Source: Bdellovibrionota bacterium | GTDB taxonomy: Bacteria; Bdellovibrionota; UBA1018 | Length of the DNA: 48,451 nucleotides | NCBI GenBank assembly: GCA_035291325.1 | Contig: DATDSK010000036.1 | Location: 1-48,451 of the forward strand | Reading direction: 5' to 3' | Shown here: positions 1 to 48,451 of the stretch, piece after piece | Position numbering within the stretch: the first letter of the stretch is position 1 | How the letters are laid out: each line of letters begins with the position of its first letter | Notes under the pieces: model-generated | Database searches by the model: none | What the model was told of the DNA's origin: nothing | Seen by the model: the letters and a program-made list of their open reading frames with translations, nothing else | Made by a program: the position numbers and the translations under genes

Positions 1-1056
1 ATCAAAGGCCTGGATCTTCGCTCCGGCCTTCAGCAACTCGTTAATGATGACGGTCGATGGAGCCTCGCGCATGTCGTCCGTATTGGGTTTGAAAGCAAGC
101 CCCCAGATGGCGAACGTCTTCCCGGCGAGAGAAGCCCCGCCAAAATGAGCCTTCACCTTCGAAACCAAATGGCGCTTTTGCCGGTCATTCGCGTCCTCAA
201 CAGCGTTCACGATGCCCATCGGGATGTCTTCGCGCCGGGCGGTCGCCATCAGGGCCTGAACGTCCTTAGGAAAGCAGGACCCGCCGTATCCGACACCGGC
301 ATAAAGAAAATGCTTCCCGATTCTGGCATCCGTGGTCATTCCACGGCGAACCTGCTCGATATCGCCACCGACTTTATCGCAAAGGAGCGCGAGCTCATTC
401 ATGAAGCTGATCCGAGTCGCGAGAAACGCGTTGCATGCGTATTTCGTCATCTCCGCGGAGACCGGATCCATCCAAAGGATCGGGTTGCCCTGGCGTACAA
501 ACGGGGCATAAAGGTCGGACATTTTTTTGTAAACTTCTTCCTTATCCGTCCCGATCACGACGCGATCAGGCTTCAGAAAATCATCGAGCGCCGAGCCTTC
601 TTTCAAAAATTCCGGATTGCTCACGACATCGAAAGCGTGACGGGTGTGCGGGCTCATCCAATCGGCGACCACGCGATGCGAGCCGATCGGTACCGTGGAT
701 TTGTTCACGATCAGCCGGTAACCGGTCATCGATCTCGCGACTTCCTCGGCTGCGGCCTTCAAGTAACTCATATCGGGCGCGCCGTTTTCGCCGGGAGGGG
801 TGCCGACGGCCATGAAGATGATCTCGCTCGCCGCGACCGCTTCCCGTGTCGAGGTTGTGAAGGTCATCCTTCCCTCGGCGAAATTGCGCTTCACCAAGGT
901 TTCCAAGCCCGGCTCGTAAATCGGGATCACTCCACGTTTTAAAGCGTCGATTTTCGACGGATCGTTATCAACGCAATAAACCGTATTGCCGGAATCGGCA
1001 AAACAAGCGCCCGCAACCAGTCCAACGTATCCCGTCCCGATAACCGCGACTTTCAT
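1..1056 (-). CDS. ugd: UDP-glucose 6-dehydrogenase, N-terminal ~350 codons (C-terminus runs off the left window edge)
   Basis: Absent from the ORF track because there is no stop inside the window. My translation of the minus strand from the ATG at 1056-1054 reads MKVAVIGTGYVGLVAGACFADSGNTVYCVDND...NPEFLKEGSALDDF...YGGSCFPKDVQAL...WGLAFKPNTDDMREAP. It shows the Rossmann GxGYVG motif, the catalytic GGSCFPKD motif and the FKPNTDD motif of the UDPGDH family. GGGAGG lies 4 nt upstream. Plus-strand ORFs 145..942 and 435..815 are antisense shadows. Confidence 0.9.
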   Translation of the reverse strand, partial: MKVAVIGTGYVGLVAGACFADSGNTVYCVDNDPSKIDALKRGVIPIYEPGLETLVKRNFAEGRMTFTTSTREAVAASEIIFMAVGTPPGENGAPDMSYLKAAAEEVARSMTGYRLIVNKSTVPIGSHRVVADWMSPHTRHAFDVVSNPEFLKEGSALDDFLKPDRVVIGTDKEEVYKKMSDLYAPFVRQGNPILWMDPVSAEMTKYACNAFLATRISFMNELALLCDKVGGDIEQVRRGMTTDARIGKHFLYAGVGYGGSCFPKDVQALMATARREDIPMGIVNAVEDANDRQKRHLVSKVKAHFGGASLAGKTFAIWGLAFKPNTDDMREAPSTVIINELLKAGAKIQAFD

Positions 1057-1102
1057 GAAACCTCCCGAAATGAAGGGTGTTGTGATGCCCTACTCTTCGC
1101 AA

Positions 1103-1117
1103 AAATCCGGGGGATTT
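1103..1117 (-). terminator. Weak hairpin plus T-run downstream of lhgO (possible intrinsic terminator or attenuator before ugd)
   Basis: On the minus strand the sequence reads AAATCC-CCC-GGATTT followed by TTGCG, i.e. a 6-bp stem, 3-nt loop and a 5-T run counting the stem T's. It lies 23 nt after the lhgO stop. The stem is short and AT-rich. Confidence 0.3.
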
Positions 1118-1139
1118 GCCAGCAGTTTCGCCGTTGCCG

Positions 1140-2327
1140 TTACCCCGGCACCATCTCCGCGATTGCGCGACCTATTTCGATCGAACAGGTCGCCGCCGGA
1201 GAGGGGGCATTCAAGACGTGAACGGCATTCACGTCCTTTTCGATCAGGAAGTCATCGACCAGGTGGCCATTCGGCAAAAGGGCCTGCGCACGTACCCCCG
1301 ACTGACTGGCCACCACATCGACGGCGGTCACCTCGGGGATCAGGCTTTGGAGATTCCTGACAAAAGCCTTTTTGCTGAGTGATCTCCACATTTCCTTCGA
1401 GCCCTCACCCATGTTGCGCAAAGCAAGCTTCCAGAAGCCTGAAAACGTCATGGTTTCGCAGAAATCGCGGAGGCTGAATTGCGTCCAGCCATACCCCTCC
1501 CGTTTGAGGGCCAAGACGGCGTTGGGACCGGCGTGCACCGTTCCGTCGATCATCCGGGTAAAGTGAACACCGAGAAACGGGAAATCCGGGTTCGGCACGG
1601 GGTAGATCAGGTGCTTCGCAAGATGCCGCTTTTCGGGCCGAAGTTCGTAGTATTCCCCTCGAAACGGCACAATTCGGGCGGCTGGTTTCGCACCCGCAAG
1701 CCTCGCCACCCGATCACTTTGCAGACCGGCACAATTGATCAGCACTCTCGTCTCAAACCCGCCGCGCGTCGTTTCGAGCCGGTAGCCCTCGGCTTGTCGT
1801 TTAATCCCCTTCACTTCGGTTTCGAGTCTGAGCTCCCCACCATTTGCCACCAGGACCTCGGCGATCTTCTCGCTGACCTGCCGGTAATCGACAATCCCGG
1901 TTTCAGGCACCCGGATCGCGGCAAGACTTCTCACATGAGGCTCGATTCCCGCGGCCTCCCTGGCGTCGAGTTTTGAAACTGAGAGCCCGTGCTGCAAGCC
2001 GCGTTGAAACAACGCTTCAAGGCGCGGCAGCTCGCGCTCATCCGTCGCAACGATCAACTTGCCGCAAAGCTCATGACGAAGTCCGTGCTCCCGGCAGAAC
2101 TCCACGAGGGCCTGTCGCCCGCGCCGCGAAAACTCCGCCTTGTGGCTCCCCGGTTTGTAATAAATCCCGCTGTGAATGACGCCGCTATTCCGGCCCGTTT
2201 GGTGCTCTGACCAGTGTTTCTCTTTTTCGAGGAGAAGAATTTTAGCCGCCGGGAAACGCTTCGCCAGAGCCAGCCCCGTCGATAGCCCGACAATGCCTCC
2301 CCCGATCACCGTGAAATCATACCGCAT
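1140..2327 (-). CDS. lhgO: L-2-hydroxyglutarate oxidase/dehydrogenase (FAD-dependent)
   Basis: 395 aa. The N-terminal FAD motif is YDFTVIGGGIVGLSTG. End-to-end resemblance to LhgO/YgaF is visible (HQTGRNSGVIHSGIYYKPGS, PFRGEYYEL, LIYPVPNPDFPFLGVHFTRMIDG, GVRAQAL, NAPSPAATCS). The ATG at 2327 overlaps the upstream GT stop by 11 nt. Confidence 0.85.
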   Translation of the reverse strand: MRYDFTVIGGGIVGLSTGLALAKRFPAAKILLLEKEKHWSEHQTGRNSGVIHSGIYYKPGSHKAEFSRRGRQALVEFCREHGLRHELCGKLIVATDERELPRLEALFQRGLQHGLSVSKLDAREAAGIEPHVRSLAAIRVPETGIVDYRQVSEKIAEVLVANGGELRLETEVKGIKRQAEGYRLETTRGGFETRVLINCAGLQSDRVARLAGAKPAARIVPFRGEYYELRPEKRHLAKHLIYPVPNPDFPFLGVHFTRMIDGTVHAGPNAVLALKREGYGWTQFSLRDFCETMTFSGFWKLALRNMGEGSKEMWRSLSKKAFVRNLQSLIPEVTAVDVVASQSGVRAQALLPNGHLVDDFLIEKDVNAVHVLNAPSPAATCSIEIGRAIAEMVPG

Positions 2328-3519
2328 GCTCGGAACCTCCCGCCGCGCCGTTCAGAACTTCCTGGTAAAATCGGACATGCTCCTCGGCAATCCGCGCGGG
2401 AGCACATTTTTCGGCATAGCGCCGCGCGGCCGCTTTCAGGGTTTCGCGCGCCGGGTCATTCGCGAGCAATTCTTTAACTTTCACGGCACAATCTTCGGGA
2501 TCTTCACTCCTGAAGAAAGCGAGGCATCCCGGCTCTCTTTCGGTGATTTCCTGATTCAGCGGGAGATCCGACGCGAGAACCGGCATGCCGTGCGCGAACG
2601 CCTGCGCGAGCGTTCCCGAGCCGGAAGTCTCGCGAAACGGCGCCAGAACGAGATCGGCCATTCCATAGAGACCCTCAAGATACTCCGGGTCGACATACCC
2701 GGTCGTCCACACCCGATCCGAAATGCCAAGCTCCCGGGCCTGGGCGAGGCAGCGCTCGTGAAAAGCGCGATCCTGGGCCCGTCGAAGCCCCCCCGCGAGG
2801 ATCAGTGAAAGGCCCGTGCGGAATGACTTGCCGAGAGCCTGAAACGCACGAAGCGCGATGTCCTGACCCTTTTCAGGCGTGAAATAACCGAACACGACCA
2901 CCTTTTTCGAACCCTGCGGAATCGATTTCAAGGATTCATGGATTTTGTGTTCAGCATTCCGTGTTGCCGGAACAAAATGCGGAATCGTCGTGAAGCGCGG
3001 AGCCCGCGATTTTTCAACCGTAGCGAGCTGGTGCCGCGAATGAACGATCACGCCGTCGACCTTGCCCCAGGTTTGGAAATTCCAGTAACGGGCGAAATGG
3101 CGGATAAAGAATGCGTTGGTCAGCGCGCGCATGGGCGTCTGCCAGCCGCGGGCTTGCACCGGATATCGGTAGGAGAAATCGAAGACACTATGCCCGGTCA
3201 GGATAACCCGCGCCTTCGGGAGAGCGGCGCGAACCTTTTTCAACCAGCCGGGAAACGAATAACGGCCGGGGATTTTCGAACCGAAAAGCCCGTATTCATG
3301 CTGGACATGAATGAGCGAGGGCTCAATCCGCACGAGCTTTTCGATTGAATCATTCACGTCTCTCTCAGTCCTGAGCGGCGCATGAAGCGCTTCGCAGACC
3401 GGAAATCCCGCTTCAACCCATTTTTCGCGCACCTCGGGCCAGAGAACATCAGAATACGATTGAATGCCGCCCTGCTTTTCGGGCGCGATCCAAAGGAGTC
3501 GGGAGCGGGAAGGGGTCAT
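2317..3519 (-). CDS. Glycosyltransferase, GT4 / GT-B fold
   Basis: The C-terminal half has the Glycos_transf_1 pattern (VVVFGYFTPEKGQD...LILAGG...YGMADLVLAPFRETSGSGTLAQAFAHGMPVLASD). I trimmed the track ORF (to 3681) to the ATG at 3519 (MTPSRSRLLWIAPE). The longer form would overlap the divergent methyltransferase gene. Confidence 0.8.
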   Translation of the reverse strand: MTPSRSRLLWIAPEKQGGIQSYSDVLWPEVREKWVEAGFPVCEALHAPLRTERDVNDSIEKLVRIEPSLIHVQHEYGLFGSKIPGRYSFPGWLKKVRAALPKARVILTGHSVFDFSYRYPVQARGWQTPMRALTNAFFIRHFARYWNFQTWGKVDGVIVHSRHQLATVEKSRAPRFTTIPHFVPATRNAEHKIHESLKSIPQGSKKVVVFGYFTPEKGQDIALRAFQALGKSFRTGLSLILAGGLRRAQDRAFHERCLAQARELGISDRVWTTGYVDPEYLEGLYGMADLVLAPFRETSGSGTLAQAFAHGMPVLASDLPLNQEITEREPGCLAFFRSEDPEDCAVKVKELLANDPARETLKAAARRYAEKCAPARIAEEHVRFYQEVLNGAAGGSEHAV

Positions 3520-3583
3520 AGAACCGAATATAGCAGGCGGAGGGCTCTTGGCAAGGATTGGGGTCTGCGATAGGTCTATTCTG
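3520..3583. promoter_or_regulatory. Short divergent intergenic region (GT4 leftward, methyltransferase rightward)
   Basis: Inferred only from the divergent gene starts at 3519 and 3584. I could not defend any specific -35/-10 call. Confidence 0.3.
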
Positions 3584-4261
3584 ATGAAAGCCTGGATGAC
3601 GCAAGCCACCTCCGAGGAATCCGAAGCGCTGAAACAGCTCCTTTCGATTCCTTCGATTCGGGAAAAGAGAATTCTCGACATCGGCAGCGGGCGGGGGCGT
3701 TTTTTGATGGCCCTCCAGTCGCACGGCCTTCAGGCGACGGGAGTTGAAATCAACCCCCATCTCCGCCACGCACTCATCCAAAAAGGGTTCAAGGTACTTT
3801 CTCCCGAAGAGTTCCAGTCCGGCGCCTCTCAATACGACGTTCTCATTCTGTCGCATATTATCGAGCACTTTGGCCCGGCCGAGCTCTTGGATTTTCTCGG
3901 GTCTTACCTGAAACGCCTCTCGGCGACCGGGCACCTCCTGATTCTGACGCCTTTACTCAATCCGGATTTCTATGACGACTACGATCACGTGAAGCCGTAC
4001 ACCCCCGGAGCTATTTCGCAGCTCCTCTCGGGCGATGCAGGCGACCAGGTTCAAACCAATCTCCCTTTTCAAGTGAAACTGAAGGAACTCTGGTTCAGGA
4101 AAACCCCGTTCCGTTTCAAATTTTTTCGCGCGGCTTATTTAAAAGAAGGCCTGGTGATCCGTTCCATCAATCTATTCCTCGCGTTTCTGTTCCAGCTCAG
4201 CTTCAGGACCTTTGGAAAAAAGGACGCCTGGATCGGCTTATTCCAAAGAACCGGCTCATGA
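3584..4261 (+). CDS. Class I SAM-dependent methyltransferase
   Basis: Motif I ILDIGSGRGRFLMAL is followed by ATGVEIN and DVLILSHIIEHF. The start is trimmed to the ATG at 3584. The stop overlaps the next ATG (ATGA at 4258-4261). Confidence 0.75.
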   Translation: MKAWMTQATSEESEALKQLLSIPSIREKRILDIGSGRGRFLMALQSHGLQATGVEINPHLRHALIQKGFKVLSPEEFQSGASQYDVLILSHIIEHFGPAELLDFLGSYLKRLSATGHLLILTPLLNPDFYDDYDHVKPYTPGAISQLLSGDAGDQVQTNLPFQVKLKELWFRKTPFRFKFFRAAYLKEGLVIRSINLFLAFLFQLSFRTFGKKDAWIGLFQRTGS

Positions 4262-5370
4262 TGTCCCGATTCGTAACGCTCTTCAGATATGACCTGGAAC
4301 CCGTTCACCTCTTCAAGGATGTCGGGCAAATTCCCATCACCTTTTCACGCTGGGGCTATCAGTCCCGGATTGTCGGCTTCTGGAAAACAAAACCGGACCA
4401 CCCCGCGGCCGAACAGATCAGCCGAATGCGCCCCAATTCAAGAAAGCTTCGAACTCTCTGGCTCCTTTTTTACATTCTCCTCCACGCGAAGCGAATCGCC
4501 GTTCTAAACCTCTATTTCTGGGGCAAAGACACGTTCCTCCTGGGCTCCCTTTACAAGCTCCTCAATCCGGACGGCTTTCTTTACGTGAAAACCGATGTCA
4601 TTCCGGGGCTCATCAGGCAAGAAGACCCGAGGGGGCTTGCCCTGCGGCTTCGGAGCCATTTTATCCGGATCGTGAACGCTGTTTCGGTCGAAACCCGCCG
4701 GGCCAACGACCTCTTCAAAGAGCTCTTTCCGGAGCTGGGAACAAAGTTGCTGTACGTTCCGAACGGAGTCGATCCGGACCTGCTCGGTTCGCCGCCGCAC
4801 GGGGATAAGGAAAACATCATCCTCTCCGTCGGATCGATCGGCCAGCCGGTCAAAAATCATGAACTCCTCGTGTCCGGCTTTCTCGCCCTCAATTTGCCGG
4901 GTTGGAAGCTCGTCCTCGTCGGGCCGGTTTCGAATCCGTTTCGTGAATGGATCAAGAATCACCCGGAAGATCCTCTCGGTTCGGGAAGAGTGGTCTTGCG
5001 CGGGCCGACGACGAGCCGGGAAGAACTCGCGCAGTGGTACCGTCGTGCGCGGGTTTTCTGCCTGAGTTCGCGATACGAGAGCTACGGAATCGCGCTCCTT
5101 GAGAGCCTCTGCTTCGGCGCCTGCGCCGTCGGAAGCGACACGATCGAAAGTATCGAGGATTTTTCGAACGCGACGGGAATGGTGGAGGTTTTTAAAACCG
5201 GCGATTCCGAGTCACTTGAAAAGGCGCTCAAAAAAGCCATCGCCAGATCCGAGAAGGACAGCGACTTCCTGCAAAGACAAGCGATCAAAGTGCGCGATCA
5301 GTATGATTGGAGCCGGCTCCTGAGCCCCATCCGGGAATCACTTTCGTCAAAAACGCATTCTCTTCGGTAA
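4258..5370 (+). CDS. Glycosyltransferase, GT4 / GT-B fold
   Basis: VPNGVDPDLL...ILSVGSIGQPVKNHELLV...WKLVLVGP...ARVFCLSSRYESYGIALLESLCFGACAVGSD, which is an E-x7-E type motif. Confidence 0.8.
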   Translation: MMSRFVTLFRYDLEPVHLFKDVGQIPITFSRWGYQSRIVGFWKTKPDHPAAEQISRMRPNSRKLRTLWLLFYILLHAKRIAVLNLYFWGKDTFLLGSLYKLLNPDGFLYVKTDVIPGLIRQEDPRGLALRLRSHFIRIVNAVSVETRRANDLFKELFPELGTKLLYVPNGVDPDLLGSPPHGDKENIILSVGSIGQPVKNHELLVSGFLALNLPGWKLVLVGPVSNPFREWIKNHPEDPLGSGRVVLRGPTTSREELAQWYRRARVFCLSSRYESYGIALLESLCFGACAVGSDTIESIEDFSNATGMVEVFKTGDSESLEKALKKAIARSEKDSDFLQRQAIKVRDQYDWSRLLSPIRESLSSKTHSLR

Positions 5371-6859
5371 AGCCGAGCAACCGAAGCGACCGAATTGCGG
5401 CAAGCACGGCCAAAACAGCCCCGAATACCACCACGAGGAGAAAGCTCCAGGTATTCACGTCGAGAACCGTCCGCAACAGACTGAACAGCCCTCCGAGCCC
5501 AAGCGACAAGGCAACGACACCGAGAAGACTCACGCCCGCCCTCCGCGATTCCGAAAGCAAGCCCGCCAGCATCACCGTGCCGACGAGCAAGTGCATGAGG
5601 CTCCAGGAGAGCGGGAAGGCATAGACCTGGTACACACGGCTCAGAAAGACGTTCCCCGCGATCACGCCCCCTTGAACGAAGATGGTCACGAATACGAGAC
5701 GGGACAATCTTCCGGACGCGATCAGCGCCTGCCCCATCGCGCTGAACAGAATCGCGCCGATGATTCCGGGGACGAACAGCCTGAGGAGATCGGCCGTCAG
5801 CAGGACCGCGGTTTCATCGAAAACGCCGCGTTTCAGCAGCACGCGGGTAAACATCTCCGGCGCGACGAACAGCACAAGTAGCAGCGGGATCGAGCCCAGA
5901 ATCATCATTCGGGCCACGCGTGCGGTTTCGGCATAAAACAAACTCAGATTTCTCGTCCCGAAGTGGTTTGCAAGCACGGGGCCGAGCACGGTCGCGATCG
6001 AAGCCGTCACGATTCCGAGGGGAACATCCAGAAATTTTCTGGCGTAGTCCAAGCCCGAGACATTCCCCACCCCGATTCGGGACGCGAGAGCCCGCTCCGT
6101 CAGGACCGCGAGCTGGGAAAAAATCAGGGGAAGAAACATGGCTGCCGAAAACGCGAAGCACTCTTTGAATCCCTGCATTTTGGCGCGGCCGATTTCGCGA
6201 AGTCCGATGCCGTTCTTTGCCAGTTCCCGCCAGAGGACGATAAACAAAACAAGCAGGTTGAGCAGAGTTCCGAGCCAGAGCGAGTAAATTCCCCATTTTT
6301 CGGCGAAGAACACCACAAGGAGTGCGTTCACAAGCACCCCCGCGATCCCGAACACCTCGGGGATGAAGTAAACACCGTATAGATTGAGCACTCCTGCGAG
6401 CAAAGTCGTCAGTTCTGAAAGCGCCAGAATGGGAAGCGAAATCAGAACCAGGAAACGAAGTGAAGAAAAGGCTTCGGTCCCTCGCTCGTACCCGAAGAGG
6501 GAGATCAGAATATCGACAAACGGAACACTTGCGAGCGAGATCAACAGCGTGAAGAGGGTCATCCACTTGATGACCGAAGTGACGGACTGCCTGAATTCAG
6601 CTTCCGACGAAGCACGGATATGCGCCAACTTGGAACGAAAGGTCTCGTTCATGGGCCCGAACGCGAACTGAACGAGCGCCGTTATGATGGAAATCGCGAC
6701 CACCCATTGATCGCGGGCGAGCGTGATCCCGAAATAGCGCGCCATGATCATGACGCTGAAAATTCCGACGGCCGCTTTCGCGCCCTTCAAAAGAGCGATC
6801 CCCAGGGTAATGCGCCTCGGGCTCTTCTTCTCAAAAAACGATAGCCATCGTTTGATCAT
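5285..6859 (-). CDS. MurJ/MviN-family (MOP superfamily) lipid-linked glycan flippase, divergent
   Basis: 524 aa and polytopic. The N-terminus ARYFGITLARDQWVVAISIITALVQFAFGPMNETFRSKL parallels the MurJ pattern [36 protein letters not shown], but with substitutions at the conserved Arg positions. The 3' end overlaps the convergent GT4 gene by 86 nt. Confidence 0.7.
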   Translation of the reverse strand: MIKRWLSFFEKKSPRRITLGIALLKGAKAAVGIFSVMIMARYFGITLARDQWVVAISIITALVQFAFGPMNETFRSKLAHIRASSEAEFRQSVTSVIKWMTLFTLLISLASVPFVDILISLFGYERGTEAFSSLRFLVLISLPILALSELTTLLAGVLNLYGVYFIPEVFGIAGVLVNALLVVFFAEKWGIYSLWLGTLLNLLVLFIVLWRELAKNGIGLREIGRAKMQGFKECFAFSAAMFLPLIFSQLAVLTERALASRIGVGNVSGLDYARKFLDVPLGIVTASIATVLGPVLANHFGTRNLSLFYAETARVARMMILGSIPLLLVLFVAPEMFTRVLLKRGVFDETAVLLTADLLRLFVPGIIGAILFSAMGQALIASGRLSRLVFVTIFVQGGVIAGNVFLSRVYQVYAFPLSWSLMHLLVGTVMLAGLLSESRRAGVSLLGVVALSLGLGGLFSLLRTVLDVNTWSFLLVVVFGAVLAVLAAIRSLRLLGFTEENAFLTKVIPGWGSGAGSNHTDRAL

Positions 6860-6913
6860 TGTCTTATCTTCCTAGTCGGGCTCCTCGGCCAGTCGAGGTA
6901 CCCGGATTTGTTT
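6860..6913. promoter_or_regulatory. Short divergent intergenic region (flippase leftward, methyltransferase rightward)
   Basis: Inferred from the divergent starts. It contains the small inverted repeat CCTCG-gccagt-CGAGG. Confidence 0.3.
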
Positions 6914-7546
6914 ATGGAAGGCTACTACTCCAATTATCGCTCAGAACTGATGCCTTTTGTACCCGAAAGGCTCACGAGAGCCCTCGACGTGGGTTGTGGC
7001 GACGGCACGTTCGGGATGGCGCTGAAACAGTCCAGGCCGTTCGAGGTCTGGGGTATCGAACCGGTCGCGGCCGCGGCTAAAATCGCGGGCTCACGTCTCG
7101 ATCGCGTCATCCCCGAAGGGGTTGAGACAGCCATTCCGAAACTCCCGGACAGTCATTTTGACGCTGTGTTTTTCAACGACGTTCTGGAACATCTCATCGA
7201 TCCAGAGGCCGTTCTCCGCGCTATTCGACCCAAACTGCTCCCGAACGCGACTCTTGTCGCTTCGCTTCCGAATGTCCGTTACCTGCCTCATTTACGCGAC
7301 CTGCTCGTCCGAAAAGATTGGAAATACGCCGACTCCGGGATTTTGGATCGCACCCATGTCCGCTTCTTCACTGACAAGAGCGCGCGAAAGATGCTCGAAT
7401 CCTGTGGTTATGAAATCACCCGGGCCGAAGGGATCAACGGCCTTCCGATCTGGAAGATCCTGCCCTGGACCCTCTTAACTTTCGGTAGTCTCCGGGACAC
7501 GAGATACCTGCAGTTTGCGTATCAGTTCCGCGCAACGTCCCGCTGA
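6914..7546 (+). CDS. Class I SAM-dependent methyltransferase
   Basis: Motifs ALDVGCGDGTFGMAL, WGIEP and DAVFFNDVLEHLIDP. The track start at 6908 is TTG; the first ATG is at 6914. The 3' end overlaps the convergent GT2 by 72 nt. Confidence 0.75.
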   Translation: MEGYYSNYRSELMPFVPERLTRALDVGCGDGTFGMALKQSRPFEVWGIEPVAAAAKIAGSRLDRVIPEGVETAIPKLPDSHFDAVFFNDVLEHLIDPEAVLRAIRPKLLPNATLVASLPNVRYLPHLRDLLVRKDWKYADSGILDRTHVRFFTDKSARKMLESCGYEITRAEGINGLPIWKILPWTLLTFGSLRDTRYLQFAYQFRATSR

Positions 7547-8455
7547 AGGTGCAAAGAGCCCGTGCCAAAAGGCCGGGATCAGGACGGCGATATTCGACCA
7601 CTTGCGATCGAGCGCGAGTCTGACGAGGCGTTTCGGCAAATGATAGGCTCCCATCCACGCCACTGCCGCCACGAGCTGAAGCAAAGACCCATTCCTTTTT
7701 ACGAACCAGAGCCGGTTCCGGACCATGAGATATTCCTTGAGCCGCGAAACCTTTCGCATCGAAGCGCCGCCCTCGTGAAAAATCCGAGCCTTCTTCACGA
7801 GTGCGAGCCCGAACCCCGCCCTCGCCGCGCGGACGCAGAAATCTGACTCTTCGTAATACGCGAAAAACGACTCGTCGAGCAGTCCGATTCGTTTCACCAC
7901 CTCGGTCCTGATCATAAAACAACAGCCGTGAATCATGCCGCATTTCACGAGTTCCGACTTGGGCTGCTCGAAAGAATAAGGTGTGCTTCCCGTCCAAAGC
8001 GAAATCGCTCCTTGCGCGATCCAGCCGGTCGGGGAATCACTTCCGGCCCGGATGAGCGGCCCCGCGATTCCCAATGAGGGGTCCCTTTCCATGGCCGCGA
8101 CAAGCTCTGCCAGGAACCCGGGCTCGGGTTCCGTGTCATCGTTCAAAAGAAGGAAATAATCGCAATCCCCTTGATCCAGCAAACGGCGCAAGCCGCGGTT
8201 CACGCCACCGGCAAAGCCGAGATTCCTTTCTTCTTCGAGAAGCTCGAGATTTTCTGCGGGCAGCCCGGACCAGGTTTTCTTAAGCTCTCTCAGCCCCACG
8301 CCAAGCTTTTCGCGACAATCAGCTGAGGAGCCGTTATCGACGACAAGAATTTTGCAGTTCGGGTAATCGAGTTTTTTCAACGAAAGCAGACAAGCAAGGA
8401 CTTGCCCGGGAGCGTTCCAGCTGAGAATGAGGATTCCGACCCGGGGCGCGTTCAT
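7475..8455 (-). CDS. Glycosyltransferase family 2 (GT-A)
   Basis: VGILILSWNAPGQVLACLLSLKKLDYPNCKILVVDNGSSAD...LLLNDDTEPEPGF (DxD-like). The track start at 8476 is TTG. The ATG at 8455 overlaps the upstream stop (ATGA). Confidence 0.8.
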   Translation of the reverse strand: MNAPRVGILILSWNAPGQVLACLLSLKKLDYPNCKILVVDNGSSADCREKLGVGLRELKKTWSGLPAENLELLEEERNLGFAGGVNRGLRRLLDQGDCDYFLLLNDDTEPEPGFLAELVAAMERDPSLGIAGPLIRAGSDSPTGWIAQGAISLWTGSTPYSFEQPKSELVKCGMIHGCCFMIRTEVVKRIGLLDESFFAYYEESDFCVRAARAGFGLALVKKARIFHEGGASMRKVSRLKEYLMVRNRLWFVKRNGSLLQLVAAVAWMGAYHLPKRLVRLALDRKWSNIAVLIPAFWHGLFAPSAGRCAELIRKLQVSRVPETTES

Positions 8456-9261
8456 GACTCGAGGTAAGCTTTCCAATCATGCCCGGAGGCGATTCCGGTC
8501 GACTCCAGATGGGTCGCGATCCCCGGAACCGGGACCCAGAGCTTGTATCGGGGCGAAACGAAATTTCTCAGGCCCCCGTGCTTCCAGGCGCGGGCGTAGA
8601 TCGTGAATTCGTCCCAGTTCTTCATGCTGGACACAAGTCTTCGCGGTGAAAATAACCCCATTTTGGTAAGCAGCAACCAGGTCGCCGCGTCCGTTGCGCC
8701 TTGCGCGAAATTAGAAAAAAAGGGCCAGGTCCGGTTGAGAACCGAACGCGTTGTCAGGAATGTAAGACAGGTCGAAGCCGCCGAGCGCCAGGACCGGCCT
8801 TCGAATTCTTGAGTCTCGCTCGGAACCTGGTGCATGGGATGGGAATAATAATCGGGGTGATCGTAAGGGGTTACGAAATCGACATCCCTGCCCTTCCGGA
8901 TGAAATTCACGAGCTGCTGGAACTCTCCCGGCGCATAGCCGTAATCATCTTCGGCGAAATAGACGAGTTCAGCGTCTTCCTGCTCAAGAAGAATTTTTCC
9001 TTGAAGCTGAAAGGTCGAAGCGTTGCCGATTTTATCGGTGTTCACGAAGATAAGCTTCCCGGCGGGATGATGTTTCTCGAATGCCGCCCGGTATTCAGAC
9101 GGGCAACCGTCAAGGATGACCCAGATCTTGGCGTCCAAGCCGGTCAGGCTTCGCGTGAAACTTCGAAACGCGGCTTCGGCAAGCAGAAGCTTATTGTCCT
9201 GATGAAGAATCGGGGTCTTCGAAACCCCCGGGTAAACCCGGTAAGCGATGGCTAAGTCCAT
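8452..9261 (-). CDS. Putative GT-A fold glycosyltransferase
   Basis: 269 aa. It starts [14 protein letters not shown] and carries an acidic FAEDDYGY (DxD-like) motif. The family assignment is by loose resemblance only. Confidence 0.45.
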   Translation of the reverse strand: MDLAIAYRVYPGVSKTPILHQDNKLLLAEAAFRSFTRSLTGLDAKIWVILDGCPSEYRAAFEKHHPAGKLIFVNTDKIGNASTFQLQGKILLEQEDAELVYFAEDDYGYAPGEFQQLVNFIRKGRDVDFVTPYDHPDYYSHPMHQVPSETQEFEGRSWRSAASTCLTFLTTRSVLNRTWPFFSNFAQGATDAATWLLLTKMGLFSPRRLVSSMKNWDEFTIYARAWKHGGLRNFVSPRYKLWVPVPGIATHLESTGIASGHDWKAYLES

Positions 9262-10610
9262 GACTGCATCTTATCCCTGTCCATAAACACCCAAGCAAAC
9301 AAAAAGAACGCCAAAATCATCGCATGATTCAGGACGAACCACGGATGATCGGCGAGCCCCATCACCAGGGTCGCGCAAATCCCGCCGATGAGCGCTGAAG
9401 CAGCCAAGGACCGAACTCGCCAAGTCTGTACGAGTGCGATGAGCCAGAGCGCCAGATGAAAAAGCCCCCAAAGCCAGCCGCGGGCTTTGAATTGCTCCAA
9501 GATGAGGCTGTGCGTGTGGGAGGGGTCGATAATTCCACGTTTTTCGTATTCTTCCTTGGGTGTGCACGCGTGGCCGAGTGGATGCTTCGCGACTTCGGAG
9601 AGGTTGAGTTCATAAAGACGCTTGCGTTGCAGCACCGAGGCATGCGCCGCAGTCGGGGCGCCTCCGGGCGCTGGCCCCACTCCCTCCAGCTTGGCGGAAC
9701 TGGAAAAGAGTGGCGAAACTCTTTTCGAGATCAGGTCCTTGGGTGAGATCAGCAGCACGCCAGCCAAAATACTCGCAAAAACCGCGATGGCGACCGCGAG
9801 GACCCGCTTTCGCCTGGAAATCCACCAGAGATGTCCGAAGAAAGCGAACCAGCCGGCCAACATTCCAATGAAAGGGCCACGCTGCGTCGTCCAGAGGGAA
9901 AGAACAGTTGATAAAATAGCGAAAGGGAAGAACCCGAACGCGATTCGTACGCGCTGCTCGGGCCATCGCTGCCAGAGCGCAAACCCCAGGACCCAAGGGA
10001 GCCACATGAGCAGCTTTCCGAGTGAGGCGACATCATAAAAACCCATGAGGAATTGGAGATCACCACGAGGGGGAATTTTGCGCAGCGGGTCGAAAAGGTG
10101 CGTATTCACCCAGGTCAGCACCTCGGGAGAAATGAAATTGAGAAGAACCGAGCCGTAGACAATGCCTGTCCAACCGATCAGGACCGCAAACAGCCCACGC
10201 TTTCCACACAGGAAAACACTCATCACGGCCGCAACTCCGAGCACCAGAACGGCCCATTCCCGCACGAGCGCAGGCGGAACCGGATTGCACCCAAGTCCGC
10301 CTGTGATTGTCCCGAGAGTTCCGAGCACAAGCCCCGTCAAAAGGACCGTCCTCAGGCGGACGGGCAAATCGGCCCAGCGGGACCACAGCCAGATAAAAAT
10401 GAGAGGGCTCGCCAATTTAAGAGGATTAATCGGCCCGGCATAGCGACCGAGAAATGGCCATTCCGCGTAAAGGGACTGCGAAAGAGCCGTGAATGAGGGG
10501 AACATGCCGAGGATGGCGGTGGCGAGGAGGAGGGGTCTTACCTCACTGAACTTTTGGAGCATTGTCCATTTCGACTCACTAGTGCCCGATTGTGGCAGAC
10601 CGGTATTCAT
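9252..10610 (-). CDS. O-antigen polymerase / ligase-like (Wzy_C-type) polytopic membrane protein
   Basis: 452 aa with about 10-12 hydrophobic segments and a large loop after [15 protein letters not shown]. It sits among glycosyltransferases. Confidence 0.6.
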
Positions 10611-11697
10611 TGCACGCCTCTATGACGGAACTCACCTCTTTTTCAGTCATCGTCGGGTCCATGGGCAAACTCAAAACGGTCCGATGAATTTCTTCAGTAA
10701 TGGGGAAATTCGACAATCTCAATTCTGAATAAGCGTTTTGGTGATGGGGTGGAATGGGGTAATGAATCAAGCTTCCGATGCCTCGAGCGGCAAGATGCTT
10801 CTGAAGACTCTCTCTGTCGGCGGTGCGGACAACAAATAAATGCCAGACGTGGCCATAGCGTTCCGGGCACCCCGGAAGCGTGATCACGGGATTCCGGATC
10901 TCCTTAAGATACCGGTCAGCAATGCTCCTTCTGATCTCATTTTCTGCATCCAGGCAACGAAGCTTTTCGACGAGAATCGCGGCCTGAAGTTCGTCCAGGC
11001 GACTATTCACACCTTTTAGTTCATTTACGTATTTCTGACGTGAACCATAGTTCCGTAAACATCTGACGGTATCGGCGAGAGTGTCATCGTTCGTGGTAAC
11101 AGCCCCTCCATCCCCCAGCGCCCCCAGGTTCTTGCCCGGATAAAAACTGAACCCTGCCGCGTCCCCAAGAGAGCCGATGCGCTGGCCCTGATAGAGTGCG
11201 CCGTGAGCCTGCGCACAATCTTCAAGAACGAACAACGAATGCTCTTTTTTCAACCGGACCAGAGCCGGGCTGAACGCGGCCTGTCCATAAAGATGAACAA
11301 CCAGAACCCCCTTTGTCCGGCTGGAAAGCCTTTCTTCAATTTTCGAAAAATCAAGATTATACGTTTTCGGATCCGGCTCAACGAGAACTGGGACAAGCCG
11401 ATTTGCGGAGATGGCGAGAATGCTCGCGATATAGGTATTCGCGGGAACGATGACCTCATCACCTTCTTTGATCCGGCCCAGTTCCATGTAGCCCCGTAGG
11501 GCGAGGACCAACGCATCAAGACCATTCGCGACGCCCAAAACGTGCTTGACCCCGCAATATGCCGCGAACTGCTTCTCGAAGCCCTCGAGTTCTTTACCGA
11601 GGATGTACCAACCCGAATCAAGAACACGTTCCATGGCCTTCAGAACAGCCGTCCGATGATTGGCATTCACCCTGCGTAGATTCAAAAAATCAATCAA
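10579..11697 (-). CDS. DegT/DnrJ/EryC1-family PLP sugar aminotransferase, FdtB/QdtB-like (dTDP-3-keto-6-deoxyhexose 3-aminotransferase)
   Basis: [49 protein letters not shown]...GLDALVLAL...CAQAHGA...[19 protein letters not shown] start overlaps the upstream TGA (TTGA), and no in-frame ATG preserves the conserved N-terminus. It lies directly downstream of the FdtC-FdtA fusion. Confidence 0.8.
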
Positions 11698-12632
11698 GTG
11701 CGAACGAGCTCCAGGAATTCGTCGTAATCACGGATGTAATCATTCCGATCGTACGGATCAGAGGCCAAGACCAACAATACGGCATCCGGGGTATACTTAT
11801 ATTGAACACCCCAAACCATTGGCGGAATATGAATGCCGGTCGAGAGATCATCCAGAAGAATCTCCTCCCGATTGCGTCCATCGTCCACCACTACAGAACA
11901 TGAACCTTTGACGCAAATCAAAAACTGATGGCATTTGCGATGGGCGTGCTCTCCGCGAACTTTTTTGCTGGGGACATCAAACACCATGAAGATTCGTTTC
12001 GGCTGGAAAGGTAACCCTTTGGCGTGCTCGAGAACAGCAAGGTTGCCTCTCATATCCTTTACTTCGGAAAGCCGGACCAGTCCCACGCCTTTAACGTTTG
12101 ATTCCCATTTCGAGGAGGCGGTCAGCGGAGCCGCGCTCGCTTTGATTTCGGGAGTTGTGGAATTGACATACCCCGAAACAACCGCAGGGTTGCCGACCAC
12201 GATCGCGTTCGGGGGCACATCACGCGTCACTACTGCGCCCGCTCCGATCATCGCATTCTTGCCTACCGTAATTCCGGGCAGAATGGTCGCATTGGCACCT
12301 ATTGATGCGCCCTTTTGAACGACAGTCTTAAGAAATTTTTCTGGATATTGCTTGCTGCGAGGAAACCGATCATTCGTAAAAGTAACGTTCGGGCCAATGA
12401 AGACATCATCTGCCAGAACTACGCCGTCCCAGAGCTGAACGCCGCATTTTACGGTAACGCGATTCCCGATCGAGACATCATTCTCGACAAAGACCCCGTC
12501 GCAGATATTACATTCGTCTCCGATTTTAGCCCCAGGGAGCACATGAGCAAAAGCCCAGATCCTGGTATTCTGCCCAATGCTCTTGGATTCTACGATCGCT
12601 TTTTCGTGAATAAATGTTCCAGGTAAACTCAT
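11694..12632 (-). CDS. Bifunctional WxcM-like protein: N-terminal left-handed beta-helix N-acetyltransferase (FdtC-like) fused to a C-terminal FdtA-like 3,4-ketoisomerase cupin
   Basis: The N-terminal half shows hexapeptide repeats ([31 protein letters not shown]...IGPNVTF...[25 protein letters not shown]). The C-terminal half reads [58 protein letters not shown], the WxcM C-terminal/FdtA cupin pattern. The start is trimmed to the ATG at 12632; the track start at 12731 would overlap the upstream gene. Confidence 0.75.
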
Positions 12633-12714
12633 CGTGAATTGCTCGCTTATCCGCCTATAACAACCGTCTAGGTCGGGAGAATGCAAGGGAAAACATTTTG
12701 CACCACACAATAGG

Positions 12715-13749
12715 CTAATGCGATCCGACATTCCGGGTTAATTTTAAGAGTTCCTCTTTCAAGGTCGTGCTCCAAATTAACGCCGCCTGCTTTGTCGGGT
12801 GCGCCGAATCGTAGAAATGGCTATTTTCGTTTAAATCTCTGAGGTCCATGTAACGAACCCTCGGATTCGTGAATAGCGGCTTTATTAGCTCGCTCTTCAA
12901 GCTCTCGTAGCTCTTCAAATACAAAGATGCACTCTGATGCCACTTCGGAATGGGGAGATCCAAGATAACGAGCTTCCCGCCATTCTTCTCAACGAGCTGC
13001 GCCAACTCAATGACCGCGTCGAACTGCTCTCTTCCGAGAGAGCCGTCGGGTGATCCCATGTACTCTCGCCAAAAAGCGAACGCCCTCTTCTTAAACTCGT
13101 CATCAACGGAACCCGAATACGGTATTCGTATCTGAATCCCTGACGCCAATACAAATAACCGGCGAAGCAAGGTATACGGGCCAAAAAGGCTCAGATAATG
13201 TAGGCGCAAATCCTGTACCCGGGTCGAAACCGGTAAGATCTGATGATCTTTAAATTCGTAACCACCGTATCGTTTCAGCTCAACCTGAATATCAGTTTGC
13301 TTGCCTGGACCCCAGCGCTTCGCATTTTCTACGAAATTGCCAAACCATATGCCCACAACAAGAGTCGTGTGTTTCCGCTCGTCAGAACTAAGTACCTCGT
13401 ACGTTAATTCCACGATCTGCCGAATCTGGGTGATGTTGGACGCGCCGACCGCAAGATTGTGCACCGAATATTCCGGCAAGGCAGGTTCTATGAGTTCCGG
13501 GCGAAAACCCTCTCGAACGTTCGATGAACCTAAAAGAACAATCTTCTTTCCGCCTGATTTCCTGATCAAATCACGACCCATGACTACGGCGACCGGCTCC
13601 GGGGCAAAAACGTTGTCCGTCAACTCGGTATCGAGACGATTCATTCTACTAACATGAATAGCCAAAGCCCCGGAAAAAACAATATGGATCGCCGCGAACG
13701 AAATCAGTACCCAAGCCAACTTTTCAAAAATGCGCCTGAGATTTTGCAT
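12715..13749 (-). CDS. Membrane-anchored DltD/SGNH-like acyl-transfer or esterase protein (MBOAT partner)
   Basis: It has an N-terminal TM ([21 protein letters not shown]), a candidate nucleophile block [15 protein letters not shown] and a C-terminal FYDSAHPT (D-x-x-H block). The ATG at 13749 shares one base with the MBOAT stop (TGATG). The track start at 13860 lies inside the MBOAT gene. Confidence 0.55.
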
Positions 13750-15203
13750 CAAAACGCCTTGTAAACAAACTCGACTGATCGTTTTCCCAAAACCAGTACT
13801 GTGACCAAAGCAAATAGCATCGAGCCAAGATAGAAATGCGCGAATCCCGGCGAAAAACAAAACGCCTGGACCGGCGCAAGCACCCGTTCACGCAAAGCAG
13901 TACTCAGGTACCGGCTGGCGGCGACAATTACTCCCGCCAGAAATGTCAGGAGCAGAAACGCCCCGATCACGCACAGAACACCCATAACGCTCAGAACCCT
14001 TGAGTACAGCTCGTCCGTACCCCAGACACAGACTAGAGCGATGCTAAAATAAGCAAAAGTTCCCCCTGTGCATAGGGCTTTATAATAATCATTTGCGCAA
14101 ATACGTTTGTAAAAAGTCTTACGCATCCTGGCCTGCATGTAATTCTGATAAAGCTTGTTTACGGCAACACCAATACCGAGAAATAAGCCATAAAACAGAA
14201 AGACCCCGGTACTTCCATGCCATAAACCCATCAAAACGAAAGTCACGAAAAACGCAATCACGCCCAATGAGGACCTCGCGGCAGCTCGCGGCGTCAAGTC
14301 TGTAAGCTTTCTTAACAACGGGTTGAACAAATAAGTTCGGAACCAATCCGAAAGCGTGATATGCCACCGCGACCAAAAATCCAAAAAATTAGAAGCCGCG
14401 AAAGGCGCATTGAAATTCTCCGGCAGCCTGAATCCCGCCAGGGTTCCAAACCCAACCACGACATCCATATATCCTCTGAAGTTGATATAAAGAAAAAGGG
14501 TGTAACTCGCGGACGCGAGAGCGAACGAAATCACCCAGGCGGGAGAACCCAAGGGAATACCAAGAGCTAAATTCGCAATATTTTGCGAATGGGAAAAAGG
14601 CATTTTCTGGATTAGGCTGCAGATAACAAGTAACTCCAGATAACCCATCAGAATACGGCCGAACGCTGTCAAAACTTCCTTGTCAGTCAATTCAAGCCGT
14701 CCTAGCCCGTCATCCTGCTTCGCGTAATCCTGATATCGCTGAATGGGGCCCGACAGGAAAGTCAGGAAAAGGCACATGTAATTGAAATATCGAATAATGG
14801 TAATCCGCTCATTTATCGCGCCTTGGGACACGTCCACCAAGAGATGAATCAACCTGAACAAGAAATACGAGAGGCCCACAACGGTGTACTCGGTCGGAAT
14901 CTGTGGAACCCGGTCAAGAATGGAATATTTTTTGAGAAAGACGAAAAAGAGAATCGTAGACACAAGTTGAAATGTGATCACAACACCGCGCGGCCTGCGC
15001 TGCGAAACCCAAACAAGCAGATACCCGTAGGTTAGAAACAGAAAGATGGCAATTCCGTGTGAAAACAACGGCAGAAAGGAAAGTATAAAAACCAGATTCA
15101 CCGCCGCTAGCGAAAAACCCTTCTGCCATTCCCGATTAGAAAGATTCAACAGGATAATGGCCCCGAAGACAAGCAAAAGGAAATCAAACGACGCAATTGC
15201 CAT
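13749..15203 (-). CDS. Membrane-bound O-acyltransferase (MBOAT; DltB/AlgI/PatA family)
   Basis: Polytopic, with the family signature FWSRWHITLSDWFRTYLFNPL and a later WHG. The track start at 15224 is TTG. The ATG at 15203 lies 1 nt after the ACP stop. Confidence 0.85.
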   Translation of the reverse strand: MAIASFDFLLLVFGAIILLNLSNREWQKGFSLAAVNLVFILSFLPLFSHGIAIFLFLTYGYLLVWVSQRRPRGVVITFQLVSTILFFVFLKKYSILDRVPQIPTEYTVVGLSYFLFRLIHLLVDVSQGAINERITIIRYFNYMCLFLTFLSGPIQRYQDYAKQDDGLGRLELTDKEVLTAFGRILMGYLELLVICSLIQKMPFSHSQNIANLALGIPLGSPAWVISFALASASYTLFLYINFRGYMDVVVGFGTLAGFRLPENFNAPFAASNFLDFWSRWHITLSDWFRTYLFNPLLRKLTDLTPRAAARSSLGVIAFFVTFVLMGLWHGSTGVFLFYGLFLGIGVAVNKLYQNYMQARMRKTFYKRICANDYYKALCTGGTFAYFSIALVCVWGTDELYSRVLSVMGVLCVIGAFLLLTFLAGVIVAASRYLSTALRERVLAPVQAFCFSPGFAHFYLGSMLFALVTVLVLGKRSVEFVYKAF

Positions 15204-15204
15204 T

Positions 15205-15456
15205 TTACTTCGTTGCGCGTTCAACCAGAATGTCGATCATCGCACCAACATCTTGAAGCCTTCCAACCTCCGCGGCGTTCAGCCTGAGCCCGAATTCTTT
15301 TTCGATCGTGACGACCAGGGAAATATGCATGATGGAATCCCAGCCATCGATATCAGCGGCCGTCGTCCTTTCGGACAAATTAATTGCGAAGTCGTCAAAA
15401 ACTTCGATAAAAATCTGATTTAGCCTTTGAAGAATGTGCTTCCTATCTCGATTCAT
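15205..15456 (-). CDS. Acyl/peptidyl carrier protein (DltC-like size and position)
   Basis: 83 aa. The phosphopantetheine-site motif is ADIDGWDSIMHISLVVTIEKEFG (DS Ser followed by helix II). It lies directly upstream of the MBOAT. Confidence 0.8.
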   Translation of the reverse strand: MNRDRKHILQRLNQIFIEVFDDFAINLSERTTAADIDGWDSIMHISLVVTIEKEFGLRLNAAEVGRLQDVGAMIDILVERATK

Positions 15457-15487
15457 TTTCGTTCTCCAATTCTGTTTGCCCCAAAAC

Positions 15488-17356
15488 TCAATACACCGGA
15501 ATCTGGCGGATAGAGGTATCCCGCATTTTGAGATCAGGACTCAGAGTTAAGACCCATCTCGTCGAAGAGGGCGACTGATCCAGCATCGAATAACCCAGCC
15601 TCTCGTAAAGCCCCGCGACAAGAGTGTTCTTCTTAGTCGGAACAAATACGCCAATGATGCGTTCCGCACCGAGATTTTTTGCGGACAAAATAATTTCGTT
15701 ATTCACGAATTCTTCCATTCCCCGGGACAACACACGGCAACTCATGACCCAGGTATCGACTAGGACGTCAACGCCGCTTTTGCGCAAAATCACGACAGAT
15801 ATCAGGCCATTGTCGCCGAACCGATCTCGCATTTTAAAGAAGCGGCAGACGACATTCGGGTCTTTTGAAAGCGCTTGGATATCAGCTTCAGAGTATCGAT
15901 TTCCGGTAAGATGAAATTGATTGCTCTTATTAATGAGTTGGGCCATGCGCGGGAGATTCAGCTGATCGACGTGACCAACACAAGCTTCCATTTCTAAGCT
16001 TTCGAGGAATTCAGATATATTTGAGAACTTCGTTTGGAAAGCTTTCCGCTCAGCATTATCTCGATACATCTGATTTCGTGCGCCATCCTCCTGAGAGAAG
16101 GTCACCGTTTCAAAGAGCAGTTCTCGATCCAAAGCACGAATATAAAGGGCGGGATCTTCGGGCAATTCGGGAACAGTCACCTCGGGAACCATTCGCCGGA
16201 CCAGGTCTCGTTCAACAGGATTATCATCCACGAAAACGAACGAATCCAACCCGAGTTCCAGAACTTGCGCAATATGCCTGATATTGTCAGCCTTGTTATC
16301 CCAATTAGCCCTGAAGACGGCAATATCATCCAGCCTCAACACCATATCGGGATGATTTTGAAACGGCAATCTTGCGGCATCCGGCTCGTTCTTCGAACAG
16401 ACGGCGAGCACGATCCCTCGGTTTTTCAGCTGCTTCAGATATCGCTGAAAAGCAACGAAAGCTTCGCCATCAGCGCCCGTCCCCAGACGTATCCCGCTGA
16501 CGCCGTCATCACCAATAACACCGCCCCAAAGGGTGTTATCCAAATCCAAAACAAGAACTTTTTTGGAGGCCCCCTTGATCGCCTGAATCAGCCGAGCCCC
16601 GGAAAACGCGACATGCCCAATCGCGTCGAACGAAAAAGCGTGTTTTGAATGATACCAATAGCGTTCGTCAAACCATCTGTTCTTTCCGTAAATTGCTGAA
16701 GCAAACTCCAGGTCAAAAACGGAAACCCCCGAAACCAAAGATCTTGCGAGACAGAGATTATATTCGCGCAAAGCATTCGCCCTGCTCCAAAGCACCGAAC
16801 TTTCGTAGTTTCCGAAGCTCCGCGAAAGAGGCAGATCAGCATTATTTTGAATAATAAATGCTGATGAATTGCGCTTCAGTGCATCCCAGATCGCAACTGA
16901 AGCCTCCACGGCCTGATCGATCTCTCTCCTGATACCGTCAATTGAAGTACCCGACGAAATCTCCAATCTTACATCCCTGTGATTCGTAAAAAGCCAGACC
17001 ACGGCGGGGTTAAAGGCATACAAATCGCTACACGGATCTAAAACCGTCTGATGGAGAGTGTCATAAGCCCCAACAAAAAATTGGCCCCTATACCCATTGA
17101 GAGCCAACCAGAAACAAAAAACATCGACGAATTGATCCACAGTGCTTGTAGGCAAAATCGCAATCGAGATCGGACGCAAATTAAGGTGTTCAGCATCGAT
17201 CGAGCGATAGACCTTCGCAAGCCGCTGCTGAACCGGAAATTCGAGCCCGGGGTCCGCCAGAGTCCGAAGTTTCGCGAATGCCTCGCGATGCCTGGACTCC
17301 TTCAGCAAACGTTGAACTTCTTTCAACCCCGATTTGAATTCTTCGCTTCCAATCAT
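15488..17356 (-). CDS. FkbH-like protein (HAD-superfamily subfamily IIIC phosphatase domain plus C-terminal acyltransferase-like domain)
   Basis: The central block reads KKVLVLDLDNTLWGGVIGDDGVSGIRLG...GIVLAVCSKNEPDAA...ANWDNKADNIRHIAQVLELGLDSFVFVDDNPVERD, which is the HAD-IIIC/FkbH signature. The C-terminal part (WVMSCRVLSRGMEEF) is typical of the family. The ATG overlaps the radical SAM stop (ATGA). Confidence 0.8.
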   Translation of the reverse strand: MIGSEEFKSGLKEVQRLLKESRHREAFAKLRTLADPGLEFPVQQRLAKVYRSIDAEHLNLRPISIAILPTSTVDQFVDVFCFWLALNGYRGQFFVGAYDTLHQTVLDPCSDLYAFNPAVVWLFTNHRDVRLEISSGTSIDGIRREIDQAVEASVAIWDALKRNSSAFIIQNNADLPLSRSFGNYESSVLWSRANALREYNLCLARSLVSGVSVFDLEFASAIYGKNRWFDERYWYHSKHAFSFDAIGHVAFSGARLIQAIKGASKKVLVLDLDNTLWGGVIGDDGVSGIRLGTGADGEAFVAFQRYLKQLKNRGIVLAVCSKNEPDAARLPFQNHPDMVLRLDDIAVFRANWDNKADNIRHIAQVLELGLDSFVFVDDNPVERDLVRRMVPEVTVPELPEDPALYIRALDRELLFETVTFSQEDGARNQMYRDNAERKAFQTKFSNISEFLESLEMEACVGHVDQLNLPRMAQLINKSNQFHLTGNRYSEADIQALSKDPNVVCRFFKMRDRFGDNGLISVVILRKSGVDVLVDTWVMSCRVLSRGMEEFVNNEIILSAKNLGAERIIGVFVPTKKNTLVAGLYERLGYSMLDQSPSSTRWVLTLSPDLKMRDTSIRQIPVY

Positions 17357-18984
17357 GCCGTCCCCCCCACGCCGTTTAACTTTGTAGCAAGGTTCCGAAA
17401 CCCGGTATGGTTGTCATCGAAAGCCCCCTGGATCTGCGATAACATGATACCGTTCAAATTGCGCTGAATCTCACTGATGTCCGCGAACGAAAAGCCCTGA
17501 TCCAGCATATACGCCAAAAACCAAAGGCTGGTGTCAGGATCAATAAAAACGCTGTTCTTAATTTCACTAAAAGCCGCGATCTTATGTTCGTAAGCACGCC
17601 TTGAGTCCATCGTGCGATGACTCCATTTGTTCCCCGCCCCGGCGAGACCAAATGCGTCCCGCTGTTCGTGAACAGGCGTGTTTTCGGAATAATAAAATTC
17701 CTTAAGAGAATAGAACTCAACTCCCGTGGAGTTAACAAAATCAATGTTAGATAAAACCGTCTCGTCCGTTTCACCTGGAAATCCCAACACGAAAGCGGCG
17801 AGCGACACGATACCATTATTCCTGAGGTGCCCAACTCCCCGGCGAAACGCGTCCCCGTTGGCGCGTTTATTCATGCTCTTCAGAACGGAATCGTTGGCCG
17901 ACTCGATTCCAAGATAAACGCAGCTACAACCAGAATCCTTCATCAAAGCGGCTGTCTCAGCATCGACATATTGAACACGCAAAAAAGAGGACCATTCAAA
18001 ATCGAACTTTGAAAGTAACCTGCAGATACTTCGAAAGCGCTCAGCCGGAACATTAAAAGTATCGTCCAAGAACACCAAACGACGCACGCCTGGAATTCTC
18101 GATATGCTTATCAGGTGTTTTTCGAGGACATCCAAGGACATCGTGTGCAAGCCCTTGCTTAATCGAGGGTAAGAGCAAAACGCACACGAGAAGGCGCACC
18201 CGGAAGCGCTCCTTAGCTGGAGCGTGGACCGGACAAAGGAGGTTAAATCGAGACGATCCCAATCGGCTGGCGCATCATCAAGCACGGGATCGTTCCAGCG
18301 GGTAACTGTTTTTTGAATTTGGGCGCTATCGTTTATCTTTTCACGGAAAAACAAATTATTCACTTCGGAAAGCGAGGCACCAGCATGCTTGCGAGCCAGA
18401 ACCAAATCGCGGAGGTCCGACTCGGAATTGAAGCTGTGAATGGCGTAATCGAGTCCCAATCTCAACATAGCCCGTTCCAAAGCCGCCGAATCATCCGACT
18501 TTACCTGTGCATTGACGAAAGCGCCGCCGATTACGATAGAAGCATCAGGGAACCGAGACTTGATTTTTTTGCTGATACGACCGACTTCCGAATAGTTCAG
18601 GTGAAACGTGCAGGATATGCCAATGAGCGGCGGCATGGAGGAGCGCTCATACATTTCGCAGAACAGATCCCACTCGGCGTCAAAATTATTAATGATGCCA
18701 GTTCCAATCCCGAACTGCCTCAAATAATTGGCAAGATGAACGCCTACAAAGCCCGGCAGGTTCCAGATATTTAAAAGCTCCCTCCTTTGGACAAAGTCGG
18801 CCTCATTCCAAAACACCCCTCGGCGAATCTTGTTCAGGACATCCAGATGCGAACGGAACCCGCCCTGGTAGTGGATCATCCTCGGATAAATCAGTTCAGA
18901 ACAAAGCGACAACCGGTCAAGCGGTATCTTAGAATACTCAGCATAGTTGACTACGTCAGACTGGGAAATGACGATCAAATCCAT
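17353..18984 (-). CDS. B12-binding-domain radical SAM enzyme (class B-like)
   Basis: 543 aa. The N-terminal ~200 aa are Rossmann-like (IGISCTFHLNYSEVGRISKKIKSRFPDASIVIGGAF). This is followed by RSASGCAFSCAFCSYP (CxxxCxxC), VFLDDTFN and YLGIESAND. Confidence 0.8.
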   Translation of the reverse strand: MDLIVISQSDVVNYAEYSKIPLDRLSLCSELIYPRMIHYQGGFRSHLDVLNKIRRGVFWNEADFVQRRELLNIWNLPGFVGVHLANYLRQFGIGTGIINNFDAEWDLFCEMYERSSMPPLIGISCTFHLNYSEVGRISKKIKSRFPDASIVIGGAFVNAQVKSDDSAALERAMLRLGLDYAIHSFNSESDLRDLVLARKHAGASLSEVNNLFFREKINDSAQIQKTVTRWNDPVLDDAPADWDRLDLTSFVRSTLQLRSASGCAFSCAFCSYPRLSKGLHTMSLDVLEKHLISISRIPGVRRLVFLDDTFNVPAERFRSICRLLSKFDFEWSSFLRVQYVDAETAALMKDSGCSCVYLGIESANDSVLKSMNKRANGDAFRRGVGHLRNNGIVSLAAFVLGFPGETDETVLSNIDFVNSTGVEFYSLKEFYYSENTPVHEQRDAFGLAGAGNKWSHRTMDSRRAYEHKIAAFSEIKNSVFIDPDTSLWFLAYMLDQGFSFADISEIQRNLNGIMLSQIQGAFDDNHTGFRNLATKLNGVGGTA

Positions 18985-19063
18985 AAAACTTGTAATCCGA
19001 TTTTTAAGTAGGAGGATACTACTTCAAATCCCGCCACCAAGATAGTGATTTTGGAACCAGGCT

Positions 19064-19513
19064 TTAATCTTCTTTGGCCAATTCCTGCGTGAATGCAACG
19101 TGAGCTTTTCCAGCAACGAGCTGCAAACCTGTAGCGATATTCTCAATCGCAACCTTGAAGATGACCGTCCGGGTAGCTAACGAGATCTGATCGACGGCTC
19201 CAGTCACCCTGACCTCATCGCCGCCGTAGGTGGGGGCAGAAAACCGTAAATTCAGTGACAAGAGCAGCGCGTTCTGACCGGGAAGATGTACCCCGATCAA
19301 TCTTGAGATCAGTGCGGTCAAGAGAGCCCCATGGGCGACCCGTTTTGCAAATCCCCTTTTTCGGGCAAAGGCACTATCCACATGCAATGAACTGCAATCA
19401 CCCGAAAGAGCAGTGAACTGGTCGATCATATCCTCGGTTATGCGCTGCTCGAACGAAAAACCCGCCCCCTGCTTCATGTCCTCTATAGTCAACGTCGACA
19501 AGCCGCATCCCAT
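19064..19513 (-). CDS. MaoC-like (R)-specific enoyl-thioester hydratase/dehydratase, hotdog fold
   Basis: ALSGDCSSLHVDSAFARKRGFAKRVAHGALL matches the SGDxNPxHxD...HG hydratase motif. 149 aa. The ATG directly follows the upstream TAA. Confidence 0.7.
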   Translation of the reverse strand: MGCGLSTLTIEDMKQGAGFSFEQRITEDMIDQFTALSGDCSSLHVDSAFARKRGFAKRVAHGALLTALISRLIGVHLPGQNALLLSLNLRFSAPTYGGDEVRVTGAVDQISLATRTVIFKVAIENIATGLQLVAGKAHVAFTQELAKED

Positions 19514-20491
19514 TTAGAAATCCCTTGGAAAGTTGTGAGGGTACTTGGCTTTGAGTTCAGACGGCAAAAGAGCAGTTTCGAGGCCTTCAATTGCCGCTCG
19601 CCCCATCGTCAGTACGGCTTGTTCTGTACTTCCCCCCATATGGCAGCTGCCGAGAAAGGTTCCGCTAGAAAACAACGAACACACTCCTGGCGGCTCTTCG
19701 CTAAAAACATCAAGAGCGGCACCGGCCAAATGGCCTGTTTCCAACATACTCGAAAGGGCAGTTTCGTCGATCAACCCCCCTCGGGCCGCATTAACCAATA
19801 GCGCGCCTTTTTTCATAAGGGACAATTTCGAAGCACTCAGCAAGTTACGGGTCGACGAATCGAAAGGAAGATGAATAGTAACAATGTCAGAGCGTCTGAG
19901 TAGGTCATCCAATGAAACAGGAGTCACCCCATAAAGGGAGTAGAAATCAGAATAATCGACGATATCAAATGCGAGTAGACGACAGCCGAATTTCTCGAGC
20001 AGAAGAGCAACTTCTTTACCAACATGCCCGCAACCGACGATACCGACAGTCAAGTCGCTGAGCTGACGGCCTCGAAGCTGACCCCATTTCCCTTTAAGCA
20101 GTCCGCAATGTGCCTCCGGCACCCGATGCGATAGCATGATCATGAAACCAACGGCAAGCTCGGCCACTGACCGGCGGTTTACCCCAGGCATCCAACCGAG
20201 CTTTACGCGACGTTCTTCCAAAGCACGCAAGTCAATCATGTCGAGCCCGACACCATATTTCGAAATCAAGCGAAGCCCGGGCAGCTGCTCGAGAACATCC
20301 GCACGAATCTCCTCCAGTCCCGTGATCGCGCGATCGCATCCCTTAAGAAAATTCACCAGGTCAGCACCAGAAAGAGACTTACCTAGGTCGTTAAAGCGGA
20401 TATTCGAGTATCGCGCAAGCAACTCCGCTTTCAAAACGGGGTGTTGGGAAAACGACCGTGACGCAACTCCGATTCTGATGTTGTCGCTCAT
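19514..20491 (-). CDS. D-isomer-specific 2-hydroxyacid dehydrogenase (SerA/GhrA-like), NAD-binding
   Basis: GIVGCGHVGKEVALLLEKFGCRLLAFD, NAARGGLIDETAL and CHMGGST. The track start at 20527 is GTG. The ATG at 20491 has GGAGGG 9 nt upstream and overlaps the upstream stop (ATGA). Confidence 0.8.
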   Translation of the reverse strand: MSDNIRIGVASRSFSQHPVLKAELLARYSNIRFNDLGKSLSGADLVNFLKGCDRAITGLEEIRADVLEQLPGLRLISKYGVGLDMIDLRALEERRVKLGWMPGVNRRSVAELAVGFMIMLSHRVPEAHCGLLKGKWGQLRGRQLSDLTVGIVGCGHVGKEVALLLEKFGCRLLAFDIVDYSDFYSLYGVTPVSLDDLLRRSDIVTIHLPFDSSTRNLLSASKLSLMKKGALLVNAARGGLIDETALSSMLETGHLAGAALDVFSEEPPGVCSLFSSGTFLGSCHMGGSTEQAVLTMGRAAIEGLETALLPSELKAKYPHNFPRDF

Positions 20492-21570
20492 TTTTTCAGG
20501 CCCTCCAGGTACTCGGTACAAGCACACTGAAACGCTTTATCCGGCTTGAGCCATTTCTTTTCAAATTTCCAACCACCAACCGGGATAATGACCCCAAGCC
20601 CCTGTTCGCTGTTTTTCTTATCGCTGCCGATTCCTGAAAGAAATTTCTCGGGGCAGATCGCCACATCTTTACTCATTTTGTAATTCTCGAATAATGTCGC
20701 GTGGCATTTGTCAAAAACGCGGCCCTTCTCAAACCCCAGACGAGCAGAAACCCAGTTCGCCATGTCCATGCCCATCGAAACGGCCACGCCATGTGGAATG
20801 GCAAATCCGGAGGAGCTCTCAATGGCATGTCCAAAACTATGACCGTAGTTCAAAAGGTTTCTTTGTCCCGTATCAAACTCATCCGCTTCGATGTAACTCT
20901 TCTTTAAGTTCAGGGACAACAGGATGAATCGCTGTAATAAAGGTCCTGAAGCAGTCAAAGCCTTGTAAGATGCCGCGATTTTTTCGAATTCTGACTCACC
21001 CTCGAGCGCGCAGATCTTAAGGATTTCGCCGAGACCGCTCCGGATCTCAGCTTCCTCGAGGGTCTTGAGAAACATCGGGTTAATGACGACCTCGGTCGGC
21101 GGATAATAACCGCCGACGATGTTCTTTATGCCACCAAAATTGATGGAGCTCTTCGATCCAATACAGGAATCTGCCTGCGCGAGCAGGGTTGTCGGATAAT
21201 AATTCCACTCAATACCTCTCATCAGAATGGAAGAAACAAAACAGGAAATATCCTGAATCACCCCGCCGCCGATGGAGAGTATCCTGTTCCCTCTCTTGAT
21301 GCGTTTTTCTAGTAGCTTCGCGACGTAATTAACGCAATTCTGAAGGGTTTTATTCCCCTCGTTTGCTTGAATGATAAGTACCGAATCATTTTCGAGAGTT
21401 TTCTTGAGCTGATCTCGATAAATTTCGGCAACTTTGGAATCGATGATAACGTGAAATCGTATTTTCCCCTGAAAAACCGACTCGGGGCTTTCATCCTGGT
21501 CAATTCTCACCCGGTAATCACCGCGATAAGACCTTACGAGAAATTGCTCAGACACGAGAAAATCCGCCAT
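20488..21570 (-). CDS. 3-dehydroquinate-synthase-like enzyme (sugar phosphate cyclase superfamily)
   Basis: ILSIGGGVIQDISCFV, YPTTLLAQADSCIGSKSSINF, RSGLGEILK and LLNYGHSFGHAIE (the DHQS LNxGHTxGHAxE metal motif), plus IPHGVAVSMGM. Confidence 0.75.
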   Translation of the reverse strand: MADFLVSEQFLVRSYRGDYRVRIDQDESPESVFQGKIRFHVIIDSKVAEIYRDQLKKTLENDSVLIIQANEGNKTLQNCVNYVAKLLEKRIKRGNRILSIGGGVIQDISCFVSSILMRGIEWNYYPTTLLAQADSCIGSKSSINFGGIKNIVGGYYPPTEVVINPMFLKTLEEAEIRSGLGEILKICALEGESEFEKIAASYKALTASGPLLQRFILLSLNLKKSYIEADEFDTGQRNLLNYGHSFGHAIESSSGFAIPHGVAVSMGMDMANWVSARLGFEKGRVFDKCHATLFENYKMSKDVAICPEKFLSGIGSDKKNSEQGLGVIIPVGGWKFEKKWLKPDKAFQCACTEYLEGLKK

Positions 21571-22333
21571 CAATCGCTACGCACTGCCCAGTTAGAAACG
21601 AGTTCTGTTCGCTCACCAACCAGGCAACAAGCTCCGCGATCTCCTCCGGTTTGGCGAGTCGACGAGACGGCACACCGGCTACCATTGTTTTAATCCCAGC
21701 GTCGCCGAGAACCCTTCGCGTAAGCTCCGTATCCACGAATCCAGGAGCCACGGTGTTCGCCAGAATACCGAACTGCGCGTATTCTGCAGAAAGCGCGACA
21801 GTCATGCCGTCGAGGCCGAACTTACTCGCGGAATAGGCCGCGCGGCGCTCCTTGCTGATTTTGCCGAAAATGGATCCTACGTTCACAATGCGACCCCAGC
21901 CACGTTCGCGCATGCCGGGCAGGACGGCCTTACACAGCTCAAATGGACCCATGAGATTGACCCGCAGGACGCGTTCAAAGTCATCACTGGGCAAAGACTC
22001 AAAAGACTCGACCCGATTAATCCCGGCATTGTTGACCAGAATGTCTATTTTCAAATCGAGGATTCCGGTCAAGAAGGCGGCAACTGAGCCTTTATCTAAA
22101 AAATCGAGTTGTAAATAACGCGTGACGGGACAGCCGTCGGCTTGCGCCGCGGTGCCGGTTGCAATCACCTCGGCCCCCCTGTCCATCAGCTCGCGGGCTA
22201 TGGCCAACCCGATCCCCCGAGTCGCTCCCGTTACAAGTGCTACACGCCCCACTAATTGACGTTCGTTTTTATGTGCTTGCACGTTTATTCGATTTTCCAG
22301 CTGGTTTAAGTGCTCGGAATATAGTGTGGCCAT
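21548..22333 (-). CDS. Short-chain dehydrogenase/reductase (FabG-like ketoreductase)
   Basis: GRVALVTGATRGIGLAIA, NNAGI and YSASKFGLDGM (YxxxK). The track start at 22384 is TTG; the first ATG is at 22333. A GTG at 22282 is also possible. Confidence 0.8.
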   Translation of the reverse strand: MATLYSEHLNQLENRINVQAHKNERQLVGRVALVTGATRGIGLAIARELMDRGAEVIATGTAAQADGCPVTRYLQLDFLDKGSVAAFLTGILDLKIDILVNNAGINRVESFESLPSDDFERVLRVNLMGPFELCKAVLPGMRERGWGRIVNVGSIFGKISKERRAAYSASKFGLDGMTVALSAEYAQFGILANTVAPGFVDTELTRRVLGDAGIKTMVAGVPSRRLAKPEEIAELVAWLVSEQNSFLTGQCVAIDGGFSRV

Positions 22334-22409
22334 CCGGCTTTGTCTAGCGGGTTCTTCCCGAGTGATTCCTGGAATTGGCGGCAATAACTTGCTATTCAGT
22401 TATCGAGCA
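22334..22409. promoter_or_regulatory. Divergent intergenic region: start of the ~15 kb minus-strand operon and of wzx
   Basis: Inferred from the divergent starts at 22333 (minus) and 22410 (plus). No confident -35/-10 hexamers. Confidence 0.35.
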
Positions 22410-23900
22410 ATGAAATCGAGCCAGTCGCTTACGAATAAAGTGAAGGAAGCCGGAAAGCACGCCCTGATCTATGGGTTTGGATCGGTTCTGCAATCCATGA
22501 TCGGCTTTGTATTCATCCCGCTGTATACGAAATACTACACGCCCGAGATCTACGGAACTTTTTCAATTCTGACAATTTGTGGAACTCTGGCCGCGACATT
22601 ATTCGGATTGGGTGCCCCATCCTCGCTGTCCCGATCCTATTTTGATTATTCAGCAGAAGAAGAGCGCGCGAAGGTTGCGAGCACCTCTTTGGCAATCGGC
22701 GCGGCGGGGTTTTGTTTATTGCTCCTGACCGGGATTTTCGCCTCACAACAGCTCTCGAATTCACTGTTTTCAACTGATCAATACTCAATTCACCTCCTTT
22801 TTACGATGACATCGTCTGGAATCGGAGTCCTCAATAACGTACTGAATGTACTCCTTCGTTTCAGAAGAAGATCAGTCGCGGTCATCTCGATCGGAGTTTC
22901 TTCCCTCCTGACTCAGTCCATTCTGATCTTTCTATTGCTCGTACATTTCAAATTAGGGATACTTGCGCCCATTCTCGGCGGCCTTATTGGCCAGTTTCTA
23001 CAGTTCACGCTACTTACGGTTGTCGCTTATCGATATCTTTCCCCTAGGCTTCTCAATTCGGAACTTCCAGTCCAACTGAAATTCGGAGCACAATCGGTTC
23101 TTGTCGGGCTCGGGATGTATTCGCTGGATTGGATCAACCGCTTTCTAATGAAATCTTATTGCTCCCTGCACGACGTAGGCGTTTATACGCTCGCCTACCA
23201 GATTGGGTCGATTATCAATCTCGGAATGATCCTCCCATTCTCGTTCATCTGGGCACCCATGCGAATGGAGTACATCAAGGACAATGACTCCCCTGTCTTG
23301 TTCCGCCTGATCACAAGCTATTATTTTTTTGCGGGTTACGGGATCATCTTGCTCGTTTCACTCTTCAGTCACGACCTTCTAGCACTGATCGTGCAACGAG
23401 ACGACTTCATGGAGTCCTACAAGCTGATCCCGTTCGTGATGATTGCCCTTCTCATCTATGGAAGCATTAACATCGTCGACATAGGGGTTTATTACGCACG
23501 CAAACAAGCCTATGTCATTCTAATCTTTTTTGGCACCGCCGCATTGAACGCGCTGCTCGCGAAGCTGCTCTTCCCTACTTGGGGATATCTTTCGGCAGGA
23601 CTCCTTCTCGTGTTTTCAAACGGGCTCATGGCGTTCGCTGTTGCCTGCATGTCGAACCGTTACCACCGGCTGTCATTTGAATGGAAACGTCTGGCCGGGC
23701 AAACGGCGCTTTTAGCAATAGCTCTTTCCACTCTCTTTTTCGAACTTCCGTCGGGGAAAACAGGTTTGTGGGTCAAATCTACAGCGGCATTCGGATATTT
23801 TTTCGCTTCGTATGTCTTTATTCTTTCGAACAAGGAAAAGCAGAAGCTCTATGGGCTAAAAAATTTTTTCAGAAATGCTGATCAACAAACGCCAAATTAG
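22410..23900 (+). CDS. wzx: Wzx-type polysaccharide flippase (MOP/PST family)
   Basis: About 496 aa with 12-14 TM segments. The N-terminus KHALIYGFGSVLQSMIGFVFIPLYTKYYTPEIYG is typical of polysaccharide biosynthesis (PST) proteins. The start is trimmed to the ATG at 22410. Confidence 0.75.
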   Translation: MKSSQSLTNKVKEAGKHALIYGFGSVLQSMIGFVFIPLYTKYYTPEIYGTFSILTICGTLAATLFGLGAPSSLSRSYFDYSAEEERAKVASTSLAIGAAGFCLLLLTGIFASQQLSNSLFSTDQYSIHLLFTMTSSGIGVLNNVLNVLLRFRRRSVAVISIGVSSLLTQSILIFLLLVHFKLGILAPILGGLIGQFLQFTLLTVVAYRYLSPRLLNSELPVQLKFGAQSVLVGLGMYSLDWINRFLMKSYCSLHDVGVYTLAYQIGSIINLGMILPFSFIWAPMRMEYIKDNDSPVLFRLITSYYFFAGYGIILLVSLFSHDLLALIVQRDDFMESYKLIPFVMIALLIYGSINIVDIGVYYARKQAYVILIFFGTAALNALLAKLLFPTWGYLSAGLLLVFSNGLMAFAVACMSNRYHRLSFEWKRLAGQTALLAIALSTLFFELPSGKTGLWVKSTAAFGYFFASYVFILSNKEKQKLYGLKNFFRNADQQTPN

Positions 23901-24019
23901 AATTCGGAAGAAGATCATTTCCCCGGTGGATTTGTCCTCCCAGGTATCGTAACTTTCAAAAAATGAATTTAAGATTGACCAAAAATTCAGTTAACAACCT
24001 TTGTGACAGATTTTCAGTC

Positions 24020-24412
24020 ATGAAAAAGAAGTACCTTTATGGGTTGCTTATTCTGGCTGCCGCGATTATTTTGCCGAACCTTTGGGGAATCGCGTTCTCT
24101 AGCGGCGACGACCCGTTCATTGCGGTTGATCGGTTTCGAAAGGGCGGTGTTTGGCCCGCCTCAGTTGGCCAAGCAACAGGGCAAGGACGCTTCTATTACG
24201 TCCTTCCATGGACTCTTTCTCAACTCCCATATCTCTGGGATTCGTTCGCGGTCGTAAATTCGATTAAGATCGTTTCGAAGTTTCTGATGTTTTCGGCATA
24301 CTTTCTTTTTATTCGGGAATTCTACGACGAACGGATGGCACTCCTTACCGGCTTCATCGGAGTCGCACTATTTGACACTATCGGGGGCTCCATTAAAGCA
24401 GCCAGCGATTGA
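24020..24412 (+). pseudogene. Probable 5' fragment of a polytopic membrane protein (possible GtrC/ArnT-type partner)
   Basis: MKKKYLYGLLILAAAIILPNLWG... has three hydrophobic segments and then ends. Its last ~12-30 codons are the reverse complement of the GT2 fragment coding sequence, so the natural C-terminus appears to be missing. Confidence 0.35.
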
Positions 24413-24552
24413 TCTCTGGAACCATCATTATAGACGTGAATCACAGCGTCTATGCCAAGAGACTTGAGCTCGCTGATCCATCCGCGCAAAACTCCAACAA
24501 TTGACTCCTGTTCGTTGTAAACCGGAATTACAACAGCAAGCTCCCTGTGCAT
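24322..24552 (-). pseudogene. GtrB/ArnC-like GT2 gene remnant (first ~50 codons only)
   Basis: MHRELAVVIPVYNEQESIVGVLRGWISELKSLGIDAVIHVYNDGSRDQS is a canonical GT2 N-terminus. The recognisable pattern stops near 24390-24400 and the frame closes after 76 codons. The ATG lies 4 nt after the upstream GT2 stop. Confidence 0.5.
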
Positions 24553-24556
24553 ACGG

Positions 24557-25474
24557 CTAGTGCCTCCGCGATTTCCGTAATTTAGCCCAAAGATCACCGA
24601 TAAAACACTCGAATGCCGCATACGGATTAGGAAATGCCGTTTTCGAAAACGCAACCAGCGCTTCCGACCATCTTTGATCCTTGATATAAAGCTTCATATC
24701 GGCATAATTTAACCGCGCTAGCGCGACTCTAACCTTTTCGAGTCGGGCCGTCCCCTTTCCCGCAAAACCGCTTAAAATTTCGCGTGACTCAGTTTGCGCC
24801 AGGTACTTCTGTTCACGTGTCGTATTCGATTGATGCACGCGGTAGGTCGTCAAAGGAGAATCAACGTACCCAATCGGAAAGGTTTCCGCGATTCTCAAAA
24901 AAAGATCATATTCTTCGGCTTGTTTATACTGCGGGTTAAAAGGACCGACACGACCAAGGACATCCTTTTTAATCAAAACACTGCTGCAAACAATGAAGTT
25001 TTCAAACAATAACTGTTCAAACACTCGGCCTGCATGCGGTCGTACGACTCCGGAATAGCGGCGCTTCGTCCCACCAACCTCGTTTGAGACCCACGCGTCG
25101 GTATAGACCATGCCTGTCTCTGAGGCAGACTCAAAGCAGGCCACCTGCTTTTCGAGCTTTTCAGGCGACCAGAGGTCGTCCTGGTCTAAAAGGGCAACGT
25201 ACATTCCCCGGGCATTCGCAATGCCGAGGTTTCTCGTTGCGGAAAGTCCTTCATTCTTTTTCTCAAAATGTCTAATTCGGGGATCGCTGATCTTCTCGAC
25301 GAGATTTCGAAGATAAGTGCTGGCTTCCGAACGCCGGGAACCGTCGTCAATGACGAGCGCCTCCCAATTTCGATAGGTCTGAGCTAAAACGGCCGACAGC
25401 GTTTCCTCAATGTACTGCTCCCCATTAAAATAAGGAATAATTATACTGATCAGGTCTCGTTCAGCCGGACTCAA
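24557..25474 (-). CDS. Glycosyltransferase family 2
   Basis: ISIIIPYFNGEQYIEETLSAVLAQTYRNWEALVIDDGS...ALLDQDDLW. The TTG start overlaps the upstream TGA (TTGA). Confidence 0.8.
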   Translation of the reverse strand: MSPAERDLISIIIPYFNGEQYIEETLSAVLAQTYRNWEALVIDDGSRRSEASTYLRNLVEKISDPRIRHFEKKNEGLSATRNLGIANARGMYVALLDQDDLWSPEKLEKQVACFESASETGMVYTDAWVSNEVGGTKRRYSGVVRPHAGRVFEQLLFENFIVCSSVLIKKDVLGRVGPFNPQYKQAEEYDLFLRIAETFPIGYVDSPLTTYRVHQSNTTREQKYLAQTESREILSGFAGKGTARLEKVRVALARLNYADMKLYIKDQRWSEALVAFSKTAFPNPYAAFECFIGDLWAKLRKSRRH

Positions 25475-26604
25475 TTCCAGAACCCCCTGATTTCGTCCAT
25501 CACCTGCTTCAACTCCGCATCTGTGAGACCGAAATACAGTGGAAGCGTCAGGATCTGCTTGGCAACTTCGCTCGTTACCGTGAGATCATCGGCCCGAAAG
25601 CCCTTGCAGATGGACTGGAGATGGTTCGGAATGTAATGCACTCCCGTGATGATTTGCTTGTTCTTGAGATATTCCATCAATTCATCGCGGCGCCCATCCG
25701 TGATTCGAACAATATAAGTGAAAAGGGCCAAGCCATCGTATTGCGTCTTCAGGATCTCTAGATGTCCGCGAAAAAACACATCCGAAAAAAAGCGATCATA
25801 TTGAGCTGCGATCTCGAGTCTGCGTGCCTTGAATTCCTCAATATGCGCGATCTGTTTGACCCCGATCGCGGCATTGATATTGCTCATGTGGTAACGATAA
25901 CCTTTGTCGGTGACATCATAGAACCAAGAACGCTCATTCCGGTAACGACTCCAGGTATCCTTATCAATCCCGAGTATTCTCTTTTTTCGCATACGCTCGG
26001 CCCAGCCAGCATTCGCGGTACAAACAGCCCCGCCCTCGCCCGTCGTGATGATCTTAATGGGGTCGAAGCTAAAGCAAGCCATATGACCGAAGGCCCCGAT
26101 CTTCTTTTTTTCGCCGGCGATCCGATACTCGCTGCCAAAAGCATGCGCGGCGTCTTCTATGACGACCAAGCCGTTCTTTTCGGCGAATTCGAGGAGTCCA
26201 GCCATGTCACAAGGCTGGCCGCGATAATGCACCGGCACGACAGCGCGGGTTTTTGAAGTTCGTTTCTTTTTTACGTCAGCCAGCGAAATGTTCAACGTAT
26301 CCCGTTCGACATCACAAAAAACTGGAGTTCCCCCCGCTTGCATGATGGCTTGAACAGTCGCGATAAATGTCAACGAAGGAACCAAGACTTCGTCGCCAGT
26401 CTTCAAATCCAGAACATCCAACGCAAGATGAAGAGCTGTAGTTCCGGTATTTGTCGCAATCACTTCCTTGCAGCCAATATATTCGGAGACTCTCGTTTCG
26501 AAGTCTTTGACCCAACTTCCCATTCCAAGCCAACCCGTCGCAAAAACCTTCTCGATTTCGTTCAACTCATCTTTTCCGATGAAAGGCTTCGATACCTGGA
26601 TCAT
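25471..26604 (-). CDS. DegT/DnrJ/EryC1-family PLP-dependent sugar aminotransferase
   Basis: KPFIGKDELNEIEKVFATGWLGMGSWVKDFE...TNTGTTALHLAL...EDAAHAFGS...FSFDPIKIITTGEGG (Lys in the FxxxK context). AGGAGA RBS upstream. Confidence 0.85.
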   Translation of the reverse strand: MIQVSKPFIGKDELNEIEKVFATGWLGMGSWVKDFETRVSEYIGCKEVIATNTGTTALHLALDVLDLKTGDEVLVPSLTFIATVQAIMQAGGTPVFCDVERDTLNISLADVKKKRTSKTRAVVPVHYRGQPCDMAGLLEFAEKNGLVVIEDAAHAFGSEYRIAGEKKKIGAFGHMACFSFDPIKIITTGEGGAVCTANAGWAERMRKKRILGIDKDTWSRYRNERSWFYDVTDKGYRYHMSNINAAIGVKQIAHIEEFKARRLEIAAQYDRFFSDVFFRGHLEILKTQYDGLALFTYIVRITDGRRDELMEYLKNKQIITGVHYIPNHLQSICKGFRADDLTVTSEVAKQILTLPLYFGLTDAELKQVMDEIRGFWN

Positions 26605-26613
26605 CCGCGTCTC

Positions 26614-27882
26614 CTATCCGATTCTGTAATCGCCGAGGCCGAGCTTTTGCCTGAGTTCATAATAAAACCGCGTAATCGGGTCTGGCCTTAACAGCGACTC
26701 CCTTTTTGCAATACCATACGTAAACTGATCTTTGTTAACGAGGTTCAAAAAATCTTCCACGACTTTCGATAGGGAATGATTCGCCTTGAAATATGCCAAA
26801 GCCTTGAACGAGAGGGCATCATAGTCTTCATTAAGCTTCGAAAGGATGCTGTCCAAGGAACGATTCCCGGGCTCATAGGATTCAGAAGAAATCATTCGGC
26901 CCAGGCAATACTGACCTGATTGACCAAGCATCCTGAATATATAACCCTCCTGGACATGCGCGTAACTGACATCCAATAAAACCACGGGAATACCGAGCCT
27001 TGCGCCCTCAAGCGCCGACGTCCCCATCGCAAAAAGCAGGTCGATGTTCTTCAACAAAATATCTTCTAGATCATGGACTGGCAAATCGCCATAAAAACGG
27101 ATTTCAAATTCCGGGCTACGAATCTCTTTCTCAAGACGCTCCAGCTCTGTTCGAAATTGACCGTCTCCGACTAAATGAAACAGAACCCGTTTTTGAGTCA
27201 GGCGAGCCCAGTCGGCGAGCTTGCGAATGGTGTAAGAAAGGATCGGGGCTTTGAAATCGGCGAGTCGCCCGACCCATCCGAGATTCAAGACCTCCGCAGA
27301 GCTGGCGGTCTTCGTTTTCACGGGATCCAAAGCAGGAACCGGCAAAAAGCGTCCGTCAGAAAGATTGACCCCGTTCGCCTGGGACGTGGCGTTCAGGTTT
27401 TCGTCATCCATGAAAACCAAGCCGCCTCGTTCGGAAGCGACAGATGCGAGCCGCGCCAACTTGGCACGCTTTAATGCAAGAAAAGGAAAAAGAATCGATC
27501 GCCTCAGAACTTTTCGAGTCCTCGACCCAGCCGCCACCCAGGCCATCGCCGGAACAAGATTGCATGGGTGCAAATTCCACAAAAAAAGCGGGGTTTCATG
27601 CCGGAATACGAGTTCTTCGGGTAAACGCCAAAGGGGGGCAGATTGCATGACGAACGTGGCGTTTTGGGGAATGTGAAGAGGAACCGACTTCTGTAAATAA
27701 AGTTTTCGGACCGGCGTTGATTTGAGCAACTCCGAAAGATGACCATCTGGAAAATCAATGATGGAAATATCATGACCACGCCGCGCCAAGACAGTTGCCA
27801 GCCTTGCGAACAAGACGGAGACCCCTCCCACTCCGCGGAAGGGGAAAAAAAAGCAGATCCCTTGCTTGGACGTTTCTTTCAT
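26614..27882 (-). CDS. GT-B fold glycosyltransferase (GT4-like)
   Basis: The N-terminus ICFFFPFRGVGGVSVLFARLATVLARRGHDISII and the C-terminus LLFAMGTSALEGARLGIPVVLLD fit the fold. The ATG overlaps the upstream stop (ATGA). Confidence 0.65.
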   Translation of the reverse strand: MKETSKQGICFFFPFRGVGGVSVLFARLATVLARRGHDISIIDFPDGHLSELLKSTPVRKLYLQKSVPLHIPQNATFVMQSAPLWRLPEELVFRHETPLFLWNLHPCNLVPAMAWVAAGSRTRKVLRRSILFPFLALKRAKLARLASVASERGGLVFMDDENLNATSQANGVNLSDGRFLPVPALDPVKTKTASSAEVLNLGWVGRLADFKAPILSYTIRKLADWARLTQKRVLFHLVGDGQFRTELERLEKEIRSPEFEIRFYGDLPVHDLEDILLKNIDLLFAMGTSALEGARLGIPVVLLDVSYAHVQEGYIFRMLGQSGQYCLGRMISSESYEPGNRSLDSILSKLNEDYDALSFKALAYFKANHSLSKVVEDFLNLVNKDQFTYGIAKRESLLRPDPITRFYYELRQKLGLGDYRIG

Positions 27883-28892
27883 AATCCTGGGTAACAGTAC
27901 TCCGGTAATTCCCGCCCGATCCGCTCGATTTCCGATTGCCTCTCGAATTGCTTGAAAATACCAACGAATCTGGAAGACTCCTCGGGCTTGAAATGCGTCT
28001 TTTTGCGAATATGAATCGACGGTTTTTCCCCCAGAAAATGCAAAATCCTTTGAATCGTTGCTTCGTAAGCGAAAATAAGATCCTCGTATCTGAGCCTAAG
28101 AACCCGATCGTCGGCAACGGCTGCCACAGAGGATTTCTTCCGAAGGAGCCGATAGCGCTTTATGAACGACTCGACAGAATGTGCAGCTGTGATTTTACGA
28201 TACCGGGCGGAATGTGTGACACTGGCGACATAGTTATCCCGAGGATCGCGATCAACAATGATCGATTTTGCATGCTTGAAGTAACCCAGACCCTTTGCTG
28301 GATTAAAAGGCTCGATCGCATTATGGAGTACGAAGGCCCTCGTGTCCTCTGACGCTATCGATGAAAATAGCTTTTCCAGGAACGATTGTGTTTTGAAAAG
28401 AAAGTCTTCACCAGAGGCAAGGTAGAGTTTCGATTCAAAAGCCCCCCTTAGCCCGAGCTTCTGCCTCACTTTATTGCTGAAGAGCTCCCACCCGCTGTAG
28501 TCATTCCAAGCAAACGGCCAAAAAGCGTCCCACTCGAGATCAACCAGACCGGCCATATACTTTTGTGCGAGGCAAGAAAACTGCCCTTTAAACTGCCCAT
28601 CATAATCGTATCCAAGCTTAAATCGGGTGGGTTTCCGACCGAGAATTCTGACCAGCCGCTCAAAGCGGCGAAACGCTGCTGGACAACGAATGGGCGACCA
28701 GTCGCCGTTGATCGCATTATCGAGATCCATAATCCCGTCCTGAACGCGAATCAAACAGAACTCGAACTCGAAATGAGGGACCTGATAACCCTCGAATTCA
28801 CGGACAAGTTCGATCACGGCGTGCTTGCCGGAAAACAAAAAGCCCGACAGATCTAGAAATGACAGTTCGCGATTCAAAGACGCGCGCCCCAT
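27879..28892 (-). CDS. Putative PAPS-dependent sulfotransferase
   Basis: It has a possible 5'-PSB-like loop SGFLFSGKHAV and a 3'-PB-like IIVDRDPRDNYVAS. The C-terminal LRLRYEDLIFAYEATIQRILHFLG matches the YEDLv...FLG tail common in bacterial sulfotransferases. Assigned by motif resemblance only. Confidence 0.55.
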   Translation of the reverse strand: MGRASLNRELSFLDLSGFLFSGKHAVIELVREFEGYQVPHFEFEFCLIRVQDGIMDLDNAINGDWSPIRCPAAFRRFERLVRILGRKPTRFKLGYDYDGQFKGQFSCLAQKYMAGLVDLEWDAFWPFAWNDYSGWELFSNKVRQKLGLRGAFESKLYLASGEDFLFKTQSFLEKLFSSIASEDTRAFVLHNAIEPFNPAKGLGYFKHAKSIIVDRDPRDNYVASVTHSARYRKITAAHSVESFIKRYRLLRKKSSVAAVADDRVLRLRYEDLIFAYEATIQRILHFLGEKPSIHIRKKTHFKPEESSRFVGIFKQFERQSEIERIGRELPEYCYPGL

Positions 28893-29108
28893 TCACAGCG
28901 GCAAAGCCGGCAAGAAGTTTTTTCAGAAGCTGAATAGTTATCTCCATCACTCCCCTCAATTCAAGTTAGAAGTACCCGAGTACCAAAATCATAAAGGGAG
29001 CCGCCGGCCAAGTGACGCGATGAGTCGCGGCTGTATGATGAATAGCTCCCGAAAACGAGGTAGATTCGGCTTTTCTAAATAAGAAAACGGGGTATAGATC
29101 CTCTGTAG
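28893..29108. promoter_or_regulatory. 216-bp divergent intergenic region between the sulfotransferase operon (minus) and the aldolase operon (plus)
   Basis: This is the largest non-coding gap between two operon heads in the locus. A/T-rich stretches are present (TTCTAAATAAG), but I could not defend specific hexamers. Confidence 0.4.
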
Positions 29109-29879
29109 ATGATCCACCCCACTTTAAAGCAGAAGTTTAACTCACGCGCCGTGAGCATTGGCTCTTGGGTAACCCTCAATGATGAGTCGATTCCCGAGAT
29201 CATGGCCTCGGCAGGTTTCGAATGGCTTGTAATAGACCTGGAGCATTCAGCGATCGGGATTAGAAATGCCGCGAGACTGATCCGGGTCATCGATCTGCTT
29301 GGCATTTCACCGCTCGTCCGCGTCACGTCCAACGATCCCCATCAAATAAAGCGAGTCATGGACGCGGGAGCCCATGGAATCATAGTCCCGATGATTAATA
29401 GCGCCCAAGACGCCCGAGAAGCGGTTTCGGCTGTCCGGTACCCCCCTCAAGGTGGCCGAGGAGTCGGCCTTGCACGAGCCCAGGGCTTCGGAACTTCTTT
29501 TAAGAAGTACCGCGATTCGATTCATCAGTGCGCCGTTGTCATCGTTCAGATCGAACATGTGGATGCCATCGCCAATCTCGAAGCAATTCTCGACGTCGAT
29601 GGTGTAGATGGAACGATAATCGGCCCCTACGACCTTTCGGGATCAGTGGGAAAACCAGGCGAGTTCGAAGATCCCGAAGTTCGAGCGCTCCTGTCCCGTT
29701 ACGAAGACGTCTGCAAACGCAAAAACAAACCTCTTGGATTTCATGTCGTCGAAACCGATTCCGCCTTAATCAAATCGAAACTCAAGGCCGGATACTCGAT
29801 CCTGGCATTCGGGACAGATTTCCTTTTTCTCGGAAATGCCTGCCGTAACCAAATGAAGGAGCTCAGAACACAAAAATGA
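29109..29879 (+). CDS. HpcH/HpaI-family class II (pyruvate) aldolase
   Basis: SIGSWVTLNDESIPEIMASAGFEWLVIDLEHSAIG...PLVRVTSNDPHQIKRVMDAGAHGIIVPMINSAQDAREAVSAVRYPPQGGRG...VQIEH is the family pattern. Confidence 0.8.
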   Translation: MIHPTLKQKFNSRAVSIGSWVTLNDESIPEIMASAGFEWLVIDLEHSAIGIRNAARLIRVIDLLGISPLVRVTSNDPHQIKRVMDAGAHGIIVPMINSAQDAREAVSAVRYPPQGGRGVGLARAQGFGTSFKKYRDSIHQCAVVIVQIEHVDAIANLEAILDVDGVDGTIIGPYDLSGSVGKPGEFEDPEVRALLSRYEDVCKRKNKPLGFHVVETDSALIKSKLKAGYSILAFGTDFLFLGNACRNQMKELRTQK

Positions 29880-30667
29880 TTGTCGCCGTGATTCCCGCTC
29901 GAATGTCCTCTTCGCGGTTCCCCGGTAAACCCATGGCTCTGATCCGGGGCATCCCGATGGTCGGCCATGTTCTGCATCGCACCTCTTTCTGTTCGGCATT
30001 CGACGATATTTGGGTCGCGACTTGCGACCCGGTCATTGATGATTATGTTAAATCAATCGGAGGAAAATCAGTTTTAACGGGGAATCATCACGAACGCGCG
30101 TCGGAACGCGTGACCGAGGCCGTTGAAAAGATCGAGGCAAAAACAAACTACAAAATAGACCACGTCGCCATGATCCAAGGCGATGAACCACTCGTTATGC
30201 CTGAAATGCTGGAAGAACTCGTTCAACCCGCCCTCGCCGGCGATTCAGCCGCAGTGATCAACCTTATCCAGAAGATCTCCTCTGACGAGGAGTTCCTGTC
30301 CCCCGACATTGTAAAGCTGGTGAGAAAGCCCTCGGGAGAGGTCATTTATTTTTCGAGAGAACCGATTCCATCAAAAAAGAAGTACAAAGAGCAATATAAG
30401 CGCTGGAAACAGCTCGGGCTTATTCTTTTCAGGCGCGACGCGCTCTTCGATTTCATCAAACTGCAACCGACCCCCCTTGAAATCATCGAGTCCGTCGACA
30501 TGAATCGATTCATTGAACACGGGAGAGTAATCAAGACTGTCGAGACCGTATTCCAGACGTATTCCGTAGACACCCCGAAGGATCTTCAGAATGTTGAAAT
30601 GCATTTCGAAAGGGACCCCTGGTTCACCCGTTATCAGAAAGTAACAGGTCTCAATGAAGGAAAGTGA
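29876..30667 (+). CDS. KdsB/NeuA-family cytidylyltransferase (CMP-ulosonic acid synthetase-like)
   Basis: MIVAVIPARMSSSRFPGKPMALIRGIPMV matches the IPARxxSxRxPGKPL signature. MIQGDEPL is present. The ATG overlaps the aldolase stop (ATGA). Confidence 0.8.
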   Translation: MIVAVIPARMSSSRFPGKPMALIRGIPMVGHVLHRTSFCSAFDDIWVATCDPVIDDYVKSIGGKSVLTGNHHERASERVTEAVEKIEAKTNYKIDHVAMIQGDEPLVMPEMLEELVQPALAGDSAAVINLIQKISSDEEFLSPDIVKLVRKPSGEVIYFSREPIPSKKKYKEQYKRWKQLGLILFRRDALFDFIKLQPTPLEIIESVDMNRFIEHGRVIKTVETVFQTYSVDTPKDLQNVEMHFERDPWFTRYQKVTGLNEGK

Positions 30668-31640
30668 AATCAGAAACGAACAGGCTCACCGGCGATACCT
30701 TGAGCTTGCGCGCGAGGACGCCATGAGAATTTTCCACGACAAGGGGAAATTCCTCGCGCGGCCGTGTCCTGCCTGCGGCTCCGAGAAGAGCCGTAATGAA
30801 TTCGCGAAAGATGATTTCAGATACGTATCCTGCACCGAATGCAAAACTCTCTTTGTCTCGCCACAGCCGCCTTACGAAATGCTTGCTGAGCTGTATGATG
30901 ATTCTGAATCCACACGTTTTTGGGTCGACGAGTTCTTCACCCCCCAAGCGGAAAATCGGCGGGTAAAAATCTTCAGACCGAGGGCCACATACATTGCCAA
31001 GCGTCTGCCGGACCTTTCCAGAGGAAAGGTCGCCGACATTGGAGCCGGATTTGGCCTCTTCGGCGAAGAGCTTCGGGCATTTTGGCCAGAAAGCGAATTC
31101 CACGCGATTGAACCGTCTCGAAAAATGGCGGAGATCTGCGAGAAAAAAAACTTTCGCGTGATCAGGAGCATGCTAGAGGACATTCACCCCTCCGAGCACA
31201 GCTTTGACCTGCTCACGTCTTTCGAGCTGCTCGAGCACCTCCACGACCCGCTCACCTTCCTTACAAAAGCAGCCCGATTACTGAAGGAAAACGGATGGAT
31301 TTTTCTTACCACACTAAATGGAATGGGTTTTGATATCCAGACCCTCTGGAACAAATCCAGGTCCGTCATGCCGCCACACCATCTCAACTTTCTTAACACA
31401 GATTCAGTCACGATCCTTCTCAGACGCGCCGGACTGGAATCGGTCGAAGTCTCCACGCCTGGAAAACTGGATGTTGAGATCGTTCGAAATTCCGCACCGC
31501 ACGAGGACTCAGACGTCGGCAGATTTTTCTCATACGTTATGAAAAATCGTTCTGAATCCTGTCATGCTGAATTTCAGGGTTGGCTTCAAAAGCACTTACT
31601 CAGTTCACACATGTGGGTTCTGGCGAGAAAAAGGAACTGA
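30654..31640 (+). CDS. SAM-dependent methyltransferase with N-terminal Cys4 zinc-ribbon
   Basis: CPACGS...x17...CTECKTLF is followed by motif I VADIGAGFGLFG and FDLLTSFELLEHL. Confidence 0.75.
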   Translation: MKESEIRNEQAHRRYLELAREDAMRIFHDKGKFLARPCPACGSEKSRNEFAKDDFRYVSCTECKTLFVSPQPPYEMLAELYDDSESTRFWVDEFFTPQAENRRVKIFRPRATYIAKRLPDLSRGKVADIGAGFGLFGEELRAFWPESEFHAIEPSRKMAEICEKKNFRVIRSMLEDIHPSEHSFDLLTSFELLEHLHDPLTFLTKAARLLKENGWIFLTTLNGMGFDIQTLWNKSRSVMPPHHLNFLNTDSVTILLRRAGLESVEVSTPGKLDVEIVRNSAPHEDSDVGRFFSYVMKNRSESCHAEFQGWLQKHLLSSHMWVLARKRN

Positions 31641-31642
31641 AG

Positions 31643-32683
31643 ATGAGCAGCAAGCAATATCGAGTCGGCATAGCTGGTTACGGAGTCGTAGGAAAGCGAA
31701 GAAGAGCTTTCATTGACCAAAACCCCAATTTCAAGACAGTCGCGATCAGCGACGTCACATTCAAGGCGGACGAGAGATCTGCCGATGGAGTCGAGATCAG
31801 GCGACATTACGAAAGCCTCTTTGAACAGGAATTGGACGTCCTGTTTGTCTGTCTGCCCAATTTCGTGGCGGCCGATGCAACCATTAACGCGCTTCGAAAA
31901 GGATTACACGTTTTCTGCGAGAAACCCCCGGGGAGAAACCTCAAGGACATTCAGGACGTCATCGAGGTCGAAAAATTGTACCCGGACCTAAAGTTGAAGT
32001 ACGGCTTCAATCATCGCTATCACTACTCGGTGTTGAAAGCGAAAGAGATCATCGATTCAGGCACATTCGGCCCCATTGTTAATCTTCGCGGAGTTTACGG
32101 TAAGAGCGCAATTATTCCCGACCACGGTGGCTGGCGTTCAGAGCGGAAGTATGCGGGCGGAGGCATTCTGCTCGATCAGGGCATCCATATGCTCGACATG
32201 ATTCGCCTGTTCGCCGGCGACTTCGATGAAATCAAAAGCTTCGTATCAAACGCTTACTGGAACCACGACGTCGAAGATAACGCCTATGCATTGCTTCGAA
32301 ACAGCTCGAACGGATGCATTGCCATGCTCCATTCCACGGCCACCCAGTGGCAGCACCGCTTCCGCCTCGAAATCACGTTGCGCGAAGCTCTCCTGGAACT
32401 GACCGGTATCCTCTCAGGCTCCAAAAGCTACGGCGAAGAGAAACTCGCAATCATTCCGCGGAAAGGCGGCTCGATCAACGGCTCCTTTCAGGCAACGCAC
32501 GAATCGTACCTGGAGGATCATTCCTGGCGAGATGAAGTCAACGAATTTGCTAATCTTGTTGTGGAAAACAAGAAAGTCATTAACGGAAACAGCCAAGAAG
32601 CATTAAAGGTGATGGAGCTGGTACAGCAGATCTATCTGGCCGATAACGAATGGCAAAAGAAATTTGACCTGAACAGCAGATAA
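31643..32683 (+). CDS. Gfo/Idh/MocA-family NAD(P)-dependent sugar oxidoreductase
   Basis: YRVGIAGYGVVGKRR, VFCEKPP and GGGILLDQGIHMLD. The start is trimmed to the ATG at 31643, 2 nt after the upstream stop. Confidence 0.8.
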   Translation: MSSKQYRVGIAGYGVVGKRRRAFIDQNPNFKTVAISDVTFKADERSADGVEIRRHYESLFEQELDVLFVCLPNFVAADATINALRKGLHVFCEKPPGRNLKDIQDVIEVEKLYPDLKLKYGFNHRYHYSVLKAKEIIDSGTFGPIVNLRGVYGKSAIIPDHGGWRSERKYAGGGILLDQGIHMLDMIRLFAGDFDEIKSFVSNAYWNHDVEDNAYALLRNSSNGCIAMLHSTATQWQHRFRLEITLREALLELTGILSGSKSYGEEKLAIIPRKGGSINGSFQATHESYLEDHSWRDEVNEFANLVVENKKVINGNSQEALKVMELVQQIYLADNEWQKKFDLNSR

Positions 32684-32691
32684 GGAAATTT

Positions 32692-33315
32692 ATGAACCAA
32701 CTTGAAAAATTCATCTCCCAATCGAAGTCCATCAGCCAGTTCGCCGCTGAATATATCGATTATTTGAATTTCGTCCTGAAAACAGTCGACATGAAATCGC
32801 TCGACGCGTTGGCGGCTGAGCTGCTTCTTGCAAGAGAGCGGGGGAATACTGTTTTCATCATCGGAAACGGCGGTTCCGCGTCAACCGCGACAACGATGGC
32901 CAATGATCTTGGCTTTGACGTCATAAAGAAATCGGGCTGCGACCTCCCGTTCAGGATTTTTTCTTTGACCGACAACAATGCAGCCATGACGGCCATTGGA
33001 AACGACGTCGGATACGAAAACCTTTTCGTTTCACAACTCGCCATTCATTACAGACCCGGCGACATGCTTTTAGCGATTTCGGCCAGCGGGAACTCGGCGA
33101 ACATCCTCGTAGCGGCCGACTGGATGAAGAAGAGAGGTGGCAAGGTCCTCTCTTTCGTAGGATTTTCTGGTGGCATGCTCAAGGAAATCAGCGATGTCTC
33201 CGTCCATGTGAAATGCGAGAAAGGTGAGTTCGGACCGGTCGAAGACGCGCATCTCGCGCTCAACCACATCCTTGCCCATTGGTTTCAAGTAATCCTGAGA
33301 GGTTCCAGGAATTAG
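32692..33315 (+). CDS. SIS-domain sugar-phosphate isomerase, GmhA-like
   Basis: 207 aa. VFIIGNGGSASTATTMANDL and LLAISASGNSANI are present. Confidence 0.8.
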   Translation: MNQLEKFISQSKSISQFAAEYIDYLNFVLKTVDMKSLDALAAELLLARERGNTVFIIGNGGSASTATTMANDLGFDVIKKSGCDLPFRIFSLTDNNAAMTAIGNDVGYENLFVSQLAIHYRPGDMLLAISASGNSANILVAADWMKKRGGKVLSFVGFSGGMLKEISDVSVHVKCEKGEFGPVEDAHLALNHILAHWFQVILRGSRN

Positions 33316-33327
33316 GAGTCCGAGTAA

Positions 33328-34446
33328 ATGATCGTGGGGATCAACGCCCTTTCCGCCAGAGCCGGTGGGGGAAGAGTCTATCTTCAAAACCTCGTACGAT
33401 CGTTAAGTGAAGTCCGGCCCAACTGGACCATCGACGTCGTCCTTCGATCGGCAGACCAGCTTTCGGATTGGCCGAAAGCCAATAATTTGCGTTACTCATC
33501 TTGTCCGGCAAATTCCCCGTTGCTGAGAGTTCTTTTTGAAGGCATCTTTCTTTTCTGCCATGCACACAGGAACGGTTGGGACATCGGCATTTTCCCGAAT
33601 GGCGTGATCCCAATCCTGTTCCGAAAAGCAAAAACCGCCATTATCATCCAAAACCAGCTAATTTGGGATCGGCGCTCTGTACGGGATTTCAAAGGAGGAT
33701 ATCAACGGCTTCGTCACTTCCTATTGAGAAGATCGTGCATCTGCTCGATTCAACGGGCGGATAAGATTATCTACGTTTCGAATTTCATTAAGGCCGAAGC
33801 CGAAAAAGCTGCCAATCCCAAGACAGCCAGACGGTCGGCTGTAATCTACCTCGGTCTTGAGAAACGATTAGAAGAAAAAGCGCCCCCCCAGGCCCCCAAT
33901 GGCCGTTTTGTATTCTATCCCTCCCCTATTTTTCCGTATAAAAGGCAGCTGACCGTTCTAGACAGTTTTACACGGTACATCAAAAATTCGAATGATCCTG
34001 AATTATTTCTCGTTTTCGGAGGAGGAATCGGAGATCGGTCTTATTTTAGAAAGGTCTTGGCCCAAATCACTAAGGATAATCTCCAGGAAAGAGTTCTCTT
34101 CGTGGGCGATCTGAAAAAGGAGGAAATGCAATGGCTTTTGAAGCGGGCTGAGAAAATCGTTTTCGCGTCAGTTTGTGAAAGCATTTCCCTGATCGTCCTT
34201 GAGGCAATCGCAAGCGGACGGCCATTTCTTTGCTCCTCGCGCAGTCCGATGCCAGAAATAGCTGGTCCTGCTGCCAGCTATTTTGACCCGGATTCGCCAG
34301 AAGAACTCTGCCAACTTCTATCGGGCAAGCCTCTGCTTATTAGCGAAAAAACCCGAACAGAAGTATTGAGCAAATTTTCCTGGACGAAGAACGCCATTGA
34401 AACGGCTCATTTGATAGAGCCAGAACTCGAGACGCAAGAATGCTGA
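33328..34446 (+). CDS. Glycosyltransferase, GT4
   Basis: VFGGGIG...VLFVGDL...IVFASVCESISLIVLEAIASGRPFLCSS. AGGAG RBS at 33314-33318. Confidence 0.8.
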   Translation: MIVGINALSARAGGGRVYLQNLVRSLSEVRPNWTIDVVLRSADQLSDWPKANNLRYSSCPANSPLLRVLFEGIFLFCHAHRNGWDIGIFPNGVIPILFRKAKTAIIIQNQLIWDRRSVRDFKGGYQRLRHFLLRRSCICSIQRADKIIYVSNFIKAEAEKAANPKTARRSAVIYLGLEKRLEEKAPPQAPNGRFVFYPSPIFPYKRQLTVLDSFTRYIKNSNDPELFLVFGGGIGDRSYFRKVLAQITKDNLQERVLFVGDLKKEEMQWLLKRAEKIVFASVCESISLIVLEAIASGRPFLCSSRSPMPEIAGPAASYFDPDSPEELCQLLSGKPLLISEKTRTEVLSKFSWTKNAIETAHLIEPELETQEC

Positions 34447-35624
34447 ATGCATGCTGCGTCGTACCTCTTTTATTGACTCTTACGGCTCTCTTCTATCTAT
34501 CTGCCCTGAAGCAGCTTCTACAGGACCGTCTATTATATTCGACGGTCGCAGTCGCTGTTTTGGACGCGTCTTACTCATGGGTTACTCACCAGACGCTTTT
34601 TTCTATTCAGGATATTTATTTTTATTTTTTCATCACAAGCTACATCGCTTTCAGACACATAAAAAAGGACCACCTGCGAACCTGTTTCATCTTTTTTTCA
34701 CTTGCTTCGGTTTTGGTTTACATGGCAGAAATGTCCCTCGGGATCGCCTCGAACACTCATCGCGCAGCGATGGGCAGTTATCATGCGCTCTCGGATTTTC
34801 TTGTTACACGCGAAGGACTGATATCCGGGACATCTCACCTTACAAGAACGTTACCGATTTTGGGCGGAATTTCTCTCATTCGCCCGGTCGGGCTACTTGG
34901 AAATGTACATTTCGGGTCGTTCGCGCTCATTCCTTTCTTTCTTTTTCTTACTCTTTACAACCGCTCAAACTTTTCCAAAATCGTCATCAGCAGTCTGATA
35001 CTTTTAGGCGGGACAATTCAAACCATTTTCGCTTTTTCAATTTTCGCGGTAATCAGTCATTTGAACAAAAAGCGTCTGGCCATAGGATTCGGCGTGGCCT
35101 CCCTGTTCGGATTTGCAAGCCTAATCGCTTTAGTTTACTTCGCAACAAGCCTGCCAGTGCACAACGACATGTACATGCTCTATCAGGAGGCTTTTGCAGC
35201 CGCTGGTCGGACGCGTTTCCTTGATCTGTTCTTTGGCGTGCCTTGGAGAGTGGTTATAGAGAATCTGCGCCCGATGAATTCAGCGGTATCCCTTAATTTG
35301 GGCGAAGCAGGCCTTCTTCGATATACTGCGGAACTCGGCCTCCTGAAACTGGCATTTGCTCCTTGGATCGTATTGAACTCTCAGAGTTCGCGGCTCTGGC
35401 TCATGCGCCTTGCGTTTCTTCTCGCTCTCTATTCCACATTGTCGCACTATTTCGTTCTGACGACCTTATTCGGCGCTTTTATTTCGGCGGTCGGGTTGGC
35501 GCTTCTCGATCTCGAATCCCAAGATAACCAGGTAGCTCGCCAAAAATGTGAAAATCAAAATAATGACAGAACCACCAATCAGACCAGCACCGGTTTGCGA
35601 AAAGGATATTCTGCAGTCTTCTGA
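34440..35624 (+). CDS. Second Wzy-like polytopic membrane protein (putative polymerase)
   Basis: 394 aa with about 10 hydrophobic segments and no soluble domain. It lies directly after a GT4 with a 7-nt overlap. The last ~45 codons are hydrophilic and overlap a convergent ORF, so the true 3' end is uncertain. Confidence 0.5.
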   Translation: MLNACCVVPLLLTLTALFYLSALKQLLQDRLLYSTVAVAVLDASYSWVTHQTLFSIQDIYFYFFITSYIAFRHIKKDHLRTCFIFFSLASVLVYMAEMSLGIASNTHRAAMGSYHALSDFLVTREGLISGTSHLTRTLPILGGISLIRPVGLLGNVHFGSFALIPFFLFLTLYNRSNFSKIVISSLILLGGTIQTIFAFSIFAVISHLNKKRLAIGFGVASLFGFASLIALVYFATSLPVHNDMYMLYQEAFAAAGRTRFLDLFFGVPWRVVIENLRPMNSAVSLNLGEAGLLRYTAELGLLKLAFAPWIVLNSQSSRLWLMRLAFLLALYSTLSHYFVLTTLFGAFISAVGLALLDLESQDNQVARQKCENQNNDRTTNQTSTGLRKGYSAVF

Positions 35625-35939
35625 AAGAAACGCGTCCGTTATCTTCCGTGTAATCCCAAGCTCGGAGGTTCCGTCGAGTTTATGAATTTCGGACAGTTTG
35701 TCAAAAAATTCCGACTCCTTGACGCCACTGGCCAATTTAATCAGATAGCAATCGATGAAGACTATCTTTGTACTGTAATATCTGTCTTTAAAGACCTCAC
35801 GAAAATAAGTGTCAATCTTCTCCGGGCGCCTGAGTTCTATTTTGCTCCAAACTTCCAGGTGTTTTGCTTTTGCTGTTTCATTCCAGTAAAGCGAGAGGCT
35901 TATCAAAGATAAAGGAACCCATAAAACGACCGCTTTCAT
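35466..35939 (-). CDS. Hypothetical small bitopic protein (N-terminal and C-terminal TM segments)
   Basis: From the ATG at 35939 it reads MKAVVLWVPLSLISLSLYW... and ends ...GLIGGSVIILIFTFLASYLVILGF. I recognised no motif. It overlaps the Wzy-like 3' end by 159 nt and may not be real. Confidence 0.3.
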   Translation of the reverse strand: MKAVVLWVPLSLISLSLYWNETAKAKHLEVWSKIELRRPEKIDTYFREVFKDRYYSTKIVFIDCYLIKLASGVKESEFFDKLSEIHKLDGTSELGITRKITDAFLSEDCRISFSQTGAGLIGGSVIILIFTFLASYLVILGFEIEKRQPDRRNKSAE

Positions 35940-36103
35940 GAACTCCGCTTTATTATCACTTAGGAATTCCCGAACTTGGAAAATAGATCGCGATACAAAA
36001 GACTGAACGAATCTCGAATGCTTCGGCAATCGAATCAAAGATTTCTCCTCTCGACTTTTATGCCTAGTATGTCTATTGATTTTCTAAATTGGAAAGTCAA
36101 GAA

Positions 36104-37081
36104 ATGAAAAATGTTTTGCTCACCGGCGCCTCCGGATTCGTCGGTCGTCACGTATATCGGGCATTGAAGAAGAACGGGTATTGGGTTCGGGCGGCGATCC
36201 GAGACAGTAAATTCCAGGAAAGTTCCGGGCAACCGCTTGCAGACGAATACGTTCAGATCGACGAAATCTCTGGCGAGACTGTATGGTTAGAAGCGCTCAA
36301 TAATATCGATTACGTCGTTCACCTCGCGGCACGAGTTCACGTCATGAACGATCGGGTTGTCAATCCGATCTCAGAATTCCGTCGCGTGAATCGCGACGGG
36401 ACACTACGCCTTGGTCATTCATGTGTTCAGGCAGGCATTAAACGGTTCATTTTCCTGAGCTCGGCTAAAGTGCACGGCGAAGGTTCGGCAGTGCCTTACA
36501 CCGAGGCTAGCCCGATCGCACCCGAAGACCCGTACTCCGTTTCCAAAGCTGAAGCCGAACAGGAGCTGGTTCAACTTGTGAACTCCAGCAATGGAAAAAT
36601 GTCTTCAGTCACGCTTCGCCCACCTCTCGTGTATGGCCCAGGTGTGAAAGCAAATTTCCTGAATCTGATCCGCCTTGTTCTAACGGGAGTTCCACTACCA
36701 CTCGGTGCTATTCATAACCAGCGAAGTATCATATATGTCGGGAACCTCGCGGACGCGATCGTTCACTCTCTGAATGCCGAAGTAATCGCTTCTCAAACTT
36801 ACTTAGTGAGCGATGGAGTCGACTTTTCAACCCCCGATCTCGTTCGCGCGATCGCCACCGCTGCGAACAGAAGGTCGCGGCTTATTGCTATTCCGGAAAT
36901 ATTCTTAACGTCCGCTGCGAAGATTCTCGGGAAAGGACCAACCCTCGCTCGTCTTACCGGCAGTCTGCGTCTCGATATTTCATCGATCCAGAAAAGTCTT
37001 GAATGGAAGCCAAAGATTCCGCCTGAAGAAGGATTCAGAGAAACCGTTCGCTGGTTTACCGAAGGAAGGACGGCTTGGTGA
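36104..37081 (+). CDS. Extended SDR NAD-dependent epimerase/reductase, WbpK/WbpV-like
   Basis: MKNVLLTGASGFVGRHV, FLSSAKVHGE and YSVSKAEAE (YxxxK). It sits immediately upstream of the WbpL-like and WbpM-like genes, as in Pseudomonas O-antigen loci. The track start at 36089 is TTG. Confidence 0.75.
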   Translation: MKNVLLTGASGFVGRHVYRALKKNGYWVRAAIRDSKFQESSGQPLADEYVQIDEISGETVWLEALNNIDYVVHLAARVHVMNDRVVNPISEFRRVNRDGTLRLGHSCVQAGIKRFIFLSSAKVHGEGSAVPYTEASPIAPEDPYSVSKAEAEQELVQLVNSSNGKMSSVTLRPPLVYGPGVKANFLNLIRLVLTGVPLPLGAIHNQRSIIYVGNLADAIVHSLNAEVIASQTYLVSDGVDFSTPDLVRAIATAANRRSRLIAIPEIFLTSAAKILGKGPTLARLTGSLRLDISSIQKSLEWKPKIPPEEGFRETVRWFTEGRTAW

Positions 37082-38103
37082 AAGAACCTTCGGCACTCTT
37101 AATTTTCGGACTGTTGATATTTCTAATCAGCTACTCCCTGGTTTTTGGAATCAGAAACTTTGCGCTGCGGTTTGGATTACAGGACGTGCCCAATGATCGC
37201 AGCTCTCATCATACCCCAATGCCGCGTGGCGGTGGCTTAGCAGTCGTTCTTCTCGTCATTGTCGTCACGCTTATCGGAGCACTTCTGAAAGAGATTCCGT
37301 ACGTCTTGGCTGCGTGCCTAGGCTGCGGATTACCAGTAGCTCTCGTTGGTATGATCGATGACATCCGGCATCTTTCCGCGAAATCCAGAATCATCGTTCA
37401 CCTGTTTTCCGCAACCGGAGTCGCGTCATTCATTTGCATAAGCGCCGCGAGTAGGCTCAACTCCGTTCCAATAACAGCCATTCTCCTCGGGGCACTCATC
37501 ATTTTTTATCTCGCTTGGATGACAAATTTATACAACTTCATGGATGGAATTGATGGAATCGCCAGCACTCAAGGCATTACCGTCACGATGATCACTATGA
37601 CGATTGCGTTTCAGAAAGGAAATTTCCCGCTCGGTCTTGTCGCGCTCGTTCTAAGTTCCGCTCTTTTGGGCTTTATTATTCACAATTGGCATCCAGCAAG
37701 GATCTTCATGGGCGACGTATGTAGCGGCTTCTTAGGTTTTACATTCGGGGTTCTTGCACTCTGGGGTGCTCTTGATAACACGATTCCTTTCCCGACCGCG
37801 CTTATTCTCATGGGCGCGTTCATTGTTGATGCGACTTACACCTTATTGCGCCGCCTGCTCCGGGGAGAACTTGTCTATCAGGCGCACCGGCTCCACAGCT
37901 ATCAGAAGCTCGCCCGAATCGGGCACAGCCGGGTTTGCCTTGCCCTCGCTGCTCTGAACATCCTCTGGCTCGCTCCTGCGGCATACTCCAGCATGAAATT
38001 TCCCGAACATTCTTGGTTAATTCTTTTAGGCAGCTATGTTCCGCTGGTAGCCCTCGCCTATCTCGTCAAAGCTGGTATTCCCGAAGACCGAGAATGGAGC
38101 TAA
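37075..38103 (+). CDS. Polyprenyl-phosphate N-acetylhexosamine-1-phosphate transferase (WecA/WbpL/MraY family initiating enzyme)
   Basis: 11-TM type protein with SSHHTPMPRGGG, GMIDDIRHLS, NLYNFMDGIDGIAS and IFMGDVCSGFLGF. The start is TTG at 37075 or GTG at 37078, overlapping the upstream stop. Confidence 0.85.
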   Translation: MVKEPSALLIFGLLIFLISYSLVFGIRNFALRFGLQDVPNDRSSHHTPMPRGGGLAVVLLVIVVTLIGALLKEIPYVLAACLGCGLPVALVGMIDDIRHLSAKSRIIVHLFSATGVASFICISAASRLNSVPITAILLGALIIFYLAWMTNLYNFMDGIDGIASTQGITVTMITMTIAFQKGNFPLGLVALVLSSALLGFIIHNWHPARIFMGDVCSGFLGFTFGVLALWGALDNTIPFPTALILMGAFIVDATYTLLRRLLRGELVYQAHRLHSYQKLARIGHSRVCLALAALNILWLAPAAYSSMKFPEHSWLILLGSYVPLVALAYLVKAGIPEDREWS

Positions 38104-38216
38104 ATTCGCGGCATTCTTGGTTGTCCGTTCGAAAAACCAAGCATAAATCCTTGACTGTATGGCTCGGAAGGTGTTTCTTAGGATAACTTTTTTCGAGAAC
38201 AAGGTACGAGGTCAAA

Positions 38217-40163
38217 GTGAAGCAGTTTGTCAGCATCACGGCTCGGCGTTTTACGGTTTTCATTTTCGATTTATTCGCAATCGGTATTGCTTTTGTGGGA
38301 GCCTTCGCGCTTCGTTTTGATTTCAAAGTCCCCCCAGCCGAAGCGGCACTCATCATTCATTCGCTTCCCTGGGTTTTTTTAATACAAGCCCCCGTTTTCG
38401 TCGTACACGGCCTGTACAGGGGTTTGTGGGCCTTCGCTAGCTTAAGAGACCTGCTGCTTATCGTAAGAGCAGTCTTCTTCGCGACGGTTTTGTCCCTTTG
38501 CTTCTTTTTCGCCTGGGATCGCCTGATCGGCTGGCCAAGATCGATTTTCCTTATAGACGCCGGCCTGCTCGTCCTTACGGTCGGTGGTGCGCGATTCACC
38601 TACCGCGCGGCCCGGGAAACCTTTTGGAGAATTCACCAGAAAAGGACGCGCATTCTCATCGTCGGCGCAGGTCGAAGCGCCAGCCTAATCGCCCGAGAAA
38701 CAAGCTCTCAGCCCGAACTATCGACGCAAGTTGTGGGTTTTCTGGATGATGACCCGAGACTGGTTGGCATCCAGATTCACGGGGCGGCGGTTCTGGGTCA
38801 GGTTAATTCACTGGACCGATGGCTTTCAAAGTTAAAGCCGGATCAGGTCGTAATCGCGATTCCAAGTCTAGCCGGACCGCGCGTGAAAGAAATCCTGTCG
38901 GTCGTACGTAAGCACAATATTCAATGCCGAATCTGCCCGCCAATTCGCGACATGCTGCTTGGAAAAGTGAAAGTGAATCAGCTTCGAGAAGTCCATGTTG
39001 AAGACGTTCTCCCGCGCGACGTCGTGAAAGTGGATGACACGAGCCTCGGAACATGGATTACGGGACGCTGCATCATGGTCACCGGTGCCGGAGGAAGCAT
39101 CGGAAGCGAACTCTGCCGCCAGGTACTGAAATATAAACCCAGCACTCTCGTCCTATATGAACGTTCGGAATTTAACCTCTACCAGTTCGAACGTGAGCTC
39201 CGCCGAGACCCCACGTTGGATGACACCCGATTTGCTTTTGTGATCGGCGACATTCTGAACGAGAAGCGCTTGCAAAATACATTCAGCAAGTACAAGCCCG
39301 AAATCATTCTCCACGCCGCAGCTTACAAACACGTGCCGCTCATGGAAGAAAATATTTTCGAAGCTCTCAATAATAACGTTCTCGGAACGTACCGGCTTGT
39401 CATGAATGCCGCAGCTTCCGGCATAAAACACTTCGTCATGATTTCTTCCGACAAAGCAGTTCGTCCGACCTCTGTCATGGGTGCGACAAAGCGCATGGCG
39501 GAACTCGTGGTTCATTCGATCGGGAAACGTTCCGCGATGACTACCACGGCCGTCCGCTTCGGCAATGTTCTTGACAGCCAGGGCTCCGTACTCCCGCTAT
39601 TCCGCGCACAAATCGCGAACGGCGGCCCGGTAACGGTGACCCACCCAGAAGTCACACGTTTCTTCATGACAATTCCCGAAGCTTCTCAGCTCGTCCTCCA
39701 GGCGAGTCTGCTCGGTCGCGGCGGCGAAATTTTTCTTCTCGACATGGGGGAACCCATTCTGATTCGTGAACTCGCCGAGGAACTGATCCGCCTTTCCGGT
39801 TTACGTCCTTACGAAGACATTGACATCGTATTTACCGGGCTTCGGCATGGAGAAAAGTTGTATGAGGAACTTTTGATCGACATGAGCCATGCAAAACGGA
39901 CCGCCCACCCAAAAATCATGGTGTCGACCCAGGAGATGGATTCGAACCTCCCCGATGACTGGGAAACCGTTCTCAGGAGTTTCGCGGCGAACGAAGAGGT
40001 GCCACGGGACGAAAACCTGCTGGCATGGATTCAAGGCTGGGTACCCTGTTATGTCAGGACGGTACACGGGAAGAATGTCGAAAACCCGGCAGACCAGGAC
40101 TCCAAAAGCTCCGATGACCTAACGGAGACAACCGTGAACGCAGAAACCCAGTACCTCCACTAA
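38217..40163 (+). CDS. Membrane-anchored UDP-GlcNAc 4,6-dehydratase (WbpM/CapD/PglF family)
   Basis: 648 aa. It has N-terminal TM segments, then ILIVGAGRSASLIA and IMVTGAGGSIGSELCRQV, then YKHVPLME and MISSDKAVRPTSVMGATKR. GTG start. Confidence 0.9.
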   Translation: MKQFVSITARRFTVFIFDLFAIGIAFVGAFALRFDFKVPPAEAALIIHSLPWVFLIQAPVFVVHGLYRGLWAFASLRDLLLIVRAVFFATVLSLCFFFAWDRLIGWPRSIFLIDAGLLVLTVGGARFTYRAARETFWRIHQKRTRILIVGAGRSASLIARETSSQPELSTQVVGFLDDDPRLVGIQIHGAAVLGQVNSLDRWLSKLKPDQVVIAIPSLAGPRVKEILSVVRKHNIQCRICPPIRDMLLGKVKVNQLREVHVEDVLPRDVVKVDDTSLGTWITGRCIMVTGAGGSIGSELCRQVLKYKPSTLVLYERSEFNLYQFERELRRDPTLDDTRFAFVIGDILNEKRLQNTFSKYKPEIILHAAAYKHVPLMEENIFEALNNNVLGTYRLVMNAAASGIKHFVMISSDKAVRPTSVMGATKRMAELVVHSIGKRSAMTTTAVRFGNVLDSQGSVLPLFRAQIANGGPVTVTHPEVTRFFMTIPEASQLVLQASLLGRGGEIFLLDMGEPILIRELAEELIRLSGLRPYEDIDIVFTGLRHGEKLYEELLIDMSHAKRTAHPKIMVSTQEMDSNLPDDWETVLRSFAANEEVPRDENLLAWIQGWVPCYVRTVHGKNVENPADQDSKSSDDLTETTVNAETQYLH

Positions 40164-40164
40164 T

Positions 40165-41241
40165 ATGAAAACTATTGTCACGATTACCGGCATCCGCCCT
40201 GATTTCATCCGAATGAAGGAAATATTCAGACGGTTAGATGAAAACTTCCGTCACATCATGATCCATACTGGGCAACACTACGACGACGCTCTCAGTAAAG
40301 TTTTTTTTGAAGATCTCAAGATCCGCAAACCCGACCACGTTCTTGCTACGGGCGCCAATAGCCGGACCCATTACGAACAGCTCGCATACCTTTCAAAAGA
40401 GATTTTCTACCTTTTTGAACGGGAAAAAATCGATCCGGACTTGATCCTCTTTCTCGGTGATTCGAATTCGGCGATGATCAGCGCGCCACTCTTCAAAGAA
40501 GGTTACAGGATCGGCCACATCGAAGGCGGAATGCGGTCATACGACAGGCGGATGCCGGAAGAAGTCAACCGAGTCATCTGCGATTATGTCTCCGATTTCA
40601 TTTTCGTTTACACCCCGGCTTATAAAGAACGTCTTCTGAAAGAAAACCGCCCTCCGGACGGCATTTTTGTCGTCGGTAACACAATTACTGAAATCGTTCG
40701 CGAGTTTATGCCCAAGGGGCCAAGGGCAAAAAAATATATCGTCGGGGATATTCACCGAAGCGAAAACCTCAGCAGCCCTGAGCAGCTTCGGCATATTCTT
40801 GAATACTTAAACAGCGTTGGCGAAGCCCTGAATATCCCCGTAAAGCTGGTTCGGTTCGCCCGGGCTCAAAAGATGATCGAGGAAAACCATCTTCTTGATC
40901 GTCTCTCGAACATAGAACCGGTCGGTCCGTATGGCTTTCTTAAGTATTTGGAGTTCCAGTACGGAGCCTTGGCCGTGATTTCAGACTCGGGAACTGCGCA
41001 GGAAGAGTGCCCCCTGCTTGGGGTACCGGCCATCGTCCCACGAAATCGCACCGAGCGACCAGAATCGCTAGAATTCGGGAACAGCATTCTGGTCGGGGAA
41101 TCGAGGCCTATCCCAGAGATGGTCCGCGACACCCTTGAATTCATAAAAAGTTATACTATCAACGAAGAACGTCTCCAATGGCTTGGAGACGGTAAAACTT
41201 CTGAACGGATCGTTTCAATCCTTTTGGAGAAGCTGAAATGA
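40165..41241 (+). CDS. UDP-N-acetylglucosamine 2-epimerase family (WecB/CapG/FnlC-like)
   Basis: TITGIRPDFIRM, HTGQHYD, GDSNSAM, HIEGGMRSYDRRMPEEVNR and SDSGTAQEE. Confidence 0.85.
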   Translation: MKTIVTITGIRPDFIRMKEIFRRLDENFRHIMIHTGQHYDDALSKVFFEDLKIRKPDHVLATGANSRTHYEQLAYLSKEIFYLFEREKIDPDLILFLGDSNSAMISAPLFKEGYRIGHIEGGMRSYDRRMPEEVNRVICDYVSDFIFVYTPAYKERLLKENRPPDGIFVVGNTITEIVREFMPKGPRAKKYIVGDIHRSENLSSPEQLRHILEYLNSVGEALNIPVKLVRFARAQKMIEENHLLDRLSNIEPVGPYGFLKYLEFQYGALAVISDSGTAQEECPLLGVPAIVPRNRTERPESLEFGNSILVGESRPIPEMVRDTLEFIKSYTINEERLQWLGDGKTSERIVSILLEKLK

Positions 41242-42188
41242 AGAATGTTTTAGTCGTCGGTGGCGCGGGTTACATCGGCGGATGTTTGACGGACCTACTT
41301 CTCGAAAAAGGTTGCAACGTAACCGTTTTTGACCGCCTCCTTTACGAGGAGCGATTTCTCAAGAATGTACCGTTTATTTTCGGCGACATTCGAGACACAG
41401 ACACTCTCGTAAAAATTCAAAGCAAGTACGACACGATTCTTTGGCTCGCGGCCATTGTTGGCGACGGCGCCTGCTCTCAGGATCCAGCCCTGACGTATGA
41501 GGTAAATTTTCACTCTGTAAAACGTTTTCTCGATAAAGCCAACCGACGATTGATTTTCCCCTCCACGTGTTCTGTTTATGGCGCTCAGGATGGGTTGCTG
41601 ACCGAAAGAAGCACCCCTAAGCCGCTCTCGGTTTACGCCGAAACCAAGCTTCTGGCCGAAAAAGCTGTTCTTGAAAAAGGCGGAATGGCTTTTCGACTTG
41701 GGACACTCTTCGGCTTGGGTGACAACTACTCGCGCTTGAGATTGGACCTCGTCATTAACGTCCTTACCTACAAAGCCGTCAAAGACAGGAAAATCACTGT
41801 ATTTGGTGGAGATCAGTGGCGTCCCGTACTGGCTGTCAAGGATGTTGCAGCGTATTTCGCGGAAGCCGTTTCACGCGATTACAACGATGTCTTCAACCTG
41901 AGCATGAAGAACATCAAAATTAACGATTGCGCGGCCCTTTACAAAAACATTTTTCCAGATCTGGAAGTTGAGATTGTTGATTCCAAGTTTGAGGATTTGC
42001 GAAATTACCGCGTTTCGAGCGAAAAAGCGGACCACGGGTTCATCTATAAACCCCAGACCAGCATCGAAAGCGAAATCCATCGGATGGTCGCATTATTGAC
42101 GGAGCGCCGAATCAAGAATCCGCTGGACCCACGGTATTATAATACCCACTATGTCCGGGAAACCTTAGATGACATTAGGAAGTACTAG
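41238..42188 (+). CDS. Extended SDR NAD-dependent sugar epimerase/dehydratase
   Basis: VLVVGGAGYIGGCL, STCSVYG and YAETKLLAE. The ATG overlaps the upstream stop (ATGA). Confidence 0.75.
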   Translation: MKNVLVVGGAGYIGGCLTDLLLEKGCNVTVFDRLLYEERFLKNVPFIFGDIRDTDTLVKIQSKYDTILWLAAIVGDGACSQDPALTYEVNFHSVKRFLDKANRRLIFPSTCSVYGAQDGLLTERSTPKPLSVYAETKLLAEKAVLEKGGMAFRLGTLFGLGDNYSRLRLDLVINVLTYKAVKDRKITVFGGDQWRPVLAVKDVAAYFAEAVSRDYNDVFNLSMKNIKINDCAALYKNIFPDLEVEIVDSKFEDLRNYRVSSEKADHGFIYKPQTSIESEIHRMVALLTERRIKNPLDPRYYNTHYVRETLDDIRKY

Positions 42189-42228
42189 TAAGAGTCATAG
42201 CTAAAGACGAGAGAAATGCGGAGAAGCA

Positions 42229-42678
42229 ATGATAGGTGATATCCAGGTGTTCGAGGGCGGATTGGCGGTTGACGATCGGGGGACTGTTTCCTTCGTCAAT
42301 GGTTTTGACTTCACTCAGGTAAAGCGATTTTACAAAATAGAGAATTTTTCAAAAAACGTCGTCCGGGCATTTCACGGGCACCTTAAAGAAGGAAAATATG
42401 TTTTTGTCGTAAGCGGCAGCATTATTTTCGCGGCCGTTCCGATGACCGATACAAAAACGCCTGACAAGAATGCCAAAGTTCAACGCTTCGTGCTCTCCTC
42501 GAGAAAGCCTTCGATAGTTTATATCCCCCCTGGGTACGCGAACGGCTTTAGGATTCTGGAGGAGAACAGCCAAATTATATTCTTCTCGACCTCGACTCTC
42601 GAACAATCCAAAGGGGATGATTACCGCTTTCCAGCGGATTATTGGGGACAACAGGTTTGGGAGGTAGAAAACCGATGA
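42229..42678 (+). CDS. RmlC-like cupin (sugar-nucleotide epimerase/isomerase, CapF C-terminal-domain-like)
   Basis: 149 aa. DDRGTVSFVNGFDFTQVKRFYKIENFSKNVVRAFHGHLKEGKYVFVVSGS and YIPPGYANGF are present. GGAGAAG RBS upstream. Confidence 0.6.
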   Translation: MIGDIQVFEGGLAVDDRGTVSFVNGFDFTQVKRFYKIENFSKNVVRAFHGHLKEGKYVFVVSGSIIFAAVPMTDTKTPDKNAKVQRFVLSSRKPSIVYIPPGYANGFRILEENSQIIFFSTSTLEQSKGDDYRFPADYWGQQVWEVENR

Positions 42679-43538
42679 AGATCATCGTTCTTGGCACGAC
42701 TGGAATGCTTGGATCCATGGTTCACGGATACCTGCAGCGAAATTCCCGGCTTCAGGTGATCGGGTCCACCCGCGAAAACTTCGATGCCGAAGCCTTCGCC
42801 ACGGGCCACCCTGTTAAACTCGATTTGAGTGCCGATTACATCATCAACTGCATCGGGGTGATCAAGCCGTTCTGCAAAGATAGTGATCCTCGGGGCTGCG
42901 AACGCGCGATTAAGGTGAATGCTCTTTTTCCGCACAAACTCGGGCAGTCCGCACGCAATCAGCGGACCCGGGTCATTCAGATAGCGACAGACTGCGTTTA
43001 TTCCGGCTTCAAGGGTTTTTACAAAGAATCCGACCCTCACGACGCCCTCGACGTTTATGGCAAAACAAAAAGCCTTGGAGAGGTGTTCGATGGCTCTGTT
43101 CTGAATCTGCGATGCTCCATTATTGGACCAGAAATCAAAAATCGCGTCAGCCTTCTCGAATGGTTTTTGGGGAATAAAGACGGTTCCGAGCTCAACGGCT
43201 TTTCCCATCATACTTGGAACGGCATTACAACCCTGCAATTTGCCGAGCTCTGCGAGAAGATTATTGAAAATCCAGGATCATATGAAGATCTCATAAAGAT
43301 TTCTCACATTCACCATTACATCCCGAACTCAACGGTGAATAAGTTCGAGCTGCTCACGCTTATGTCCAAGATTTTCGAGAAAAATTTTAAAATCAAACAA
43401 GTTGATAATATTGGGCCACCCGTGAATCGGGCCTTGTCGACGAGTTTTTCAGCGTTGAAATGGGCTTCACCGCAGCAAGAGATGGAGAAGGCACTTTTTC
43501 AACTTAAAAAATATATGACGTCAGCCAAGTCTGTGTAA
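42675..43538 (+). CDS. RmlD-like SDR reductase (dTDP-4-dehydrorhamnose reductase family / CapF N-domain-like)
   Basis: MKIIVLGTTGMLGSMV and YGKTKSLGE. The ATG at 42675 overlaps the cupin stop (ATGA), with GGGAGG 10 nt upstream. The track start at 42642 is a spurious extension. Confidence 0.7.
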   Translation: MKIIVLGTTGMLGSMVHGYLQRNSRLQVIGSTRENFDAEAFATGHPVKLDLSADYIINCIGVIKPFCKDSDPRGCERAIKVNALFPHKLGQSARNQRTRVIQIATDCVYSGFKGFYKESDPHDALDVYGKTKSLGEVFDGSVLNLRCSIIGPEIKNRVSLLEWFLGNKDGSELNGFSHHTWNGITTLQFAELCEKIIENPGSYEDLIKISHIHHYIPNSTVNKFELLTLMSKIFEKNFKIKQVDNIGPPVNRALSTSFSALKWASPQQEMEKALFQLKKYMTSAKSV

Positions 43539-43558
43539 AACGGCGTCACGCGTGGCTC

Positions 43559-43584
43559 TGTCCAAAGGTCTCGCGCTAAGCACA
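43559..43584 (+). repeat. Solo IS481-type terminal inverted repeat (third copy, right-end orientation)
   Basis: TGTCCAAAGGTCTCGCGCTAAGCACA matches the reverse complement of the left IR at 45689-45714 (TGTCCAAAGAACTCGCGCTAAGTACA) at 23 of 26 positions. It also shares the ends and the CTCGCGCTAAG core with the right IR at 46868-46893. No transposase body is attached. Confidence 0.65.
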
Positions 43585-43806
43585 TGTGAGATGGTCAACG
43601 TGCTCGTTCGTCGCGATATACAACCATTGCGCAATGATGGCATTCTTCAAAGGTTAAATGGGTTTCGCCGGGAACTCGCTTTAAAAAACTAATCAGATTT
43701 TTTCGCTCATATCAAAAGTCTCGCGGTGTTTGATCTCGCCACGATCGTTCACTACGACCGCGGTACAGGTTGCAGAATGGGCATCTAATCCGACATAGCT
43801 GGGCAT
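43585..43806 (-). pseudogene. Decayed 5' fragment of an IS110-family transposase gene
   Basis: My minus-strand translation from the ATG at 43806 reads MPSYVGLDAHSATCTAVVVNDRGEIKHRETFDMSEKI*. It continues in a second frame as NLISFLKRVPGETHLTFEE and in a third as QWLYIATNEHVDHLT. These fit the IS110 N-terminal pattern (YVGIDLHS..., ...PG..HL..EEG...WLY...). There are at least two frameshifts, and the fragment is cut off at the solo IR. Confidence 0.55.
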
Positions 43807-44257
43807 GGCAGCGTTCCTTTCGTGTTTAAGGGTTGATTAACTTTCAAACCCCTTATGGCACGGCCGGGTTAATTCCCGGAATGAGGCCCAAAAACAGCTT
43901 GTCATTCGAGGACGTTTACGCCGTCACGTTTGGGACGCTGCTTTCTCTACATTGTCTGGGTTTCAAGATCCACACCCACGGCATCAGCATGGCCGATATT
44001 CTTTGGGACAAGACAATCGAAATCGAATATCCCGTGCCTTTGCGCAAAGGCGTACAGGTCTGCTTGGGTCTTCAGCAACAAAGTTGATTAACTTCGCTCA
44101 AGCATATCAAGACACTCCAAAATAAACCCGCAGAAGGGGTCATCGTGACCGTAGTCGATCGCAAACTATTCCTTTCGAAATACTTTTTGGATTGGTATTC
44201 TAGCTTCTGCCCGGTTGATTGCGCACTCGGGTAAATATAGAAACTTGAGGATTCGCG

Positions 44258-45319
44258 ATGCCAAAAAAGCGCAGGATGACGGTTTCATCCGCAACAAAAC
44301 ATTTCAAAATTTTCATAGTCATCACGCTCATATCTTTCGTGACAGGTTGTTCAAAAAAATCCAACGGCTCTGATGAATCTACTCCCAATGGTTCTACGCT
44401 GGGAAAATTCACATTGGACTTTATAGACAAAACTCAAATCAAAACCAGCGCTTCAAAGATCACTACTACCAATGTGGATGGACTCTATTTTGGCGAACTT
44501 GAAATCGTCGCTTATAACTACCGTCCGGGACAGTCCATTCAGCGCTGGGAACCCAATAATGGGTTTGCAGGAGAAGATTGGAGCTATTGGGTACTGTTAC
44601 AAGCTGGATATGATTCGTCGCGAAACATTGTTCTGAAGCCAGACGAGAGACTAGATATTTCATCTCTCTATGTGCAACTGAATCCGCCAGTTGACCAGAA
44701 TTTCGTAAAAGAAGTTGGTCAATTTTCAATAGATTTTCTTGAAGTCTCGGTATACCGGCCTGGGATTATTTACGACGGCAGCTTTTATTACAACGGCGTC
44801 GTCTCTAACCCTAATCCTCTCTATAAATATCCAGAATGGTCTGGTATTTCACAATATCTATCTCATCCCGGCATAGGGGGGTTTGCAGGGATGCCTGGTC
44901 ACGGTTCGGCCGATGATACGACCCAACGTATTTCAGAATTCAGCATTCTATTTGCGAGAGACGATTGGTTCCCCAGTGCCGTTCTAGTTTATCTAGATAC
45001 ACGTACCTCGATTGCTGGAAGCTCGAGCGCCTTATCGGAGGATCAGTCGAACAAAATTATCAGCTTGGTTTCTCAAACTACACAACGCAGAAATATTGAT
45101 CATCTCCTAATAGTTCCATATTCGTTGGTAACTGTGGCACTTAGCGAAAATGTATTGGGGACAGGGCCGACGGCATCTGCAGCAGCCCAAGTAGCATTCG
45201 ATCTTTCGAATCTGCTCGAGTCTGGATCGACGTTTACAGGCGATACTTCGGTAATAAAATTTAATCGAGATTCGAATAATGTTCCGTTCGGAACGAGTTT
45301 AACTTTTAAATTGCAGTAA
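44258..45319 (+). CDS. Hypothetical lipoprotein
   Basis: It has the signal peptide plus lipobox FIVITLISFVTGC followed by SKKSNGSDEST. GAGGA lies 8 nt upstream of the ATG. I recognised no domain. The region is visibly A+T-richer than its surroundings. Confidence 0.6.
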   Translation: MPKKRRMTVSSATKHFKIFIVITLISFVTGCSKKSNGSDESTPNGSTLGKFTLDFIDKTQIKTSASKITTTNVDGLYFGELEIVAYNYRPGQSIQRWEPNNGFAGEDWSYWVLLQAGYDSSRNIVLKPDERLDISSLYVQLNPPVDQNFVKEVGQFSIDFLEVSVYRPGIIYDGSFYYNGVVSNPNPLYKYPEWSGISQYLSHPGIGGFAGMPGHGSADDTTQRISEFSILFARDDWFPSAVLVYLDTRTSIAGSSSALSEDQSNKIISLVSQTTQRRNIDHLLIVPYSLVTVALSENVLGTGPTASAAAQVAFDLSNLLESGSTFTGDTSVIKFNRDSNNVPFGTSLTFKLQ

Positions 45320-45681
45320 AACTATTGCGCAAGGGCGCCCAGTATCCCTCAGTATCGCAAATCTGCTCTCTCATGGTTGACTGATTTGGATCAGCTCCAA
45401 TCCTACCCGCGTCGACACTGGAACATATACAATTCCAATCACGACAGACACATTTAGCGCAATTCCCGTTTGCTACATAACCGCGCGGGACACGTCCAAG
45501 GCGCCGATTGGCTACTTTAATGCTGCAATCACGACAGGTCAGATCAGTGTTCAATTCCGAGATATTACGAATGGAACAGGCACTCCTGTAGTTGCTCAAA
45601 GATTAGATGTCGCTTTCTATTTGATGTGTATGGGTCCTCGCTAAACGCGTTTCCCCGGAGGTAATCGCCAAATTACTCCGG

Positions 45682-45688
45682 ATTTACC
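45682..45688 (+). repeat. Target-site duplication, left copy (ATTTACC)
   Basis: The identical 7-mer ATTTACC abuts both outer ends of the IS (45682-45688 and 46894-46900). Confidence 0.8.
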
Positions 45689-46893
45689 TGTACTTAGCGC
45701 GAGTTCTTTGGACAGATCCCCCGACTGGCCGACTTGATTACGCGGCCTGAATTTCGGTTGCTTCACTCATCGGCTGCGCCAGCAAATCCTTGAGGGTTTG
45801 CATTGGCGTCCGTCCCTGGCATTTGTACCCGGAGTGGATCCGGCCCGTGTTGTAGTGCTCCAAAAACGAATCCAGGTCTTGCTGTAGCTCGTCCAAGCTC
45901 GTGAAGATTTTCTCGCGGAATACTTTGCCGAAGAATTCGTCTTTCAGTGTGCGGTGGAAGCGCTCTGCAAATCCGTTCGTGTATGGCGACGCCGGCCGGG
46001 TTGTACGATGTTCCACGCCCTGAGCGCCGAGATACAGCTCGAAGAAATGCTGATCTGGTTTTCCGCAGTATTCGCGCCCGCAGTCGGTCAAGATCGTCGC
46101 GAGGTTCACGCCGATGCTGTCGTAAAACGGGATTACGCGCTCGTGGACCAGCGCCACGGAGTGAATCGGCTGCTTCGAGAGGCAAAGCCTGCCAAACCCG
46201 ACGGTGCATGAGCAATCTACGCGGATTGCAGATAAATTTTGCCAATGCCTTTAATTACGGCGACGAGGTATAGGTCCTGCGAAACAAGTTCTCCCGGCTT
46301 GTTGGCTTCGACATGCTGATCCGATGCCTGTTCGAGACGCTTGAGCCGCTGTACGGCTTTCAATGCCTGCTCGGTCATAATCCCACGTCCTTCCGAGACC
46401 TCACGTTCCAGCCACAAATACCGCGATAGTTTGCGAACTAGCCCATTACGTTCCCAGACCTTTCGAACCCCGCCGGGGCTGACGGAAACGCCACTGATCT
46501 GCAGCTGGCCGGAAATTCTGACGTAGGAGTACGCCGGGAACTGCCGGGTCATATCCAGGATCTGGTTGATCGTTTCCTGGGAATACTCGTTCGGCATTCG
46601 TGGCTTGCGCTTCAGTTGCGGTACCAACCCTTCGCGTCCGAACTGCTCGTAGGCCTTTTTGATGTCGTAGAAACTCGACCGCGCGATTCCGGCGACCTTG
46701 CAGGCCTGGGAAATGCTGTCGAGTTTTTCCGCTAGCTGAAGAATGGAAATTTTGGCATCGATAAGACGGTCCTGATTGCTCATGGGTTTTCTCCTCTGGT
46801 TTGTCTTGGTCGACAATCAGAAGATCATGACCCGGGGCAATCAGGCCACTGCTTTTAACGCCCCGCGTGTCCAGTCAACTCGCGCTAAGTACA
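45689..46893 (-). mobile_element. IS481-family insertion sequence, 1205 bp, structurally complete but with a frameshifted transposase
   Basis: The 26-bp terminal inverted repeats are TGTACTTAGCGCGAGTTCTTTGGACA (45689-45714) and TGTCCAGTCAACTCGCGCTAAGTACA (46868-46893), matching at 23/26 in inverted alignment. A 7-bp direct repeat ATTTACC flanks them. A single transposase gene with HTH and DDE (rve) regions fills the interior. Confidence 0.85.
45738..46783 (-). pseudogene. IS481-family DDE transposase interrupted by a 1-nt frameshift near 46217-46225
   Basis: The N-terminal frame (ATG at 46783, GGAGAA RBS) ends ...GELVSQDLYLVAVIKGIGKIYLQSA* at 46217. Shifting one base continues VDCSCTVGFGRLCLSKQPIHSVALVHERVIPFYDSIGVNLATILTDCGREYCG...TNGFAERFHRTLKDEF. 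This restores a continuous IS481-type sequence with the D, D and E residues. The track splits it into 46217..46816 and 45738..46157. Confidence 0.8.
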
Positions 46894-46900
46894 ATTTACC
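46894..46900 (+). repeat. Target-site duplication, right copy (ATTTACC)
   Basis: See the left copy at 45682-45688. Confidence 0.8.
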
Positions 46901-46939
46901 AAATGCGATTGCCAGAAGAGCAAATCACTTCCGATCTTG

Positions 46940-46970
46940 AAAAAACGAAGGCGGGCACGACGTCGCCGCG
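46940..46970 (-). terminator. Possible intrinsic terminator downstream of the WbuB-like GT
   Basis: The minus strand reads GCGGCGACGTCGTGCCCGCC followed by TTCGTTTTTT, a GC-rich imperfect stem and then a T6 run. It starts about 25 nt after the GT stop. The stem pairing is imperfect. Confidence 0.3.
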
Positions 46971-46992
46971 CGCTTTGTCGGCATGCGGAGTC

Positions 46993-48222
46993 TCACTCAC
47001 CTGAAAGCAAGGCTTCCAATCGGTCGAGAAGCCTGCTCGATTCAAAGTTTTGTTTAAAGTATCGCAACGCATTCTCGCTGAATTCCGACCACACGTCAGG
47101 CCCGAGAGCCACCATCTGTTTGACGATTCCGGCGAGAGCCTCTGCGTTTCCACTAGGGCACGTTAAGCCGGCGCCCGCTTCTGAAATGATCCGGTTTCCT
47201 TCGCCATCCAGCGCTGCGAGAATCGGCTTGCCGCAAGCCATGTATGACTGAACCTTGGCGGGAATCGTCACCGAAAAAACAGGGTCCTGCTTGAGCGTTA
47301 CCAGCATCGCATTCGCATGAGAAAAAAGTTCAGGCATCATCTCGAGCGGATATCGTCCGTAAAGCTTCACCGCCCCGCCAAGATTCCTGCGTTTAATCTC
47401 CCGTTCGACCCATTCCTTTTCCCGCCCGTCACCGAAGATCAACCAATAAATATCCGGGTTCTCTCGAAGCCGCTCGGCGGCTCCGAGAATCGTTGCAAAA
47501 TCCTGTGCCGCTCCGATATTGCCGGCAAACATGATCCGAAAACCAGCGGGGAACTCAAACTTTGACGCAAATTCCTGAGATGGCTTCACGGAACAATAGA
47601 GCTTTTCAGCGCTATTCGGAAAATACCGGATCCGATCACGGAGTTTTGCGCCAAGCACTGGATGACCATGAATGATCTTTGCCTCGAAAGCCCGACTTTG
47701 AATCAGAATACGATCGCAATGACGGTAAATCCAATAAGTGAGAGAGCGAACCCACTTAAGGACCACAGGAGAGCGAACAGCCCCCGTTGCAACCAGACTT
47801 TCTGGCCAGAGGTCCTGAACCCAAAATAAGACGGGCGCCCGTTTTATCCATTTCAGAACGACTGCCGGAATTCCAATGGTGATCGGGGATGGCTCGTATA
47901 CAAAGATTGCGTCGAACCGCCCCTTGCACAGAAAAGGTCCAAGGACGCTTGCACTCAAGGCAAACGAAACATAATTCAAAACAAGTTGCCACCCGCGTCC
48001 TTTTCCCCTCGGCACGAGTGGGCAACGCAAGACACGCACTCTATTGTGCTCCTGGCTCAAATTACTGAAATACCCGTAGCCTTCAAAAAATGAGCCCTTT
48101 GGATAATTGGGGAGCCCGGTCAACACCACGATTTCATGGCCTCTTTCGGCCAGGTCATATGCTAACTCATTGATGCGGAAATCTTCCGGCCAAAAATATT
48201 GGGTTAGGAGAAGAATCTTCAT
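46993..48222 (-). CDS. GT4 glycosyltransferase, WbuB/WcaI-like
   Basis: MKILLLTQYFWPEDFRINELAYDLAERGHEIVVLTGLPNYPKGSFFEGYGY is the characteristic WbuB/WcaI-type N-terminus. The C-terminal half is GT-B (IMFAGNIGAAQDF...LIFGDGREKE...). Confidence 0.8.
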   Translation of the reverse strand: MKILLLTQYFWPEDFRINELAYDLAERGHEIVVLTGLPNYPKGSFFEGYGYFSNLSQEHNRVRVLRCPLVPRGKGRGWQLVLNYVSFALSASVLGPFLCKGRFDAIFVYEPSPITIGIPAVVLKWIKRAPVLFWVQDLWPESLVATGAVRSPVVLKWVRSLTYWIYRHCDRILIQSRAFEAKIIHGHPVLGAKLRDRIRYFPNSAEKLYCSVKPSQEFASKFEFPAGFRIMFAGNIGAAQDFATILGAAERLRENPDIYWLIFGDGREKEWVEREIKRRNLGGAVKLYGRYPLEMMPELFSHANAMLVTLKQDPVFSVTIPAKVQSYMACGKPILAALDGEGNRIISEAGAGLTCPSGNAEALAGIVKQMVALGPDVWSEFSENALRYFKQNFESSRLLDRLEALLSGE

Positions 48223-48357
48223 TGGGGGTTCAAAGTTACGTCAACAACGACCAAATTTGAAGTGCATAAGCCGCTTCGGAGGCTAAACTGCCCCCCCTCC
48301 CTCCGGCTTTCCCCCATTTCCCTTGAGTCATCCCCCCTCCTAGAGTAATCATTTTTC
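48223..48357. promoter_or_regulatory. Divergent intergenic region (GT4 leftward, rmlB rightward) containing poly-C tracts
   Basis: It holds C7 (48291-48297), C5 (48311-48315) and C6 (48332-48337). The 9-mer CCCCCCTCC occurs twice (48292-48300 and 48332-48340). Confidence 0.35.
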
Positions 48358-48451
48358 ATGCATTCTTCGCAGTCCAGAACCCTGCTGGTCACCGGCGGGT
48401 GTGGTTTTATTGGCAGTAACTTCGTCCGCCAAAGAACGAAAAAAGGCGAGC
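48358..48451 (+). CDS. rfbB: dTDP-glucose 4,6-dehydratase, first 31 codons (continues beyond the right window edge)
   Basis: My translation reads MHSSQSRTLLVTGGCGFIGSNFVRQRTKKGE. The LVTGGxGFIGSNFVR motif is the RmlB N-terminal signature. It is absent from the ORF track because no stop lies in the window. Confidence 0.7.
   Translation, partial: MHSSQSRTLLVTGGCGFIGSNFVRQRTKKGE

Follow-up and report, generated by a model that had tools for sequence, protein, structure and literature searches.

A putative carrier-dependent MBOAT–SGNH acylation module with an FkbH-type loader in a bacterial surface-polysaccharide locus

Which acyl group is delivered, and to what acceptor, by a Dlt-like gene set whose loader is an FkbH-type enzyme? 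The question is raised by a locus on a 48,451-nt contig of a Bdellovibrionota bacterium (DATDSK010000036.1; this whole stretch is called the window). To our knowledge, D-alanylation of teichoic acids is the only carrier-protein acylation route of this type on record, and our literature search found no paper describing an FkbH–ACP–MBOAT–SGNH module. Here we describe a six-gene module that, in the reading we consider reasonably probable, attaches a small hydroxy- or oxo-acyl group derived from glycerate, in ester linkage, to the Wzx/Wzy surface polysaccharide of its locus, using an acyl carrier protein (ACP) as the cytoplasmic donor. We infer the functions of the module from sequence, structure prediction and synteny. 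If the proposal is correct, a glycolysis intermediate would be converted to a hydroxy acid on a carrier, passed across the membrane and attached to a surface polysaccharide, by genes that are conserved in many bacteria.

Organization of the locus

The core of the module consists of four minus-strand genes encoding an FkbH-type protein (positions 15488–17356; 622 aa, containing VLDLDNTLWGG), an ACP (15205–15456; 83 aa, containing IDGWDSIMH), an MBOAT protein (13749–15203; 484 aa from the gene-caller ATG, containing SRWHITLSDWFRTYLFNPL) and a fourth protein (12715–13749; 344 aa, containing LLGSSNV and FYDSAHP). Read on the letters, the junctions comprise 31 nt with a Shine–Dalgarno-like GGAGAA box between the FkbH stop and the ACP ATG, 1 nt between the ACP TAA and the MBOAT ATG, and a TGATG overlap of the MBOAT TGA with the ATG of the fourth gene; these joins, like the coordinates and motifs, are as the first-pass annotation of this DNA had given them. 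The same four genes were called independently on four metagenome contigs whose locus is identical. The surroundings in the window form a Wzx/Wzy polysaccharide locus, in which two DegT aminotransferases and a hexapeptide acyltransferase domain (FdtA/hexapeptide) lie next to the module. A profile scan of 48 window ORFs (the 83-aa ACP and those ORFs of 110 aa or more that look like genuine genes) gave no AMP-binding match, in agreement with the earlier statement that the window lacks an adenylating enzyme, and no phosphopantetheinyl transferase was found in the window.

The putative FkbH-type loader and its carrier protein

The 622-aa protein matches TIGR01686 (FkbH), a subfamily-domain model rather than an equivalog, over its full length at 292 bits, twice the cut-off of 146.65, and TIGR01681 (HAD-IIIC) at 70 bits (cut-off 35.75), which confirms its first assignment; it also matches PF21211 (FkbH_N). 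It comprises a BF1531-like N-terminal domain, a HAD-IIIC phosphatase domain and a C-terminal domain that matches GNATs in the fold search. The closest structure is that of BF1531 (PDB 3slr; E = 5.6e-72 by sequence, 5e-31 by fold), whose PDB entry bears the label ‘uncharacterized’. Among 63 module-linked homologues, conservation is 95% or higher at D271xD273xT275, S321-K322, K355, D377-D378 and M538-S-C540-R-V; all four HAD motifs are present, and the invariant Cys540 lies at the end of GNAT-fold β4, where GNATs bind pantetheine. We take Cys540 to be the FkbH catalytic cysteine, on the basis of work on OzmB. That the HAD phosphatase site is intact suggests that the acyl substrate is phosphorylated, and the invariant cysteine fits a thioester intermediate. 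The three-domain family of roughly 620 aa is very large (at least 7,999 homologues at E ≤ 1e-10 among 8,000 candidates scored), and none of its glycan-locus members is characterized.

By its sequence, the 83-aa protein is a dedicated ACP with a predicted phosphopantetheine site at Ser41 in DGWDS (codon 15334–15336). It matches PF00550 (PP-binding) marginally (21.0 bits; cut-off 20.8), eight NCBIfam ACP models, each under its own cut-off, and a putative ACP in the PDB (2lml; E = 3e-13); the DltC model gave no match. Five residues (D35, W39, D40, S41 and H44) show 95% conservation or more across 73 ACP homologues from module loci.

A PatA-like MBOAT protein and a rare SGNH family

The MBOAT protein matches PF03062 (54.9 bits; cut-off 27) and, under the 375-bit cut-off, the DltB model TIGR04091 (181 bits). 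Its only PDB relatives are DltB structures (8jem and 6bug; E of about 8e-27), which align up to about residue 385. About 11 hydrophobic segments are predicted, and the putative catalytic residues His329 (WHG) and His281 (RWH) each show conservation of 95% or more across 68 module MBOATs. Past the DltB-aligned core come two extra hydrophobic helices (residues 409–427 and 454–472), and the last six codons (13752–13769, minus strand) spell FVYKAF, an FXYXXF acyl-shuttle motif with Tyr481 at codon 13761–13763. The C terminus reads F-[VI]-Y-[KR]-[AGT]-F in 67 of the 68 module MBOATs, and no DltX is present. FXYXXF has been demonstrated to be an acyl-tyrosine shuttle in DltX and PatA: DltB passes the acyl group from the carrier protein to the tyrosine and on to the SGNH serine, and PatA auto-acylates its own fused motif (PMC12148441). 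Of the Dlt-like architecture proposed at first pass, the carrier–MBOAT arrangement stands, but the MBOAT is built like PatA and not like DltB.

The fourth protein is, from its sequence and predicted structure, a membrane-anchored SGNH-fold enzyme of a small unannotated family, with a predicted DltD/PatB role. It has no sequence match in Pfam, NCBIfam or the PDB; a few of its homologues carry PF13472. Its AF2 model (pLDDT 84) retrieved SGNH esterases, DltD (7dxm and 6pfx) and PatB (7trr) with Foldseek. Invariant residues, taken from alignment A1 and 73 locus homologues, give a triad of Ser76, Asp314 and His317, with Ser76 in block I (GSSN), Asn105 in block III and Asp314-x-x-His317 in block V. 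One transmembrane segment is predicted (residues 7–25), with R5, R6 and K10 on its N-terminal side. The family is rare (491 representatives among 1.84 billion). It would play the DltD part assigned to it at first pass, but no DltD model matches it.

Tailoring genes and the extent of the module

Two further minus-strand genes encode a cobalamin-dependent class B radical-SAM methyltransferase (rSAM; 17353–18984; 543 aa), whose last 4 nt are shared with the start of the FkbH gene, and a MaoC-like (R)-hydratase/dehydratase (19064–19513; 149 aa; PF01575 MaoC_dehydratas, 62 bits). The rSAM protein matches PF04055 (Radical_SAM, 70 bits), PF02310 (B12-binding, 29 bits) and, over its full length but under the 600-bit cut-off, the PhpK-family model TIGR04479 (384 bits); its translation contains CAFSCAFC, that is, CxxxCxxC. 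The rSAM gene is directly upstream of FkbH in loci L079, L080 and L081 and also in L010 and L070, and in L005 it is cut by the contig end. The MaoC gene adjoins the rSAM–FkbH–ACP genes in the window, L079, L080 and L081, lies at most 7 kb from the module in L010 and L070, and has homologues inside 21 modules of the MaoC+SDR type.

Thioester-tailoring genes are found in all 60 complete modules: VOC in 36, VOC with TylF in 1, MaoC with SDR in 21 and MaoC with rSAM in 2. Judged by this gene content, the functional unit here is six genes, MaoC and rSAM included, from 19513 down to 12715; the four core genes are joined as first described, but the unit is larger. Because every complete module has tailoring genes, plain glyceryl is unlikely as the final acyl group; one module contains a TylF-type O-methyltransferase, from which we deduce that the acyl unit has a free hydroxyl. 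A modified glycerate is the probable acyl group: the FkbH loader favours the glycerate origin predicted at first pass, which had itself allowed for ‘lactyl or similar’, but not an unaltered glyceryl group.

A D-isomer 2-hydroxyacid dehydrogenase gene (19514–20527, minus strand; PF02826, PF00389) abuts MaoC. In L005 this gene travels with DHQS-like and SDR genes, apart from the module, and it was not detected in L010, L070, L080 or L081. Its membership of the module is doubtful; possibly it encodes a window-specific reductase for a 2-oxoacyl intermediate.

Conservation across genomes

A neighbourhood survey, suggested by the first-pass annotation and anchored on the rare SGNH family, covered 69 unrelated species genomes with an SGNH relative. 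MBOAT, ACP and FkbH genes lie within about 6 kb of the SGNH gene in 60 of them, and in 7 of the remaining 9 the locus is cut by contig ends; the same four families occurring together so often argues that the arrangement is not due to chance. Where the flanks permit judgement, FkbH and ACP accompany the SGNH family in 60 of 62 loci. The genes stay linked across phyla and across three gene orders (FkbH-ACP-MBOAT-SGNH, MBOAT-SGNH-ACP-...-FkbH and FkbH-MBOAT-SGNH-ACP), the last in at least 20 Bradyrhizobium and other alphaproteobacterial genomes; in L081 they are divided between divergent operons. Two exceptions indicate that the halves of the module are separable: L079 has a MaoC–rSAM–FkbH–ACP cassette without MBOAT–SGNH, beside two unknown proteins and DegT genes, and L049 has an MBOAT–SGNH pair of the module family without FkbH or ACP within 10 kb. 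The inspected contexts contain glycosyltransferases, Wzx/Wzy, Wza/Wzc, pyruvyl transferases and sugar-nucleotide genes, except in L080, where YfhO-type genes flank the module; in none of them is it adjacent to cell-wall or lipid A genes. With the FkbH model passed, the four genes kept together and no adenylation domain in the window, comparative genomics supports the central idea of the first-pass annotation, a carrier-dependent MBOAT acylation in which an FkbH loader would replace the DltA ligase. All the checks made agree with this idea, and none of the findings that the first-pass annotation had named as refuting it turned up.

Proposed mechanism and alternatives

Going by family membership and conserved residues, phosphoglyceryl from 1,3-bisphosphoglycerate would be transferred to Cys540 in the GNAT-fold domain of the FkbH-type protein, the HAD domain would strip the phosphate, and glyceryl would pass to phosphopantetheine on Ser41 of the ACP. 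Conserved synteny suggests that this ACP-bound unit is then modified by MaoC and the B12-dependent rSAM methylase. Dehydration to enol-pyruvoyl/pyruvoyl-ACP followed by C-methylation may be the most plausible route, although this chemistry and order are a guess, as is a product such as 2-oxobutyryl, perhaps later reduced. In sister modules, this step may instead use a VOC/glyoxalase-type enzyme, possibly an α-carbon epimerase, or MaoC with an SDR reductase, for which lactyl-ACP is predicted. By analogy with DltB/DltX and PatA, the MBOAT would accept the acyl group from the thioester of the ACP and lead it through a membrane tunnel, with His329 catalysing transfer to Tyr481 of FVYKAF on the periplasmic side; by analogy with DltD and PatB, the group would then move from Tyr481 to Ser76 of the anchored SGNH protein and on to a sugar hydroxyl of the polymer.

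Because the characterized MBOATs with a fused shuttle motif are acyl-CoA users without a carrier protein (PMC12148441), the MBOAT of the locus could be one too. Two independent systems would then merely travel together: an acetyl-CoA-dependent MBOAT–SGNH O-acetyltransferase of the PatA/PatB or AlgI/AlgJ type, and a cytoplasmic acyl-ACP cassette serving, for example, N-acylation of a 3-amino sugar from the adjacent FdtA/hexapeptide and DegT genes, on the model of the glycerate-type acyl groups on Campylobacter pseudaminic acid. The position of those genes beside the module agrees with this, as do the MBOAT-less cassette of L079 and cj1302 of C. jejuni, an FkbH-domain gene from a locus for a flagellin glycan that bears dimethylglyceric acid. 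However, we consider such co-travelling unlikely: the near-constant company of the rare SGNH family with FkbH and ACP is unexpected for an independent acetylation pair, and the alphaproteobacterial gene order interleaves the two halves. In Bradyrhizobium sp. ORS 111, FkbH and ACP flank the MBOAT–SGNH pair, neither an aminotransferase nor an N-acyltransferase lies within 10 kb in the EPS locus, and a separate AT3 acyltransferase is already there for acetylation.

The module might also act as proposed but on a different envelope molecule as acceptor, for instance peptidoglycan, lipid A/core, a lipid head group or a periplasmic glucan. The SGNH family has no characterized member and its sequence does not reveal acceptor specificity, and known MBOAT–SGNH pairs act on peptidoglycan, teichoic acid, alginate and cellulose (PMC12148441); yet the polysaccharide setting of the inspected modules leaves this only a slim chance. 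Similarly improbable is that the 622-aa protein is no glyceryl-ACP synthase but a phosphatase/GNAT that loads another unit (for example, from acyl-CoA or acyl phosphate) or has a phosphorylated sugar as its substrate, in which case the transferred group would not be glycerate-derived. The breadth of the TIGR01686 model, the huge family without a characterized glycan-locus member, the label of BF1531 and the generic GNAT fold would all allow it. Against it stand the full-length FkbH match, the intact phosphatase site and the invariant cysteine, as well as tailoring enzymes (dehydratase with reductase, O-methyltransferase, VOC) that suit a 2,3-dihydroxyacyl thioester; moreover, the dimethylglyceric-acid glycan is reportedly absent from a Campylobacter strain in which cj1302 is only a pseudogene.

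Comparison with known systems

The proposed glycerate-derived acylation of the polysaccharide combines features of known systems. Like Dlt, the system has its own carrier protein, but with an FkbH-type loader instead of the DltA ligase. Its MBOAT does not belong with the DltB orthologues: the score is under the DltB cut-off, and the shuttle motif is fused, with no separate DltX. In this it resembles PatA/AlgI-type MBOATs, which likewise have FXYXXF at the C terminus on two extra transmembrane helices. The SGNH protein would fill the same role as DltD and PatB, yet it fits no DltD profile.

Organization of the putative acylation locus

Four consecutive genes on the minus strand of the window are almost seamlessly joined, as the first-pass annotation had described, and reading the open reading frames and junctions directly confirms both the genes and their coordinates. 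The series begins with an FkbH-like protein of 622 aa (15488–17356, minus strand), the translation of which contains VLDLDNTLWGG, and continues after 31 nt, which include a GGAGAA box, with a predicted carrier protein (ACP) of 83 aa (15205–15456, minus strand) containing DGWDS. A single nucleotide separates the TAA of the ACP gene from the ATG of an MBOAT of 484 aa (13749–15203, minus strand; RWHITLSDWFRTYLFNPL in the translation), and the end of the MBOAT gene overlaps, as TGATG, the start of a fourth gene, which encodes a 344-aa protein with GSSN and DSAHP blocks (12715–13749, minus strand). Directly upstream of this series lie genes for a cobalamin (B12) radical-SAM methylase (rSAM; 17353–18984, minus strand), which shares 4 nt with the start of the FkbH gene, and a MaoC dehydratase (19064–19513, minus strand). 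Gene calls concur on four independent metagenome contigs with the identical locus, and an identical FkbH-like protein carries the NCBI label of a Bdellovibrionota metagenome-assembled genome. A promoter and terminator scan of the 10–23 kb interval returned sites at a level not above that of shuffled sequence, and the scan does not define an operon. The window had been reported to contain no adenylating enzyme, and our search of its remainder likewise found no adenylating loader; KS, AT, C and A domains were also not found in the window.

The surrounding glycan genes offer several further observations. A plus-strand run at 29109–33315 encodes an HpcH/HpaI aldolase, a CTP_transf_3 cytidylyltransferase, a class I methyltransferase, a GFO/IDH/MocA oxidoreductase and an SIS isomerase, a combination that resembles a route to a CMP-activated acidic (ulosonic-type) sugar. 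In L005, a locus recovered from another genome, four of these genes (cytidylyltransferase, methyltransferase, GFO and SIS) also adjoin the acylation module. A sulfotransferase-like gene (PF13469/PF00685; 27879–28892, minus strand) inside the polysaccharide locus suggests that the glycan is sulfated. Two flippase-type genes, one MurJ-like (5285–6859, minus strand) and one Wzx-like (Polysacc_synt; 22326–23900, plus strand), accompany one Wzy-like polymerase gene (9252–10610, minus strand); this set may mean that the locus is composite or that two glycan pathways are encoded. The GC content is 55–58% over positions 1–10000 and 46–52% across the glycan locus (12000–46000), a drop that, with a transposase-like HTH open reading frame at 46217–46816, is compatible with a horizontally acquired island.

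A predicted FkbH-type loader and its carrier protein

The initial placing of the 622-aa protein among the FkbH/HAD-IIIC enzymes holds up in profile searches. It scores 292.4 bits against TIGR01686, twice the cut-off of 146.65, over model positions 3–320 of 323, and 70.1 bits against the HAD-IIIC model TIGR01681 (cut-off 35.75), and it also matches FkbH_N. Residues 55–422 resemble B. fragilis BF1531 (3slr), the sole solved relative (E = 5.6e-72), and in an AlphaFold model (pLDDT 85.6) the C-terminal third adopts a GNAT fold. HAD motifs I–IV (D271-L-D273-N-T275, S321-K322, K355 and D377-D378) are invariant in an alignment of FkbH-like homologues and at least 95% conserved among 63 locus homologues, although these are only 36–58% identical. 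A cysteine, Cys540, is also invariant; it lies in M-S-C540-R-V at the end of GNAT strand β4 and is at least 95% conserved in the 63 homologues. In the OzmB study, an active-site cysteine in the C-terminal domain of FkbH reportedly carries the (phospho)glyceryl thioester, and Cys540 is a candidate for this catalytic residue. Judged by its family and motifs, the protein would make glyceryl-S-ACP from 1,3-bisphosphoglycerate, in line with established FkbH glyceryl-ACP chemistry (PMC7489565, PMC13122637, PMC10099666).

The 83-aa protein is, on its sequence, an ACP. It matches the PP-binding family PF00550 marginally (21.0 bits, cut-off 20.8) and the ACP 2lml in the PDB at E = 3e-13, and D40-S41, the predicted phosphopantetheine site, is at least 95% conserved in 73 homologues. 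An NCBIfam scan gave no match to a DltC-specific model; the models it listed were generic ones for ACPs, none of which reached its cut-off.

An MBOAT with a fused shuttle motif and its SGNH partner

The MBOAT matches PF03062 at 54.9 bits (cut-off 27), and its only relatives with a solved structure are DltB proteins (E about 8e-27), both histidine positions of which it keeps: H281 in RWH, and H329 in WHG, which aligns with the conserved DltB histidine. Past the DltB-aligned core, it has two extra hydrophobic helices (409–427 and 454–472), and its C terminus reads VEFVYKAF-stop, that is, it ends in an FXYXXF acyl-shuttle hexapeptide, a feature absent from the first-pass annotation. The form F[VI]Y[KR][AGT]F is found at the C terminus of 67 of 68 module MBOATs. 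The acyl group is described as passing from the MBOAT to the tyrosine of this motif, and from there to the serine of the SGNH protein. In the Dlt pathway of teichoic-acid D-alanylation, the motif sits on a separate microprotein, DltX; MBOATs of the PatA/AlgI type carry it fused at their own C terminus, on two extra TM helices (PMC12148441). The fused motif, together with a score of 181.2 bits against the DltB equivalog TIGR04091, under its cut-off of 375, led us to reject the view that the MBOAT is a DltB orthologue.

Searches of the fourth protein against Pfam and NCBIfam (E ≤ 0.01 for both) and against PDB sequences gave no match, and its SGNH triad surfaced only through alignment of metagenomic homologues combined with structure prediction. 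G74-x-S76-N77, N105 and D314-x-x-H317, which correspond to SGNH blocks I, III and V, are invariant across 19 aligned metagenomic homologues, and the best Foldseek matches of an AF2 model (pLDDT 84) are all SGNH proteins, including esterases, DltD (TMq 0.46–0.47) and PatB. Its single TM helix lies at the N terminus and bears its positive charges towards that end; the catalytic domain should therefore face the periplasm. The earlier description of the protein as DltD-like is thus right as to the SGNH fold and the TM anchor but not as to the family: it matches no DltD model, DltD is one among many SGNH fold matches, and we reject the view that it is simply DltD.

Conservation of the module across phyla

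The fourth-protein family is rare, with 23 matches in a word-indexed search and 491 representatives among 1.84 billion in a full profile search. A survey anchored on this SGNH protein, with one genome per species and phmmer on six-frame open reading frames, recovered 69 loci, a number that is a lower bound, as the survey used two peptide patterns and the Telmatospirillum module was found through the FkbH route only. The hosts of the anchor include Bradyrhizobium, Rhizobacter, Rhodoferax, Steroidobacteraceae, Polyangiaceae, Magnetococcus, Chryseolinea and Hydrogenedentales, among others. The MBOAT gene is immediately upstream of the anchor in 67 of the 69 loci, the remaining two (L074 and L075) starting at the anchor, and in 60 loci the complete set of four falls within about 6 kb. 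Seven incomplete loci are truncated by the end of their contig on the side in question (L011, L013, L029, L032, L034, L065 and L075), and L074 is a short contig with a weak anchor match (24%). L049 (8558–17451) is the only intact locus with an MBOAT–SGNH pair and no ACP or FkbH gene within 10 kb; its neighbours encode a DUF1993 protein, an MFS transporter and a 1096-aa BNR/sortilin-repeat protein.

The order of the genes varies among hosts. It is FkbH–ACP–MBOAT–SGNH in the window, L005 and L080, MBOAT–SGNH–ACP–...–FkbH in Burkholderiales, Polyangia and Steroidobacteraceae, and FkbH–MBOAT–SGNH–ACP in Bradyrhizobium, and in Telmatospirillum (L081) the module genes form two divergent operons. This persistence through rearrangements and across phyla, at 30–40% protein identity, is the main evidence that the four genes are functionally coupled, as their comparative genomics suggests.

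Tailoring genes and the probable acyl group

Thioester-acid tailoring enzymes are present in all 60 complete modules, and the bare four-gene set was never seen; the delivered acyl group is therefore probably not the unmodified FkbH product. The first-pass annotation was accordingly correct that the four genes form a unit, which is co-inherited, but drew its extent too narrowly, since the MaoC and rSAM genes also belong to it. A VOC/Glyoxalase_4 protein is the tailoring enzyme in 36 modules and is joined by a TylF-type O-methyltransferase in one; a MaoC dehydratase is paired with an SDR in 21 modules and with a cobalamin radical-SAM methylase in 2. The window is of the MaoC and rSAM type. Its run MaoC–rSAM–FkbH–ACP recurs in Candidatus Abyssobacteria (L080) and Telmatospirillum (L081), the same genes are found, differently ordered, in Magnetococcus (L010) and in L070, and in L005 a contig end truncates the rSAM gene. 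The rSAM protein scores 70.2 bits against PF04055, 29.4 bits against PF02310 (under the cut-off of 32.1) and 384 bits against TIGR04479 (below the 600-bit subfamily cut-off); CAFSCAFC provides its CxxxCxxC motif, and it has the features of a class B radical-SAM methyltransferase.

Each tailoring set suggests a different product. MaoC and SDR enzymes might convert 2,3-dihydroxypropanoyl-ACP to enol-pyruvoyl/pyruvoyl-ACP by dehydration and then to lactyl-ACP by reduction, and MaoC with rSAM might combine dehydration with C-methylation, giving, for example, a 2-oxobutyryl unit. The VOC protein could epimerize the glyceryl thioester at C2, PF13669 being the family of methylmalonyl-CoA epimerase. 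The placement of a VOC/Glyoxalase_4 gene beside the ACP gene in 37 of 60 modules, one of them with the TylF-type gene as well, points to on-carrier epimerization or O-methylation of a hydroxy-acyl unit (L018 11014–12380; L033 11439–11882).

A minus-strand trio in the window (19514–22384), encoding an SDR, a 3-dehydroquinate-synthase-like protein and a D-2-hydroxyacid dehydrogenase, was considered as a conserved part of the module and rejected, because it lies elsewhere in L005, beside hexapeptide–FdtA–DegT genes, and is absent from L010, L070, L080 and L081. The trio probably encodes an independent pathway for a sugar or a side group. Its D-2-hydroxyacid dehydrogenase gene, which abuts the MaoC gene but is not conserved with the module, might in this window provide for reduction of the C-methylated unit.

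Proposed mechanism and alternatives

We lean towards an overall flow in which an acyl group would pass from the FkbH-like enzyme to the ACP and, after tailoring, through the MBOAT and the SGNH protein to the polysaccharide; we hold any exact identity of that group with far less confidence. FkbH would put a glycolysis-derived glyceryl unit onto the ACP, where the tailoring enzymes would modify it. From the phosphopantetheine thioester, the acyl group would move by way of MBOAT His329 to Tyr481 at the periplasmic face, then be accepted by Ser76 of the SGNH protein, from which the polysaccharide would be esterified. Loading and both transfers have family-level precedent, that for the transfers being the shuttle chemistry described in PMC12148441. 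In our estimate, the chances are about even that the module represents an unrecognized, phylogenetically broad class of envelope-polymer acylation, in which polyketide-style FkbH, ACP and tailoring enzymes (VOC, MaoC with SDR, or MaoC with B12-rSAM) feed a PatA-type MBOAT/SGNH exporter and place glyceryl, lactyl or C-methylated 2-oxo/2-hydroxy-acyl esters on exopolysaccharides.

The strongest rival explanation divides the module into two independent halves: an acyl-ACP cassette that would serve N-acylation of the locus amino sugar in the cytoplasm, and an ordinary MBOAT–SGNH pair that uses acetyl-CoA. The PatA-type architecture of the MBOAT and the L049 pair that lacks ACP and FkbH are consistent with such a division, as is the association of Campylobacter cj1302 with dimethylglyceric-acid pseudaminic acid (PMC7099621). 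It is also favoured by L079 (9129–11527), in which a cassette with an FkbH 58% identical to that of the window is followed not by MBOAT and SGNH genes but by genes for two proteins of 371 and 416 aa, neither with a Pfam or PDB match, and then a DegT aminotransferase; the two proteins may be an unknown acyl-ACP-dependent transferase. Against independence, however, the co-occurrence of the halves is near-obligate and the Bradyrhizobium gene order interleaves them. Furthermore, the locus of Bradyrhizobium ORS 111 already includes an AT3 acyltransferase, and neither an aminotransferase nor an N-acyltransferase occurs within 10 kb there.

Two lesser rivals alter single steps of the flow from FkbH to polysaccharide. 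In one, the acceptor is a molecule other than the polysaccharide of the locus; nearly all module contexts are polysaccharide loci, with glycosyltransferase, Wzx, Wzy, Wza/Wzc and pyruvyl transferase genes. In the other, the FkbH-like enzyme uses a different substrate.

If the coupled pathway is true, it would be the first carrier-protein-dependent MBOAT–SGNH pathway outside Dlt, breaking the rule that confines carrier proteins to Dlt, and the first FkbH chemistry used for extracytoplasmic glycan decoration; an MBOAT tunnel could then take a carrier-protein feed even with a fused tyrosine shuttle. Gelling, charge and recognition by the immune system or by phages depend strongly on non-acetyl ester substituents, and to our knowledge the genes for their biosynthesis on exopolysaccharides are largely unassigned. 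The module is a candidate genetic basis for such esters (glycerate, lactate and relatives). It is present in culturable strains of Bradyrhizobium, Rhizobacter, Rhodoferax and Telmatospirillum: Bradyrhizobium sp. ORS 111 carries the VOC type, Rhizobacter sp. Root1221 and Rhodoferax sp. U11-2br the MaoC and SDR type, and Telmatospirillum siberiense the MaoC and rSAM type. That the tailoring sets come in three interchangeable forms hints at a naturally occurring toolkit with which polysaccharides might be given designed acyl groups, a prospect of relevance to work on envelope acylation and on the chemistry of polysaccharides.

Comparison with known systems

Full-text literature searches found no published description of an FkbH, ACP, MBOAT and SGNH module, and the first-pass annotation had likewise known of no characterized example. 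The nearest relatives of its loading half are the PKS/NRPS glyceryl-ACP pathways (FK520 FkbH–FkbJ, OzmB, the glycerate-utilization operons of tetronates and the FkbH domains of the suomilide/vioprolide lines), which also combine an FkbH domain with a stand-alone ACP and on-carrier tailoring by oxidation, O-methylation or dehydration/reduction. There the consumer is a PKS, an NRPS or a FabH-like enzyme, whereas here it would be a membrane MBOAT that exports the acyl group to a glycan. The DH-KR-FkbH loading module of BryA, in bryostatin biosynthesis, has reportedly been proposed to give D-lactate, and the MaoC and SDR variant of our module mirrors its logic. A glycan setting is known from the C. 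jejuni flagellin-glycan locus, in which the FkbH-domain gene cj1302 has been linked by strain comparison to dimethylglyceric-acid pseudaminic acid (PMC7099621). It resembles the module in placing an FkbH-domain protein in a glycan locus with a glyceric-acid-derived acyl decoration, a link that is correlative, and differs in belonging to a cytoplasmic nucleotide-sugar or flagellin pathway with no MBOAT–SGNH export step reported.

Like Dlt (DltA-DltC-DltB-DltX-DltD), the module has a small dedicated carrier gene adjoining genes for an MBOAT and a TM-anchored SGNH protein, an MBOAT with DltB as its solved relatives, both histidines and an FXYXXF tyrosine, and a proposed overall logic of thioester to tyrosine ester to serine ester to polymer. 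However, DltA adenylates and the loader here is an FkbH-type HAD/GNAT enzyme; D-alanine is replaced by what would be a tailored C3/C4 hydroxy- or oxo-acid; DltX is missing, its shuttle being fused to the MBOAT on the two extra TM helices; and the hosts are diderm, with a Wzx/Wzy polysaccharide as the proposed target. As its proteins fall outside the DltB, DltC and DltD families, the module does not belong among the dlt operons.

With PatA/PatB, AlgI/AlgJ/AlgX and WssH-type systems the module shares an MBOAT of about 480 aa with a C-terminal fused FXYXXF; the SGNH partner is likewise a separate periplasmic protein anchored by an N-terminal TM helix, and PatB is among its fold matches. Those systems are described as using acetyl-CoA and no carrier, in contrast to the ACP, loader and tailoring enzymes co-inherited here (60 of 69 genomes); among bacterial MBOAT–SGNH pairs, Dlt is described as alone in using a carrier protein, the others taking acyl-CoA (PMC12148441, 2025). 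With a carrier protein as in Dlt and a fused shuttle as in PatA, the system of the window is thus a hybrid of the two.

Follow-up and report, generated by a model that had tools for sequence, protein, structure and literature searches.

Gene content and layout of the region

The stretch of DNA analysed here (the window) is a contig of 48,451 nucleotides from a Bdellovibrionota bacterium. Between positions 17353 and 22333 it carries five genes, for an SDR oxidoreductase, a DHQS-like enzyme, a 2-hydroxyacid dehydrogenase (2-HADH), a MaoC-type dehydratase and a cobalamin-type radical SAM enzyme (Table 1). As the initial annotation had stated, all five lie on the same strand (minus), upstream of FkbH, ACP and MBOAT genes, and the domains assigned to them were found (Pfam). 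Our reading of the sequence also agrees with its five junctions, namely an overlap of 23 nt between the SDR and DHQS-like genes when the ATG at 21570 is taken as the start, ATGA at 20491-20488 (DHQS-like/2-HADH), TAA-ATG at 19516-19511 (2-HADH/MaoC), a gap of 79 nt (MaoC/radical SAM) and ATGA at 17356-17353 (radical SAM/FkbH).

Two of the start codons probably need to be moved. The DHQS-like protein has 355 aa in the database gene call, which puts its start, probably the correct one, at GTG 21555 and shortens the overlap with the SDR gene to 8 nt; an 8-nt overlap is also present in the Opitutaceae homologue (locus L080). The alignment of the SDR with a 239-aa orthologue begins at SDR residue 25, so that its true start is probably the in-frame GTG at 22282 rather than the ATG at 22333. 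Our scan reported no promoter-like or terminator-like site in the MaoC/radical SAM gap, and over positions 11000-24600 terminator-like sites were no commoner than in shuffled sequences (18 versus 16.0 ± 4.0), which is compatible with co-transcription. The five genes and FkbH-ACP-MBOAT are probably part of a single predicted transcript here.

Table 1. Features of the window discussed in this work; modules A and B are the putative units described in the text.
Feature	Position	Strand	Basis
FabG-like SDR oxidoreductase, head of operon (module B)	21548..22333	-	Pfam adh_short 1e-48
DHQS-like enzyme (module B)	20488..21570	-	Pfam DHQ_synthase + DHQS_C
D-isomer-specific 2-hydroxyacid dehydrogenase, phosphoglycerate-dehydrogenase-like (module B)	19514..20491	-	Pfam 2-Hacid_dh_C 4e-46
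MaoC/(R)-hydratase-type hotdog dehydratase (module A)	19064..19513	-	Pfam MaoC 4e-17
MaoC/radical SAM intergenic gap, 79 nt	18985..19063	-	sequence reading
Cobalamin-type (class B) radical SAM enzyme (module A)	17353..18984	-	Pfam Radical_SAM 3e-19
FkbH-type glyceryl loader, HAD-IIIC phosphatase + acyl-transfer domain (module A)	15488..17356	-	
Acyl carrier protein, ACP (module A)	15205..15456	-	Pfam PP-binding
DltB-like MBOAT, predicted output of module A	13749..15224	-	Pfam MBOAT 1e-14
Conserved membrane-anchored partner of MBOAT	12715..13860	-	homologues adjoin MBOAT in 12/44 loci
GT2, DegT aminotransferase, ~420-aa weak GT-like protein, sulfotransferase	24557..28892	-	Pfam
HpcH/HpaI aldolase	29109-29879	+	Pfam, NCBIfam
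KdsB-like cytidylyltransferase	29876-30667	+	Pfam, NCBIfam; above KdsB subfamily model cut-off
Methyltransferase	30654-31640	+	Pfam, NCBIfam
GFO/IDH/MocA oxidoreductase	31580-32683	+	Pfam, NCBIfam
GmhA-like SIS isomerase	32692-33315	+	Pfam, NCBIfam

The top PDB matches of the MaoC protein are PhaJ-type structures, and its catalytic pair Asp39/His44 is kept in all 70 orthologues. In the radical SAM protein the CxxxCxxC motif (Cys263/267/270) is invariant, and the B12-binding Pfam match (29.4 bits) falls just below the cut-off of 32.1. It is similar over its full length to the PhpK methyltransferase family (1e-114, versus 3e-13 for the AprD4 family) and scores 384 bits against TIGR04479 over residues 35-512, below the cut-off of 600. 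The top structural matches of its AF2 model (mean pLDDT 90) are TsrM, CysS, MgmA, AprD4, TokK and OxsB, of which CysS and TokK have been solved with pantetheine-linked substrates. We regard the enzyme as a putative C-methyltransferase related over its full length to the PhpK family; the presence among its structural neighbours of AprD4, a diol dehydratase that does not methylate, counts against this reading, as do the two scores below their cut-offs. Downstream, FkbH scores 292 bits against TIGR01686 (cut-off 147) and carries DLDNT (DxDxT) and SCRV motifs, the ACP has a WDSI serine motif, and the MBOAT reaches 181 bits against TIGR04091 (DltB), below the cut-off of 375. The membrane-anchored partner gave no match in Pfam, NCBIfam or the PDB, and from its motifs only we would guess at an SGNH/DltD-like role.

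At the head of the operon, the SDR has FabG as its top NCBIfam match (202 bits, below the cut-off of 222). It shares 51% identity with its counterpart in L080, which likewise lies immediately upstream of a DHQS-like gene, and the 2-HADH shares 50% identity with the protein encoded immediately downstream of the DHQS-like gene in a Chlamydiota MAG (L084). The DHQS-like protein itself scores 418 bits against TIGR04425 (cut-off 400), described in NCBIfam as an 'AroB-related putative sugar phosphate phospholyase (cyclizing)' and a 'hypothetical equivalog', and 254.5 bits against genuine aroB (TIGR01357, cut-off 305). Its closest solved structures are true DHQSs, and it retains every DHQS active-site motif, including the Lys and Arg to which the DAHP carboxylate is bound in DHQS structures.

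Two sets of neighbours in related loci

Operon conservation was compared across about 150 related loci. Sixty-nine genome loci contain an orthologous radical SAM gene (identity of at least 42%), 44 of them with at least 5 kb on each side (full-flank loci), and another 85 were anchored on the DHQS-like protein (orthologues at 41-60% identity; trio loci). In dozens of genomes, spread over many phyla, MaoC and radical SAM orthologues adjoin FkbH and ACP; MaoC lies directly upstream of the radical SAM gene in 51 of 68 loci. The full-flank loci contain MaoC (42/44), FkbH (41/44), ACP (40/44) and MBOAT (32/44), and the SDR, DHQS-like and 2-HADH genes in none of the 44. Unbiased clustering of the ORFs neighbouring the radical SAM loci yielded neither a further conserved family nor a conserved reductase of any kind. 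In relatives that lack MBOAT, the ACP is followed by weak GNAT-like or KASIII-like genes, and in those genomes it is plausible that the acyl group is transferred in the cytoplasm.

The SDR, DHQS-like and 2-HADH trio keeps other company. Where the flank is long enough, the gene immediately upstream of the DHQS-like gene is an SDR orthologue in 57 of 59 loci, and the one immediately downstream a 2-HADH orthologue in 44 of 60. FkbH, ACP and MaoC were not found in the available flanks (up to 10 kb) of 84 of the 85 trio loci, FkbH/ACP being nearby in only one; counted by side, one locus of the 31 with upstream flank has them, as has one of the 29 with downstream flank, and no locus of either group has a radical SAM gene. 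The usual companions are a GFO/IDH/MocA oxidoreductase, a KdsB-like CMP-transferase, an HpcH aldolase and a GmhA-like SIS isomerase, found respectively in 29, 25, 17 and 15 of the 31 trio loci whose upstream flank reaches 6 kb or more. The conserved neighbours included no KdsC-type phosphatase family. In L080, L082 and L084 the genes are contiguous, in the order HpcH-(MT)-CTP_transf_3-GFO-(SIS)-SDR-DHQS-HADH.

In the window, these partner genes lie about 7 kb from the trio, at 29109-33315. Trio and partners are present in one copy each, and the window has no second SDR-DHQS-HADH trio. It matches the L080 cluster gene for gene over the interval that starts with the SDR (21551) and ends with the SIS isomerase (33300), and the four genes at 24557..28892 are also syntenic with this trio-bearing Opitutaceae cluster (tblastn of L080 proteins, 29-50% identity).

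These neighbourhoods suggest, and we consider it likely, that two independent, portable modules for polysaccharide biosynthesis meet within 17353-22333; the two are co-linear here and probably share a transcript. Module A, a putative acyl-donor cassette, would combine MaoC and the radical SAM enzyme with FkbH, ACP, MBOAT and the membrane partner, all encoded downstream. Module B would be part of a putative CMP-activated, Kdo-like sugar-acid pathway (TIGR04425) of the nucleotide-sugar type, with the trio as its conserved core and not acting on the ACP. We found no literature on either cassette.

Two observations touch on how strict the partition is. The trio abuts MaoC translationally in this genome, with no terminator between them, which goes against a strict separation, and the SDR or 2-HADH could conceivably act here directly on a 2-oxoacyl-ACP. 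Two other loci (L065 and L088) interleave both modules within one cluster; this hints at a functional link, which may be nothing more than the acyl group decorating the module B sugar.

Proposed routes and alternative readings

In module A, FkbH would charge the ACP with a glyceryl unit taken from 1,3-bisphosphoglycerate, MaoC would eliminate the 3-OH to give an enol or pyruvoyl thioester, and the cobalamin radical SAM enzyme would methylate C3 before or after this dehydration. The resulting thioester would be of the C4 2-oxo- or 2,3-dihydroxy-butyryl type, and its acyl group would cross the membrane to the glycan via the DltB-like MBOAT. FkbH domains load glycerate (PMC10143770), and FkbH-type loading modules have been modelled as yielding D-lactate-ACP from 1,3-BPG (PMC7901079).

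The composition of module A would be unchanged if the radical SAM enzyme performed an AprD4-style radical 1,2-diol dehydration or rearrangement of glyceryl-ACP instead of a methylation, with MaoC acting on a different intermediate. Glyceryl-ACP is a vicinal diol, no B12-domain radical SAM structure other than AprD4 (6fd2, 1.8e-13) matches significantly in sequence, AprD4 stands at rank 9-10 by fold, and the Pfam B12-binding match is sub-threshold. We nevertheless think this improbable: the PhpK methyltransferase family is by far the better match, cobalamin-bound methylases (TsrM, CysS, MgmA) head the fold matches, and MaoC already provides a separate, strictly conserved dehydratase beside the enzyme.

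The initial annotation had all five enzymes tailoring the carrier-bound glyceryl unit. MaoC would then dehydrate the FkbH-loaded glyceryl-ACP, the SDR and/or 2-HADH would reduce pyruvoyl to lactyl, the radical SAM enzyme would methylate, and the DHQS-like protein would be an accessory redox enzyme. The co-linearity of the genes, whose stop and start codons overlap or abut, agrees with such a scheme, as do the activity of FabG-like SDRs on acyl-ACPs (FabG being the best NCBIfam match), the mixed clusters of L065 and L088, and the DH+KR+FkbH+ACP precedent for lactyl starter units (PMC7901079). We judge it unlikely all the same, since it leaves the DHQS-like enzyme without a role despite a complete DAHP-type active site, deprives the trio's usual partners elsewhere in the window of their trio, and conflicts with the near-complete separation of the trio from FkbH, ACP and MaoC (84/85 loci) and with the lack of the trio or any other conserved reductase from the 44 full-flank loci. 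The proposal holds up for MaoC and the radical SAM enzyme, with their FkbH/ACP neighbours and the invariant Asp/His, and is not supported for the other three. With the trio apart from the FkbH/radical SAM loci and no conserved reductase there, a pyruvoyl- to lactyl-thioester reduction by the SDR or 2-HADH loses its comparative support. N-acylation of the FdtA/B amino sugar, suggested as an alternative, is not favoured here because MBOAT follows ACP.

For module B, the isomerase, aldolase and CMP-transferase would follow a logic like that of Kdo synthesis. Acting by oxidation and elimination, the DHQS-like enzyme would take the terminal phosphate off a DAHP-like 3-deoxy-ulosonate phosphate. Adjustment of the keto groups would fall to the three oxidoreductases, and the pathway would end in a CMP-activated residue of a deoxy-ulosonic or cyclitol-carboxylic acid. 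HpcH and SIS are missing from about half of the trio loci, so this Kdo-like scheme is not universal. That the DHQS-like gene is simply the shikimate-pathway aroB of the organism, flanked by chance by unrelated housekeeping dehydrogenases, would fit its closest solved structures and intact catalytic motifs and is very unlikely given a score below the aroB equivalog cut-off and above that of TIGR04425, and a fixed SDR/HADH neighbourhood within polysaccharide loci across the 85 loci.

Comparison with known systems

Module A resembles the Dlt pathway of teichoic acid D-alanylation (DltA-DltC-DltB-DltD) in placing a small carrier protein beside a DltB-like MBOAT, for which DltB is the top NCBIfam match, followed by a membrane-anchored partner gene, and in the predicted logic, by which an acyl group bound as a thioester is exported to a polymer outside the cytoplasm. 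It differs in its loader, FkbH (glycerate from a glycolytic intermediate) instead of the adenylating DltA, and in the two interposed tailoring enzymes; moreover, its MBOAT is, by score, not a DltB orthologue and its partner protein has no detectable similarity to DltD.

The FkbH protein, above its family cut-off and with HAD and Cys motifs, and the adjacent ACP recall the glyceryl-ACP loading of methoxymalonyl-ACP, tetronates, aeruginosin (AerB) and bryostatin-type DH-KR-FkbH-ACP systems, in which, as here, a dehydratase is at hand to convert glyceryl to pyruvoyl or lactyl. The loading module of BryA is such a DH+KR+FkbH+ACP precedent for lactyl starter units. Unlike these PKS/NRPS systems, module A has free-standing proteins within a glycan locus, a MaoC hotdog in place of a PKS DH domain, an added cobalamin radical SAM enzyme and no conserved reductase, and its output would go to an MBOAT and not to a ketosynthase or condensation domain. 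With class B methyltransferases (PhpK/BcpD, CysS, TokK/ThnK, TsrM) the radical SAM enzyme shares CxxxCxxC, full-length PhpK similarity and a predicted fold matching TsrM, CysS and TokK, but it is below the PhpK equivalog cut-off and has no phosphonate context. As substrate it would take a C3 hydroxy- or oxo-acyl-ACP, and we know of no such substrate described for this class.

On the module B side, the DHQS-like protein has the two-domain DHQS fold of AroB and the sugar-phosphate cyclases (DOIS, EEVS, DDGS), with all DHQS metal-, phosphate- and carboxylate-binding motifs; by score it is not aroB, and it sits between an SDR and a 2-HADH in polysaccharide loci. A parallel to the module as a whole is the CMP-Kdo pathway (KdsD isomerase, KdsA synthase, KdsC phosphatase, KdsB cytidylyltransferase), with which it shares the clustering of an SIS-type isomerase, a C3-adding aldolase and a KdsB-like CMP-transferase. 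Its aldolase, however, is of the pyruvate-dependent HpcH/HpaI type and not the PEP-dependent KdsA, a DHQS-like putative phospho-lyase stands in place of a KdsC-type phosphatase, and three oxidoreductases are added, often together with a methyltransferase and a DegT aminotransferase.

Layout of the operon

Pfam searches recovered the domains named in the initial annotation in five consecutive ORFs on the minus strand (22333 to 17353), and all five junctions listed there could be read from the sequence: a 23-nt overlap of the SDR and DHQS-like genes (taking ATG 21570 as the start), ATGA between DHQS-like and D-2-hydroxyacid dehydrogenase (2-HADH), TAA-ATG between 2-HADH and MaoC, a gap of 79 nt between MaoC and the B12-type radical SAM enzyme (rSAM), and ATGA between rSAM and FkbH. 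The database gene call of the DHQS-like protein (P0121, 355 aa) implies a start at GTG 21555 and an 8-nt overlap with the SDR gene, a length also found in a homologous locus. Similarly, the in-frame GTG 22282 is the probable SDR start, as the alignment to a 239-aa orthologue begins only at SDR residue 25. The best sigma-70-like match of the region overlaps the annotated SDR ATG and sits upstream of GTG 22282, a position that fits the shorter start; Wzx, on the opposite strand, aligns only from ~22398, leaving a short divergent promoter region.

The same strand continues with FkbH, ACP, a DltB-like MBOAT and a 381-aa protein, followed by a hexapeptide-acyltransferase/FdtA fusion, a DegT aminotransferase, Wzy, glycosyltransferases and a flippase. 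Co-transcription is a plausible prediction, and the promoter and terminator scan gave nothing exceeding shuffle expectation. G+C is 54-59% in the first part of the window (1-11000) and 44-53% over the polysaccharide locus (11000-46000). Together with the transposase-like ORF near the far end, this drop matches what is frequently observed in glycan loci exchanged horizontally.

Features of the window and of related loci (L-numbers), with coordinates in the respective sequence
Feature	Sequence	Coordinates	Strand	Match or remark
SDR	window	21548-22333	minus	Pfam adh_short, 1e-48
DHQS-like	window		minus	Pfam DHQ_synthase N- and C-terminal domains
2-HADH	window		minus	both Pfam family domains above cut-off (157 and 71 bits)
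MaoC hotdog	window		minus	Pfam 4e-17; 62.4 bits, above cut-off of 27
rSAM	window		minus	Pfam Radical_SAM 3e-19; B12-binding slightly sub-threshold (29.4 bits, cut-off 32.1)
381-aa protein	window	12715-13860	minus	follows MBOAT
Hexapeptide-repeat acyltransferase/FdtA fusion	window	11694-12731	minus	one ORF; NeuD/PglB/VioB-like, with C-terminal FdtA/WxcM isomerase domain
Sigma-70-like match	window	22346-22318	minus	10/12 positions
Sugar cassette	window	29109-33315	plus	HpaI-like aldolase, cytidylyltransferase, methyltransferase, GFO/IDH/MocA oxidoreductase, GmhA-like SIS isomerase
HTH transposase-like ORF	window	46217-46816		
DUF386 (YhcH/EbgC-like) gene	L080 (Opitutaceae MAG)	10066-10539		inside trio cassette
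PF27859 'LIC12162' protein	L084 (Chlamydiota MAG)	1832-3721		adjoins trio cassette
Gene after ACP	L005	4479-5582		
Gene after ACP	L013	13749-14810		
Gene after ACP	L049	13715-14773		
Gene after ACP	L064	13760-14857		
Gene after ACP	L006	13390-14442		KASIII-like
ADP-forming acyl-CoA synthetase	L026 (Rhodospirillales MAG)	5513-7735		CoA_binding_2, Succ_CoA_lig, ATP-grasp_5

Two gene sets with separate neighborhoods

The initial annotation had all five enzymes tailoring an FkbH-loaded glyceryl unit on the ACP. Comparison of the operon across genomes, one of the checks it proposed, upholds this for MaoC and rSAM, which travel with FkbH and ACP, and separates from them the trio of SDR, DHQS-like and 2-HADH. 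The best explanation is therefore two modules, one (module A) formed by MaoC and rSAM with FkbH, ACP and MBOAT, the other (module B) by the trio with its own sugar genes, the trio not acting on the ACP.

The rSAM has several hundred relatives, the best at 47-58% identity. A scan with one genome per species gave 79 loci from Omnitrophota, Desulfobacterota, Rhodospirillales, Acetobacteraceae, Planctomycetota, Bacteroidota, Nitrospinota, Elusimicrobia, Coxiellaceae, Prochlorococcus and others, which were probed by tblastn with all operon proteins of the window. In sixty-nine of them the rSAM is an orthologue (identity 42% or higher); each of these loci comes from a different species genome, and they span the taxa from Omnitrophota to Elusimicrobia in this list and Prochlorococcus, among others. 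Cultivable carriers of module A include Paramagnetospirillum marisnigri and Falsiroseomonas stagni. Where at least 5 kb was available on both sides (44/69), MaoC was found in 42 loci, FkbH in 41, ACP in 40, MBOAT in 32 and the 381-aa protein in 12, while the SDR, DHQS-like and 2-HADH were each found in none. As FkbH modules occur in these full-flank loci without the trio, the trio is rejected as supplier of the FkbH substrate. The MaoC gene immediately precedes the rSAM gene in 51 of 68 loci; gene order is variable, with the four genes MaoC, rSAM, FkbH and ACP remaining together, and unbiased clustering of all neighboring ORFs revealed no additional conserved family, notably no reductase. In a distant second rSAM clade (L072-L079, 32-33% identity), several loci (L075, L078, L079) have FkbH, ACP or MaoC homologues nearby, and the rSAM-FkbH partnership may be older than the orthologous group analyzed.

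The comparison anchored on the DHQS-like enzyme gave the complementary picture. Three annotated contexts (the Opitutaceae MAG, a 4.4-Mb genome and the Chlamydiota MAG) share the order HpcH, (methyltransferase), CTP_transf_3, GFO/IDH/MocA, (SIS), SDR, DHQS-like, 2-HADH (contiguous), and none of them contains FkbH, ACP, MaoC, rSAM or MBOAT. A metagenome scan added 80 loci, 85 in total. The DHQS-like gene is immediately preceded by an SDR orthologue (44-60% identity) in 57 of the 59 loci with flank and immediately followed by 2-HADH in 44 of 60. An upstream flank of 6 kb or more was available in 31 loci, of which 29 have GFO, 25 KdsB-like, 17 HpcH, 15 SIS and 8 the methyltransferase; FkbH, ACP and MaoC appeared in a single one (L088) and rSAM in none, and the outcome was the same in the 29 trio loci having 6 kb or more downstream. 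The trio cassette of the Opitutaceae MAG also holds a gene of the DUF386 family, which is linked to sialic-acid operons, and that of the Chlamydiota MAG adjoins a member of the LIC12162 family, named after a gene of the Leptospira rfb region.

The partner genes of the trio are present in the window as a plus-strand cassette. By tblastn, 14 of the 16 genes of the Opitutaceae cluster (L080, JAQTYQ010000002.1) have window counterparts at 29-58% identity (most 33-58%): Wzx, HpcH, methyltransferase, CMP-transferase, GFO, SDR, DHQS, HADH and SIS, plus a sulfotransferase, a ~400-aa protein, two DegT and a GT2. Thirteen of these lie within 21548-33315. The window copy is inverted and split, with SDR-DHQS-HADH now heading the FkbH operon, and the simplest reading is that a rearrangement placed them there. 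Since this set is single in the window, the plus-strand cassette would be incomplete without the trio at 19514-22333.

Enzymes and proposed chemistry of the two modules

FkbH exceeds its model (TIGR01686, 292 bits, cut-off 146.65) and carries LDLDNT, the HAD DxDxT motif, and the C-terminal Cys motif WVMSCRV. The one relative with a solved structure is an uncharacterised protein from Bacteroides fragilis. FkbH would use 1,3-bisphosphoglycerate and form glyceryl-S-ACP, the ACP presenting a WDS serine motif. MaoC resembles PhaJ-type (R)-hydratases, with Asp39 and His44 of the hydratase-2 motif invariant in 70/70 sequences and Ser-Ser where the classical motif has Asn-Pro. In the rSAM, Cys263, Cys267 and Cys270 (the CxxxCxxC [4Fe-4S] motif) are invariant in 16 sequences. 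Although full-length, its match to TIGR04479 (PhpK/BcpD) stays below the cut-off (383.6 bits, cut-off 600), placing it by profile score in a clade related to PhpK/BcpD and not within it. A true PhpK P-methyltransferase is rejected on this score and because no phosphonate-pathway family (e.g. PEP mutase) is among the conserved neighbors. A putative N-terminal cobalamin-binding Rossmann-like domain gives the sub-threshold Pfam match listed in the table. The AF2 model of the rSAM (mean pLDDT 90) is closest to the cobalamin radical SAM enzymes TsrM, CysS, MgmA, AprD4, TokK and OxsB, with E 1e-16 to 1e-20 against the full-length cobalamin enzymes TsrM, CysS, TokK and OxsB. The CysS and TokK structures contain pantetheine-linked substrates, so there is precedent for methylation of a unit tethered as a thioester. 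The MBOAT passes the Pfam model (54.9 bits, cut-off 27). The 381-aa protein is conserved and membrane-anchored, and matched nothing in Pfam, NCBIfam or PDB, nor the AlgX-like gene at the equivalent place in L088. Its blocks 'GSSNVREGF' and 'YDSAHPT' resemble the SGNH/DltD type, and from these motifs a role of that kind may be guessed. The hexapeptide-repeat domain of the FdtA fusion provides the adjoining amino-sugar pathway with its own N-acyltransferase.

The bryostatin loading module reportedly reaches D-lactate-ACP using DH and KR domains. Glycerate is loaded by FkbH domains (PMC10143770), and FkbH loading modules have been modelled as giving D-lactate-ACP from 1,3-bisphosphoglycerate (PMC7901079). 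In module A, dehydration of the 3-hydroxyacyl thioester would naturally fall to MaoC and yield an enol or pyruvoyl thioester, and the putative cobalamin rSAM would add a methyl at C3 to give a C4 unit. Methylation could take place either on the carbinol carbon before dehydration, the kind of carbon methylated by Fom3 and GenK, or on the 2-oxoacyl thioester after it. No reductase is conserved with module A, so more than one final oxidation state of the acyl unit is conceivable. Where MBOAT follows, as in the window, the acyl group would presumably be exported Dlt-style.

Variants of module A hint at other fates and sources of the acyl unit. In MBOAT-less loci the gene after ACP encodes a ~350-aa protein or, in L006, a KASIII-like one. 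Those of L005 and L013 show weak sub-threshold GNAT matches, that of L064 no GNAT match. This suggests candidate alternative cytoplasmic acyl-transferases, possibly for N-acylation of amino sugars. In a Rhodospirillales MAG (L026), an acyl-CoA synthetase gene precedes MaoC-rSAM-MBOAT, and FkbH and ACP were not found within 10 kb, which suggests that a CoA thioester made from a free acid can also serve MaoC and rSAM as substrate; L025, L030 and L034 are similar FkbH-less loci. L088 has MaoC-FkbH-ACP-MBOAT without rSAM, a gene set that fits methylation as an add-on to a dehydration core.

For module B, the DHQS-like protein exceeds the cut-off of TIGR04425 (418.1 bits, cut-off 400, profile positions 1-346 of 348), an NCBIfam model named 'AroB-related putative sugar phosphate phospholyase (cyclizing)' that is a hypothetical equivalog only. 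It stays below the equivalog cut-off of the aroB model TIGR01357 (254.5 bits, cut-off 305), and on this score and the genomic context a housekeeping aroB is rejected. It aligns best with true DHQSs and, compared with five solved ones, retains every DHQS motif (DSxxGxK, KN, ExxK, K...R..LN.GHxFGHA, HG, DKK), all invariant in the family alignment (A2). We take these to be the Zn-, phosphate- and carboxylate-binding residues, with a Lys and an Arg holding the DAHP carboxylate. Their retention, carboxylate Lys/Arg included, indicates that the substrate is probably a DAHP-like 3-deoxy-ulosonate phosphate. The SDR falls below both FabG models (NF009466, the best, 202 bits against 222; TIGR01830, 193 against 298). 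The 2-HADH motifs 'AARGG', 'EEPP' and 'CHMGG', presumably bearing the catalytic Arg, Glu and His, line up with those of the L084 orthologue and are conserved in it. The cytidylyltransferase exceeds two KdsB subfamily models (NF009905, 261 bits against 255; NF003952, 235 against 193) and is below the equivalog TIGR00466 (141.5 against 155.2). With a SIS isomerase, a pyruvate aldolase, a KdsB-like CMP-transferase and three oxidoreductases, the gene set resembles Kdo synthesis. Oxidative phosphate elimination would replace the Kdo-type phosphatase step, and the product would be a terminal-deoxy ulosonic acid, open or in pyranose form, or else a cyclised acid like dehydroquinate. HpcH and SIS are absent from about half of the trio loci, so this scheme is not universal.

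Combination of the modules and relation to known systems

Interleaving of the two gene sets recurs in two further loci: L065 (HpcH, MaoC-FkbH-ACP-rSAM, KdsB-MT-GFO-SIS-HADH-SDR-DHQS, MT being the methyltransferase) and L088 (KdsB-GFO-ACP-MaoC-FkbH-AlgX-like-MBOAT-MT-SDR-DHQS-HADH). The sugar genes of L065 are 53-70% identical to those of the window, but its rSAM shares only 36% identity and its genes are arranged differently, so the combination of the modules probably arose more than once. Interleaving is no demonstration that the trio acts on the ACP; it is compatible with the acyl group decorating a module-B residue. We consider it rather unlikely that both modules make chemistry undescribed in glycans on one shared residue. 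The module-B product would then be a CMP-activated terminal-deoxy ulosonic acid (C7/C8), or even a carbocyclic acid derived from dehydroquinate, the DHQS paralogue taking the place of a phosphatase by eliminating the phosphate. From module A the polymer would receive, as an ester, a 2-oxo- or hydroxy-butyryl group that stems from glycerate, is C-methylated with cobalamin and arrives via a Dlt-like MBOAT route, and the independent interleaving in the window, L065 and L088 would reflect a functional partnership.

Full-text literature searches brought up general statements about FkbH loading and no account of either cassette. If the two-module explanation is true, MaoC-rSAM-FkbH-ACP(-MBOAT) is a widespread, unstudied way to put non-acetyl acyl groups on cell-surface polysaccharides, and class B radical SAM methylation extends to a short acyl unit that is carried by an ACP and destined for a glycan. 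The SDR-DHQS-HADH trio would mark a second unstudied pathway, a CMP-sugar-acid route using a DHQS paralogue. The split would also avert a wrong reconstitution design, as the ACP belongs with MaoC and rSAM and not with SDR and 2-HADH, and it gives a clear, testable gene set for each product.

Among known systems, module A would work like Dlt, but with an FkbH loader and PKS-style tailoring, and its MBOAT fails the DltB cut-off (TIGR04091, 181 bits, cut-off 375) as its rSAM fails that of PhpK. The DHQS-like enzyme of module B, on the other hand, is a member of TIGR04425.

Follow-up and report, generated by a model that had tools for sequence, protein, structure and literature searches.

E. coli group 2 capsule loci carry KpsF plus KpsU, and kps loci are a precedent for a SIS protein plus KdsB without KdsA. 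Among the pyruvate aldolases that act reversibly on sugar acids, HpaI, GarL and YfaU/RhmA are of class II and NanA and Kdo aldolase of class I, and chemists already make CMP-sialic acids in one-pot syntheses with an aldolase and a CMP synthetase. The same chemistry, in which pyruvate and an aldehyde give a 4-hydroxy-2-keto acid, is proposed here for a gene cassette in a polysaccharide locus from a groundwater bacterium not yet in culture. The locus lies in a stretch of 48,451 nucleotides (the window).

With the CMP-Kdo pathway (KdsD, KdsA, KdsC, KdsB; KpsF/KpsU) the cassette shares a SIS-fold sugar-phosphate isomerase, a KdsB-type cytidylyltransferase in which the two catalytic aspartates are present, phosphate removal and, as proposed here, a phosphorylated keto-acid intermediate. 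However, KdsA is replaced by a sequence-unrelated class II pyruvate aldolase, the isomerase resembles GmhA and has no CBS domains, KdsC has as its counterpart an AroB-like lyase plus an SDR (window) or a HAD-IA or IMPase enzyme (relatives), and a methyltransferase and two additional dehydrogenases belong to the conserved set. The nonulosonic acid pathways (NeuB/NeuA, Kdn-9-P synthase, Pse, Leg) would share the end point, a CMP-activated alpha-keto sugar acid, and have in common with sister cassettes a NeuA/PseF-like cytidylyltransferase, Maf/MptE-type transferases, a NanQ-like anomerase and O-methyl/O-acetyl tailoring. Their series of UDP-/GDP-HexNAc dehydratase, aminotransferase, acetyltransferase and hydrolase is not in the conserved core of the cassette, and neither the window nor 53 of the 61 related loci have NeuB, which is nearby in the other 8 (best 80 loci per scan).

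The cassette aldolase shares its fold, metal ligands and catalytic Arg/His with HpaI and YfaU. Known HpaI/GarL/YfaU/RhmA-type aldolases are catabolic, whereas the cassette clade occurs in glycan-synthesis loci, adjoining cytidylyltransferases. DAHP synthase and 3-dehydroquinate synthase (DHQS), which begin the shikimate pathway, offer a further parallel. The cassette has an AroB-like enzyme with DHQS motifs, whose retention implies a 2-keto-acid 7-phosphate substrate, and a C3 + C4 condensation would supply such a compound. The cassette differs in that a class II aldolase would act on pyruvate where the shikimate pathway has DAHP synthase and PEP, in that its AroB-like enzyme belongs to a separate family, TIGR04425, and in its context of polysaccharide synthesis with a cytidylyltransferase.

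An earlier note on this DNA described a module of five co-directional genes, and ORF positions and domain searches indicate that all are genuine, with matching coordinates and spacings. The five, all on the plus strand, encode an HpcH/HpaI class II pyruvate aldolase (29109..29879; Pfam PF03328 HpcH_HpaI, 1.2e-32), a KdsB-type CMP-ulosonate synthetase (29876..30667; PF02348 CTP_transf_3, 6.1e-43), a zinc-ribbon class I SAM methyltransferase (30654..31640; PF13489 Methyltransf_23, 1.5e-21), a Gfo/Idh/MocA NAD(P) oxidoreductase (31643..32683; PF01408 (GFO_IDH_MocA), PF22725, PF02894) and a single-domain, GmhA-like SIS sugar-phosphate isomerase (32692..33315; PF13580 SIS_2, 2.8e-13). The junctions are a 4-nt ATGA overlap of the aldolase gene end with the cytidylyltransferase gene start, a 14-nt overlap, a 2-nt gap that holds only if the Gfo gene starts at the ATG at 31643 (alternative starts are 31580 and 31613), and an 8-nt gap. 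The run continues on the same strand into a GT4 glycosyltransferase gene (33328..34446; Glycos_transf_1, 5.5e-14), 12 nt after the SIS gene, and then a membrane protein gene (34440-35624). The GT4 protein may be linked to the sugar acid. The claim that the window contains no NeuB/KdsA-type synthase is borne out: NeuB and DAHP_synth_1/KdsA Pfam domains were not found in the scanned window ORFs of at least 150 amino acids (49 submitted), and the window had no tblastn match to the NeuB-like sequences of related loci.

For the aldolase we propose the role of an ulosonic-acid synthase that forms the C-C bond. It scores under the equivalog cut-offs of HpaI, GarL and RhmA, and its clade lies far below such cut-offs (190 versus 368, 165 versus 407, 151 versus 441). 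As judged by alignment, its catalytic residues are intact: H46, R71, E149 and D175 correspond to HpaI H45, R70, E149 and D175 and are invariant across 25 orthologues. R82, H150, Y174 and H212 are invariant in the clade and absent from HpaI. The cytidylyltransferase contains IPARMSSSRFPGKP and scores 261 bits against NCBIfam NF009905 (cut-off 255), by which it would be named 3-deoxy-manno-octulosonate cytidylyltransferase. Its nearest solved structure is E. coli KpsU (1GQ9, 139 bits); in the alignment with KpsU, D103 and D232 match D98 and D225, and both KdsB catalytic aspartates are conserved.

The methyltransferase, probably a tailoring enzyme for O- or C-methylation, has an N-terminal CxxC...CxxC zinc ribbon, although zinc-ribbon profile matches are weak, and in 14 of 28 KdsB-type loci (best 80 loci per scan) an orthologue at 40-52% identity comes after the KdsB-like gene. 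Gfo orthologues at 57-70% identity are present in related cassettes, and in most related loci the SIS gene adjoins the Gfo gene. The SIS protein scores 88.5 bits against TIGR00441 gmhA, under the cut-off of 209, and a domain search detected no CBS domains in it.

Although its genes stand, the five-gene module is too small, and half of the cassette had been missed. Three further genes, contiguous with these five in other genomes, lie in the window on the minus strand (19514-22384), about 6.7 kb from the five-gene run. They encode a classical SDR ketoreductase (21548..22384; adh_short, 6.5e-48; the gene as called on a sister contig would span 21548-22252), an AroB-related, DHQS-like sugar-phosphate phospholyase (20488..21573; TIGR04425, 418 bits, cut-off 400) and a PGDH-like D-2-hydroxyacid dehydrogenase (19514..20527; 2-Hacid_dh_C, 4.2e-46). 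The phospholyase, the proposed phosphate-eliminating enzyme, scores 254 bits against the aroB model, under its cut-off of 305, and AroB active-site motifs are kept in 14 family members. In dhqs-carrying related loci sdr always precedes dhqs, and the SDR is the probable partner of the AroB-like enzyme. The PGDH-like dehydrogenase has 3-phosphoglycerate dehydrogenases as its nearest solved structures (161 bits) and also matches PdxB and 2-ketogluconate reductase.

Two other minus-strand genes are recurrent accessories. A sulfotransferase gene (27879..28892; Sulfotransfer_3, 6.4e-09), divergent from the aldolase gene, has homologues in or beside the cassette at loci L006, L052 and L088. A B12-binding, PhpK-like radical SAM methyltransferase gene (17353..18984; TIGR04479, 384 bits, cut-off 600) belongs with a related cluster found in 12 of the 80 best aldolase loci, whose best window match is 17713-18657.

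Conservation of the aldolase-cytidylyltransferase pairing was surveyed in both directions, using the best 80 loci per scan and crude ORF calls and clusters, and it is far above chance both ways. The aldolase-anchored survey covers 61 loci from Bacteria, CPR and Archaea that have no less than 3 kb of flanking sequence both ways and orthologues of 48–60% identity. Among these best loci, 56 of 61 hold a CTP_transf_3 gene no farther than 8 kb from the aldolase, the linked enzyme being KdsB-like in 28 loci and NeuA-like in 33, and a PGDH-like orthologue lies within 8 kb in 48 of 61, often adjoining; because this survey is anchored on the aldolase, it cannot demonstrate that the aldolase is indispensable. 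Four NeuB-bearing loci (L011, L012, L016, L045) have a second cytidylyltransferase near NeuB. With the cytidylyltransferase as anchor, the aldolase is within 2.5 kb in 27 of 37 assessable KdsB-like orthologues of at least 42% identity, but in only 2 of 23 canonical-type KdsB sequences of 35-41% identity (best 80 loci per scan in both cases). In the remaining 10 of the 37, about a quarter, no aldolase was found within that distance (best 80 loci per scan), and one such locus (L110) has a TPP enzyme nearby instead. Carriers include Dehalococcoidia, Saccharibacteria/Patescibacteria, Methanoregula, Methanoperedens, Woesearchaeota and Micrarchaeota, in which LPS is not expected.

Sister loci show which functions can be exchanged. 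Four of them (L006, L088, L108, L126) hold contiguous cassettes of 7-8 genes, uninterrupted and co-directional with the aldolase and cytidylyltransferase genes. In sister cassettes, a HAD or IMPase-type phosphatase takes the place of the phospholyase and SDR, and an NAD-epimerase-family enzyme that of Gfo (with or without SIS). Gfo (17 loci) and the NAD-epimerase-family enzyme (32 loci) share no locus, and the AroB-like enzyme and HAD phosphatase never occur together (0/11; both among the best 80 loci per scan). The three mutually exclusive options for removing phosphate (HAD, IMPase-like, AroB-like plus SDR) imply a phosphorylated intermediate. Some sister cassettes have MptE/Maf-type transferases or O-methyl and O-acetyl tailoring genes embedded in them, and flavobacterial loci have a YhcH/NanQ-like anomerase gene between the NeuA-like and aldolase genes. 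An Acuticoccus plasmid carries a self-contained operon of five generically named genes, in the order aldolase, acylneuraminate cytidylyltransferase, PGDH, HAD, NAD oxidoreductase.

Gene content, conserved linkage, intact catalytic residues and alternative phosphate-removal modules are what was observed, and we infer from here on every chemical step, the step order and the identity of acceptor and product. On balance we lean towards the reading that this modular cassette is a NeuB/KdsA-independent aldolase route to a CMP-activated, methylated ulosonic acid via a phosphorylated, DAHP-like intermediate. The metal-dependent aldolase would add the enolate of pyruvate, or hydroxypyruvate from the PGDH-like dehydrogenase, to a phosphorylated aldose that either comes from central metabolism or is prepared by the SIS isomerase. 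The product would be a 2-keto(-3-deoxy) acid omega-phosphate, most likely a DAHP-like heptulosonate 7-phosphate because the partner enzyme is AroB-like. In the window version, the phospholyase would remove phosphate by NAD-dependent beta-elimination and the SDR would reduce the ketone left behind, so that the product would be omega-deoxy; in sister cassettes a plain HAD or IMPase phosphatase would act instead. Gfo and the 2-hydroxyacid dehydrogenase would then alter the oxidation state or the stereochemistry, and a methyl group would be added by the methyltransferase. The KdsB-like enzyme would join the beta-anomeric C2-OH to CMP, with PPi release from CTP pulling the reversible aldol reaction forward, and a glycosyltransferase of the locus would install the residue, which might also be sulfated.

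The earlier proposal is supported in part. Its core, an HpcH aldolase functionally coupled to a KdsB/NeuA-type enzyme without NeuB/KdsA, gains strong support from gene neighbourhoods in both directions, and the intact residues and the sister-locus anomerase and Maf-type transferases also speak for it. Preparation of the aldehyde by SIS and Gfo is compatible with the data, but is one among several orders that are. The suggested Kdo/Kdn/Dha-like product cannot be narrowed to any of these three, and the AroB-like enzyme points to a heptulosonate-7-phosphate-type intermediate that had not been considered.

Two features fit this aldolase route poorly. AroB-type chemistry normally ends in carbocyclisation, which would give a quinate-like ring that is no obvious KdsB substrate. 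Also, the PGDH-like dehydrogenase and the Gfo/epimerase-family enzyme are reduced to unspecified tailoring, yet are among the most conserved members. Every non-aldolase enzyme would have a family-precedented role if the keto acid arose by oxidation rather than aldol condensation, an alternative that we regard as unlikely. Gfo-family aldose 1-dehydrogenases exist, and Gfo or the NAD-epimerase-family enzyme would oxidize an aldose phosphate at C1, starting from glucose 6-P or from heptose 7-P, which the SIS protein would form out of sedoheptulose 7-P. The lactone would be opened by 6PGL or a sister-locus "cyclase", and the PGDH/PdxB-like dehydrogenase would oxidize C2 to a 2-keto-aldonate phosphate, which, once stripped of its phosphate or acted on by the AroB-like enzyme, would be CMP-activated. 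Sister loci do encode a bona fide 6-phosphogluconolactonase (166 bits, cut-off 124), the lactonase is optional, as expected of a step that can run spontaneously, the dehydrogenase has the matches described above, and 2-keto-heptonate 7-P would suit the AroB-like active site. However, the aldolase, left to handle hydroxypyruvate or to remodel C3-C4 by retro-aldol and aldol steps, would have no necessary function, yet its catalytic residues are intact and no other member is coupled as tightly to the cytidylyltransferase, often through a stop-start codon overlap. Moreover, we know of KdsB/NeuA-family enzymes only for 3-deoxy-2-ulosonic acids, and at L052 the aldolase is surrounded by only SDR, AroB-like, KdsB-like and "cyclase" genes, with no Gfo, SIS or hadh gene detected.

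Another alternative, which seems to us rather improbable, is that the minus-strand trio and Gfo/SIS form a separate C7-cyclitol (carbasugar) branch. The AroB-like enzyme would cyclize a heptulose or heptulosonate 7-phosphate, SDR and Gfo would tailor the ring into a polymer constituent or substituent, and the ulosonic acid would come from the aldolase, cytidylyltransferase and methyltransferase alone. TIGR04425 carries the annotation of a cyclising phospholyase, motifs for the whole DHQS reaction are kept, the top matches of Gfo are inositol dehydrogenases, and the halves are on opposite strands in the window. The four contiguous cassettes, on the other hand, have all genes in one co-directional array, and the AroB-like enzyme is clearly nearer to true DHQS (3CLH, 144 bits) than to the sedoheptulose-7-P cyclases; solved structures of DOIS, EEVS and DDGS score 96, 86 and 73 bits. 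AroB-like plus SDR also alternates with HAD/IMPase phosphatases within otherwise similar cassettes, and this mutual exclusivity suggests action on the same phosphorylated intermediate.

An ordinary CMP-Kdo supply, with a housekeeping KdsA elsewhere and the aldolase and its neighbours serving another sugar or catabolism, would suit the KpsU resemblance (a capsule-specific CMP-Kdo synthetase), the NCBIfam name and the kps precedent, but is very doubtful given a SIS protein unlike KpsF/KdsD with SIS plus CBS, an aldolase-linked KdsB-like group (42% identity or more) that differs in behaviour from the one at 35-41%, where the entire cassette is missing, an aldolase family that pairs equally often with NeuA-like enzymes, and carriers among Archaea, CPR bacteria and Dehalococcoidia, where Kdo for LPS is not expected.

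The cassette is widespread and apparently unstudied, as we found no paper describing it. In it, a pyruvate aldolase seems to replace the usual PEP-dependent synthase for a sialic-acid/Kdo-like sugar acid.

Five co-directional genes on the forward strand form a tightly packed run, with successive junctions of a 4-nt ATGA overlap, a 14-nt overlap, a 2-nt gap and an 8-nt gap. They encode an HpcH/HpaI class II aldolase (29109-29879; PF03328, 1.2e-32), a KdsB-type cytidylyltransferase with the motif IPARMSSSRFPGKP (29876-30667; CTP_transf_3, 6.1e-43), a class I SAM methyltransferase with an N-terminal CxxC...CxxC ribbon (30654-31640), a Gfo/Idh/MocA oxidoreductase (31643-32683, with alternative starts at 31580 and 31613) and a single-domain SIS protein (32692-33315). 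The best named relative of the SIS protein is GmhA (TIGR00441; 88.5 bits versus a cut-off of 209.45), and by this score it is a GmhA relative, not an equivalog. An earlier note had proposed from the sequence alone that such genes form an aldolase-based CMP-ulosonic-acid module without a PEP-dependent synthase, and ORF coordinates and Pfam/NCBIfam profiles agree with its description of the genes, motif and spacings. The absence of a NeuB or KdsA synthase from the window is likewise upheld: no domain match to NeuB (PF03102) or to the KdsA-type DAHP_synth_1 was found in the 49 window ORFs of at least 150 amino acids, scanned with Pfam, NCBIfam or both, and NeuB queries from related loci gave zero tblastn matches in the window.

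The surrounding window is a polysaccharide-assembly island that encodes Wzx- and MurJ-like flippases, a WecA-type initiating transferase, several GT2/GT4 enzymes, a Wzy_C-domain (O-antigen ligase/polymerase-like) protein, two DegT aminotransferases and a PglF-like dehydratase. G+C content in the island is 45-51% (about 11000-45000) versus 55-59% in the left flank (1-11000), and climbs again past ~45 kb, where a helix-turn-helix transposase-like ORF is found at 46217-46816. The G+C profile and this ORF are consistent with a horizontally exchanged polysaccharide locus. Sixteen metagenome contigs, several of them from groundwater samples, bear an identical aldolase protein. Promoter and terminator scans of 28.7-36.2 kb showed no excess of sites over shuffled sequence (7 versus 6.7 and 10 versus 9.1); one promoter-like site lies upstream of the aldolase gene, at 29012-39. 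Among the unannotated window ORFs, no member of the Kdo-transferase, sialyltransferase or MptE families was detected at E values up to 1.

The aldolase matches PF03328 with 113.5 bits (cut-off 25) over profile positions 2-215 of 221. Its residues H46, R71, E149 and D175 align with H45, R70, E149 and D175 of HpaI, and are invariant in 25 orthologues. From the HpaI literature, we take H45 and R70 to be the catalytic His and Arg, and E149 and D175 to be acidic metal ligands. That the protein is a catalytically competent member of the HpcH/HpaI family is a robust prediction from these alignments. Judged by NCBIfam equivalog cut-offs, it is outside every named catabolic subfamily tested, namely HpaI (190.6 versus 368.8), GarL (165.3 versus 406.75) and RhmA (150.9 versus 441). 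Its own clade is large and well conserved (48-63% identity). The clade keeps R82, H150, Y174 and H212 invariant, in place of Q, T, A and a hydrophobic L or I in HpaI; these four residues may determine a pocket for an anionic (phosphate) acceptor. A neighbor-joining tree and pairwise identities do not resolve partner type: aldolases linked to KdsB-like enzymes share 51% identity with those linked to NeuA-like enzymes, versus 54-56% within groups. Since the aldolases are not separable by partner, they give no clue to product size.

The cytidylyltransferase scores 147.6 bits against PF02348 and passes two KdsB subfamily cut-offs (NF009905, 261.1 versus 255; NF003952, 235 versus 193), from models that are themselves named by homology. 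KdsB-type enzymes have two conserved aspartates (PMC3149649); that paper does not list sugar-binding residues. D103, within QGDEP, and D232 align with D98 and D225 of KpsU and are invariant in 21 orthologues. The assignment of a KdsB-type enzyme that keeps both Mg-binding aspartates is a robust prediction, while genomic context argues for a substrate acid other than Kdo.

This context was surveyed from both partners. A pattern scan of a one-genome-per-species collection with the aldolase matched at least 600 stretches, at least 537 of which encode a relative. The best 80 loci were fetched and their neighbours mapped by tblastn and by clustering of crude ORF calls; these loci are distributed over many bacterial phyla, CPR bacteria and Archaea, and their carriers include Dehalococcoidia. 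Counts were taken over the 61 of these 80 loci in which the aldolase gene is flanked by 3 kb or more in both directions. A CTP_transf_3 gene is within 8 kb of the aldolase gene in 56 of the 61, often directly adjoining or overlapping it; KdsB-like enzymes, the type found in the window, occur in 28 loci and NeuA/PseF-like enzymes, the other type, in 33. NeuB is near the aldolase in only 8 of the 61, and in four of these (survey loci L011, L012, L016 and L045) a second cytidylyltransferase lies near NeuB. In the reverse survey, anchored on the KdsB-like protein, we took the best 80 loci of a scan of metagenome contigs, again with crude ORF calling and clustering. Among 37 assessable relatives with at least 42% identity, 27 have an aldolase gene within 2.5 kb, typically immediately upstream, whereas in the 35-41% identity group, which resembles ordinary KdsB, only 2 of 23 assessable members have one, and few have other cassette genes. 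The pairing of HpcH and CTP_transf_3 genes is therefore conserved from either anchor. The earlier note's coupling of aldolase and cytidylyltransferase is thus supported by linkage in both directions and by intact predicted catalytic residues, although it did not consider the DAHP-like intermediate to which the AroB-like enzyme described below points.

About a quarter of the KdsB-like orthologues with at least 42% identity have no nearby aldolase. In one survey locus (L110:6746-10759), an orthologue with 48% identity is ~1.6 kb downstream of a gene for a thiamine-diphosphate (acetolactate-synthase-like) enzyme; a Gfo-like oxidoreductase gene and a small ORF lie in the interval, and the search for an aldolase in the 20.7-kb locus found none. 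The thiamine-diphosphate enzyme may be an alternative way to the C-C bond. Another locus (L091:271-6900) has a KdsB-like gene and a zinc-ribbon methyltransferase gene, without an aldolase, beside genes for an HldE-like sugar kinase and a cytidylyltransferase/GmhB-like fusion, which links the methyltransferase-cytidylyltransferase pair to heptose metabolism. In a third (L095:7721-8350), a single ORF has an ABC-ATPase-like N-terminus followed by the C-terminal half of the aldolase (…IIGPYDLSASLGHPGE…). A radical SAM gene and an SDR gene separate this ORF, which is either the remnant of a rearrangement or a chimera of the assembly, from a KdsB-like gene ~1.6 kb downstream.

The five genes are real, but the module is larger than they are. 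Three reverse-strand genes of the window (19514-22384) travel with the aldolase/cytidylyltransferase pair and are contiguous with aldolase genes in other genomes. They encode a PGDH-like D-2-hydroxyacid dehydrogenase (19514-20527), which is present in 48 of the 61 aldolase loci, an AroB-like sugar-phosphate phospholyase (20488-21573) and a classical SDR (21548-22384) whose gene is always ahead of the phospholyase gene. In four survey loci (L006, L088, L108 and L126), the trio shares one uninterrupted array with the genes for aldolase, cytidylyltransferase, methyltransferase and Gfo; the SIS gene is included in all but one of these arrays. The AroB-like protein scores 418 against TIGR04425 (cut-off 400) and falls below the cut-off of the aroB model (254.5 versus 305). 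Among solved structures, it is nearest to true DHQS (144 bits, versus 96 for DOIS, 86 for EEVS and 73 for DDGS), and it and 13 relatives keep the motifs D..G.K, KN, GE, IKK, R...N.GH.FGH, HG and DKK, whose metal- and substrate-binding roles we presume from the DHQS literature. This proximity to DHQS, with the motif set including R...N.GH.FGH, points to a DAHP-like 2-keto-acid 7-phosphate as a candidate substrate.

The cassette appears to remove phosphate in several ways. AroB-like and SDR genes occur in 11 loci and a HAD-IA phosphatase in 33, never together; where Gfo and SIS genes are present but the AroB-like gene is not, an IMPase-like phosphatase is often found. Since the cassettes have three alternative solutions for phosphate removal, a phosphorylated intermediate on the pathway is a robust prediction. 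Gfo (17 loci) and an NAD-epimerase-family enzyme (32 loci) do not co-occur, and the placing of two NAD(P) enzymes among the core cassette members is also robust. A bona fide 6-phosphogluconolactonase or a "cyclase"-family hydrolase is an optional extra. In a cultured Acuticoccus sp., a plasmid (NZ_CP094833) carries, at 40686-45138, a five-gene operon of aldolase, acylneuraminate cytidylyltransferase, PGDH, HAD and NAD oxidoreductase genes, to which the NCBI pipeline annotation gives only generic names.

We somewhat favour a coarse model in which an aldolase-made sugar acid is CMP-activated by the KdsB-like enzyme. The aldolase would make a DAHP-like acid from an aldose phosphate and pyruvate, or in a variant hydroxypyruvate. 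In the window, phosphate would be lost by AroB-type elimination and the SDR would reduce the ketone to yield an omega-deoxy acid; in relatives, phosphate would be removed by simple hydrolysis. The Gfo, SIS and 2-hydroxyacid dehydrogenase proteins would prepare or tailor the sugar, and the methyltransferase would decorate the sugar acid. Matches of the methyltransferase and Gfo protein to solved structures are generic (UbiG-like; inositol dehydrogenase and DgpA) and do not fix regiochemistry. Formation of the CMP ester by the KdsB-like enzyme, with cleavage of CTP, would pull the reversible aldol reaction forward. In flavobacterial loci (L046, L053, L068, L071 and L080), a YhcH/NanQ-like protein (DUF386) of the N-acetylneuraminate anomerase family is encoded between the NeuA-like and aldolase genes, which fits a direct hand-over of the free keto acid. 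MptE/Maf-type transferases follow the cassette in many loci; two further loci, L069 and L070, are listed with the flavobacterial ones for these two observations.

A more specific version, which we consider doubtful, starts from a tetrose 4-phosphate and pyruvate. The resulting DAHP-like acid would pass through the AroB-like enzyme and SDR to an omega-deoxy heptulosonic or carbocyclic quinate-like acid that is methylated and CMP-activated, so that shikimate-type chemistry would have been recruited into glycan synthesis. We also considered that the dehydrogenase and a HAD enzyme simply make hydroxypyruvate from 3-PGA as the aldolase donor; as the dehydrogenase persists in cassettes without a phosphatase, this supply is kept only as a variant.

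The acid could instead arise by oxidation: Gfo or the epimerase-family enzyme, a lactonase and a PGDH/PdxB-like dehydrogenase would take an aldose phosphate through a lactone and an aldonate phosphate to a 2-keto-aldonate phosphate. Every non-aldolase enzyme then has a role with family precedent, but the aldolase, whose gene is the most tightly linked to the cytidylyltransferase, would be idle, and we regard this route as unlikely. It is rather less probable that the AroB-like, SDR and Gfo enzymes form a separate C7-cyclitol branch: TIGR04425 is annotated as cyclising, yet the AroB-like/SDR pair and the phosphatases exclude one another, and some genomes have the genes in contiguous operons. 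Ordinary CMP-Kdo supply in the manner of KpsF/KpsU is improbable even though KpsU is the closest structure to the KdsB-like enzyme, given that the 207-amino acid SIS protein has only an SIS_2 domain, with GmhA as its best NCBIfam match, and lacks the SIS plus tandem CBS architecture of KdsD/KpsF, that the aldolase-linked KdsB-like clade is distinct from canonical KdsB, that the same aldolase pairs equally with NeuA-like enzymes, and that some carrier lineages are not expected to make LPS. Synthesis of a hydroxy-acyl substituent by the aldolase and dehydrogenase was rejected, as the cassette conserves neither an acyl-activating enzyme nor a carrier protein.

Sister loci repeatedly carry genes for O-methyl and O-acetyl tailoring, for a sulfotransferase and for a B12 radical SAM methyltransferase. 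The sulfotransferase of the window (27879-28892, reverse strand) recurs in distant genomes at 33-44% identity within or beside the cassette (about +10 kb from the aldolase in L006, -1 kb in L052, and between the cytidylyltransferase and Gfo genes in L088), a hint of sulfation on the sugar acid or its neighbour. Directly downstream of the dehydrogenase gene, on the same reverse strand, is a MaoC-like dehydratase gene (19064-19513), followed by genes for a PhpK-like B12 radical SAM methyltransferase (17353-18984) of a type that recurs in 12 of the best 80 aldolase loci, an FkbH-domain protein (15488-17356) and a DltB-like MBOAT (13749-15224). By their predicted families, these genes (13749-19513) resemble a module that loads glyceryl/hydroxy-acyl groups and O-acylates the same polymer.

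CMP-activated ulosonic acids such as Kdo and sialic, pseudaminic and legionaminic acids are key surface determinants, and to our knowledge every route to them characterised so far relies on a PEP-dependent NeuB- or KdsA-type synthase. The cassette shares with the Kdo and nonulosonic-acid pathways a scheme of isomerase, condensation, dephosphorylation and CMP activation, but those pathways are defined by a KdsA- or NeuB-type synthase, and the cassette in the window has neither. In full-text literature outside subscription journals, we found no paper that ties HpcH/HpaI-type aldolases to CMP-sugar synthesis, and none on this cassette that connects HpcH/HpaI or class II aldolases, citrate-lyase-family annotation or TIGR04425 with polysaccharides, nonulosonic acids or cytidylyltransferases. 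The SugarBase preprint leaves aldolases unmentioned and reports, from mass spectrometry, new CMP-linked higher-carbon ulosonic acids, and the E. coli K3 glycan contains 4-deoxy-2-hexulosonic acid, as cited in PMC10433991. Since small or unusual ulosonic acids occur in glycans, unassigned products for the cassette pathway are plausible.

The cassette is widespread, unannotated and directly testable. Cultured carriers, including Maribacter, Aquimarina, Winogradskyella, Sulfurimonas and Acuticoccus, make the pathway accessible to experiment, the five-gene operon is compact enough for heterologous expression, and the enzymes could serve as biocatalysts for CMP-sugar acid synthesis with pyruvate as starting material. 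Acidic sugars made by an aldolase route are probably under-counted in genome surveys based on NeuB or KdsA. If true, this route would be a third, evolutionarily unrelated type of synthase, and the product of the tetrose-based, shikimate-type version would represent a class of CMP-activated sugar acid that has so far gone unrecognised, spread over Bacteria, CPR and Archaea.
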